Below, in pieces: positions 1 through 64,000 of a stretch of DNA of 64,000 nucleotides. Origin of the DNA: the human T2T-CHM13v2.0 reference genome, Homo sapiens; assembly GCF_009914755.1 (NCBI RefSeq), contig NC_060943.1; one strand, given 5' to 3'. Each line of letters begins with the position of its first letter. Positions within the stretch are counted from its first letter, which is position 1. The notes beneath the pieces are model-generated. The model was not told the DNA's origin. It saw only the letters and a list, made by a program, of their open reading frames with translations, and ran no database searches. A program made the translations under genes and the position numbers.

Positions 1-994
1 TAAAGCACCTGCTATGAGCTGAGGACGTCTCGCATGCTAGAAATGTCACGGCAGGCCATAGTGCCTGGCCCCTGTTCTCCTGGAGCTGACATTCTAGGAA
101 GGGGACAGGCAGTGAGCAGTTTAATACACAGATCAGCTGACCATCTGTGAAGGGCGATGTGGAAGGTGACATGGGCTGAGAGCTGGGGGTTGGGAGATTT
201 CCTTCCAACAGTGCGATCAGAGACAATCTCTCTCAGAGAGGTGACTTTTACACGAAAGTTAGAAGAGCATTCTTGGGGAAAGAGAATTCCAGGAGGAGGG
301 GAAGCAGGACCAAAGCCTTACTGGAGAAGGGACGTAGCCTCAGAGGAGAACAGAAAGTTGGGAACCAGCCTCAGAGGAGAACAGAAAGGTGAGGGTTGGA
401 GTGCAGGTGGGGAGTTGGGATGAAGTCAGAGCAGTAGGGAGGCCACCTGGACATATTGAGACACAGCTGGAGGTTATTCTAAAAAGCAATGAAATGAGTA
501 GCTGGTCCCTGCCCTGCCCCCAACCAGAGGCTGTTCCCAGGAGATGGCAGCGGCCTGGGCTGAATCTCTCAGACTCATTCTCCTGCCTGGGTCTTCTCAC
601 CAAGGCCAGGTTCTTAGGTGACCCTGCTCAGCGACACGAATGGTCTCTGGGGTGGGCTCCAGCCCACAGTCCCTGTCCCACAGAGAAGAGACAGGTGTGC
701 AGAGCCCAAAGAGACATGTCACACCTGATGTCTTGTCCCAGGTCAATTCTGTGAATCCCAAACCTTGCCCGCTGCATCCAGGGTTGCAGTCTCTAGCCTG
801 GGGACTGAGAGTACCTGCCCACAGCCAGCCCATAGCCACCCCTTGGGGCCTTGGCAAGATGTGGCGGTCTGCGGATGACAGGGGATGTTGTCACAGCAGC
901 ATCACATGGTGCCAGAGGGCAGAGACCCCATGGGTGGCCTAATCCCCAGCAGGGAGTTTCACAGACTCCACCAACAATTAAGAACAGGTTCAGG

Positions 995-1412
<418 letters not shown>

Positions 1413-1450
1413 TTAACTCATCAAAATGTTGCTTTAGAGAAGGTATTTGA

Positions 1451-1806
<356 letters not shown>

Positions 1807-3039
1807 AATTAGCCTTTTGATGACCTACTTCCCCAATTCCAGAAATCGTCTCTTGCCACCAGCAAATGGAACTCTGCCCAGTTTTGAGTTTGGGTAGAGG
1901 GTGAGACATGGCAACATGGAAAACATGCCACCTCTCTATCTCACGTGTCCCAGGGCTCACCAGTGAGGTCCAATCCCGACCCCGTTGGTAATAACCCACG
2001 AGCAAGCTGCCTGTTGCCTCCTCACAAGTGGACATCGTTTTCTAAAATAGCTCTTTATTTAAACAAATACTTTCACCAATCCATAAGAATACTTAACTGT
2101 TTAACATGACTATATATGGCCACCATAAAATTGAGCACTCTGATGCAACCACAGAGACACCAAGTTGATACTGACCCGAGGCATGAGTTATGTCTTCTAA
2201 GAGTTAGGTAGAATTGTTTACAGTAATGTTATAATTTTCATGCATACCATTAATTTTAAATAATTAAAAAAAATAAAAGGGCCAGTTGTGATTGCTTTAT
2301 TTGAGTCTATTAAAGCTTTCAAAATAAGGGAAGTGTTAAGCTTTTAACAGTAGCTATACATTCCTTTGGACTTTCCCCAAGGTGTCGGTATTATCTTGCT
2401 CCTGAAAAGATCTTCAAGCCCTGGCATACGTGGGCAAGGACATTAAGAAAGATGTGATTTTTTTGTTGTTGTTGTGCCACTGAACTGCTTCTTCACCCCT
2501 TAGACTCCACAAATAGTTTTTTTTCTTCATTAATGAAGTGAGAGCTGTGATTTTGAGACGTTCTTTGCACAAAGCATACTTGCAGAATTAACTGACAACT
2601 CATCTGGGAAAATGTATTTACTGTTATACTAGAAGCTCCATAGAAATTAAAATATCATGGCATTTGATGCCATAAACGTAGTAAGCGCCAGGGTGTTCAC
2701 AGAGTTAGTCACCTTACCCATGCGTGCTTGCTGGGGTAACTCTCCAGTCACCATCATCATTGCCAACAGCATCATCATTATAATTTTTTTTAATGGAAGT
2801 CTTTCCAAAATGTACTTCTGGGCATCTGAAGGGTAAGGCTGCCAGCGAGTTGGGATGAAGCGAGAACCAAGAATCCACATGCAATATAAGAAGAAGTCAT
2901 TCTTTCCTTTCTCTTTGTCCTCTCACTCTGCCTCTTTTGGTTTCTATCTCTGGCTTCTCCCTTTCATTCTGTGAGTTAATTGGACTCCCTGGAAGATTGG
3001 ATATAAACCCAGAAGACTTCACCAGTAGAGGATTGACTC

Positions 3040-3330
3040 TTCTTAGTCAATTTCTGACCTTTTCCCACAATGGCTACCCCCAACATCTCTATGGCTTAAT
3101 ATAACCAGGATTTGTTTCTCATTCATGCAAAGTGTGATGTGGGTCAGCTGTCATCCATCTGGTGACTCAGTGACCCAGGTGCCCTCTATTTTGTGATTCT
3201 GTTGTCTCAACCTTTGCGTTGCAAGGTCACTGTGGCCCAGGAGGAGAGGGCGGAGGAGGTGCAGGCACACTCTGTCTTCATTTCCTTCATCTGTTGGCCA
3301 AAACTGACCACCTGTCCTCAGCTTAGTGCA
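3040..3330. mobile_element. Old ERVL/MaLR-type LTR fragment
   Basis: tggcttaa...tttgtttctcattcatg and ttggccaaaact motifs resemble MLT1/LTR33-type elements. Boundaries are rough. Confidence 0.35.
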
Positions 3331-4808
3331 AGAGAAGTTGGGATACGTAGGGGTCCAGGGACTAGTTAGCAACCATTTGCCGTCCTTTTTACAGTCATTT
3401 CTTCTCGCCTCTTTAAGACCCAACATCAGTATCTTCTTTGGCTGTAGGGTGGGGTCAGCGGGGAGAATGAGAGGCCAAAAAAAAAAAAAAGCAGCGGGCA
3501 GAGACAGCCTGGGATAGGCTTGGAGCTCTTTCAGCATGGCGGGACCCGGAGGTCTAGTCCTCGTGGGTCAGATGGGAACCAAGGGCGAGGGGAGGGGTGA
3601 AGGGACTTGCTTGGGATAGTTGGATATTAGGGACCCGGGAGGAAAAGATTCTGCCTCCTAACGCCTGAGTCAGCATTTTTGGAAAACAACGCTATTTTAT
3701 TATACAAAGAAGTTCAGTGTTTAGAGAGAATCTAGGGGGAAATCTACCCTTCAAGTACAAAATCATTTTATAAACAAAGTTTTAATATCCCAAACATATT
3801 ATATATAAATAAGGTTAAGTGTGTGTTGAGGCACCCATCCATTCAAATCATGTTTGTATACAGCAAGATAGCCAACCTCAGGGGTGGTTTCAGACAGCTG
3901 GTGACAGTGTTTTCTAAGTATCGGGGCTTTAACTTTTGAGAAGTTGTTTGTCTTTCTGAGCATCCGTTTCTTTGTCTAACTGGTACTGCCGCTTTGTGGT
4001 CCAGTGGATGATGAGGATTCTAAAATGATCCGTAGCCATTTTAATCCCCCCAACTCCTTCAGCCCACATCCCCTCCTCTGAATACTTGGGGAAAGCATGC
4101 ACCTTCATGTCACCTTGATCGAGGCCAACCTTGCTATAGACTCGGAGGATAAGAACAAGCGAATGGGCATGTAGACAACATTGCTGACCTTGAGAAGACA
4201 AAATTAGGAAGGTCTGTTGCCTGATGTCTCCTTGTTCCTGGTAACAGACCTTTAAAAAACTTGGATCCACCTCCTTTTTCTTTAGCAAGTCACTTTCAGC
4301 TTGTAGGCACGGGCAGAGGAGAAAGCTGGCAGAGCTTTTGATGCCTACTTCAACACATTTGCTCTTGGCTACAGTCTAGGAGGGTTGCAAATATGGCCTG
4401 TGTCTGCCTGGAATATTATTCGTTGTACCCATGCAAGGCACCCACATCTGAAGAAATAATCCCATATTATTCAGTGGAGTCAAGAAAAGAAACAAGGGCC
4501 ACAGGAGCTGTTTCTCAGCTGTTTCTCCATCAAGTGGGAGCCCAGAGCACACCCAGGCTGAGGGTGCATTAGGCAAGAGAGGGCCTCCCCGCCTGCAGCC
4601 AAAGGTCCCCTCCAGGGACATCTCAGTCTCTAGGAGCTGGCAGGGGTCTGTCATTTCACAGATGAGCAGGGAGGAACAGATGGCAGCGTTGAGGCTGACC
4701 TCTGTCCACATGTCTGCCTTCAGTCTACCCAGCACATTAGAGAAAGTGTCACATAGGAGGGAAGGAATACCACTGGTTAGAGGAAAAGAAAATTAAAAAA
4801 TTAAATAA

Positions 4809-5289
<481 letters not shown>

Positions 5290-5994
5290 TGATGTTATGG
5301 GGTGCCAGGAGAAGTGATGGGACTCCCTCCTGCAGTTTGCAGAGGGGCAGACGCCAGTGCTTTTATACTCGGGGTAGAGAAGGAATCCAAGAGCAGATGC
5401 ACGTTCCCCTCTGAATGACACTCTCAGGTTCTTGCTGGGGTTGGGCCAAGTTCAGCACACACATCCTCACCAGCACCCATCCTGGCACAGGCTGGGGCTC
5501 ACGCACAGTGCCCTGCGGGTGTCCTGCCAGCACTTGCTCCCCCAGCCTTCACTGTGCTTGGCTTTCAGCCTCTCTGGACACTTCCTGGGACCACCCACGA
5601 TAGCCCTTCATCTTCTCTCAGCATGATTTTCCAGTAGGATTAGTCTAACCATAAATGCCATAGGCCTTCTGGCCCTCCAAAAAAAATCCCTTTTCTTTGT
5701 GAAGTAATAATTAGACTCTTAAATCTGCAAAGAAAACTGTTTATCTTACAAATTTATTCTTTTTATTGGGCCACACATATCCAAGATAGAAAGATAAAAG
5801 GAAAACAGATACAGGCCATCACTTAGAGTGATGTATAGTGAGGCAGGGCTCATCCTCAAGTTCTGCAAAATGTTCCACAGTGCAGGGCGGCCGTATCGCT
5901 ATTTTTATCTGTAATGTGGCCTGGGCAAGTCCTTCCCAAAAGCTCCAGGAGAAATATGCCCTCTCTCATTTCTCCTGCAGTGTCTTCTTTTTTG

Positions 5995-7025
<1,031 letters not shown>

Positions 7026-7597
7026 TGAAGCCAACATCCAGGACACCTTAGTCCTGCTTATAATTCAAATCAACAGTGATTGGCCTCCTAACTTAAATTA
7101 GGTATCTCGACTATGTTGCCAGGAGCACTTGGGCAGAATTTTAATCAGGCTCATCATTATTTGAAGCTGACCTTCATGATTCCAGCAAAAGGGAAGCTGA
7201 GGGAGGCCGGGAGGGCAAATGCAGCATGCTCAGGGTTGGGGTGGGTGGGAGTGGGAGAAGGGTAGAAGGAGATGGCCTTGCCACTGTCTAAAGCTAGGGT
7301 ATGTGGTTGGCTGGAAATGACATCTAGCCATCACTCCTTCTGGCAGCAGCTCCTTGTAGATTCAACCTGCAGGACATAGAGCCACTGTGACCATATGTAG
7401 AGCATTTGTCTGATGGTGACTTTGCAACACTCTCTTGTGTCCATTTGCCCTGATCAATAAGCCATCTTTGGGGGCCTTTCCACATTCATTTGGGCAACCA
7501 CAATCTAGGGCTTGGTGGAGTGACTTTGAGTTCTAGATGTGGATGAGCCTAACTTCCTACTTGTGCAAAATTATAGGAAAAAAAAGCTAGGTAATTA

Positions 7598-8089
<492 letters not shown>

Positions 8090-9398
8090 TTAAATGTGTT
8101 GTCCTTCATCTTTCTCATGGTCTACAAGTCTGCCGCTTTTGGCTGTTAGCAGAGAACACCAGGAACAGACGTTGAGGAATAAAAGCAGTTTGCATTTTCC
8201 ATTGCTTGGAAGGCACAGATCTTATTTATTGTGATCTCTGCAGAACCCGCAGATCTCATTATCCCAGAAGGTTCCCTTGTTCTCCTAGTGGGATTTACCA
8301 TGAGGCCTAGAGGGTGGGCTGGAAGCTACGGTGAGGATCACCCCGCTATCCTCAGGAGCTTAGATTCTGTGCCAGGCCTTCAGGCTCCTGCTCTGTGGGG
8401 ATGTCCATGATTCTGGAAGAAAAGTGAGCCCAGAGAAGGTTCTCTTGCTTCTCCTCCTCGATTCCCCAATTGTGACCTCTTTGGCAGTGTGATGTCAGGC
8501 CTCGGGGGCTGCAATAACATATCCTCCAACCACTAGACATTTTTCCAGTTTTATTTACTATTATGTCCCACAATTTCTTTGCAGAAGGCAGCCATATGTA
8601 AATTTTATTCCGTTTTCTAATGGTTTGGGTTACATAACAAATAACAGCAGGAAGGAAAATTTGTATCGATACTTGACAGAGGAAGTTCTCAAGTCACTGC
8701 AAAAAGATGTGTCTGCAGTGCTGTAAGTTTATGGGAGTTTTGCAGCTGAGTCTCTGCATATGACTTTGAATATGTCACTATATGTTTATCATGGGCTAAT
8801 TGTGGAATCACATTTCCATACTTTTTCTTCTCCCTTTCATGAGATTACACCAGCCAGTGATGGATACAAGACTCTACAAGGAAGAAATGATCAGTTTTGG
8901 ATAATTTTCTTTCCTGTCCCAAAATAGCCATATGTCTGCATGTCTTAGGGACTCAGCTGACACACATTTTTTTTAATTTGTTGCTTGCTATAATGCAAAT
9001 ATGATTTCAGTCCCATAGTGAACTCTACAGTGAGTCCATATTATAAATTAATCAGATTCAACAAACACCAACATTTTTAAACTTTTGAAAAAAATATTTA
9101 ATAGGAACTAAGCAAAAGAAGAAATCAAACCAGCTGCTGACACAGCTGTTTCTTTTCTTGTTTAATTCAGTTCAATATAAAGGTACCATATGCTGCTTAA
9201 AATGGTGATAGGAAAGATGAAATAATTTAAGAGAATAACAAGAAAATACATGAATTGTCAGCATTCTGTCAGATTTAAAGAATGAAATAGACAGGTGTAG
9301 TATTGACATGTTTAACTTTGTGTGGTGTTAGCAGTTTTGGTGCGAACAACTCCTGACATGTGCTGAAGTGATGTGAGAACGTTTCTCCTTCGCTGCAG

Positions 9399-9551
9399 AC
9401 ATTGGCGAGGAGGCTGGGAGATCTGCCGGCGTCCAGCAACCAGCGCTGCTTCGCGACAGAAGCCTGGGCTCGGCCATGAAGGACTGCCCGTACTGTGGGA
9501 AAACTTTCCGGACATCCCATCACCTTAAGGTGCACCTGAGGATACACACAG
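9399..9551 (+). CDS. ZNF536: ZNF536 internal coding exon (153 nt, phase 1-1) encoding (D)[50 protein letters not shown]
   Basis: Acceptor tttctccttcgctgcAG|AC at 9398/9399 and donor ACACAG|GTGAGA at 9551/9552. Complete C2H2 finger at 9485-9547. Joins the next exon in frame through the TGEKP linker. Gene recognised from the peptide. Confidence 0.95.
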
Positions 9552-10799
9552 GTGAGAAGTCTGAGTGCATCCAGGGGCACAGCCCAGAGAAGGAGGAGGT
9601 CCCCGTCCTGCCTGCTTTCTGGCCCAGGTCCACAGCTGTGTGGGTCACTAACTCTGGAAGGTTCTCCCTGGGCCTGTCTAGCCACCATTGTATGGCTCAG
9701 AAGCGGCCCTCATTTCCTGATTCGTCACTTAACTAACATTCACCTCGCAAATGACTCAGGGACTCGTAAATGTAGACTTGGATGGTCCTGGCCTGGGATA
9801 ACTGGGTCGCGTCTGAGCCTCTAGGGCGTTTTGCTAATGGTTTCCTTCTGCTGTATTGAAGGAGTCCCTCCCCAGGCGCCTGTATGAACCAGGAGTCTCC
9901 CAGGTGTCAGTGATGGGGTCTCAGCTCAAACCTTCCTAAGTGCAGAAGGGAATGAAGCCACTTCCCCAAGCATCCAGGTAGAATAGGCTTTAGCCCAGCC
10001 TGTGTTACATGCCCAGACCTGGGACAGGGCAGCTGGAGTCCATCCTCGTCACTCCATGTGGCGTGGTGGAAAAGTGACTCTTCCCTGTATCTCCTCAAAG
10101 AAGAAATTGAGATGCTCTTAGGCAAAGGGGGGCAAGTGGCTGCTGCACCCCTCTGGCCATTTCTCATGTTTTGGCGTCATACTGGACGAGGACTGGCTGG
10201 CAACAGGGAGTTCTGTGTGTCCCTCAGTCACCGTCCTTTTTAGCTTTCTGCTTGTTGCTTGCACATTGCCAATATAAAAAAAAAAATCTATCGGAGATAT
10301 GGACACTTCCATTTTCTTTGATTTTCCTCCTGACACTTTATCTATTGGAGTATGAGCTGCTTCAGAGGCTAGACAAATATGCCATCTATTTTCAAAAATA
10401 ATTGTGGTTTATTTCCCAAGGAATCAATAAGGCTCTGGGTTGCACAGGAATATTGAGTGCACGCGGGCTGCATGGGCATCGCGTGGGGGGAGACAAGAAA
10501 CCCCTCACCTGGTGCCTCACCTGGTCCCCACAAATCTCCCTGACACCGAGGGAAGCCTGAGGACAGATGGGCACAGGAGGCCATGGGCCGAGTCACCAGC
10601 CCTGTTCATCCTGCATGCCTCTCTTGGAGTCATCTCAGGCCAAAGAGGTGTCTTTTAAAATGGTCCTCCAGGTCCCACCACTCTCCCAAAAGGCCTCATG
10701 CGACCTGCCCATGCCTTGCCCCGGCCCCATCCTGCCCCCTTCTTCATCCTTGGCACCTTTCTGAAACACCACCTGCATTCTCCCTGTTCTTCCAATGCA

Positions 10800-11735
10800 G
10801 AATGCCTGTTCCAGCTGCAGGACCTGTGTTCCTGCCCCTCCCTCCACCTGGAATCTTCCTCCAGGTGGTCCCTGGGGACTTAGCTTTACTGGGATCTATT
10901 CGGAGAGGCTGCCCCTGACTATCCCACCTAAAACAGCCCTCACATCCCCTGCAATTATCTTCTTTATAAACTTAACAATTTCAGAAATGACCCTGTTGGG
11001 CTCCATCGCTTATTTGTCTCCCACCAAACAGAGTCTAAGATTTGCACAGGTGGCAATATTGTCTATCTTTTGAATTGCTGTCATTTCTATAACCCCAGGG
11101 TCTGCAAGGGCACTTTACACCCAGTAGGGGCAGATGAATTTATCTGAAAGGTTGAATGACAGAAGAAATGCTCAAATAAGTGAGTGACTCCTCCTGTCTT
11201 CCCTGCATTGTTCAAGGTGGCGCAGAGGAGTCAAGGGCTGTAGGGAAAGTGGCCCCTTCCCCAGGGAACACAGGAACCTATCAGAAACCACAGCCTGACA
11301 GTCAGGCTGCAAGTGCTGGTTGCTTGGGCATAGACAAAGTGGAAGATCCTCTTCCCCGGGAGTTCAGGGAGGGGGCCTTGCATTCTGAACTCAGGGTCTT
11401 TGCCCTTTGAACTTCTCTGCCAGATAGTTGCATGGCTTGCTGCTTCCCCTTCAGAGTCTGGCTCTGATGCCCCCTTCTCTGTGAGGCCCACCCACATGGC
11501 AGTGGACCCCCCGCCCCACCAGGACTTTCTAGACCGCTTTCCTTCCCTGTGTCACTTCTCTCCATAGTGCTCACAGCATCTGACACACCATGCATTTGTA
11601 TTTCGTTGTTGTTTCTCTCCATGCACTAGACTGTGAACTCCTTGAGAGCAAAGGCTGTGTCTGTTTGTCCAGCTGTGTCCCCAGCCTAGAACAGAGCCTG
11701 GCCCAGGTAGGCACTCAGAAAGTATTTGCTGACCC
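10800..11735 (+). mobile_element. L2 3'-end fragments (about 10800-11165 and 11450-11735)
   Basis: ctagactgtgaactccttgag...cctagaacagagcctggcccaggtaggcactcag and ...gttgaatga are L2 tail motifs. Confidence 0.6.
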
Positions 11736-13404
11736 AGGCATTCCTGCGTCAATTCGTGAAAGTGACCAGGCTCGAAGGCAGTCAGCCCAGACATCTGGTT
11801 TTCTCAGATGATGCCAATGTCCATTTTCCTCCCCAGATTGGAGCCAGGGTTGTGGTGGTGGTTGGGCAGGGTGGGGACCCGCAGACTGCCAGGATACGGG
11901 AGGTGGTCCACAGGGCACCCATGCTTGAGCTGCCTGCAGGAGTGTGGAAACCAGGCTAGGCATGTCTTGTCTTGTGTATTTCATGTCGACACAGAACCCT
12001 GGACCACATTTCCCAGCCAGGTGGTAACTCTCCATGGGTAACGTCAGCCTTGCAGGGTGTAAGAGTCAGTGAGGAAAGGCGGTGCCTCTCAACGAGGGGC
12101 TCCACTAACCCTGTCGGCCCAAGACCAGTCAGCTTCCCGGGGGGTAAGAGAAGACACTCCACAGAATATTTCCAGGCAACTTAGGACCAAAGCTGACAGA
12201 AGTTCTGGATAACCTGGGAGAGAGCAAATGGTTATTGCTCTTCGCAGTTTTCAAGCTTGAGAAAGACTAATGTTTCTGAACTTCTGCTTCACAAACCTTG
12301 GAATACTCTTCGGAGACATTGAGAGAGACAACATAGGGCCATGGACAGAGGCATTCTGGAAACTTCCTAGAATCAGAGAGAAAATGAAAGAAGCCATGGA
12401 AACATCACACCACCTCCACCACCCCTCGGAAGCAGCATTCGCCGTATGTAAAAGGCAGAATGGTAACCAGATAAAGATCAATTACCTTTTTATCTAAGAA
12501 CAAAGAAGCTGGAAAATGCTTACACTTGTGCATTTGAATAGAACAGAAAGTGTTACATGTTATAAATCACCCAAATAAACATCTATTATGACAATGTAAA
12601 AGTGTAGATTACACAAGTAATTAAAAATCACAATCAACGTATTTGTTAATAAGTGATTTCATGTGGGACTCAAGTTGGTGAGAGGCCCTGACTGCCTCTC
12701 TTTTGGCCCTGGTGTCTCTCCTTGCTCCAAATACCATACAGTTTTTGTATTTCTAAATGACATGGCCAGAGGACAGCAGTCTTATTACAAAACAAAAATA
12801 CATGTACTCCAAAATGCCATCTTTTTGAAGTTTTTAAACCATGGACCCATATGAGCACATTTAAAAACCCAACGTGTAATATAAATATATTTTTAATTGG
12901 GATATCAGATGGCACCTTCTCTGTATTTTTTCTGTCCGACTGCATCTTTATTGGAAGTCTCGATCATGTAACATCAATGGATAAAACCTCTCTCCTTTTT
13001 CTCCCCACTGCATTAACTCAATTACTGTTTCTCTTCTCCTAACACCTGTTTGTTGGAGAGGTGCTGACTAGATGCACCAGTCAGGTTGTTCTGAACATCT
13101 GGGAGCCCGAGAGAGCCTATGGGTCACTAGGATGTTTCTGATGCACCCTAAGCTTCAGCCAGGTCCTCAGGGGACCAAGGGGAGGCTGCTGCAGGATCTC
13201 GGGAGTCCCTAAGGCCATCAGATCCTGGAGGCTGCCTCACTCTGGCTCCAGGCAGGGCAGACGTTGATGGCTGCTTGACCCAGAGGTGGCTGAACTTCTC
13301 TCCTCATGGAGACATTACCCTGGGCAGACTAGGGTCCAATAACTGGATATGGACAATTTTTATTCTACAGCACAGTGTCTGTGATTCAAATTCAGAGCCC
13401 ATTA

Positions 13405-14091
<687 letters not shown>

Positions 14092-14999
14092 GAAATACAT
14101 CAGCAAACATCTAGTTGTAACATGCAATGGGGAGGGCGCATGTCCCCAGAGTCTCCTGAGAGGTTGGCAAATCATTTCAGGATTGGTCTCCATGCACCCA
14201 TGCCATTCTTTTCCTCCATGTCCCCTCCCTGTGCACTACCTTGGGAAGCCAGGTGCCTGGGGGTACTCTGGAAGGTCTGATGTATCTGTTTTGTGTGTAC
14301 AGGAAGCAGGCAGATGCTGACAGGTCCCTGAAAGCCTGGGGGAGGCGTGACCCCCTGGTGGGTGAGCACCTCATGCGTGGCTGCGGGACTCCTGGCTGGG
14401 TTCCCTACCGAGGCTCTCCCATGTGTGGGTTTTTCGGGATGGGGTTGTTGTCTCAAGGAATGACCATTGTAGAGAAATGTAATAAGCAACTTCACTCGTG
14501 AAAACTTGGAGGCATGAAAGTTCAGGGACTAATTAAAAATAAATCTCATTAGTTTCTTCTCCCTCTCGAGTTCTGTGAGTGGTTTATTAATCTGGTTTTG
14601 ATGTGCCGCATGTTCCAGCCCCGAGTCGGGAACCTCTTTGTGGGAATGGATCCGCACAGGGAAGTCAGTGGTGGTTTCCCAGGGATTTCAGCTGTGGTCA
14701 CGAGGGGTTCAGCATTGGGCTGAAGGGTACGCCCGGCACCCCCCAACTCCTGGCTGCTGTCTTCACGGCACAGCTCCTGGATGCTGGCTGGGCTCTCACC
14801 TGTATTCTTGTCCCTTTCCTATAGGACCAAGGAGGATTGTGGAAGGGAGGGCGTTCTCCCTTGCAGCCCCCAAAGGGCTGCACACCCAGTCGGGTGTAGG
14901 GAGGGAGACCTGGACATTATCTTGCCTTGTGACTACAAAGCCTGACAGCAACTGGCTGAACACAGAACTCAGCCCGCAGGGATGGAGTAACGGCACAAT

Positions 15000-15245
15000 A
15001 ACAGTGATGGTAGTTCCCACGTTCTATCCACGCCCATATGCAGGCTCTGTGCTAGACACTTTGCATTAACTCGCTCCTTCATCCCTACAGCACCTCAGTC
15101 ACCAAGGCTCCATCCCCTGCCCCGCTTCAGGGGAGGGCGCTGAGCCTCAGAGACAGAGAGGTGAAGTTATCCCATCCCGGAGTTGTCCAGGCTTGGATTA
15201 AAGGTTATAATCAGATCTGCCTAATTCAGAATCTCATTCTCTTCA
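15000..15245. mobile_element. MIR-like fragment
   Basis: caggctctgtgctagacactttgca...ctcagagacagagaggtgaagt core. Confidence 0.45.
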
Positions 15246-17367
15246 CCGCTGCATTGTATTGCTACTTTTTACTTTTCTGAGTGAATTTCTGGCTTGTTTT
15301 AGGGAATTAATGCAACATTTCTTTGACAGTGTGTGTCCACACCATACCCAACAGGAAGGAAAGAAGTGACTTGTACTCACAAGTGGTGTTGGCGCAGCCT
15401 CCAGGGAATTTAAAAGGGAAGTACTGTGCACCCCAGCTCCTCCTTGACCCCTCCCTCAGACTGGCCCCAGGCCAGGCTTCCTTGGCCCCACGTGCTTGGG
15501 TTTCCCCACTAGCACAGCGAGGTTAGGGGTGAGGCATGGCCACTGTGGCATGTGGAGGCGCTCTGACCTCCTGGGATGGAAACGGGGTGGGGGTGAGTGG
15601 GAGTGGAATCACTTCCAGCATCACAGAGCTGATAAACTCATGCTATGGTGGAAACCACCTTTCATCTTCAAAGTGCTTCCCGAGCAGTGGCTGGTACATA
15701 AACATGGGTGGAAATGAAACTTCCAGCCGGCCCCATCCAGGTGCCTTATGGCTGGTGTCTACGTCTCTTACATTTGATGCTTCTATGTAAGGTATCTAGG
15801 CTGTTTTCACACACTGAGTAAATATAAAAGCACTTTGCATACATTTTCAAAAAGGAATCAGTTAAAATGGGTGTTCTTCTCATTTCCTTTTCCAAAAAGA
15901 GAGCATGCATTTTTGCCGTTAGTGGGGGACCAACCACCTGAGTAATGATGAAAAAAAAAAAAAAATCTCCAAAAGGAGATAAGTCTTTTTTTCTTTTTGT
16001 TTTGAATTAAAATTCCATCATTTTTCTATATCTGAGAGGAACTAAAAGCCCGGTTTATTCCTCCTCTGTTCCCTATCCTTGCTTTTCCTGCCTTAATGAC
16101 ATCCTAAACTTTTGTTGAAAATAATTGATTGAATTTAAATTTCCTTAAAAGTTGAAGAGGTAATGTTACAGTATAAATTTCCTACCAAACACTAAGTAGG
16201 GAAATATCCATTAGTGAAATTAACTACAGTTTCTAGGTAGCTAACAATGTGCTGTATACAGTAGGGCATGGCTAATGAACACTGCAGTGGGTGATATTTC
16301 ATTATACAAATTAATGCTCACATTTTAATGGGAAAGTCACATAATGAATCTGGGCTTCAGTGACAGCAATTAGAGACACAGATTGTCCCCTTCTGGACAA
16401 GGCACTGTTTAGCAATAAGCAGCTGTGTGAAAAGTCTTCAGGTTTACAACATATATATGCTTTGGGGGAATTAGTGTACAATTTATATTAATGTACTGAA
16501 GCTTTGCTGCAAAGACACCACCATATTTATCTCTCCTGGTGTTAACTAAGTGAAGAGATGGAGAAGGACTAAATAAATATCAAATTGAGGATGCAAATAC
16601 AGGAAAATATTCAGTTGCTCAACTTAAAAGTGAAACACTTTTGGAGATTTAGCAAAAAAAACAAAAACAAAATAAAAAAACGAGAAGCATGAATCACATC
16701 TTAAACCTTAAAATGGTTTCCAAAGAGAATATGAATCCACCTGTTATTTTTGGAGAGGTGCTGGTGGGAACTTGCTCTAAATAGCTCTAGAATAACTCCC
16801 TGGAACAGTGAGGGTTCCTTTGACATATCAACAGCAAAGTAGAGGCTCAGAATTATAAAAGATATGAGCATGTAAAAATAGGTACCGTGAACTAATTAAA
16901 CCACCTGGTCGTATATTTCTAGAAATTGATGATACAGTGACTTGGGAGAGGTTATCAATGATATTCTAAAGCTAAATCTATATCTTATGCCATGTGTCAG
17001 TGGGAAGCTGGCTTACTGTACGACAGTGCCAATAATTTCATTAATCAATTGGAATGATGAACTGCGGCCTTTTAATTTCATTATGCCTTTTCTAGCAAAA
17101 CTCTTCTTTCTAGAAATTCATTGTTTGGGCCCACATCTTACTCCTTAAAATATAGTGAGAGGTTTCCCCGCAGAAGGCTACCAGTGTTCGTAGCTGCTTC
17201 CTTTAGTGGGCAAAGAGCCCCATTCTGCACATTTCACAATGACTGCCTGCTCCAGACCCCATCTGTAAAATAGAGCACTGTGACCCTTCAGTGTTTGAAA
17301 AGTTTTGAGATAGGTACTAATATTTAAAAATTAAGATACTGCACACAGAAACCTCATAGATATGACA

Positions 17368-17663
17368 CTTTTCTTTTTTCTAGAGACAGGGTCTCACTCT
17401 ATCCCCCAGGTTGGTGTGCAGTGGTGCAATCATAGCTCATTGCAGCCTCCAACTCCTGGACTCAAGCGATCCTCCTGCCTCAGCCTCCCAAGTAGCTTAG
17501 ACCACAGGTGTGTGACACCACACCTGCTTAATTTTTAAATTTTTTGTAGAAACGAGGTCTCCCTGTGTTGCCCATGCTGGTCTTAAACTCCTGGGCCCAA
17601 GTGATCTTCCTGCCTGGCCTCCCAAAGTGCTAGGGTTACAGGCCTGAGCCACCATGCCTGGCC
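17368..17663 (-). mobile_element. AluJ
   Basis: Alu dimer; TSD ga(c/g)acttttctt. Confidence 0.9.
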
Positions 17664-19369
17664 GAGACTTTTCTTGGAAAATCAAAGGTTCTAGTGCCCA
17701 CAGTTGGTTAGAGTTGAGTGACACTGTGCTCCAGGAGAGAACGGCTGTTTTGCATACTCATCTGATCTGTGTGGTTCTGCCTGCATGCAAGTGTGTGGCA
17801 CATATAACAGATAAACACAAAGCAATGAACCACAAACATCATGGAGGTCACCATAGGACTCTTGACCCCCTGGAAACCTTGGGAGGCAGCCTGAGTGGTC
17901 CCCTCAGTAGATGGGACTCATTTATGGCCTAAGTGGCCAATCACTCAACTAGACAGAGCTGCTGGCAGGGTCTGGGGCTGCCTGTACCATGGGGCTGCCC
18001 AGGCAATGCAGACCTGAGTCTCAGGCAGAGTCCAGCCTTGGTTGGGCAGGGCTAGGCAGGCCCAATGCCTGGCTCTTTTGGCATGGATCTGGCCATGTCC
18101 GGAGGCCTGGGATTTGCTAGAGTTAGCCCAGAGCGCTTGGGTAGAAGAGCACATCCAGATGCAGAGGCCTTGGCTGGGAAGCGGTTCTCAGCTCAGGTAG
18201 ACTCAGCATCTGCCTGTGCCGGCCAAATGAAAGAGCAGATGTAGACCGCACCCCGGAGCCTGTGAAATGTGCTGTTAGGCCTCTCCTTGTGGTTGCTGCC
18301 CCACCCCGTCTAGGCCAACGTTGTAAGTAGTTTGCCTCCTGAGCACTCTGAAATGGGCCCTCTGAGGAAAGAATGCCTGGGAAACAGCTGGGATGTTTCC
18401 AGTGGAGCACAAGACCCTGGGGCTGCTGGGGCTCTAAGGAGGTTCACAGCTCAACCTCTGGGTGTGCCTGGCTAGAAACATGCCCTGGCCGGGGCTCACT
18501 TTCATCTCCAAAGCCTTCCCCTGTGCCCCTTGTTGGATAGGAAGCCCGGAAAGGGAAGCGAGGGCTTTGAGATAGAGGGCAGGGGTGGTTCTTCCAATCA
18601 TTTAGCGATTACGAGGAAATTAAAATTGAGCTTGTTTCTTTGTGAACATAAGTCCAAAGGGGAAGGGTTTATCCCCTGGAACAGCGTGCCCACCTGGAGC
18701 ACTTAACTGAGGAACTGGGATGATCGGAAGAAACCACCCAAACCAAGCCCTTTAGCGACCCGGCAGGAGGTGGAACTGTATAGAGAAATGGACAGAAAGA
18801 GCAATGCAGCCCTTTCATCCCAGTGCAGAAGGCAGAGGAAGCATGGGTGGAGAACTTTCTAGAACCTTGCATAGCACGTGCATTCAGAAAACCCTTGAAA
18901 GCTCATGAAGCAGCCCCTAATTCACCAGGCCTGGGCCCGTGGAGACTCCAATGCTAGGAATTAGCCTTTCTTGTTTCTCAGCTCTGGCTTTTATTCTCTG
19001 GAGCAGTGAGGGCCAAGGCCTATTTTGAACTCTAAAGACAGTGGGTGGAGTGAAGGGATGCTATCTTCCTGTGCACTCGCATGCTGTGTGTGAGTGTGAG
19101 AGTGCGTGTGCGTGAACTCTGCTAGCCTGCTATATGATATGTCTCCTCCAAAAGCCATGAGAGCAGAGAACCTACCTCTTTGGTCTTTACTCAGTTTCCA
19201 GGGTCAAGAAGGGAGGTTTCAGGTGTTTATTCATTCATCCATTGGTTCACTCCATCAAAAAAATGTGTGTGAATCAAACTGAAGGTTTCTGAGTCAGTGG
19301 GTGACAAGTATGTGCACAAGTAGCACTGGCTCTATTCAGGAGACTTAGTTTACTCCTAAACGAGCTTAG

Positions 19370-20249
<880 letters not shown>

Positions 20250-22495
20250 TCCTGTGTGCCTTTCAAACATGTATCCATTGGAAATAGACACACACATCCT
20301 CTGTGCATCCCCACAGTCCCCACCCAGAAAGGCAGCCCTCCACATTCCCAGGCTTGAGAGGAAAGTCCACCTTCCCCCTCTTTAGCTCCGCTAATGAATG
20401 CCCGTGCTTTCTCTATGGCCCCTTTGCCTGCCAGATGCACATAATCATTTCCAGGTGCATTTCTAAAACACAGCCTGAGTCCCACCAGGCACCTGCGGGC
20501 CTCACCTCTGCAGGCTTTCATCGCCTGGCCCTCCCGCAGGGCTTGCTCTCACTCGTAGGGCAGGATCTTGAGTTTCTAGGTAGGCTTGCCTGCTGTGGGC
20601 CCCATCACAACCCCTCTAAGTTTCGGGGACTGCCTCTGTTACACCTGATCACTGGGCTTCCAGATAAGCTGAATCAGCCATGACATCCTGCTGCCCAGAA
20701 GTGCCCCATCCCAGCCTGGCCTGCGATGGGATGTCTACATAGCAGTAGCTCAATGAGTCTGAGTCTAACCTGGGACTGACTCCAAGAAGGGGGAAATTAC
20801 TGCCTGAAATTCTCTGTGCCTTTACCCCAAAGGGGATAGAGACTTCCTCCTAGATTCCTGTCATTGGTCTAGCTAGAGATGACTGTGACCTTTACGTTTA
20901 GAGAAACAGATTCCCTGCTGGGTTCCCTTCCTAGACCTAAGGGCCACCTCTGAAAAAGTGTCCAGGAGAGATCTCAGCTGCTCATAGCAACTGGCACCCT
21001 TGTTCTGATAAGGCAGGCAGGGTAACCACGGTTCTGGCACGTGATCTGGAGATGACATGGCATCTCCTGCTCAGAACCAGGCTGGTGGCCCTCTTGCTCA
21101 CAAAGTCCACGCCCCCAAATGCCCTGTGCCTGGAGAACTGGGACTCATGCCTTCCGCTGAGACTAGACACAGTGAAATGTCTTCAGAAGACACCATTCAC
21201 TGACGATTTGTTGTTACTTTTTAGATCAGTCTATTTTACAATAGAACAGAGGAAGGGGAGGGGGAATAGTTGAGGTTCCTGGAAGAAATAATTGTGGATA
21301 TTGACAGGGCACCATTGTGAATAAGAGAGCGGGGACTGTCACAGTCCCCATTCCTTCCAGAGAGCCTTTTGATTGCAAAGTCTGGAAAAGACCTGGGATT
21401 GCTAACAAATTCTTGGAATATATTTAAATCTGCAGTCGTTTACCTTCTTCCCCTTCTCTATCCCACAATGCCAGCAAATGTAAGTTGTCTCTTCTGGTAT
21501 CTTTTTCCACCGTGGAAAGAACAATAGAAGTTGGGGGTGTTGAATTTAAATAAATATTTAATTCATGAAAATTATCTTATATGTTTTAAAACACTCTTTA
21601 AAGCTATTTTTATTCTCTAGAAAGCGCTTATTATAGGTAAATTACACATTTTACTACCGGAGCATTAGGTTTGCCATTAGTACAAATTTAAGGCACTACA
21701 AAGACCAGTAGATAATGTTAATTTCAAATACAGAAACTAAATATATTTTGTGCCTTTTTATTACTCATTTTCTTTTAAGTTTTATTGACTGCTTTTTATC
21801 TTAACTATATGTCTTTACATGCTGCAATCATAATGCACTGTAATGGTATTAATATTTTATAGAATATGTATTTATAGTTCTTTATTTAGAAACAGTGCAG
21901 TAGGTCTGCAGATATCTGAGCCCGTCTGGAATGGTGCCCTCCAAATAATGATAAATTACTTGTGCAGTATGCCATTTGCTAATTATATCCATGATTTACT
22001 GCAGAGCAAGACTTAAATCATTCATTTCAGTCTTGCGTAACAGTGCCATAAAATTTTTAGGTTTAAAAATGGTTTCCATGTGTATAATTTAAACAAATTT
22101 TAGATCTATTGTATACACAAAATATTGCAACCACCCATTTGTTACATACTTTCTCTTTTTAAACTTCTACTTTTAATGATCACTGTGGCTGAAATTATTA
22201 TGCTTAATTTTCATAATCATAGCTTTTAAATCTACAGCCGTTTTCACATGTTAGATAAAGAAAAAGATAGCTAATTGTGTGTAGATAGTATGTCATTCCT
22301 GAATAGTCCCAAATGGTACAAAATCATTAAAAAAGCTTAAGAGTACGAATTATTCTTCTATTAAAAAACAGTTGTTCTCTAATTATTAGTTTGAGCTGCT
22401 TTGTTTCAAAGAACAAATGTTGATCCTTCCAGCCTCGTTCAGCACACCAAAATGAGATAAACGCCTCTTTTTTTTCTTATATCAAAATCTTGCAG

Positions 22496-24067
22496 GTGAG
22501 AAACCCTACAAGTGTCCGCACTGTGACTATGCCGGCACGCAGTCAGCATCCTTAAAATACCACTTAGAGCGACACCATCGGGAGCGGCAGAACGGGGCTG
22601 GGCCGCTGTCTGGGCAACCCCCAAATCAAGACCACAAGGATGAGATGTCAAGCAAAGCTTCTCTGTTCATCAGGCCAGACATCCTGAGGGGGGCCTTCAA
22701 GGGTCTCCCTGGAATCGACTTCAGAGGAGGCCCTGCATCTCAGCAGTGGACATCAGGGGTTCTCTCCTCTGGAGATCACTCGGGGCAGGCCACGGGCATG
22801 TCTTCGGAGGTCCCCTCAGATGCTCTGAAAGGCACTGACCTTCCTTCCAAAAGCACCCACTTCTCTGAGATCGGAAGAGCTTATCAAAGCATTGTGAGCA
22901 ACGGTGTGAATTTCCAAGGGTCCTTGCAAGCTTTCATGGACAGTTTTGTCCTCAGTTCCTTGAAGAAGGAGAAGGACATGAAGGACAAAGCCCTGGCTGA
23001 CCCCCCTTCCATGAAAGTCCACGGAGTGGATGGTGGTGAGGAGAAACCCAGTGGCAAGTCCTCCCAGAGGAAGTCCGAGAAATCTCAGTATGAACCCCTG
23101 GACTTGTCTGTGCGGCCAGATGCCGCCTCCCTCCCGGGCTCCTCGGTAACTGTGCAGGACAGCATTGCATGGCACGGCTGCTTGTTTTGTGCTTTCACAA
23201 CGTCCTCCATGGAGCTCATGGCCCTTCATCTCCAGGCCAACCACCTGGGCAAAGCGAAACGCAAAGATAACACCATCGGGGTCACAGTCAACTGCAAAGA
23301 CCAAGCCCGGGAGGCGAGTAAGATGGCCCTGCTGCCCTCGTTACAATCAAACAAAGACCTGGGCCTCTCCAATATGATCAGCTCTCTAGACTCTGCTTCT
23401 GAGAAGATGGCCCAAGGTCAGCTCAAGGAGACTCTGGGAGAGCAGAAGAGCGGTGCATGGACCGGCCACGTGGACCCTGCATTTTGTAACTTCCCATCAG
23501 ACTTCTACAAGCAGTTTGGTGTTTACCCAGGCATGGTTGGCTCAGGGGCCTCCAGTTCCTGCCCCAACAAGGAGCCTGATGGAAAGGCCCACTCTGAAGA
23601 GGATGTCCCCATCCTGATCCCCGAAACCACGAGTAAGAACACTACTGATGACCTCTCTGACATTGCCTCCTCAGAGGACATGGACTCCTCCAAGGGGGAG
23701 AACAACGATGAAGAGGATGTTGAAACCGAACCGGAAATGATGACCAAGCCACTGTCTGCCCTCAGCAAAGACAGCAGCAGCGATGGCGGGGACAGCCTGC
23801 AGCCCACAGGCACCTCCCAGCCCGTCCAGGGACTGGTCTCACCTTTATCCCAAGCACCGGAGAAGCAGTGGCACAGCCAGGGTCTTCTCCAAGCCCAGGA
23901 CCCCTTGGCGGGCCTGCCAAAGCCGGAGCGGGGGCCCCAGAGCCTGGACAAGCCGATGAACATGCTGTCGGTCCTCAGGGCCTACAGTTCTGATGGCTTA
24001 GCAGCCTTTAACGGACTTGCAAGTAGCACAGCAAATTCTGGATGTATCAAGAGGCCAGACTTGTGTG
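22496..24067 (+). CDS. ZNF536: ZNF536 large penultimate coding exon (1572 nt): GEKPYKCPHCDYAGTQSASLKYHLERHH finger, PLDLS motif, atypical C2H2, acidic Ser-rich tail ending ...KRPDLC
   Basis: Acceptor aaatcttgcAG|GT at 22495/22496. The frame is continuous with track ORF 22645-24078, which starts at an internal Met. Donor TGTG|GTAAGT at 24067/24068. Length is a multiple of 3. Confidence 0.96.
23095..23109 (+). other. PLDLS CtBP-binding motif (coding)
   Basis: ccc ctg gac ttg tct is in frame and encodes PLDLS, the canonical CtBP docking motif. Confidence 0.9.
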
Positions 24068-24565
24068 GTAAGTTTTAGAATCCTCTTCCTATAGTTCATT
24101 TCCCAAAACATCAGTGCTGAATTGTGCATTTAAAAAAATGAGGTAGACTTATCCATGAGCAACTTTTGAATGAAATATTTGAAAAAACCCTCAATGCTGT
24201 ATCTGCAATGTAGACAATCATAAAAGTCCATTTTGTTTAGAAGTTTTAGAACTCATACTTTTGTGTTCTAATTTGCATTATAATGTACTAAAATGCCTGT
24301 ACAGAAGGCATGGAAAAGGGGGTGGTCGCTCACCATGTGAACTACTCCTGTTTGCCATCTAGAACTTGAAGGGGGGAAAATCGACTTACAAAACAAAAAT
24401 GAAAAGAGACATGGTAACTTGCAAATTCTTCAGTATTTTCAATTTATGCAAAAGATGCCTAAAGACAATTCCTTACTGCTTTGCTAAGCCAAATCTGCTT
24501 TCTTAAACTTTTCTTTTATTGACTTAGAGGATACTAAAATCATATCACACTAACAACAGTATGGA

Positions 24566-24571
24566 AATAAA
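24566..24571 (+). terminator. Candidate intronic poly(A) signal for a read-through isoform
   Basis: AATAAA about 490 nt past the read-through stop at 24078, with GU-rich tttctgggtgtttgtg about 30 nt downstream. Confidence 0.45.
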
Positions 24572-25098
24572 GCGACCTTCTCTCCAAAGAGGGAGATGGT
24601 TTCTGGGTGTTTGTGACTCATTTTTAGACAAACCAAATGGCAGTTACTGTGACTTTGGCCTTCTGCGCTTGCCTTCTGTTTGTCTGTCTGTTCACCTGTC
24701 TGTCTGTTGCTCTAACAAGACATGTACATTGTGAAGTCCCTGAACAGTAGTGGTGTGACCCTGTGCATCTTGGATTCATGCTTGTCTGATCCTGTAGCAA
24801 ACTGACACTTCTTTATCTCCTTAAAGCATATGGGTACCCCAAAGGAATTCCAGATTTCCGAACATCATTGTAAGTTTAAGGACTAGGTTTGGATCAAATG
24901 AATGTTTGGGTGGGCAGGGGGAATCAAAGTCATTGTCTTGGCACCCTGATATCTGTATTTGGAAGCCTTTCTCCGAAAAGAAGCTCCATGCATTCTTCCC
25001 TTTGAAACCAGCTCCAAATATCCTCACCAGAGACAAATGACCATGATACATTTCCAACTGTAATTTATGAATGGATTTCTGTAATTTTACTTCACCTG

Positions 25099-25210
25099 TG
25101 GAAGGAAGGCAGGAAGGCAGGAAGGCAGGAAGGGAGGAGGGCAGGATGGAAAGAAGGAAGGAAGGAAGGGAAGGGAAGGAAAGAAAAGGGAAGGAAGGGG
25201 GGGAAATAGA
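25099..25210 (+). repeat. (GGAA)n/GA-rich low-complexity tract
   Basis: Directly visible. Confidence 0.9.
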
Positions 25211-28200
25211 AGAGAGTATTTTTGAACCTCAACATCCTGTTGTTCGTTTAAGCACAGAGAAGAATTCAGGAAGCTAGACTCTGGGTTCATAATTTAGATT
25301 GATATATTTCTTTTATTCCTCTTCTTCCCTAATTCACTAGGAACTGAATCAAGCGGTCAGAAATATTTTTTTGAATTGTCGAAAATCACTAAATGGATTT
25401 CTGACAGCTCAAAAAAATATTGACAGTTCCTTATGCTGAATGATTCACAAGGCCCCATTAACCACTACCCCCAGATCTATTTTTAGCCACATACAATTCA
25501 TTACTTTTGAAGCTGTTAAAAACAATATTTAAAAGAAGGGAAAAAAGCGTTTTATGTTAGTCCAAATTTTTTCCCCTTTTTTTTTTAAACTGGGGGAGCA
25601 ATGTTGAAGGCTTTTTTTTCTTTTTTTCATTGTTGTTTTAGGTTTGTGATCGGGGTGGTTTCTTTTTTATTGTTGTTTAGAGTCTTTTTTTTTTTAAGTC
25701 TATTTTCAGTTCTTTCAACTACCTACGTAGGACCATAGTCCCTGCCAGGAATCCATGCATCAGAAAAGATCAAAACCTGGCATGTTCATGAGCTCATTAT
25801 TATTGAAATGAGCTCATATTACCCCTATTAATTTTCCCATCTTCCTATCAGTAATGAAGGAAGGCTGCCTGGCTCGAGGAAGTTTGCCCAGTGGTATCCT
25901 TTCGCACCAGGCGAGGTTGAATGGGAAGCCAACGTCAGGGAGCCTGCCGGGTCTTGAGAGCCTTTTATCTCTGGGCTGCAAGCTCCTAGGAACTTCTCAC
26001 CTTTTCCCAAAACAGCAGCACACGACACGTCCCTGACATTTCCCCGCTATGTGCAAACCGTGTTGCCCAGTCCACCCTTCAGCCTTTGGGCAGCAGATCC
26101 TGGGATGTAAGTTGTGCCCCCCACCCCTCGCCTCTTTCATGGGGCTTGGGGACCCTCATGTCAGCCAAGCTTGAAGGCTTCCTGGTTGCTTCTGCAGCAG
26201 AGGGTTCAGGCCCCTTGTTCCGCCTTCCACTCCTGGGAAGATGCTGAAATTGACTCTGGCCACGAGCTGCCTATTTTTAGAGAGTGTGAGTTCTGCATTC
26301 CATTTGGCCCCATTTCTTCTGTGTCCTCTTGCTTTAGTTTGGAAGTAGGCAGGAAAAGACCCTCCCTGGCTCTTGCATTTGCTTGGGGGTGGGGCCACTG
26401 CCCTCTTGCCTCTAGGATGGGCCTGACTCTGCCAGTTCTCATCCCACTCCCCCCATATCTGGCCCACCATAATTGCAGTCCTCTTCTTATTTTCTTGCGG
26501 GCTACTGTGATATCCCAGAAGGTCCAGACATATTCATCCTTTCTAAAAGTTACAACCTAGGAGGAACACAAATCCAAATGGGCTGTTTTTTTTTTCTTAA
26601 ATAGTGTAATTCACTCTCTTTTTAGCATGGCAAGAAGCACAAGTGACATTTGTAAGCTTCAAACCCCCACTAGCTTCCCTTTGCAAGGGTAGAAGTGATA
26701 TTAGCACAATGAATAAAATATTTCTAATGTTTATTCCTCCTTCTCTTCTTCACTCAAAGTAGGTATGGGTTTCTAAATCCGCCTACCAGGCTGATCACTA
26801 TTTCTCCTTAAGAATCTGGGCTTTGTCAGACCAAAGCATCATTCCTAGATTTCTCATCTCAGATGGATAAAGTTGAGGGCTGGTTTTGTCTGGTTAGTAG
26901 ACCTAAATCCCCACTTTCATGATTATAGAAACAGGCTTATAGGAGGAGCTAATGTTCCCATGTTTCTTAAGGAAGGGCTCTGTTCTCAAGGGGTGTAAAA
27001 GTGTTTGAACAAGCATCAGAAATACCTAGTTCAAATCATATAAACTCCCCACAGATCTCAGCAGCTCCTCCAACCCTTGCTGTTGATTTGGAGAAGGTGG
27101 CATCTCACCCTATTCTGTGGGTGATACTCATATTGCAGGCTGTACTTTCAGGATCTTCCATCATTTCTGCATGCCTTCTTCCTAACTTTTAAAACTCTGG
27201 TCCTAAATTCCTTGGTGCCATAGAGCCAGGGTCCTGGCCAGTGTGCCCTGCCCATCCTAACAGCCAATGGATTCCTAACTCTGGTGCAGAAGGAGAGCCA
27301 CCGAGGGGAGAAGCCGACCCAGCCAGTTGGGTGGGGAGACGCCTGTTGCATATGACAGTGTCGAGAGCTTCAGTGGGAATTTTCTAAAGCTCTTTCCACA
27401 GAGGACAGCACACGGCCTGTCAGAGACATATTACAATAATCCCAAGGAAGAGGTTAAGCCATCTTGGATTAAGCCAGAGGACAGGCATCTTTGCTTCCAC
27501 AGTGGGTCAGATCCCACTAGGGGTCTGATCTCATTATAGGAAATCCCACTCCAATCAAATCCTTAGTTTCTTGAGGTGACTTCCAGTCTCCAGGCATGGG
27601 TCACATGTCTTTATTCTGTCAAAGAGCATAATGTACAAGGGTACTCCAGTGCCATCGGAGAATTTGGATATGCCCTTGGTTTTATTGGAATGTTTGACCT
27701 TGGTTTTGTAATGGGATAGACTCCACATGAGTATTTAAAGGTGGAGAGGGGAAGACCAGAGCAGTGTTTGCATCCATGGACAAAGCAAGGCAGATAAGCC
27801 CAGTCTAGTCTGAGAAATGCTAATGCACTGTTGGGTCGGCACTTGGCTGGGAAGGGGCAGGCTTCCCTGTGCACACAGCACCAAGGCTGGTCTGCACAGC
27901 ACCCATGGGGCCCACTGCATGGAACGGTTAAAAAGTGTGTTTCATCTGGGAGTTTGTGGATTTGGACAGCAACCAGATCACCCTTACTCCTTGCCTTTCA
28001 AACCTAAGAGAGATGGCCAGGGTGTGGAGTTGTTGTGTGCCAGGTCTCCCAGTCAGGCTTTGCACTGTGTCCTTTGGTGGACCCAGGGGTAGGCAGGACA
28101 GAGAAGAATGAATGACAGATGAACGGGAAAGCAGGGAAAAGAGCACACTCCCCTTTGCCCCAAGGAGCTCTGCTCTGTAGTGACTGCCACTCAGGGAAGG

Positions 28201-28236
28201 CTGGCTGAACTGGTAGCATCTGTAAGCAGGCTGAGG

Positions 28237-28392
28237 GCAGGCACTGCGGCTCACACCTGTAATCCCAGCACTCTGGGAGGCTGAGGCAGGGGCGTTGCAT
28301 AAGCCCAGGAGTTCAAGGCCACTGTGAGCTAGGATCATGACATTGCACTCGAGCCTGGGTGACAGAGTGAAACCCCTTCTGTAAAATAAACA
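28237..28392 (+). mobile_element. Alu monomer (FRAM/FAM-like or internally recombined AluJ)
   Basis: Left-arm-type start fused to a right-arm body, about 155 bp. Confidence 0.75.
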
Positions 28393-28803
28393 TGAAATAA
28401 ATATCAGCAAGTTGATTGTGGGCACGAGGCCCTATGTGCAGTGGCTACCAGACCTAGTGACCCAGTGGGCCTGGGAGGAAGTGAGGGAGAATGCAAGCCC
28501 ATTAACAGCAGTCATCCTAACATCCCCAGCTTATCATCCTCAGGTTATTGGGCAACTGGCTTCCCCAACCCAAATTATACCTGAGACTATGGAATAAAGG
28601 TCTTCTGGGCTTCCACATTAGTGAAATAATTGGGACCCCCCCCCCTCCCAAGAATTCGGGTCCATTGAAACCTATTCAAATTACATATTTTTATGTGTGA
28701 TGAGATGAACCAGGACAACCAAAGCTGAACTCTCTTAAAATGTGACTTATCTTTTCCCTAAGCCTTATAGATTTCTTGGCATAGGCAGTCGGAGAATACC
28801 TAC

Positions 28804-29106
28804 TTTTTTTTTTTTTTTTTTTTTTTTGGAGATGGAGTTTTGCTCTGTTGCCTGGGCTGGAGTGCAGTGTGCGATCTCGGCTCACGGCAACTTCCGTCTC
28901 CTGGGTTCAAGCGATTCTCCTGCCTGTCTCCCAAGTAGCTGGGATTACAGGTGCACGCCACCACACCTGGCTAATTTTGTATTTTTAGTAGAGACAGGGT
29001 TTCATCATGTTGGTCAGGCTGGTCTTGAACTTCTGACCTCAGGTGATCCGCCCACCTCAGCCTCCCAAAGTGCTGGGATTATAGGCATGAGCCACCGCGC
29101 CTGGCC
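28804..29106 (-). mobile_element. AluSx-like
   Basis: Dimer with long T tail; TSD aatacctac at 28795-28803 and 29107-29115. Confidence 0.92.
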
Positions 29107-29143
29107 AATACCTACCCTTTTACGAGCTACTCAGTCTAAAGCA

Positions 29144-29362
29144 ACAGGCAGCAAATATTTTCTTAAAGGGCCAGAGAATAAAAGTGTTGGCTCACAGGCC
29201 ATGGGGTGTCTGTGGCGACCACCCAACTCCGCTTTGGAAGTAGCACCACAGCTACCATAGACAATAGGAAAATGATGGCTGTGGTTGCGTTCTATTACAA
29301 CTTTAGGTACTGACAGGCGATGCACTGGAATTGGCCCACAGGGTCTTATTTGGTCAACCCCT
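29144..29362. mobile_element. MER58A-like DNA transposon
   Basis: gcaaatattttcttaaagggccaga...ccatagacaata...ttggcccacagg...caacccctg. Confidence 0.65.
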
Positions 29363-31708
29363 GCTCTGGTGTAAAGAGGGATGTGTTCCCGTGGTCATCC
29401 CTAGGGAATGAGTGGTGCAAACACTGGTCCTCTGTTATTCTGCTGGACAGTGAGATGGTGATGGGAGACCCCTCATCATCAGTGGCAGGGCCCCATCCAT
29501 TGTCTGGTAATGCCAAAGCCAGAGATGTGAGAGAGACTTTACAGTGGTAGAGGACTTGTTGACCCAGATGGGCCGATGCCTTGTTTCTGGGAAGCCACAC
29601 CTCTGTCTATGCATTAAAGACTTCCAGGAGAACACCCCAGCACAGTGCAACCCAGAGCTGCCCCCTCATAGCCAGCACACACAGAAGAGGAAGCGGGCAG
29701 TGGCTGTGTGTTGTCTCTGATGCAAGCTTGCTCTGTGAAAGCCTGTTTCCTCACTGATGGAAGGAAGCGTAGGGATGAAATAGATGATAGAGATAAAAGA
29801 GCTTGGATCAGTGCTTCTCAGTTGAGTTTGCATGACGTCGTGGAGCTCAGCATCCACGTGAAACTGTTGCAAGGAAATGATGTCAGTGTGCAAACATCTT
29901 CGGGTCACAATCGTCCCTTAAGCACGGCAGGCATCAACCTTACCTCCATCAGTGTTAGAGAGGCACGTTTCATTTCCTCACTTCTGCCGTGATGCATGGT
30001 TGATAGCTCTTTCTTGGTATGTGGAGAAGTTTGCTTTGAAGATGATTCTGGCAATTTTGTGATGACCTCCCATCCCAATGGTTACACTATTTCTGTGTCC
30101 ACTCCATTCTCTTCCTGATACCAGGCAAGTGCTTGGGGGTAGGAAATGAGTCCTGCCCTGCCTCAGTCTTTGACCAAGAAACGGCAAAGGTCTGCAGTCA
30201 ATTAGAGACTTGGAAGGAAGCCATGGCTGGGGTATGAAATACACAGTGAGGGCCGCATATGTGCAGACACCCTGAGTATAGGCTGTGATACACAGGCTAT
30301 GGCCATTGGTACATTTTTCATCTTGTGCAAGAGTCTACAGTGTGGCCCAGAAGCCAGCAGGTTCTAATGAAGAAGGGAGGTGAAGGTAGGAAAATGGCAT
30401 AGGAAGACAACCACAAAATCCCAATCTGCCGAGTGTGTGGGAGTGCAGGCTGTACCCAGCCAGCACAAGAAGGCAATTGGCTTGAGGGTGTGGGAGACCT
30501 GGGGCATCTCCACTGCAAGATCTTTTTGTCTCTGTTGCTGCCTTACTTTATTCAAAGACAAATGTGCTCTCATACCTCTTCCTTCTCTTTTTTGTGAGCT
30601 GATTCTCACATGGATTGGCCTCAGAGACTATGGATAAAGCACACCTTTGCATTCACCTCCTTTGCCCAATTGGATAATTTACAGATTAGCTATTGACCTC
30701 TATGGTCTGGCCTGCTCTCATTTGTACTGTGTGTCCGGGGCCTGACATTAGACCCCAGGAGGGAGGACCATTTGGCCTGCCTTGAAGTCCAAGGGCAGAA
30801 CCTTGTGAGTTAATGCAAATCACCGCCCTGTTCTGCCCCTGCTGGCTGCCTCACAACCTGCTGCAGAGCTTTTCTGTTTGACTCTGGAGGGACAAACACA
30901 GGCGATGTCCCCTAGGATCTCTTGCAGAAATCAGCACCTGGAGTGGGCTCTCCCCAGCCCTCATCCTGAGCCCTGCTGTGTGCACTGTGTCTGATGGAGA
31001 GGCAGCCTCTCTGGATGGCAGCTCTCTCCATATTCCAAAGGCATTCTTCTCCTGTTCTCCTTCCCTCTTTTTAAATTAAATGGGAATGCCACTGACGTGA
31101 TGTCGTTTGCACTGCAGGATGACAGAACTGTTGTGTGAATACCATTGTATTTGCCAAATGGTCCACTCGTCATTTCAGAACAAACAAATGGATGGTGTCT
31201 GTAAGTCGGCAAACACTGGTGACATTTAGCCTTGTTTATGTTCCTTTCCTTTTGCTGCATATTTTTGGCTCCAAAAGCTACTGGCTGAATCAACAGGGCC
31301 TCTGAATCAGGAGAGAAGTCTGGTAGCATTAATTTTAGTTGCTATGTCCATATTCTCTTCAGACTGCATGAATCCTACTGCTCAGGACCAAGTCTAGGTG
31401 AGAGGAGAGGGCAATCAACCTCTTTGGTTTCGGATGTTGTGTGCAAAGCCCAGGGTTCAAATAAGCAGTAATTATCTCCTATTACTTAGTGCTGATCAAC
31501 AGCACCTCTACGTCTAATTGCCAACCTGCCCTAATCATGTTGACTATTCTTGCTTTAGCCAGAGACAGAAGGACCAAATTTTATAAATAACACTTTATTG
31601 TCATTATTCCATTAAACGATTAGGGGATGTGGCCCTGCCCTTGCTTTCAAATGCCTCTAGCCCTGATGGTTTCTGGATTATTTAATAAATCTGCACATTT
31701 TCTTGCAG

Positions 31709-31716
31709 GTAAGTGA
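31709..31716 (+). CDS. ZNF536: ZNF536 last exon coding stub GTAAGTGA (completes Gly-Lys-stop; C-terminus ...DLCGK*)
   Basis: Strong acceptor cacattttcttgcAG at 31708. Phase matches the upstream exon. Followed by UTR-like sequence and AATAAA. Matches my recollection of the ZNF536 C-terminus. Confidence 0.85.
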
Positions 31717-32610
31717 CACTCCCTGTCCTAGTCGGTCTATCTGGACTTGCCCTTGTCTGTTCGTGGTCCTCGGTGGTTATCTGCAGCTTGTTAATCGTGT
31801 AAAGTCAAGAGAAGAATGTATACACATATGTGTGTTGAATAATTACTATTGGCATAGGTATGTGTATACACACGGTGCACCAATCTACAGTATATATAGC
31901 AGAGAATCAGAGGCTAAAAATATTACCCCATATGTTCCAGTATTAGTCATGGATTGCAAAGGCTTAGTAACTTGAGCAGGAGAGAAAACTCCCTCAAAGT
32001 CATAAATCCTGAGTGACAACTGCTGCTGGATGACAGATCCCTTCACCTGTGGACAACCTGGCTGGGGGTGGGGGGCTGTTCCACCAGCTCACCTGAGCAT
32101 GTAGAGGTGGGTCCTGCAGTGGTCTCGTGGGTATTACTGCTTGTGTCTGATTGTCCTGTATTTTGTAACACTTTAGAAGAATACAGAAAAGTGCAGTAAT
32201 TCTCTTTCTCCATAGTATTTAAGCAGAAATATTGCTAGTTTAATATTGTGTCAGGTCGTCCTATTAACCAGGAGCAGATGACAGTAAAATTTCAGTGAAT
32301 AGCACCTTGACATCTACAACTTAAAAATGGTGATTGAAGCAAAATATGTAAACTTGTACGGGGTGATCGTGTGCTTTGGAACAGAGTATTGTTGAAGTAA
32401 TTAGAAGATATATTAAGGTGTTCCTGGTAATGAAGGCATGTAAGTTATAATAATTGTAGCTTTCTGAATAAGTGTCAAACTATATCTTTAAGTGTGCTGT
32501 ATGCTGAGTTACAAGTTAGGTCATTTATGAATGGAATGTAAAATAATACTAAAAATGCTTCAATAACTTATCTTGGTATTGCTAATAAAAAAAAAAAGCT
32601 GTGAAACATT
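31717..32610 (+). other. ZNF536: ZNF536 3'UTR
   Basis: Repeat-free AU/UGUA-rich sequence between the stop codon and AATAAA at 32584. End coordinate is approximate. Confidence 0.8.
32584..32589 (+). terminator. Poly(A) signal AATAAA
   Basis: Canonical hexamer with upstream UGUA motifs and U/GU-rich sequence downstream. Runs into a genomic A11 tract. Confidence 0.75.
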
Positions 32611-34777
32611 AGTGCAGTTTGGAGTCATTATGTTAATTCATTCCGCAACATCCCCCTCACCCCGACATTCTTCTCACTGTTGGAAGCCTCAACAGGACAT
32701 TCAGGGAATGCCATTGACCCTGCTTCTTGGGCTGTTTGCCGGGGCAGATCATTGCATTTTTCTATCCACTCTTAGGTGGGCCCTGTGAGTAACAATTCAT
32801 AAACATGCAAGTGGAAAAGGACCTTCCAATTTGGGTGGATGACTGTGGGGGGTGGGGGAGAGCCAGGCGACACGGGCCCGTTTCTCTGTACAAGTGACTT
32901 TTAGGTGTCTAGACCCCACAACCGCCCAGAGGAACTGTGGCTGGGGTGGTGGGGGTGGAGGGTACTTGGGCACGGAGTATGCCGGCCATCATGCCCCATC
33001 CCAGATGTGGAAACGCTGACACCCAGCCTCCCTTCAGCAAATCTGAACATGTTCTTTTCATCCTGCGAAGGGGTAGTTTGTAATGAAGAGACTCAGGATT
33101 CGCGGAGGTGGGAATCTTTATGTTCTGCTGACCTTTTCGGACTGTACTTGTGTTTGCTGTAACAGGCTTTTGCCTGTTGTTCCACTTTGCCTCCTGGTGG
33201 GGAGAGAGGTGTGGGAAGAACCGATTTTGCTTTTTGCTTGTGTTGCTTGGTTTTGTGGTCCGTGAGCTGGACTTGAGGGTCCTGCCATTTCAACGGTGTT
33301 TCCAAGCTTCTTTGCTTGGATGTGTTTTGTAAATTTCTAAATTCAATGACCATCCCTGAGCCCTTGTCTAACTGGTCCTTTTGGGGGACTGGGGGTAGGA
33401 CACAATCTCATAGGACACAATCTCAAGCTCCAAGTCCGTTCTTCACAACCCCAAATAAATAAAGTGTCCTCTGTGTAACAAGGGAATGGAAACCCAGAAA
33501 TGCTCATTGAACAACCCTGGCCTCCGCAACAGGACAATTGCATCACCCTAGCTGGTTGAAACATTTCTTCCGGTATTTCTCATAAAACCTTTTCAAGTGA
33601 CTCTGACTCCAAAGACCACAGTATGGCATTAGGTTGTCTTTTATTTTGGGAAAGAGGTAAAAAGTGAGAGATTCGGAGTCTGAGAAGACACGATAAAAGC
33701 TTCAAAGAGAAAATGTCGATTGTGAAGAAGGTTGTCAGATTTCCTGGTGGTCAGTGCCCACGACTGCTGCCTGATTCCCTTCATATGAAGCTGGGAGCAC
33801 ATACCATGGGTTCCTTTGGAAACTGTGATGGATCCCTAAATGCCTAGCAAAGGTAAAGTGAATGACCCTAACCTCCAGGCCCCAGGTCTGTGTGGCCACA
33901 TTTAGGCAGGGCCAGTTTCCACTGCCAGTGTATATAGGCCAAGCCTGTACAAGAAGTAGGGCCCCAGGAGAGGTTTTTCTTTATTTGCAATGTCCCCTGA
34001 GTCTAAGGACCTGCCCCAAGGGGAATGGGGTGCACATCGAGGGAAAAATTCCTCCAAGCCTTTTTCTCGGGGCCTCTGTCCAGGGCTGAGCACACTGTTC
34101 CTGGCGTTGCCGGTCATGTACACCCCGCTGCCCACTTCCTGCAAACCTGGGGCACCATAGCACCTGTGGGTTTTGCCAGTCCTCCTGGGATGGGGCCCAG
34201 AGGGGTATAGATGGCATGTGGGGGGCTGGGCTTTGGAGGCAGAGGGAGTGCAAAGCCAGTGAGGGAGAGGCTGCTGAAGGGAACGGATCTTCCCAGCCCT
34301 TTGCATTGACAGCCTGGAAGGCTCCCTGGAGCCGTGTATTCAGGCGTCTGCTGTTCTCTCTTCCTTTCCATGGGGGCCCAATCCCCCTAACGGGATCTCC
34401 AAGCTGGAAGACTCGGAAGCATTTCCGTTTCTAAAGCAGGGGGTATTTCCTGAGTTGCTCCCCGGTGGAAACTTCTCAAGCTTAGAGGGGGCCTTTGTGG
34501 ATTCTCATTCTCCTGCTTTTATGAAGCCAGCTCCGTCCTGCTCCCCATCTTCTCATTTCAGGGCACTCACGCCGTACACTCCCCCTGCTTCCCATCCACC
34601 TCCTCCTCATCATCCCCATCCCTGGTTAACAACTTCCTTCTCAACAGTTGCGTGTTCTTGGGAATATCCCGTCTTCTGCCTGCCGGGGAGCTGGGTGGAT
34701 TCAGTTCTGTGGAATGAGCCAACTTCATTTTACAGCTCTGCAAGGGGGTCAGGAATTCTGTTTCCTGTGTGTTCCTT

Positions 34778-35026
34778 CCCCCTAAGCCACCTTCCATCCC
34801 CAAGTGGGATTATAACAAGCCCACCATCCCCATATACCACCATCCATCCCCACATGGGAATATAACAAGCCCACCTCCCCCATAAACCATCATCCATCCC
34901 TACGTGGATATATAACAAGCCCACCTCCCCTGTAAACCACCATCCATCCCCATGTGGAAATATAACAAGCCCACCTTCCCCCAAGCCACCACCCATCCAC
35001 ATGTGGGATTATAACAAACCCCACCT
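34778..35026. repeat. Minisatellite, 50-bp unit, about 5 copies
   Basis: TATAACAAGCCCACC recurs at 34811, 34861, 34911, 34961 and as a variant at 35010. Confidence 0.95.
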
Positions 35027-36009
35027 GTTTGAATTCAGACCTGAAGCAAATGTAAACATCATCCATTGGATCTACCCTCAGCCTGAGACCTGGACCCTTC
35101 CTAACACGAACACCCTGGTCTGGATAAGAGACCACCCCCCCGCCCCATTGTATATGGAGCAGAGTTCCAAGGAGACATCTGTGACTTAAGATGAGAGAGG
35201 CCAAGGAAGGGCAGAGTGCCTTGCAGTAAGAGAGTCTTCAGATCCACTTTTCTATTTACACATGTTCGGAAGTGTGTTTGCTTTGATGAGATTGTAGATA
35301 TTCTGGTTGGAGAAAAAGAATCTAAATGTTGGGAGATGATTATTCCATAAGTATAGTCACTTTTTCTCAAAGAAACTTCGCGATGATTAAATTACATCCC
35401 CAAATCGGCAGCAGTGCATTGGCAATATTGTCTCTGCGTAAGCAGATTCTGCCTCTGGAGCAAGGGATGCGCATTTTCAAGGTTAAAGTTGGGGAACTCT
35501 GCACAGCTATTTCATTAGCAAAAATAGCCATTTGTGCATCCAGACATTGGCTGGCTTCACGAGGGGTTTGTCTTTCATGTTCTTTGTGGAGTTGTCCAGA
35601 CACACCCATCTAATGGTAACTCACTGCTCACAAGGTTAAGTTTTCTTTTTGAACTTCTGTTGTTGTCAAATTAACATAATATGCTCTCAATTATCCACAT
35701 AAAAGGAGAAAGGCAACCAAGCGGGGAAAGCAAATTTGCAATTAATTTACCAAATTATTGCTCTTTTTATATGATGGACAAGTTGCTTTTTTCTTGAGTT
35801 GGGATTTGTCTCTACTGGGAAGAGAGCTGGGGTTGACCACGAGGACAGGCCACTCCAAGGTGTGCCCTGCACCTGGGGAAGGGCTGAAGGTGGTTTTGCT
35901 GAGGTGCACAGTGGCCCCAGTGGATAATTAGGGACTCACACTAGGATTAGCTCTTTCTTGTCAAGTAGAGGGGTCGTTAGTCCTCTCAATCCCCTAAGAC
36001 TTCCTTGGT

Positions 36010-36440
36010 GACCTAGTTGGGTCTCCCTAGAGCAGATCCTGAGGTAAGGACCTGGATGCAGGCAGTAGATATGGGAGGTGACCCAGGAAGCATGAGTGAG
36101 GGAGCAGGGAAGGGAGACAGAGAAGGCAGGTAAATCAACAAGCACAGGTGCACTCATGAGAGGGTCAGTACTGCAGGACCATGGGGGCTCAGCCCCTTTG
36201 GGGGTCCTCTAAGGTACTATGTGGAGCTCCTCTTGGAACAGTCTCTTCAAGGATTGAAGGAGCCGGGGTATTTACACACCAGCTTTTCCTCTCCCAGCAG
36301 CTGAGGGTCCCTCCAGCCCACCTGATGGCCAACCATTCTTCCCATAGTGAGAGAAAGCCCTCAGGCAGAATGAAGCAAGAGGCCATTGGTATTGCCAGAT
36401 AATCAGATAATCAGAAGGGAAGGAATGAGGAACCAACAGT
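36010..36440. mobile_element. LTR16-like ERVL LTR fragment
   Basis: gagcagatcctgaggtaagga...tgggaggtgacccaggaagca...gggaagggagacag. Confidence 0.45.
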
Positions 36441-38739
36441 ATCTGCTTCAAGTGAGAACACCCTCTTGGGTACCCAGTAGAAAGTCGCAGACCTACCAGA
36501 GCCACAGATGAGAACAGATGTGCAGGTCATGGCTCCTGTGGAGAGGGAAGTGCATGGCCTCTCAGCTTAGGGGCCAGGTTACTGGAGGAAAGACTGGCGG
36601 GCTGGTCTGGGGGAGACCTTGAAGCAATCATGTTCCAAGGAGCTTAGATAACTCACGTGTCCTCTTTGGGCACCATTTTCCTCTCAGCCAAAGGAGGGAG
36701 CATTCCAGATGTCTGCTCCGGACCCTCTTAGGTCTTAAACTCTATAGTCTCCACCACCCTTTTCCAGTCCTCACTTTTCAGATGACTCCTCCGGACCCTG
36801 TCAGTCCTGGAGTCCCCATACCAGTAGGGCCCCTGGGATATGTTCTGGTTTCCCACAAGCATAAGAGCATGCAGGCTTTCTATTTGGGCAAGGCCATCTG
36901 CCATTCCAGTGCACGGGCATATGAAACTTGCCTTATCCTGAAGATATTTCTGTTAAATTAGAAGAAGACCATTGAGGATTTTCTTTTAATTGTGGAAGTC
37001 TGTTAAAATAGCAAAAGAAAAGAAAAGAAAGGAGATCAATGAAACTGGATTTTCAGCTCATGGAAATGCAAGAAAAACCTGATTATCTGACTTTTTTCTC
37101 TTTTATTTTTCAACCTGTCGAGCTCACAGTTGAGCTTGAGAAGACTGTATTTTTTATGATGATCAGGTTATCTTTGAGTGCTTTACAGATACCAGTGTGT
37201 GAATCCAGGAGTTCCCTTTTGGATAAAAGTGCCTCCTGCTTTCTTTCAATACATGTATCCATCACACTTAGAGGGTGGGAACCCAGGCACCGAGAGATAC
37301 GGGCTCAGGCTCTCATCTTGCACTCACGGGGCACGGAAGCAGTTCACATTCACTTCCTTCTGTGCCTGTGACCATCCCACTTTTCCATCCTGAGAATTCC
37401 CTTGGTCACTCAAAATCACTCTGAGCTTGCAAGCCCGGGGTAGTTTGGAACAGTATGCTCTGTCTCTACATGGGAAAGCTTTTTGCTTTCAATTGGATAT
37501 CTTGTCATAGGCATTTCTTAATCCAATTGCCTCAGTGTTATCACCCATCAAATGAGGCACTCGTGTATCCCTTAAGAGAATAAAGTGAATATGAAGAACT
37601 TGGAGGTTGTCGAGTCACCCTCATTTCAATTATTTTAGGCTTTCTGCAGCCATGTAGGCTCCAGGCAGAGCTTCGATGAAGACCGAGAACCCGCTAAAAC
37701 CCCGCTGAGTGGCTGGAGAATCTGGGCAGGTTATTATAAATCATGGTGCCCCACCCTCATCCTTGCCAATTTGTACTCACCGCTGGAAGGTCTCTTTCTG
37801 GATGGCCCATCTGGGATTCTTCCCATCCCTGGGGTGAACACATCTGGAGGTCTGTTGGGGAACCTATATGATAATTCAACAAGCCCATTCTTGCGATGGA
37901 CAGACACACCCCCATTGGCTCCAACTGAGCTGTTTTCACTGTTTTCTAGTGGTAAAAAGTATTTACCATTAGGAAATTTTTAAAAATCATCTCTCGTGGC
38001 CAATCGGTGGCCCAGATTCTTGTATCAGTGGTTTTTGGGTTTCATTAAGACTTTGGGCTCTAGAACTGTCCTTTCTAAATGATACCCAGTAATTTAATTT
38101 TAAATCACAAAGGGAATGTTCTTGAAGCCTTTGAGGTAAATGCCGCTGCAAAGTGAATGATCACCTCTAATTTGCACAGGTTAAACACCTGGATGTCATG
38201 TTGGGGTGGTTTTGTGAAGTTCCCAGTTTTCTTTCGTGACAGTGGGTTTTGCAACAGGAGCTGTTGTGTGAGGTGGGTGATGGGACTGGGGTTTGCCAGG
38301 CAGGCTGACCTCACATCCCAGAAGACACAGGAGGGAGAGGTGCTGGGCGTGACGGATGCTCTAGTGGTGGGAAGAGGGATTCCTAAGGGCCCCTTGCCCA
38401 GCCTGACAACCCCTGCGGATGAGCCCAAGGACAGGCTGGGGCACACAGGCCTGGAACCTCCAGATGGACACACACAATTCCCACTATGTCAAGGTGTCTC
38501 TGGGATGGGACAGCAGGGAGGCCTAGCCCCAGGGGCCTGGGATGGGGGGACCAAGGGAGAGGGAGAGTGCCACAGAGGACCCAAGGGCTAAGGGGACCAG
38601 AAAACAAGAGGGGGTGAATGGCTGAAAGGAAGAGAAATGCATGAAGATAGAGGGAGAGAAGTGCAAATGCAGTTCAAAGAGAAGAAGGAGGAGGATTAAA
38701 GAGAACCTGGAGACCTGGGAAGATAAAATTAAATGAAAG

Positions 38740-38862
38740 AGTCGGGTGTGTTGGCACATGCCTGTGCTCCCAGCTACTCAGGAGGCTGAGGCAGGAGGAT
38801 CACTTGAGCCCAGGAGGTGGAGGCCAGACTGGGCAACAGAGCAAGATCTAAAAAAAAGAAAA
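38740..38862 (+). mobile_element. Alu right-arm fragment with internal deletion
   Basis: cccagctactcaggaggctgaggcaggaggatcacttgagcccagg...ctgggcaacagagcaaga plus A tail. Confidence 0.8.
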
Positions 38863-40112
38863 AAGGAAAGGAGAAGGTAAGAGAGAAAACAAGTAAGAAG
38901 AGAGTAGAAGAGAAATGGTGGAGGTTGCATCTGGAGGAGAGGAAAGAGTGGAAGAAATGGGTAAAGAGGAGAGAGAGAGAGAAGGCCAGCAGAAATGAAA
39001 GGATCCTGGCAGGGAACCTTTTCCGAAGCCTCCTGGGGCTGTAGGTGCCCAGGCTGATGGGATGGGCCATCCCACTGCTGGTGGTCCTGGTGGTCAGGCT
39101 GGGGAGAAGGGTGCTCAGTGGCTGTGGGTAGGGATGTTGGGGAGGCTTCGAGGGTCAGGGAGACCCCCAAGCGCAGCCCCTGGCGCTCGGGCTGGAGCTC
39201 CAGCAGTGCCTCCTCCCGCTTGCTCCACTCCCACCGCCAGTTTCAGGAGGAAATGCTGCAGCTTAATCAGAATTATTTACAAGATAATGGTCCATTGTTT
39301 GCACTGAGACAGATGTTGTCTGTGGGAACTTTGTGTTTTATGCTCTTTTCCCTGCTCTGCCTTCACTGGGTGCAGATGGGATGGAAGTAATGTGAGTTAT
39401 GACTCCAAGGATTGGAAACGGGGAGATGCTCCACTCCTGCCTGGGCTCGGCGGGGCCACAGAGCTGGGCTGGCACCTGGTAGGCAGGGGTGGAGAACAGC
39501 CACTGTGGCTGCAGGGCTGTGATTAAGAAGGTCTTATTTCCTAGAGGGGCGGGTCCGTGCCATCGCCTTGTCCGGGAAGAACTCTGATTAAGATGCACTT
39601 CTGTTTGTTGCGTTGAGAGGTCACCGTTGACATCTCAAACGAGGGTGACCATCTGCTCCTCTTTTTGCCAAAAGGAAAGCTCAACCCCTCTGGGGTGGGG
39701 AATGTGTAGACCCCTTTCCTTTTTTTTTTTTTTTTAACTTATCAGAGAGCTTCTTCTTGGTCTTCTGGAGTCAGTTAGGAAGCCAAATCTGGGCTTGTGA
39801 CTGCCTGCCCTGCTTCTTCAAGGGTAAGGTCAGCTGAGTGAATGACGGCTCCATCTACTTACCCGGGGAGAGAGCATGTTGCAGAGGAGGAAAGATGGGG
39901 TGATCTGGGGAGACTTGGCCTGCTACCGGACTTGTTCCGAGCCTTGCCCCGGTGGGGGCCCACCCTCCTGTGAAGCCCGCAGGTCTGCCAGGCCTTCAGC
40001 ACTTCTGGACCCCAGCCACTTCTGCGTAACCAGAAACCCTCTGTCATTATCAGAACCCATTTTATGAATGAGGAAACTGAGGCCAAGAGATGCTAGATGG
40101 CTTGCCCACAGT

Positions 40113-40276
40113 CTTTTTTCTTTTTCTTTTTAAATTTTTGTTTTTATATCATTGCATGTGGTGAAGTTTGGACTTTTAGTGTACCCGTCACCTGAATAGT
40201 GAACGCTGTACACAACAGGTGATTTTTAAACCCTCACCCCCTCCCACATCCCCACCTTCTGTCATCTCCAATGCCT
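40113..40276 (-). mobile_element. L1 (L1MA/L1PB-like) 3'-end fragment next to a MIR piece (about 40050-40110)
   Basis: tggtgaagtttggacttttagtgtacccgtcacctgaatagtgaac. Confidence 0.65.
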
Positions 40277-41152
40277 GCTGTCTGCTCTTGCTGTCATTTT
40301 CTACTCTTCCAGCGCCTCAGGTTATGACCTTCCCACTCCAGGGGGCCCCTCTGAGCCTCAGCTTGGCCAGCTGAACACCAGGAGTGAGGATAGCTGTTGC
40401 AGAGTCAGGGAGGGGAATTCCCTGAGACACACACCTCCAATGCCAAGCACCGAACCTGATAGCCCATCTCACAGATGACAGCAATCAGTGTCATCAACCG
40501 CATCACACCAGTCCTCCAAGACACAGCATTTATAACGTCAGGCTGTGACCACCAACAAACAGAAAAAAACAAAGTAATAAAATATCCCAGGTCACGCTTG
40601 GATGCTAAAATCAAGCAGTCGTGGAATAAAGAAAGTCACTTTCAGGGCAACTATGTAAAATCAGTCGTGGCCTTTGGGCAGCCTAGAGGAGAACTCAGTC
40701 AGCCACGGCTCCTAACCCTGCCCCACACCCTGAGTGTCTATGAGGGGTCACCCAGAAATCAGTTACCACCGGGACGTTTTGTTCCGTTCAAAAACCAGCC
40801 GTGTGGGGGCATCCTGGGTCTGGGGCAGATGACTGTTTCCCCAAAATATCTCCATGCCCAAGGAACAGCTCCCTTTATCCCAGCAGCAGGATCTGGTCCT
40901 CCGAACTCACCCACTAACCTTCCAAGCAAAGTTGTAAATAATAAAGACTTCCTCTGTGGCAAGTCCTGTTCTAAGCTCTGTACAGATGAGAGTACAAATT
41001 AGCTTCTTACATTTCATCCTCATGAAAACCCAAGGATGTGGATGGAGTATTTATTATTCTCATTTTAAGTATGGGGAAACTGAGGCACCGAGCAGCATCT
41101 TGTCACACCTAAGATCACTCGCATGTAAACAACGGGGCTGAGATTCAGAGCT

Positions 41153-41636
41153 GGACAGTGGAGGTCCCTGGGAGTGGCCTCTCCGGGCAGTGGGGGGATC
41201 CCTGCCTGTGGCCTCTCCGGACAGTGGAAGTCCCTGTATGTGGCCCCTCTGGACAGTGGAGGTCCCTGTGTGTGGCCTTTCCGGACAGTGGAGGTTCCTG
41301 GGAGTGGCCTCTCCGGGCAGTGGAGGGATCCCTGCCTGTGGCCTCTCCGGACAGTGGAGGTCCCCACATGTGGCCTCTCCGGGTAGTGGGGGTCCCTGCA
41401 TGTGGCCTCTTTGGGTAGTGGAAGTCCCCGGGAGTGGCTTGTCCAGGTAGTGAGGGTCCCCGCATGTGGCCTCTCTGGGCAGTGGAGGGATCCCTGCCTG
41501 TGGCCTTTCCATGCAGTGGAGGTCCCTGTGTGTGGCCTCTCTGGGTAGTGGCGGTCCCCGCGTGTGGCCTCTCCGGGTAGTGGCGGTTCCTGGGAGTGGC
41601 TTCTCTGGGCAGTGGAGGTCCCTGGGAGTGGCCACT
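41153..41636. repeat. GC-rich minisatellite, 15 units of 32/34 bp (consensus GGRYAGTGGAGGTCCCTGNNWGTGGCCTCTCC)
   Basis: Units counted by eye from 41153, 41185, 41219, 41251, 41283 ... 41607. Confidence 0.97.
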
Positions 41637-44107
41637 CAGCTGCCTCACCTTGCGGGTGCTTTTCTGTGCCTTTAATACACATTTGAGATGCGTCAAAAAT
41701 AAAGAAACCAACCAAAAGTACATAACAACAGCCAGTTCCTGCCAGCCCGCCAGGCTCATGTCAGGAGAGAATGGGGCATTTCTGAGCCACGATTCTGCGA
41801 TTTGGCGATCCTAACCTGAGACAGGGCCTGGGGAGCACCGTCTTGGAGCGCGTGGGCGGGGCACTGGGTAGGGACCAGGTGTTTGGGTTGTGACCAGAGT
41901 GGCTTTGAACCTGCCACGTGACCCTGAGGAGCTCTCCTCCTATCCCCTCAGTGTCCTCACCTCTCCATAAATGACAAAGTCGCAGTGATAACCCTGAGTC
42001 CTTCCATGTCACAGTCTGTGAATCAGTTCTTTTTAGGGCTATATTTATTCAGTCATTTTCCAGCCTCAGGGAAAAAAAGCAAAAATCTGTCATCTCCCTC
42101 CTTCCCCCGCAGCGAGAGGGCCCCGAGGAAACCTGACCCCCACCTTGCAATTGTTCCCTGAGGTCCAGGTCTGAGGGAGCATAGAGAGTGGGTGGCCCAG
42201 GGCTCCAGCTGCCCCTCCCTGCCCCCAACCGCGACAGCAGCGGAGGTCAGACCAGGATAATATTTATCAACCTTATTCTCATTGTGCCGGACTCTGACCA
42301 AAACCCGGCGTCACTGGAGATCCCAGATTATGTCTTTTAAGGTCCCACAGAGCCGCTTCACATGTGCCCAATTACCTCTGTCAGGCAGGGGGAAGGAGGT
42401 CTCCCTCGGTGGGTGGGATCTGAACTTGAGCTTCCAGAGGTCGATGGCTGGGATCTTAGGCCTTTGAGGCTGTCACTCCCCGATAGCCAGACCTTTTCTG
42501 TTAAAACTGTTTAAATTACAAACCAGTAATAAAAGGATCATATGTGTTTCCCACAGAACAGGTTCTTTAGGGCTATTATGATAATTAAAAACATATGGTG
42601 CCTGTACCAGTCTGAAGGAAACCGCAGATGTACAAATTAGGTATTATATAAGGGTTTTCTGCTTTTGCCCTTTTAGAAACGTCAAGCTGGAGAAGTTTAA
42701 AGAGATAAAAATGGCAATTGTGCAGACAGTAGGTAGCATTTTGGTTTTAGAATCATTAAATACATAAACCCAATTTGGTTTTTAGACTTTTTAGGAATAA
42801 ACAGCTCCTGATATGTGAAGAAGGTGAGGAAAGTACCCAGAGGTTGGGAGTTTCCGGGGGAAGAGGCATCATTTTCCACCTCACGAGACCTTGGATACCA
42901 TGAAATCTTTTGCATTTTCTATGACATTGTTCTGCACAAAGAGGAGTATATTTATTAAATATTGAATTATGTTAAAATTGAATTGATGGGAGCAAAGATG
43001 AGGATTTCTTTACATTAAACTTTTTACTTTTTAAAAGGCAAAGGTGCAAGTATTGATTAGTCTAGAAATAGTCATTTGTTTTAATTTAAAATATGCAATT
43101 GATTTTGAGAAGGTGATAAATACTGCTAATAAAAAAAAAACTCAGGAGGATTTCTATGACTCCCTGTCAATGGTTTTCCAAGGCAGACATACAGGGCAGG
43201 TCCAATCTGCTGAGCTTTTCATTGGAAAGGGACGTCAGCCTGGCTGGGGACACTGGCAATGCCCAGCCATGCTCTGGGGCAGCCGAGATGACAGGCCCTT
43301 AGTTCTGGCACAGTGGGACCCCGGTGATGGGGGCAAAGATTTAGGGCTTTGTCAGTGCATGTCTGGTGCAGAAAAGCAACTGGGCTGCTCTGAAGGGGAA
43401 GGGATGGGCAGCAGGTCACAGGACCATGGTCTTCACCAGCCCTGCCTCTCAGGGCCCCTGCTTTTACTGCTCCTCCTGAAAATAAGTTGGGCCCTCTCTG
43501 AGACAATCCACCTAGAACCAGGATGGTCTTGCCTCATCCTGCATCTTTTCCTTAATGCGATGAGCTGGTAGCTGCATAAGGAAGTTAAATGGAGAACTAA
43601 ATGATGAATCCATAGGAATCAATGAGCAGAGAGGACACACCACATATCCAGAAGCAAAGCCCCTGGAGTGCTCAGATAACCAGAATTTTTCTAAGCCTAG
43701 TGTGCAATTGTTGAAATCCCTAATAATGAGTAGAGATGAATTTTGTTCAACTTTTTTTTTGTGTTGAGGTATATATCACGTAATAAATTTTATGATACCC
43801 TGGTGAGGTTAGAAGACCCCATAGCCATTTTTTGATCATCCTAGCTAGAGGAAAGTCTGGGCTACCCTGGAGATGCATCCATTCTTTGAAATGGGCTCTG
43901 CAGCCGTGTTCTTGGGGGAGGTGTTTGGTTTCTCTCTTCCTCCATTCTCCTTTGCCACACCTTCTTGATGGTACAAGAGGTCTGTCATCCTCCTGTGCCC
44001 TTTCCTGTGGGGGCTATGATGGGACCTACCTTGCCACTCAGTCTCTGGGTTAGGTGAGGAAGCCAACCTCCTCAGGGAGCTTGAGATGGAATCGAAGCCA
44101 GATAAAC

Positions 44108-44111
<4 letters not shown>

Positions 44112-44142
<31 letters not shown>

Positions 44143-44418
44143 AGACAGAGTTTGCTCTGTCACCCAGTCTGGAGTGCAGTGGCATGATCTCCACTCACTG
44201 CAACTTCTGCCTCCTGGGTTCAAGTGATTCTCTTGCCTCCGCCTCTGCAGTAGCTGGGATTGCAGGCATGCACCACCACGCCTGGCTAATTTTTGTATTT
44301 TCTAGTAGAGACGGGGTTTCACCATGTTGGCCAGGCTGGTCTCCAATGCCTGGCCTCAAGTGATCTACCCACCTCGGCCTCCTAAAGAGCTGGGATTACA
44401 GAGCCACTGTACCCGGCC
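44112..44418 (-). mobile_element. AluS with ~30-T tail
   Basis: Alu dimer. Confidence 0.9.
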
Positions 44419-44481
44419 CAGAGAAGCATTCTTGAACCCTCTGTCCACAACACAGCAAATAGCCCCGGGGGCTGTGGATAG

Positions 44482-44676
44482 CAGTGGTTCTCAGCTAGGG
44501 GCAATGTTCTCCCCTGGGGGACACTTAGCAATGTCTGGAGATATTGGGGAGGGGAGTGCTTCTGGCATCCAGGGGCCAGAGATGCTGCTAAATGCCTACA
44601 ATGCACAGGACAGCCCCTACCACAATTATCTATCCCCAAATATCAGTAGCAATAGTGCCAAGGTTGAGATACCTTG
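44482..44676. mobile_element. MER20 DNA transposon
   Basis: cagtggttctca...gcaatgtctggaga...gatgctgctaaatgcctacaatgcacaggacagcccc...agtgccaaggttgaga. Confidence 0.8.
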
Positions 44677-47413
44677 GTGCACAGAGGGGAGAACCAGGCC
44701 TCTCAGTGAAACTCCGAGTTGGACTCATGGTGACAAGGCAAGTGGCGTGCCCTGCCATGCAGCTCACACCACGGCATTTGGCGTGCCCCCTGGACACCCT
44801 CCCTCCACATCCTGTCACCTTCAGACCTCAGGCGTTGATGAAAAACTTTGTAAGAAGCCGGGTGGGCTGGAAGGCAGGAACTTCAAGTGGAGTAACCCGG
44901 CACGTTCCTCCCAACTCAAACTGGCACGTGGGGTACGGAGAGGGTGGCAGGTGCAGAGGCAGCCGGGAGCCAGCCTTTTCTTCTCCCTGTGAGTGATAGC
45001 AAGCCCACGTTGTTATTGTGCACGTAGATATTACCACTTTAACTTTTACGGAGGTAAAATAACACCTTGTCACTCAGCATAAGTACCAATCACAAAATGA
45101 ATTAATTGTAATAACCGTTGTCAACAGAACAAAGGACTTGTTGCTTTCCTAAGCAGATTTCAGCGCCACTGAGAACTATATACAAACGTTCCCATTGGAC
45201 AGGCTGGCGGAAAACAGTCAGAACATAATTGTATCTGTCTATCTCTTTACTTTGTTTTTAAGGGTGAAGGAATTGAGTTAAAAACCTATATTTTAAGCAT
45301 ATCAATAAATATACCCCTTTTTGTGTTGGTGAAGTCTCCTCAAAAAACATGGAGTCTCTAATAAATTGGCCATGAAAATAGCGTTCGCTGCTGATAGCAC
45401 CTAGAAGGGCCAGCTGTAGGGGCTGCCTGTTGACTTCAAGTCATGGAGGGAATATGCCCAATTACTCCCCAATAAAACACCCTCTTATTTCTGGGAGTTA
45501 TCAAAACACATCCTCTGGACAGGTGGTCAGCTGCCCCCCAGCTCCTCAAAGGAAGATAAGTGGGCCTCACGCAGGGCCTGTGGAGTGTCTAACTGGCCCC
45601 ACATCGACACAGGCAGGCTTGTTTGCAGTCAGTCTCTTTACAGTTACATTTTATCCCCTTTTTTTTTGATTCTAGTTTTTCATATCTTAGCACATTTTCC
45701 TCTTTAAGAAGCACTGTGGGTACTCTTCTGACAAAAGGGTCATTCCTGGGAGAGGTGGTCGGCTTCAGTGGGCTGGTTCGCTCAAAAGTCTAGTTCAAGC
45801 TGTGTCCCCAGTAGAGGTGAGGCCATTCTACTGGGGGTCTTTGAGGCTTGAGAGGGGCCAAAAGGCAGAGGATGGCTTTTGCAGGTCTGCTCGGGACTTC
45901 AGTGAAATATAAAGTTGGGAATCTCCCAAAGAACTCCAAGGCAAGTGTGTCTGACACACAGGCTAAGTAGGGGTCAAGATGCCCAAAGCCCTCTTCAGTG
46001 AGGATCATGAGCAATCATGCCCCCTTCATTGAACAAAGATGTAAAAGGCAACCTGGGAAGCTTTATCTGCTTTCATGCCATGGCAGCAAAGCAGAGAAAG
46101 TAACTTGGAAGACTCAGAGGGATAGAACGACTCTTTGCAGTCCATGCCCCCTTCTTGGTGCTGGCCCTACATGTTTCTCATTTCTTCCAGGCCCACTTCC
46201 TGCTCCTGCTTCTCTGTGACCTTTGGCCAGTGTGATCCCAACATCCGGCTTCCTCCCACGGTCTCAGGCCCCTCTCACCACAGGCATGAGTCTCCCCCAC
46301 AGCATCTCTGGTGCCTTGTTAGACAGCCTGCTTTATTTTTAGGGCTCATTGAGGCCTACATTGGGCCCTCCATGATGAAATGAAAGAATCTTAGGCTATC
46401 AGAGATAGAAGTCATCTTAGAGGTCACATTTGATAGGGAGGTTGGAGAGAGGACTTGCCCTTGGTTGTAGAAGCAGAGACAAGGGGTGGTCTTGTTTTCA
46501 CGCATCCAAATTGATCCCTCTGAGTGCTGTCACTGTACATCCAAGCAAGGAAGGTGTTTGTGTGGCTTGTCCCTGCAGCTTTGGGGCATCTTTTCCTGCA
46601 GAAGGACTGGCCACTTGGAAACATGGGTAAGAGGTGGGCATCTTGGTTTAATGCGGCCCTAACTGTCATGGTAGCCCATGCCTTTGGATTTGTGTAGTTA
46701 TCTCTAGCTAGGACCAGGTACTACTTGCAGAAAAAGTACTGAAAGAGCCCTTCTCTGGAAAAGGAACTCTCCCTACTGCTTCCTGAGGCTGGTGTCTGTG
46801 TGCTGCGTCTCACGGGAAGGCAGGCTTATCCCTCGCACATTCATGGGAGAGGGGTGTTCATCACACTAAGGTCCCAGGCCCCCGTCCTAAGAGCAGAATG
46901 TGAAGTGGGGGCACCCAAGGGGGGCAGCTGTGGGATATGGAGAGAGGAGAGGTGGGGGCAGATCTTGTGCTGTGTGGACGGCCATTCTGGAAACACTGTG
47001 ACCCCTCTACCCTCCACTCCCTAACCTCACCTGCCATCCAGCAGCCTTGTCCTGGGGAACGAGGAAACAGCATTCTCTCCAAATTTGTCAGAAAGGAGAT
47101 GATTCCATCATGGGGAAGGTGCATGGTTACTTGTCCATGTACTTTAGCACATGTGGCATTCTTGCACAGCGTTGGCAGATGGTCGCCAACAGAGTAATCA
47201 AGATGACATCTCTCGTGGGGCTTACCTTCTATGGGGACACTGACAAACAAACAAACAAATAAGTTCGGCATAGGATGAGTGATATGAAGATGCTGAGGCA
47301 GGAGGAAGAGCTGGACCTTCACATGAGAAGGTCAGGATTCTATACCCCAGAGGGCAGGGAAGGCCTCTTTGTTGAAGGGGGACATTGGAGAGAGACTAGA
47401 GACAGTATCACAT

Positions 47414-48378
47414 GTATCACATGGATAGAGAGCTAGAGCTCATCAGGACTTTTAATGGCCATATACAACAAATTCACCTGGAAAACGTGGCCCAACCCTT
47501 AGACATGTGAGTTAAGCCACCTTGGAGAGAGGCAGATGGTTGCTCAGACCCACCTGCACCAGACGCACCAGTGTGCAGAAATCTGAGGGGGGCACATATT
47601 CTAAGGAGAGGGTACAGGAAAGACAAAGACCCTCAGATGAGAGAGGAACAGAGTTTTGGAGGGCTTTTAGACCTCAGGACCCAGAGATCCCTGTGTAAGT
47701 GAACAGGATTTCCAAGGTTTTTCCAGATGTTGATATTTCATCCAAGCTTCTCGAGGGCCCTGTGTGGTCAACAGAGCTGGGACTTGGGGCTGTTTTTCCC
47801 ATTTTTATAGATGGGGAAGCTGATGTTCAAAGAGAAAATAATGACTTGCATTAGTAATAGTTTGTGGTAGTGAAAGGCAGGGCTAGGGCCCCAGGTCTCC
47901 TGACTCCCAATACCAGGCTCATTCTGCTACCCTGGAATACTTCTGCCTGTTCCTGGGACTCTGATGTGTCTTTTGAGGCTGACCAGTTGTACGGTAGGAC
48001 TACTGGGCCTAGGGGAGGCATCATAACTCATTCTTTGCACATTCCCCCCATTCCTGGTGAAAAGAAAGGTTGAAACTTAGAAGATTGGTCATAGACTTTG
48101 GAAACATGATACTATGAGAAACACAGCCATCCTCCAACTCCCCCAAGATGAAGGTCTTTTGTCCTCACGGACCAAGACTGTCCATGACAGAGTCCATGGA
48201 TTGAACTACACCCACCCGGTTTCCTTTTAGGTATCACATGGATAGAGAGCAGGAGCTCGTCAGGACTTTTGATGGCCATACACAACAAATTCACCTGGAA
48301 AACGTGGGCCAATCCTTGGACATCTGAGTTAAGCCACCTTGGAGAGAGGCAGATGGTTGCTCAGACCTGCCTGCACCA
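47414..48378 (+). repeat. Direct non-tandem duplication, 148 bp (47414-47561 and 48231-48378)
   Basis: Ungapped alignment with 11 mismatches counted by eye. Confidence 0.95.
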
Positions 48379-49669
48379 TGAAGTTTCACTCCATGCTGAC
48401 CGTGACCAGCAGGGGTTCAGCCCCTCCTGGACACCTTCCAACATGATGGCCATGACAGTGGTGGTGCCACCCAAGGTGCAGAGGAGCTATTGCCAGGACG
48501 GGCAGCTGTCTTTCCAAAATCCCAGTTTTTGTCAGGGAAAACTGCTTTCAAATAAATAGCTGTTTCTGGATGATTCTTTTTAGTATTTCTTCTCCCAGCT
48601 GGCTGTTATATTGTTTGCATTGCATACCATTCTGGGAGGCAAAAGGTAGCCCACCTTTCATACTAGCTGCAATAGTATCTATTTCCCAAAATTAAAAGGT
48701 CAAATTAGGAACTATAGCAGCCTTAAAATACTTTATCTGCTCTCAACTTGAGAAGACATGTAGAAAGGCTTCTTTTGTACCCTAAAACTATTTGTGATGT
48801 TCTCCATGCATGGGGGTGAATTTGCAATGGGATCAGAGAACCAGGGTAAGCATGAAAGACTGGGGGAAGAGACCCTTCAAGAAAAGAAGCCAGGATCCCA
48901 GGTGGGTTCCTCTGCAAAGAAAGGCCCAGAGGTGCAACTCCCAAGCCCACTGCCTCCTGCTGCTGAGCTATACCTTGCCTTGGGGAAGTTGGCTTGTGGG
49001 TGGCCCCCATTAGGTGCTCAACTGATGCTAACGGTTGGTCACAATAGCAATGACCTCTTTCCCTCACTGATGCCCAAGGTCCAGCCAAAGACATTGGGCT
49101 TGAATAGCAAGGGCAGGATTCAGCAGAGACAGGCGTTGCCTTAAGGCCTTTCTGGCTTCCGGTCAATCCAGCATTCTTCTTACAGGGGAGCTTGCATGCT
49201 CACTTAGCTTGAAGCCCATGTAATCCCATGCTGTGAAGAGCTCATGCCAGGCCAGGCCATGTCACAGCAACAAAACTGAAGGTATGCACTTCATCATGAT
49301 CAAGTGTATAGATCTATCTGTTTGTATACTATAATATCTATGTATTTGTTATAAAATAAAACTAAAAATACATTTTTTAATCAATGAGTTTTTCCCTCCT
49401 GACTTCTGCTAAATCCTATTCGATTTTTTTTTAAAGGTGAGAGGCTAAGGTCTAGCGTGGCTTGAATTTAGTCTAGTGCAGCCATGCATCGGAAAGTGAT
49501 GGCAGGAAGGCTGTGGGCTGTAGTTCGTCATCTGGGTTTGTCAGTCTACACTGGGACAGGTCTACACAGCCTGTCTCTGCTCATGTAGTCCTTACCTCCA
49601 CTCCTTGTTGTCTGTGCAGGGGATTACTGAGTTGTCAGGAAACATGGTCAGGAGGTACTCTGCAGCAGA

Positions 49670-50490
49670 ATTTATCCATTCATTCATTCATTCATTCATT
49701 CATTCAGCAAGCAAGCATTGATGGAACATCTCTCCTATGCCAGGCACTCTTCTCAACATTAGGGCATGGAAATGCACAAAAACAGCCAGAAGCCCTAGAC
49801 CTGTGAACCTGTTTCTCCTTTGCTATGCCCCGCCGGGCACTTCCCTCCATGGACAGCCCCTCCATGGGATAGGACTTTGTTGGCATGGTATGGTCCCCTA
49901 CTCCCAGGACCTCTCAGTCAGTGGTGGCTGGACACCACCCCTCCCATCCAGAGCCTTGCTCTGTTGGCCTCCTGAAGATGATCCTGCCCGCCCAGGTGGC
50001 CACCACCATCTATTGCAGCAAGAGGAGCGAGACTGAGGGAGTAGCGACATCTGTCTTGCTCAGTCATCCAGCAAATATTTCCTGATGGTTCCTGTGCACC
50101 AGATCCTTTCCTAGGTATCAGAGACCCAGCGGTCCAGAAAGGAGGCAAAAACTCCTCCCTGCCTTCAGGCAGCTCACAGTCTAGAGGGCAGTGGGCAAAT
50201 GGAATAACGGGTAGGTTAGATGGTGAGAAGGCTATGGAGAGAAATAAGGCAAACCAGGAGTTAGGGAGTGCCGGGGGTGCTGCTACTTTCCAGAGGTGGA
50301 CAGAGACAAGGCCTGTGCAGTGACACCCAGGGATTTGAAGGAAGCCAGTGCGTTCCTCGGAGGATGTGGGGCGCACACTTGGGTGAGGCCCTGAGGACAG
50401 CAGCATGTACAGTTCAGAGAACTTTGGAGAGAGAATATGTAGAAGAGGGGGAGGGACGGGTCACAGAAATGGCCTAGGCCTTGTGGCCAC
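49670..50490 (-). mobile_element. L2 fragments with (CATT)n tail
   Basis: cattcattcattc...ctatgccaggcact and tgccttcaggcagctcacagtctag. Confidence 0.55.
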
Positions 50491-53469
50491 AAGAGCGACT
50501 CCGGCAGAGGCCAGCTTCATGGGGTGTGCGCCCCATGCAGTCCCTTAAGGCCTACACTGAGAAGGGCTCGGCTCATGGTATAAGGGTCAAGTGTGCCCAC
50601 ATTGGAATTCTTAATGATGTTTGAGCCAAGGGTCCTGCATTTCTCTTTTGCAGTGGGTCCCACAGATGCCATAGTGCCTCTGACCCTGGCTTTTCCACCA
50701 GGCAGGAAGGAAAGCCTCTGCAGAGCATGAGACGATTTGGAGAGAGCAGGCTGCTGGGCGTGGGGGACCCATGGGTGGGAAGGTAGGAGGCCGGGAAGGA
50801 GGCTGTTGTGGTGACTGAGCCCAGGATGGAGGTCCTTGTTCCGGTGTCAGTGACGATGCAGATAGGACACTCTGTTCCAAGCCTGCGTCTCCCGCTCTGT
50901 CTCCTTCCCCCATCGTTCCTCCATCTCCACTGCTATCTCAAGCCCCACCTGGGTCCTCCTTCTCCAGAGCCCCACCCCTGTCCTTGACATCTTGGGAGCC
51001 CCAGTTTCATGGTTGAACTTCAATCTTTTCCCTCTGTCTTCTTTATTGACTTCTTTCTGACCTCCTGGGGAATTGACAGCTGTCCAGAAGCTGCAGATAG
51101 GCTGTGCTCTTCTACGCTAGTGGCGCTCATGTCTGATACTGTGGGCTGGACAGCCAGGTTCTGTTCCTGGTCATGGGGACCCACTGCCATGCACCATCCA
51201 TACCCCCTGCCTCACTTTCCTCTGCAGCCCACAGTGTCCAGTCCCAGGGGACTGGGTGCTCACAGTGAGGCTTGTGGAGTTTTCTTCCTGCAAATCCACC
51301 TGGTCCACGTGGGGACTGGAGGCTTTCTTGTCCTGGGCAATGCTTTCAGCAACTCAGCCGTCTTCCAAGGGGAACAGTCAGACAAGAGGATCCGGCCTTT
51401 CCTGGAGTTGCATGTCTCTTTAGGGAGGCACTCTGCAAGCCGGCACATCCCTGCCTCAGTTTCCCTGGATCACATGCTCCTCACAGTTGTACTTTAAATA
51501 CTCTTTTGCCTGGTTTTATTTGTTTGGGATTTGAAGTCTGTTTTTTGTTGTTGTTGTTGTTTTGTTTCTTAAACACCTTGATAGGTTTTGCAAACAGCAT
51601 CTTGAAAAGTAGCTTTTTGATTTGAATAAGAAATGAAAGCAAAAGCCACCAACTCTTCAACGATTATTTATTGTGCATGTTTTTTTCTCCTTCATTTTAA
51701 TACCCCGGCTCTTTAATACCAAAATATCACACATAGAAGAAAGCTTTAAAAAATTAGATGGGGGTGGAGTGGCAGTTGTGGTGTAAATTTGCTTCATGGT
51801 TAAGGCCTTGTATGCCAAGTTTTAGTCTGAATTACATATTTACAGCTGAGTTATAAACCCCCGAAAAACAGGATTTATCATGGAAATAGTGACACAACTT
51901 CAGCCAGCCTGGTGTTCTTGGGGGTTGGGGTAATATACTGTGCAGAGAAGTCAGTTCATTAGTTAGTTATAAACAAAGGACAGAGATAGTAAATTAGAGT
52001 AGGTATTTCAGCAGTTTTCTGTGTATTTACGACACCAAGATATGCAGCTGCATTTTATTCCTTGAGATAGTATTTAAGTATTGCAGATTTAAAGCGCGTT
52101 TTTAGATATGGCCATGGTACATTTTTAGCCTGGGTCATTCTAGTTCTTCTGTAGTTTTATTCGTGGTATTTTCTTCTTTCTCTGTTGCTCATTAGAAAAA
52201 TGTTAAAAATCCATTTTCGTCTGATTAATAATAAAGCTGATCACATGTAACCTAATTTTCATTCAGTGCTGCCCCTGTCTGTGGAGTCATATACAAAGTG
52301 ACCTTTGAATCGCCAGTGGACTCATAAAGTACAATAAGCACCATTGTCCTGTCAAAAATTGAAGATGTTTTACATCATTACAAAATTTAATGTTCCATCT
52401 TTTCAAATGCACTACTTTTCAAAGGCCACATTCCAATTGAAGCTCATTAAAATCAGACTCAAGTTTCCTGTGGTGGGGATGAAGAGAGTTTCGCAGGCAA
52501 TGGGAGGAAAATGAATCACTCTTTTAAAACAGATATGGTTACATATTAGTTTTGAAAGGTACAGGGATGGGAGAGCCTCTGTTGCCGGCAACAGTGCGGC
52601 TTTTGTGCTGATAAATCCAATAACTGCCTCCTGGTTCTTTTTACTTCACCCACCCTGTATCCTATTTACTTGCAAATAAATCAGCTCTCTAAATAAAATT
52701 GTTGTTTTAAAGTTCAGAGGTGGAATCTGAAGGGGTTTCTGGAGAGATGCTGTAAAGTCAGCCCGGCAATTTCAGATTAAAGAAAAAAATGTTCCTCTGA
52801 CTCAGAGACCTGATATTATAGAAACCTGGTCACTAGAGAGGGTTTCCTAGTTCCTGGGGAAGGTTGGCCCGCGAAGCGCAGTGTTTTAACTAAGAGCCAG
52901 CTCAGTCACCCACTGGGGATGGGCCACAGTAGGGACCCTGGAATTCTGAGCCCAGGCATAATGCCTGCCTTGGCAAAGCAAACATCCACAGGTCTTCCTG
53001 TTCCAGTTCTTTTTCGGTTGTCATGCTGGACATCTTGGCTTTTTCTTGGCTGCATCTGAGCACGGAATCTCTGGCCTGGTCTCTATGTAAGTTTTTCTGG
53101 CTGGTCCTTGGGTTATACGACATGAGGAATGAGCTCTTCCCATATTGGGCACTGCTCATGCAATGGAATTGTTTAGGTCTAGTTTTTTGCAGAATACTCA
53201 CGTGCATCTTTTGAGCTCTTGAAATACTGGCCTCTTCAAGAAACATCTAGGTTGGAAAGTTGTTCACTTTGCAGAGCAGGAAGGACAACTTGAGGCCCGA
53301 CACTGCTCACCGTAGGCTTGACACCCAGCTCCACTTACCAGGCCATAGGGCTCTCATGGGCCATTTATCAGGCATTGGGATTTAGTCAAAAGAGAGTTAT
53401 CCAGGTTCTGGGCAGGCTCATTTGTACCTTAGGGGACCATTTCAGAGTACAAGCTTTGGCATCCGCTGG

Positions 53470-53655
53470 AATTGAGTTTGTGGCCCAGTTCTACTGCTGG
53501 AGGCTGTGACCTTGGTCAGGCTGCTTAGCTTTTCTGGGCTCCAGATTCCTCATAGAAATAATAATAGTATCTACCTGACATAACTATATAAGATTACACA
53601 TGTAAAGTCTTTAACCCTGTTTCTAAGACTTAGTTATTGATCATTAACTGTGAGT
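53470..53655. mobile_element. MIR
   Basis: ctgtgaccttggtcagg...tttctgggctccagattcctcat...ataatagtatctacct. Confidence 0.6.
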
Positions 53656-53799
53656 TACAGGCTAGTTGTTCTTTTACTTATAGCTAGAAAATCACTATCT
53701 GTGTTCTATCTTTGGAGTGTAAGAGAGTTTAGAGAGGTAAAACAAGAAGAAGAAAATGGCTTGCACCTGATCGAATGACTAATGGGTTTTCCATGACAG

Positions 53800-54255
53800 C
53801 TATAGCAGTTAGCTACTGCCGTGTTACAAACTTAGTGGGTAAAACAACAGCAATTTATGTTTTCTCACAGGTCTTTGGGTCAGCTGGGTGATCCTGCTGA
53901 TCCTGGCTAGGCTCAACTGATCTTCACTGGACTTCCTCATGATTCAGTAGGTGGCTAGGTCAGCTGGAGGATGGCTGGTCTAGGATGGCTTTGACTGGGG
54001 TTCCTTAGTTCTGTTCTGTGTGGTCTCTCATCTCCAGCAGGTTAGCCTGGGCTCGTTCTCATGATGGAGGCTCTTCCAAGAGAGCAAATGGAAACGCAGA
54101 GGCACTTCTGCCCAATTCTGCTTGCAAAGTTACCATCAATCATCCCACCGGCCACAGTCACATGGCCACACCCAGAGTCAGTGTGGGAGGAACCTAGCAG
54201 AGGGCATGGATGAAGGAGGCATGAGCCTTGTAGGTACTAATGCAATCAATCTCTT
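53800..54255. mobile_element. MLT1-type MaLR LTR
   Basis: aaacttagtgggtaaaacaacagcaatttat...tctcacag...ggctggtctaggatggc...agtcacatggcca. Confidence 0.65.
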
Positions 54256-55746
54256 TCTGTCCCCACATCCCCAAGGGGCACATTGAGTTATATGGACAGT
54301 GGTGTGGCAGGGTGAATCTAATACTTTAGAAGATGTTTTAATTCCTTCAGTCTCAGGACAGCACTCTGGTGAGATGTTCCATTATGTTTTTCTGGTATGC
54401 TCTGAGGTCTTTCCTACAACCACCTGCTTTACCACCACTGAACCCATTCTTCCCACAAGGAAAACTTCCTTTCTTCTTTCTGCTGGTAGACTCTTTTTAA
54501 GAAAGCTGTCTTGAAAGATTGTATGGCTTCTTCACAATGTCCTAGTTCCAAAGGCCCATGGCTGGGATTGAGCAGACGCAGTTGCTGAGTCTGAAAGCCC
54601 CTGGCCTCCCTCTCCCTGTCACCCCTTGCTGGCTCCCTCCCTCATCTTCAAGGTCCTCTCCTGCTCTCTTGCCCTCAGGGGATCCATGTTCACCCAGTGG
54701 TTCTGGTATTGGCAATGCACCTGAGCTGCCCCAATGGCCAACATTGGGTCCAGGCCACAGAGAGCCCCGGGCTGGGGACCCCTTCCCTGCTGTACCCTAC
54801 TCGGAGTTCTAGGTCCCCCTTATGCTTTCTGGTTTGTGCTACAGGGAAGGGCCCATGCTGAAGAGACCTATGGTCTTGCAGCGAGTTTCTCAAATGCTCC
54901 TCCTGCCCTTGATGGATGGGAAATGGTGTCTTTCAAGGCACTGGCATCCAGAGTCTGACCCTAGTAGGTGTGGGTGTACTCAGCACAACTGTGGTCAGGT
55001 GCCCGAGAAGCCAAGATTAGTGAGGCACACCTCCACATGCAAAAGCAGGGGCTCTGTCTGTGGAGTGGGGTACCTGTGTGTTTCTGCGGGCATGCCAGGG
55101 AGGGTATGCTGTAGTGGTGCTGGGAGCAAGACTCTCCCAGCCCCTCTTCCAAAGGAGGCTGAGGAGCTGCTGTGTCTCAGCCAATGGATGCTCTGGCCCA
55201 GACGTCATCTAAGCCCTCTGGGTTCAGGCTCCTATGATCCTGTGTGGAGCTGCAGAAACAATAGGGTCTCGAGGAAATTCCAGCTCATCCTACTCTTTTC
55301 TTCCTCCCCTTTGGGCCCGTTTCTCACCAGGGTCTCCACAGTGGTCAGAGCAACTCCAGCTCCTGGCTGCTTGGAACTCTCCCTGCTGGTGACCCCACTG
55401 ACATCCTCCATGGATCAGATGGGGGCAGCAGAGACTGTGTCCACAGGAAGTGGACAGCTGTGACTGCAGGTGGCCCCAGCATTTTCCAAGACCTGTAGGA
55501 GCCCATCGGTCCTCATTCGATCTGGAAGTGATTTTCCTAGAAGAATTGGGTATTAGCTTCTGGAATTATGAGCAGGAAAAGCTTGCTTTAGAAACTCCAA
55601 AATCTGATATTCCATCTGAATTTAGAAAAGCAGACCTGATCAAATTCACTATGTAAGTAAAACTACTTATTTAGAAAAAGAAATAATAGTCAACTAATAA
55701 GTTCAACTACTTCTCCTGCCTCTAAATTTATGATGGAAAGTTAGAG

Positions 55747-56048
<302 letters not shown>

Positions 56049-56208
56049 GTTACAGTTGCTTGTGGTGGTTGAAGATTTGGCTTTGAGGACTGGAAACAGC
56101 TCTTGCAGGGGACAGAGAGAGGCCGAGATCAGCTGATGGCTGTGTCCTTTCTTGGGAGGACTTTCTGGATGTCTGTGGCTGGAAGCAGGACAGTAAAGAA
56201 AAGGAGTG

Positions 56209-56794
<586 letters not shown>

Positions 56795-56926
56795 CTATAG
56801 GGTGCCTACTGCCAAGGGAGCCTGTGGGTGTGATTCTACTGCTCACACAGTTGAAAACAATTCTCTACATGCTGCAGCTTCCAATTCTCTACACAGCTGA
56901 TGTCCTGGCTTCTCTTCCTAGTTTCT

Positions 56927-57613
56927 CTTTTTTTTTTTTTTTTTTTTTTTTCAGACAGGGTCTAATTCTCTCACCCAGGTGCAAATGACCAGTGGTGTGA
57001 TCATAGCTCATAGCTCACTGCAGCCTCAAACTCCTGGGCTCAAGTGATCCTCCTGCCTCAGCCTCCTGAGTACCTGGGACTACAGGTGCATGCCATTATG
57101 CCAGGCTAATTTTTTTATTTTTTATAGAGACGATGTATTAGTCTGTTCTCACACTGCTGATAAAGACATACCCAAGACTAGGTTATTTATAAAGAAAAAG
57201 AGGTTTAATGGACTCACAGTTCTTTGTGACTGGGGAGGCCTCACAATCATGGCTGGTGGAAGGTGAAAGGCACGTCTTACATGGCAGCAGACAAGAGAGG
57301 GAATGACAGCCAAGTGGAAAGGGAAACCCCTCATAGAACCATCAGATGTCGTGGGACTTATTTGCTACCATGAAAACAGTGTGGGGGAAACCATCCCCAT
57401 GATTCAATGATCTCCCACTGGGTCCCTCCCACAACACGTGGGAATTATGGGAGCTACAATTCAAGATGAGATTTGGATGGGGACACAGCCAAACCATATC
57501 AGATGTGGTCTCACTATGTTACTCAGACTGGTCCTGAACCCCTGGCCTTAGGGATCCTCCTAACTCAGCCTCCCAAAGTCCTGGGATTACAAGCATGAGA
57601 CACCTGTCTGGCC
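56927..57613 (-). mobile_element. AluJ interrupted by a THE1 LTR
   Basis: Right arm at 56927-57133 and left arm at 57502-57613. Confidence 0.88.
57134..57501 (-). mobile_element. THE1 (MaLR) solo LTR, 368 bp
   Basis: Reverse complement begins TGATATGGTTTGGCTGTGTCCCC and ends ...ACTAATACA. Degenerate 5-bp TSD gacga/gatgt. Confidence 0.9.
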
Positions 57614-58181
57614 TCTCACTAGCTCCTTGATTGACTTTAAGTAAGCCCCAGACCTCTGTAGGCCTAAGGTTCCTCATCTGTGCCATGAGGGGTAGCACTA
57701 GGTAGTCCCCATGGGCCTTATCAACACTGACAGTCATGAGACCTGTTGGAAGGAGTTCCTGGTCTCTGAGTGGTATTTCTAAGAAAAGTGTGGGAGTCAC
57801 AGGAGGACAGTCCCTGAGCAGAACAGGGCCATGCTGTGTGATGCTGTTGAAAGGACCCTCAGCCCCTTTGGCCTTTCTCCAGGCTGGTGGGGAGATGCCC
57901 CGGGTGGCTCCAACAGAGATCTTTCTGTCTGGCTGCAGTGCAGGGAGCAACTGTTCTGAGAGGCAGAGAGGCCATTGGCAAGCCAGGGTGACTAGCAGGC
58001 ACTACACTTTATTGGGAGAAGGGCTTCCTCGGCAGCTGGAATGGGTGTGCTTTTGGTGTGTGTGTATGTATGGGTCCTGGCCTGCAGCTCCACCCAGATG
58101 CTTAAGAAGTGCCCCACACTTGAACACTTCCTTCCAGAATCAAGGCTCCGGATGGGGCTGACCCCTAGCCCCTGAGTGTCA

Positions 58182-60363
58182 GTAGGAACAGAAAGCAGTG
58201 CTTTCTGTACATGGACCCTTGAAGGGGCTGTAGTCCTCATGAGGGCAGCAATCAATGCATTCCTAGCTACTGGCACAGTGACTAGCACAGAGTAGGTCCT
58301 CAAGATATTGTAGAATAGTGAATGAAGGGATGAAATAACAGACAGATGGATGAATGGATGAACAAATGAATGAAGTAAACAACTCTTCAAGCTTGACGAG
58401 CTCGGCTATTGATGGAGACCCGAGAGCCGTGATTCTGGCCCTGGTGGTCAGAAAGGGTTAATAGATCTTGGGAGTATTAGCTGGACACTGAGAAAGTGGT
58501 TCTCTCACTCAGGGAAACTGCCCATTGGCTCAGGGTGGGATGCTACTGCTTGGGGTTACCAAGCCTTTTATGCATCTAGAATCAACAGTCAGCCCTGGCC
58601 AACCACAATCCCTGTGTGTTCCAAGCAACCCAGTCTCATCCCTGCTACTTTTCTCATCTCCAACGCTGCATCTTCCTATCTCCCCTGATGTCCTTCCCTC
58701 CTGCCCTCCTATCCATCATTCCAGGCCCATGTTAAGCCTCACATCCCCCAGCAAGTCTGGGCTCCACCTCCTGTATCCTGCTGCAAGTGGTGAGCAGCAG
58801 CTGGAAGGACCTCCTCTCCCCTGCTCCTTGTGGGACTCAGGCAGATAACGCCTCTTAGCTGTCGTGTTATTTACACTTTCAAATCCCCCAGCAGCGGGAG
58901 GATAAGGGATCAGTGGTAAGAAAGCTGTTAGTGAAGGTGCTGTGTGTTTAGTCTGGGTGTAGTGGAAAGTGTGGCTCCCCCGATGGCCCTGCGGTTACGC
59001 TTTCTTTCCCTGCGGTGCTACAGCACTCCTGATTAAATAAAAGTGTGTGACTCTCTCTCCACATGGATATATATCTATGCAAAGTACAGTTCAGAGAATG
59101 TGTGAAGACCCTGGAGACACAGCCCAAAATGCCCTCCAGCTTCTCTCTGCCAATCCATGTCCAGCCTTCGGGATTAGCTCTCTTTTTCTGTTCTTTAATA
59201 AAGCCTTCCAGAGCAACACAGGTCTCCCTCCTCCCTGATTCATCATCATTTCTCAAGTCTGCACCTTGCAGAACTTTCCTCTTTGTTTGTATGTTCTAAT
59301 TTAGCCTTCTGCAGCTTAGGAAATTGTCTTTTCTCTCAGATCAAAACTACTTTAGAGACAGTCTTGGTTGGGTGTGGTGGCTCACGCCTGCAATCCCTGC
59401 ACTTTGGGAGGCCGAGGCAGGAGAATTGCTTGAGGCCAGGAGTTCAAGACCAGCCTAGGAAACATAGCCAGACCCCCTCTCTACAAAAATACTTAAAAAT
59501 TAGCTGGGCATGTTGGTATGTGCCTCTAGTCCCAGCTACTTGGGAGGCTGAGGTGGGAGGATTGCTTGAGCCCAGCAGGCAAGTGTCTCACTCTGTTGCC
59601 CTGGCTGGAATTCAGTGGCCATGATTGTGCCACTGCACTCCAGCCTGGGCAACAGAACTTGCCACTCAAAAAAAAAAAGAAAAAGAAAAAGAAGAAAAGA
59701 AGATACAGTCTTAAGCATTTTGAGAAGGCCCAAGAAATAGGCTAAGTTGATTCATTTTCAGCTTTTCAGCAATCTTGACGTTGGTAGGAACAGAAAGTGC
59801 TTTCTGTACATGGACACTTAAAGGGACTGTAATCCTCATGAGGGCAGCAACCAATGTATTTCTAGGTCCTGGCACAGTGCCTGGCACAGAGTAGATTCTC
59901 AAAATATTGTAGAATACTGAATGAAGGGATGAATAGTAGATGGATGGATGAATGGATGGATGAACAGATGAACAAATGAATGAAGTAAACAACTCTTCAA
60001 GCTTGACAAGCTCGGCTATTGATGGAGACCCTAGAGCCATGACTGTGGCCCTGGTGGTCAGAAAGGGTTAATAGATCTTGGGAGTATTAGCTGGGCACTG
60101 AGAAAGTGGTTCTCTCATCCAGGGAAGCTGCCCATTGGCTCAGGGTGGGATGCCACTGCTTGGGGTTACCAAGCCTTTTATGCATCTAGAATCAACAGCC
60201 AGCCCCAGCCAACCATAAGCCTTCTGTCTCAAGCAGCCCAGTCTCATCCCTGCTATCTTTCTCATCTCCAACTCTGCATCTTCCCATCTCCCCTGATGAC
60301 CTTCCCTCCTGCCCTCCTACCCGTCATTTCAGGGCTGTGTCAAGCCTCACGTCCCCCAACAAG
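58182..60363 (+). repeat. Direct non-tandem duplication, about 575 bp (58182-58755 and 59784-60363), including an L2 tail
   Basis: Long shared runs such as ccctggtggtcagaaagggttaatagatcttgggagtattagctgg and ggttaccaagcctttt. Confidence 0.95.
59368..59702 (+). mobile_element. AluJ with an internal inverted copy of its own 3' end
   Basis: Dimer whose right arm carries antisense Alu sequence at 59585-59619. Confidence 0.9.
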
Positions 60364-63300
60364 CCTTTCCTGTTGACACTAGGTAATACAAGTCTTCTCC
60401 CACTTGATGTCCAAGGAACTTTCATTGTCTGTACCACATAACTTGATGTCTGAAATATCAGTATTTGTCACACTGCAGTGGAAAGGTGTTTGAGCTAATA
60501 TTTTCTTTTATCCCAGAAACATACACTGAGCTCATACGTATCAGTCAATCAGACAAGATCCTCTATATACTTCCTCTAATCCCCCAATCACCCCTGCCCT
60601 CCTGGAGCTTACACTTAGTCTGTTTGGATCCCACCTCTGCCACTTAATAGCTATGTATATTTGGGCAAGTTACAAGCTATTTCTAAGACTGAGTTTTATC
60701 ATCCGTAACATCTAGCTGACAACAACTTCTCTGAAACAGGTTGCCCAAGTCTCGTTAATGTGAATACCCTCTGCTTATCCTGGTTCCGTCGCTGGATGGA
60801 AGAAATTTTGATGGACAACTAGGTTGCTTCATTGTTCTATAGAGGCAAAAAGGGGAGTGGAAATCCCATAAATGGGGCCCAGCATGCGCTGGTTAGTGAG
60901 AATGTGCTGCCACCATGTTCTATTGCATGTTAGTCACGTAAGTCCTAAGGTCAACCTTCTGGAGAGGAAGACAAATGAATTCAGAATCAGGTGGACAAAT
61001 GCATGTAACTGAAGGAGTAACTGACATAAGAGCACCTTTTGAAAATCAACTCAAAAAGCCATGGAGTTTCCTTCCTTCCTTCTTTTTCTGCCTTCCTTTC
61101 CCCTTCTGGTACTTGATATAATTTCCACTATTGACTATCATTTTTAAAAAGGCTCTCCTGGCCAGCCAACTTCTAGAGGATGGTCATAAGCTGGTAAGCA
61201 ATGAAGCAACTGTACCTTCTGGAAATTAATTACAGGTTCAACACAGCCTGCTTTTTGCCCACCTGTAAAATAGTGTGTGGATGGAGAGTACCATGAGTAT
61301 TGCATAGTATTTAATATGCAGTCTTGTAGTCCAAGAAACACTTGTCAACATTATGTAATAATCTATGATCAAAAACTAAAACTTGTCAACTTCAAGAATC
61401 AGTTGCATTCTAACTCTACAACTGAAACTCATTTAAAAGTATATGAAAATCATGAGGAAGAGATTCAATTAAAATTAATTGAAAGTATGGAAAAATGATT
61501 TGCAGTGATATAAATCAGTACTTATTGCTTACTTTAGCTTATTCTATAAGGGACTCTCTAAGAACAACTAAAAAGATTTCTAAATGTGTAAAGGACAAAT
61601 AACATGACTCTGTCCACACATATCTTGAAGATTTAAGAGGAGCTATGATACCTTTTTCCTTCTAGATCCTCAACCAGCCTTTCCCATCATTGCTACTTTT
61701 CTGGACTGAGAGACATAGCAGAAATCCAATTGCAAAGATTTTTCTTTTTATTTTTTTAACTTTTGAGTGTGCATGCAATTTCACTGATAGCAGGATCTCA
61801 GCAGAGAAATTAACTTCAATAATCTATGGATTACAAGACATATCAAACCTTCAAAGCAGTCCAATGTTAGATCTATTCTCAGAAGGGTTTAAATGGCTTT
61901 AATAGTTAACAACAAATGATAGAATGCATTTTCCCAACTAAATCAAGATCAGTTGGTATTACTCTCCCATTCTCCGAGCCACTTAATTATGGCAAGCATG
62001 GTCTCCATCACCCATGGTGAAGCCCTTGAAGTGCTCATCCCCCGGGGGTGCCTGGTTTTGCTTCCTGGCCTAGCAGACATGGCAGGATCCAGGCAATACT
62101 GAAGGGCCTGGTTAGACTGTCCTGGGCAGCCTGCTCCAGCATGCCATCACTCATACCCTTCATTGTCAGTCGAACTATTGATCTTCAGCCTCCTAAACTG
62201 GAGACTTCATTCCCTGAAAGGATTAACAAGGACATGTTTTAGGTGGCAGACTTCTGGGGAAAAGCTCCATCCCTGGAAGACTGGCCATGGGAGTGGTGCT
62301 TGCAGAGCTAAACGAGTCGAGGCATGCTTTATGAGAGACGAGGGAGAAGCCCGGAGCCTGCATGCATGCAAACCCTTTCTGACCTGCTTATTCCCCATTA
62401 AATTTGCAGCCTGTAGCAGTGCTCAGTCTGAGGTCCAGAAGGTTAAGTTGAAGTTGCTTCTGTAATTGGTGCATTAAAAAGGCACTTCTGTTTACTAACG
62501 TCTTGCAATCAGTTGGTGCATGCATGGCCTTGCCACTTGTGGCACTCTTCTTCCTCTTGTGGGAGTCCCTCTAGATCTCATAGGCCCCAGCTGCAAAGTG
62601 CACTCAGTCTTCATCCCAGAGCAACACGTGGCTTCCCAGTGAGCTCCCTCAGGCGGCAGCTGTGCTTTGAATCACAGATGCACCTGCTGGGCTGGAGGTC
62701 ACATTGTTAGGCGCTGATCTTTACTGGCTCATATGGTGGTCTGGGGTCATTTTGGCAGACAGCACCCTAGCAGAAAAAGCAGAGTGTTCTGTCACCTAAC
62801 TGTTGAGCATCACCACGGCAGTGGCATGCCAGGTACAGCCCTGAGCCCAGAGTCTCTTTAGATACATATGTGGTCATGACTGCATTAGTAGGAATTGAGG
62901 GTCCTGATCACCATGGTCAGTGAGGGGGACAAGGTCCTACCTGTTTGGCCCCAGTTGACCCCTTTGAGGAGGAGATTGGCAGACTAAGGCCAGCCAATGG
63001 GGAGAAGCAAGAGGATGGGAGGTCCTGAAGCACATGAGGTGGCAGTTTCCCTGTGTGAGGGGACCACTCACACAGGGAGTTGCACACAAACATCATGGGA
63101 AATGCATTCCTGTTTCCATTTTTTTTCTAATTTTTCTGATCCAAACCAAGAAGAAAGTATCAGTTTGGTGCTGCTCTGCCTTTAACACCTCTCCAACATT
63201 TGCTCATCACAGTTTTTAACCCAGAGAGAGAAGGTCTTAGGCCCAGAACCTTTTCAGGCAATTGCTTCTAGCTGGTGTTTAATAACACTCTCATGTTTTC

Positions 63301-64000
63301 ATTGTTTTATTTGTGTGAATATTTTCTAATTATGTTGAGTACTCCTGGGCTTCCGTTTATGGTTCAGTTATAGAGCTTCCTTTTGGAATAAATTTTCTTA
63401 AAAAATAAAAAAGAATTAGTTATTTTTTTAAGTAAGGAAATAATAGTACAGGTGACATGCGAATATGGCAAGCGTCATAGAAGCATTCTAAAGACAAGCA
63501 TGTTTTGGAAACATTGGGATGTGAGGTGTGGCCAAAAGAATAGAGCTATTCAGACTTGGTGAAAGGGAGCTGGGGTGTTTCTGAATGTGCTGGAGAATCC
63601 CCAAGAGACCTGAGAAGAGGGATTTAGAGAAAGTTAGAGGACATTAGATTTTGGTTCTCAATAGGAAGGAACCTCCTATTAATTATCACCTTCCAACCCT
63701 AGGGCCATGCTTGGGAGGGCTCTTTGCATCGGTTACCACCATCTGTATTTGCATCTGCTCTTTGTGTTGGTTGCAACCATCTGCATGGTTTCCATGGAAG
63801 AAAGGCTCTGCATTGCCCGAGGTCCCTCTGATTCCAGGATTCTGTGCCCTAGACCCTCTGTTGGCTCTTACAGGCCATGAAAGGCAGCGATGTTGACTCT
63901 TCCTGCTGGAGATAGCAACAATAGAGCCACACTTTGGTTTAAGAGGTTGCTTGAACAATGAGAAGAGGGTTTTCTTTTCTTTTGATTATTTTCTTTTGAA

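What the first reader, a model, noticed from the sequence alone, without database searches (positions are those of the whole stretch)
24060..31720. Terminal exon starts with a perfect 5' splice site: candidate recursive (ratchet) splice site
Seen: the last acceptor reads cacattttcttgCAG|GTAAGTGA. It is a 3' splice site fused to the consensus donor GTAAGT, and the stop codon TGA overlaps that donor. The upstream donor is TGTG|GTAAGTT, so splicing recreates TGTG|GTAAGT exactly. Established: AG|GTAAG junctions define recursive splice sites in long neuronal genes, and exon junction complex deposition suppresses re-splicing. Inference: the spliced RNA could either be polyadenylated at 32584 or be re-spliced to an exon beyond this window. 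That would be a splice-versus-polyadenylate switch in which the two coded residues are a by-product of the donor sequence.
Basis: partly seen in the sequence, partly recalled or inferred. Interest (0 to 1): 0.85.

Follow-up and report, generated by a model that had tools for sequence, protein, structure and literature searches.

The report
ZNF536 last exon rebuilds its donor
The short ZNF536 messenger ends in a last exon whose first six letters recreate the splice donor that was just used, so the RNA could be spliced again to a distant, ancient zinc-finger exon instead of being cut and polyadenylated; no RNA evidence for that second step could be examined here.

Summary
Exon 4 ends ...TGTG|GTAAGT (window 24067). 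The RefSeq Select terminal exon starts cag|GTAAGTGA (31709), with stop TGA at 31714-16, AATAAA at 32584 and annotated end at 32611. Joining the two rebuilds the same 9-nt donor.

The same donor is annotated joined to a last exon 161 kb downstream in 30 of 47 models. That exon adds a C2H2 finger that is 43-46/46 identical from sharks to human. The proximal exon is used in 15 of 47 models.

This is therefore a skipped-type alternative last exon that also meets the published sequence definition of an RS-exon. What differs is that a poly(A) site closes it, not a downstream donor.

Whether re-splicing happens is untested. The octamer is at chance frequency (1 seen, about 2 expected). RS-type junctions occur in 1.7-4.9% of internal exons. 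Direct splicing gives the same mRNA. The GK* tail recurs in 8 mammalian protein clusters, but the whole locus looks constrained.

Four RS catalogues exclude such sites by design. No held paper links ZNF536 to recursive splicing.

Verdict: a plausible, testable variant of a known kind, not shown. Interest 0.5.

The parts
22496..24067 (+). ZNF536 coding exon 4 (1,572 nt). Its last base, G, is the first base of the split Gly codon.
   Evidence: RefSeq exon table; translation; GC 0.56 overall and 0.59 in the last 200 nt.
24065..24073 (+). Original donor 9-mer GTG|GTAAGT. It is used for all three downstream acceptors.
24076..24078 (+). TAG stop of the unspliced read-through isoform (tail CGKF*).
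   Evidence: (XM_054322780.1). The same GKF* tail is seen in 17 orthologue clusters.
24068..31708 (+). First sub-intron, 7,641 nt. It is the first 4.7% of the 161,224-nt intron and holds two annotated hESC enhancer marks and little repeat.
31682..31708 (+). 3' splice-site region. It has a TTAAT candidate branch point (A at 31685, -24), a short pyrimidine tract CATTTTCTT and CAG. An AATAAA hexamer overlaps at 31684-31689.
31709..31714 (+). GTAAGT at the exon start, the candidate recursive 5' splice site. In unspliced RNA it reads CAG|GTAAGT, which matches the consensus donor (recalled) at all nine positions.
   Evidence: It is the only AG|GTAAGT on the sense strand of the 161-kb intron.
31714..31716 (+). 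TGA stop of the short (RefSeq Select) isoform, overlapping donor position +6.
31709..32611 (+). Proximal alternative last exon, 903 nt, with 8 coding nt. GC is 0.385, which is intron-like.
   Evidence: (15 of 47 models, including NM_014717.3).
31858..31863 (+). Donor-like TAG|GTATGT, 149 nt into the exon. It could close a classical RS-exon, but such motifs occur here at chance density.
   Evidence: 4 motifs with at least 7/9 consensus matches in 903 nt.
32440..32445 (+). Donor-like CAT|GTAAGT, 731 nt into the exon.
32584..32589 (+). AATAAA poly(A) signal. It lies 875 nt after the rebuilt donor and 22 nt before the annotated end. It is followed by an A run and a GT-rich stretch.
32612..64000 (+). 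Start of the second sub-intron. It runs on to chr19:33231291, and 152,680 nt separate the poly(A) site from the distal acceptor.

Best explanation
Window 31709-32611 is a skipped-type alternative last exon of ZNF536. It is also a recursive-splicing exon closed by a poly(A) site instead of a downstream donor.

Shown:
- Exon 4's donor is annotated joined to this exon, giving the short protein that ends CGK*.
- The same donor is annotated joined to a distal exon 161 kb away, which adds an ancient C2H2 finger.
- Joining exon 4 to the proximal exon rebuilds the identical 9-nt donor.

Inferred:
- The proximal acceptor is transcribed roughly 40-75 min before the distal one (this assumes 2-4 kb/min, a recalled rate). 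Many transcripts therefore splice to it first.
- The part-spliced RNA then faces a race. Cleavage and polyadenylation 903 nt downstream, helped by an exon junction complex masking the rebuilt donor, fixes the short mRNA.
- If the poly(A) site is passed, U1 and the spliceosome can use the rebuilt donor once the 40-nt or distal exon appears. That removes the proximal exon without trace and gives the long mRNA.
- I expect this two-step route to supply some of the long isoform, not all of it.
For: - Exact sequences and frame.
- The rebuilt donor equals the used donor over -3..+6.
- The predicted single-strand accessibility of the two donors is similar: 0.36 for the rebuilt one and 0.33 for the original.
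- Annotated use of one donor with three acceptors: 15, 30 and 1 of 47 models.
- Intron of 161,224 nt in a 488-kb gene, described as brain-specific (abstract of PMC12558893).
- It is the only AG|GTAAGT on the sense strand of that intron.
- GC falls from 0.59 in the last 200 nt of exon 4 to 0.425 in the first 200 nt of the proximal exon. That is the exon-to-intron contrast Zhang 2018 reports at rebuilt donors.
- The site fits Blazquez's definition of a putative RS-exon. That paper shows EJC repression of rebuilt donors and incomplete repression in normal cells.
- The GK* tail is present in 8 of 8 mammalian protein clusters whose short tail is neither the read-through GKF* nor the DDSQ type. They cover primates, horse, hedgehog, bat, anteater and platypus.
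- The distal finger is 43-46/46 identical in 77 proteins, so the long isoform has to be made reliably.
Against: - No RNA-level datum was available: no lariats, nascent reads or knock-downs.
- The first-step product is the RefSeq Select mRNA, so the rebuilt donor is evidently left unused in many molecules.
- Last-exon definition usually couples acceptor use to cleavage (established knowledge, recalled). Cleavage ends transcription before the distal exon exists.
- The octamer is at chance frequency.
- Donor-like exon starts are common: 3.6% of internal exons, n=6,837.
- Exon 4 of the same gene also rebuilds CAG|GTGAGA, simply because it encodes a TGEKP linker.
- Conservation of GK* may reflect blanket constraint, since no repeat is masked within 2 kb either side of the exon. 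It may also reflect homology-guided gene prediction.
- Zhang 2018 concluded that most AGGT cassette exons do not act as RS exons.
- The downstream donor-like motifs are at chance density.
Confidence: 0.4

Rival explanations
1. This is an ordinary alternative last exon and the GTAAGT start is coincidence. The short isoform arises when acceptor and poly(A) site are recognised together. The long isoform arises only when both are ignored and exon 4 splices directly across 161 kb. The rebuilt donor is never used.
For: - The octamer is at or below chance.
- 1.7-4.9% of internal exons rebuild a donor, and 93.8% of those are constitutive.
- Exon 4 shows the same feature for coding reasons.
- Direct and two-step routes give identical mRNAs.
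- The distal acceptor has a good pyrimidine tract and a CTGAC branch-point motif.
- The short form is the Select transcript.
Against: - The match is perfect (GTAAGT) and identical to a donor proven to work.
- AGGT is 4.7-fold under-represented at annotated acceptors, so this arrangement is normally avoided.
- A two-residue tail has no obvious protein-level reason to stay GK* across 8 mammalian clusters.
- The donor would have to wait 38-76 min beside a usable acceptor (polymerase rate recalled).
Confidence: 0.4
2. The site works as a U1 docking site on unspliced RNA, not as a re-used donor. CAG|GTAAGT matches the consensus donor (recalled) at all nine positions. Bound U1 would mask the overlapping acceptor and, by telescripting, damp the poly(A) site 875 nt downstream. 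That would favour read-through to the distal exon. This reading does not exclude recursion.
For: - In the unspliced RNA all nine positions match the consensus donor. In the used donor -1 to +6 match and -3 and -2 do not (consensus recalled; sequences).
- Distance to AATAAA is 875 nt.
- U1 depletion causes intronic premature polyadenylation in thousands of genes (abstract of PMC10404622, seen in the listing).
- AGGT sites can serve as either kind of splice site.
Against: - In the predicted fold of the unspliced context the site is mostly paired, with mean unpaired probability 0.20. This is weak evidence.
- The acceptor is plainly used, since the Select mRNA depends on it.
- No binding data were available.
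- The effective range of telescripting is recalled, not checked.
Confidence: 0.15
3. The proximal 3' end is an annotation artefact from internal priming on the genomic A run after 32589.
For: Eleven A's follow the hexamer.
Against: - A canonical AATAAA sits 22 nt before the annotated end, with a GT-rich stretch after it.
- The exon belongs to the curated Select transcript and 14 further models.
- A GK* tail is predicted independently in 8 other mammalian clusters.
Confidence: 0.03

Closest known systems
Vertebrate RS-exons. Cryptic ones: Sibley 2015, not held and only recalled. Annotated ones: Blazquez 2018, PMC6224609, sections 6, 8, 14, 28 and 30 read.
   Same: An exon whose start completes a 5' splice site once it is joined to the preceding exon. 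It lies in a long intron of a long brain-expressed gene. The published logic of EJC repression of the rebuilt donor applies directly.
   Different: Classical RS-exons are closed by a downstream donor, and the contest is between two donors. Here a poly(A) site closes the exon, so the contest would be re-splicing against cleavage. Blazquez analysed internal exons only. Their text never mentions polyadenylation, terminal exons or last exons. Gordon 2021 states that typical RS-exons lack cleavage/polyadenylation sequences.
Skipped-type alternative last exons / intronic polyadenylation
   Same: It has its own acceptor, AATAAA and cleavage site inside an intron. The upstream donor chooses between it and downstream exons. 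The protein is truncated before a domain.
   Different: Ordinary last exons of this kind are not reported to rebuild the donor, so once spliced they are committed. No held paper tying recursive splicing to last exons was found.
Composite terminal exons and U1 telescripting (5' splice site against a downstream poly(A) site; the IgM secreted/membrane switch is a recalled example)
   Same: After the first splice the RNA is formally a composite terminal exon: a strong donor followed 875 nt later by a poly(A) signal.
   Different: The composite arrangement is created by a prior splicing event and is not encoded contiguously. An EJC would sit 20-24 nt upstream of the donor.
Dual-specificity AGGT splice sites (Duan 2024, PMC10809524, abstract read)
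   Same: An AG|GT that could act both as acceptor and as donor.
   Different: Only acceptor use is documented here. This is not a tandem-repeat gene.
Drosophila zero-nucleotide ratchet points (Duff 2015; recalled, and quoted)
   Same: A pyrimidine tract followed by AG|GTAAGT that regenerates a donor.
   Different: Ratchet points leave no exon in mRNA. Here the exon forms the 3' end of the main annotated mRNA.

Membership tests
Recursive splice site / RS-exon (Sibley 2015; Zhang 2018; Blazquez 2018) | An AG|GT site with a usable 3' splice site directly followed by a donor consensus. | tested here: met
   ttcttgcag|GTAAGT with a candidate branch point at -24 and 59% pyrimidine over -25..-4. MaxEntScan scores were not computed.
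Recursive splice site / RS-exon (Sibley 2015; Zhang 2018; Blazquez 2018) | The junction with the preceding exon rebuilds a 5' splice site of canonical strength. | tested here: met
   The rebuilt GTG|GTAAGT is identical over -3..+6 to the donor used by all 46 spliced models.
Recursive splice site / RS-exon (Sibley 2015; Zhang 2018; Blazquez 2018) | Lies in a long intron (at least 5 kb in Zhang's pipeline) of a long gene. | tested here: met
   161,224-nt intron in a 488,078-bp gene.
Recursive splice site / RS-exon (Sibley 2015; Zhang 2018; Blazquez 2018) | Evolutionary conservation of the site. | tested here: inconclusive
   Only protein tails could be read. GK* occurs in 8 mammalian clusters and in no sauropsid, amphibian or fish cluster among the 131 proteins with a readable exon-4 end. 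No orthologous DNA was available, and the locus is constrained as a whole.
Recursive splice site / RS-exon (Sibley 2015; Zhang 2018; Blazquez 2018) | An RS-exon closed by a downstream 5' splice site that competes with the rebuilt one. | tested here: not met
   The annotated exon ends at a poly(A) site. The donor-like motifs at 31858 and 32440 are unannotated and at chance density.
Recursive splice site / RS-exon (Sibley 2015; Zhang 2018; Blazquez 2018) | The first-step junction (upstream exon to RS site) is observed. | tested here: met
   Junction 24067^31709 is present in 15 of 47 RefSeq models, including NM_014717.3. This rests on annotation, not reads.
Recursive splice site / RS-exon (Sibley 2015; Zhang 2018; Blazquez 2018) | The second step is observed: a lariat starting at the RS site, a saw-tooth profile, or dependence of distal splicing on the site. 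| not testable with these tools
Skipped-type alternative last exon | Own acceptor plus poly(A) signal inside an intron, with the same donor alternatively joined to a downstream exon. | tested here: met
EJC-repressed annotated RS-exon (Blazquez 2018) | An internal exon whose inclusion falls on EJC depletion through use of the rebuilt donor. | not testable with these tools
   This exon is terminal, and that study covered internal exons only. No knock-down data were available here.
Dual-specificity splice site | The same AG|GT is used as a 3' and as a 5' splice site. | tested here: inconclusive
   3' use is annotated. No annotated transcript uses 31709 as a donor.

The most novel reading that the evidence does not exclude
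A mammal-wide recursive splice site sits at the first base of a poly(A)-containing last exon of a schizophrenia-associated neural repressor. The choice between the 10-finger form and the form carrying the extra distal finger would then be a three-way race between EJC deposition, cleavage/polyadenylation and re-splicing. It would also be the first member of a class of recursive last exons that every RS catalogue misses, because those catalogues discard annotated splice sites or terminal exons.
Probability: 0.3. Interest if true: 0.75.

Novelty: new variant of a known kind. Interest (0 to 1): 0.5.

Why it matters
ZNF536 is described as a brain-specific transcriptional repressor and a schizophrenia risk gene (abstract of PMC12558893). 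Functional work there treats it as the 10-finger short protein. The long isoform adds a finger that is almost invariant from sharks to human.

If the proximal last exon can be spliced out again, isoform choice is not settled when its acceptor is used. It is settled later, by competition between polyadenylation, the EJC and U1. That would link recursive splicing, telescripting and alternative last-exon choice in one element that can be tested.

There is also a methodological point. Four published RS surveys exclude such sites by design:
- Zhang 2018 drops sites that overlap annotated splice sites.
- Bass & Salzberg 2026 drop loci at intron-exon junctions of any transcript.
- Hoppe 2023 drops sites within 100 nt of annotated splice sites.
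- Blazquez 2018 covers internal exons only.

A census of last exons that rebuild a donor has apparently not been done.

Tried and rejected
- Duplication of the donor region as the source of the shared GTAAGT: rejected. The flanks on both sides of the hexamer are unrelated.
- Internal-priming artefact at the A run: rejected (see rivals).
- Transposon-derived exon: there is no masked repeat of 100 bases or more within 2 kb either side of the exon.
- Enrichment of the motif: not found.
- Chromosome 19 census of acceptors followed by GTAAGT: not possible. The genome pattern search lists only the first 100 of 547 places, all on chromosomes 1-3. Of those 100, 28 lie in sense orientation in protein-coding genes, 21 are antisense only and 51 lie outside, which shows no sense bias. 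The reversed control keeps base composition but not dinucleotide order, so the threefold deficit is only indicative.
- MaxEntScan scoring: no model was available, so I used 9-mer identity and consensus counts.
- RNA folding of the three contexts: the differences are small and carry little weight.
Protein tails served as a proxy.
- Limits of the protein searches. One search listed 41 proteins of 1,144 candidates, with 6,856 sample-only candidates left out. One search listed the best 120 of 267, so 147 were not seen. One search listed 88 of 93 candidates.
- Tails of the 156 proteins: 25 had no recognisable exon-4 end (ZNF219 paralogues and fragments). The other 131 split into 73 long-finger, 17 GKF*, 8 GK*, 15 D-type and 18 other.
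- Not-in-print claim. It rests on these searches: ZNF536 + recursive splicing, 0 papers; Zfp536 + recursive, 4 papers, all unrelated; recursive splicing with intronic polyadenylation, terminal exon or alternative last exon, no such case; ZNF536 + polyadenylation, 10 papers, none on this exon.
- One search was badly designed. Its listed papers do not mention ZNF536, so it was uninformative.
- Sibley 2015 is not held. What I say of it is recalled or quoted from others.
- Supplements are closed and I did not ask for them. The site lists of Blazquez, Zhang, Hoppe, Bass & Salzberg and the retina Iso-Seq preprint are in supplements, and any of them might name ZNF536.

Full report
WHAT IS THERE. Exon 4 of ZNF536 ends ...CTTGTGTG at window 24067, and the intron begins GTAAGTTTTAG. 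The exon at 31709 is preceded by ...ctgcacattttcttgcag and begins GTAAGTGACAC. In frame this reads TGT G|GT AAG TGA, so the short protein ends Cys-Gly-Lys. The T of the stop is donor position +6. AATAAA lies at 32584-32589 and the annotated end is 32611. Over positions -3 to +6 the junction made by splicing is identical to the donor just consumed.

THE GENE DOES NOT END HERE. The RefSeq table holds 47 ZNF536 mRNAs. After exon 4 they take four routes:
- 15 use the proximal last exon, including the Select transcript NM_014717.3.
- 30 join the same donor directly to a last exon at chr19:33231292, including three curated NM records.
- 1 curated record inserts a 40-nt exon at chr19:33164094, which gives the tail DDSQ*.
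- 1 model reads through the donor, which gives the tail GKF*.

I fetched the rest of the intron from the window's own genome. The full intron is 161,224 nt. The candidate site lies 7,641 nt into it, and 152,680 nt separate the proximal poly(A) site from the distal acceptor. The distal exon encodes GHRPFQCRYCPYS...H....H, a C2H2 finger. Its Pfam zf-H2C2_5 match has E = 1.4e-5 at 25 bits, just under the curated 27-bit cut-off. Over 46 residues it is 43-46/46 identical to human in 77 proteins, from sharks and rays to mammals.

IS IT MORE THAN CHANCE? The octamer alone is not.
- AGGTAAGT occurs once in the window on both strands, against 1.94 +/- 1.36 in shuffles.
- It occurs once on the sense strand of the whole intron, against 2.3-2.7 expected.
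- There are 27 AG|GTRAG sites in the intron. Four of them are AG|GTRAGT, and only this one is GTAAGT.
- Genome-wide, a pyrimidine-run version of the motif occurs 547 times against 1,626 for a reversed control. The arrangement is if anything avoided, although that control does not preserve dinucleotide order.

The meaningful coincidence is that the single copy sits exactly on a used acceptor. Published numbers temper this. Depending on threshold, 1.7-4.9% of human internal exons rebuild a donor-like junction (3.6%, n=6,837, at the working threshold), and 93.8% of those are constitutive (Blazquez 2018). AGGT is 4.7-fold under-represented at annotated acceptors (Duan 2024 abstract). Within ZNF536 itself, exon 4 starts GTGAGA after an exon ending CAG. 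That is simply because the junction falls inside a His-Thr-Gly-Glu-Lys-Pro finger linker. A donor-like exon start is therefore uncommon, not rare, and it can have a trivial cause. No coding cause is apparent here, because only two residues are encoded.

CONSERVATION, AS FAR AS IT COULD BE READ. No vertebrate DNA is reachable, so I used predicted protein tails from three searches. They returned 156 proteins, and one search showed only the best 120 of 267. In 131 proteins the end of exon 4 is recognisable:
- 73 continue into the distal finger.
- 17 end GKF*, the read-through tail. These come from squirrels, marmot, big cats, mouse lemur, pocket mouse, a bat, echidna, birds, a tortoise, a monitor lizard and rattlesnakes.
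- 8 end GK*: two macaques, sifaka, Przewalski's horse, hedgehog, a sac-winged bat, tamandua and platypus.
- 15 have D-type tails from the 40-nt exon or its frog counterparts.
- 18 have other tails.

Read-through gives GKF* in mammals, including a monotreme. The GK* tails therefore most likely come from the homologue of the 31709 exon. That would place AG|GT-AAR-stop across mammals. No bird, reptile, amphibian or fish cluster shows GK*. Three cautions apply. Gene prediction is homology-guided. Wobble positions are invisible in protein. The whole 200 kb is repeat-poor, with 1.6-20.6% masked per 10 kb against 38% for chromosome 19 and nothing masked within 2 kb either side of the exon. Blanket constraint could therefore explain the conservation.

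HOW IT MOST LIKELY WORKS. The element is certainly a skipped-type alternative last exon. It also satisfies the published sequence definition of an RS-exon. It shares Zhang's accessory features of a long intron and a GC drop across the rebuilt junction, here 0.59 to 0.425.

It fails one classical feature: a poly(A) site closes it, not a competing donor. The donor-like motifs at 31858 and 32440 are unannotated and at chance density. If either were used, the TGA would lie 141 or 723 nt upstream of the new junction. By the 50-nt rule quoted, such a transcript would be a nonsense-mediated decay target, as reported for most RS-exons.

My preferred model is a race. At 2-4 kb/min (a recalled rate) the distal acceptor appears 38-76 min after the proximal exon, so the donor often pairs first with the proximal acceptor. 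Then one of two things happens:
- Cleavage at 32611 fixes the short mRNA. An EJC 20-24 nt upstream of the junction helps by masking the rebuilt donor.
- The polymerase runs on, and the rebuilt donor is used once a downstream acceptor exists.

I put 0.4 on this route carrying a real share of the long isoform. I put 0.4 on pure coincidence with direct splicing only. I put 0.15 on the site acting mainly as a U1 docking site on unspliced RNA. There CAG|GTAAGT matches the consensus donor at all nine positions, the poly(A) signal is 875 nt away, and telescripting is documented in the abstract seen. That last reading does not exclude recursion.

KNOWN OR NEW. No held paper contains both ZNF536 and 'recursive splicing'. 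The four papers with Zfp536 and 'recursive' concern recursive feature elimination and the like. Searches pairing recursive splicing with intronic polyadenylation, terminal exons or alternative last exons found no such case. [quoted passage not shown]

Four surveys would have missed this site by design:
- Zhang 2018 drops sites that overlap annotated splice sites (passages).
- Bass & Salzberg 2026 drop loci at intron-exon junctions of any transcript (sections 5 and 11).
- Hoppe 2023 drops sites within 100 nt of annotated splice sites (passage).
- Blazquez 2018 studies internal exons only (section 28), and never mentions polyadenylation or last exons.

Sibley 2015 is not held.

VERDICT. If real, this is a new variant of a known kind, a recursive exon that is also a last exon. 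It is a good experimental lead and not yet a finding. Interest 0.5.

Noticed in passing
window 9540-9551 and 22496-22507: Exon 3 ends ...ACACAG and exon 4 starts GTGAGA, so their junction also rebuilds a strong donor (CAG|GTGAGA). The cause is the His-Thr-Gly-Glu-Lys-Pro finger-linker codons. No annotated transcript skips exon 4.
   Followed up: partly
window 15330-15418: The 87-nt exon, found only in Gnomon models, inserts 29 residues into a finger linker. Its donor in this assembly reads AAAAG|GGAAGT, that is GG and not GT. I could not tell whether this is an assembly-specific variant or a non-canonical site.
   Followed up: partly
L010 4094-4133 (chr19:33164094-33164133): A 40-nt exon gives the tail DDSQ*, with its stop 26 nt before the last junction. 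Near-identical tails (DDSQ, DDAQ, DSQ, DDSH) are predicted in horse, vampire bat, owl, tortoises, a sea turtle, gecko, monitor and dragon lizard. This looks like an old second way to make a protein without the distal finger.
   Followed up: partly
window 31684-31689: An AATAAA hexamer lies 20-25 nt upstream of the proximal acceptor and overlaps the candidate branch point.
   Followed up: no
window 1-64000 and L001-L013 (chr19:33040001-33240000): The whole region is repeat-poor: 1.6-20.6% masked per 10 kb against 38% for chromosome 19. That fits a locus dense in conserved non-coding sequence. Two hESC enhancer marks are annotated inside the first sub-intron (26086-26586 and 27756-28257).
   Followed up: partly
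L008 2819 (chr19:33122819) and L010 5837 (chr19:33165837): There are two further CAG|GTGAGT sites on the sense strand of the distal sub-intron, each with about 60-65% pyrimidine upstream. They are possible cryptic recursive sites. The second lies 1.7 kb after the 40-nt exon.
   Followed up: no
whole genome G000: Y6-N-CAG|GTAAGT occurs 547 times, against 1,626 for the reversed pattern. Of the first 100 places listed, 28 are in sense orientation in protein-coding genes, 21 are antisense and 51 lie outside.
   Followed up: partly
proteins P0150-P0152, P0095, P0097: Kemp's ridley turtle models insert an extra in-frame segment (GRKKPEEGICVCDS...) between exon 4 and the distal finger. Dugong and gundi models end in a shared alternative tail (...MSFALQDDRTVV). 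There are therefore further lineage-specific exons in this intron.
   Followed up: no
literature: A retina Iso-Seq preprint (10.1101/2024.08.08.607267, one passage read) lists ZNF536 among the top differentially spliced exons between cell groups. The exon is named only in a supplement that I could not open.
   Followed up: no
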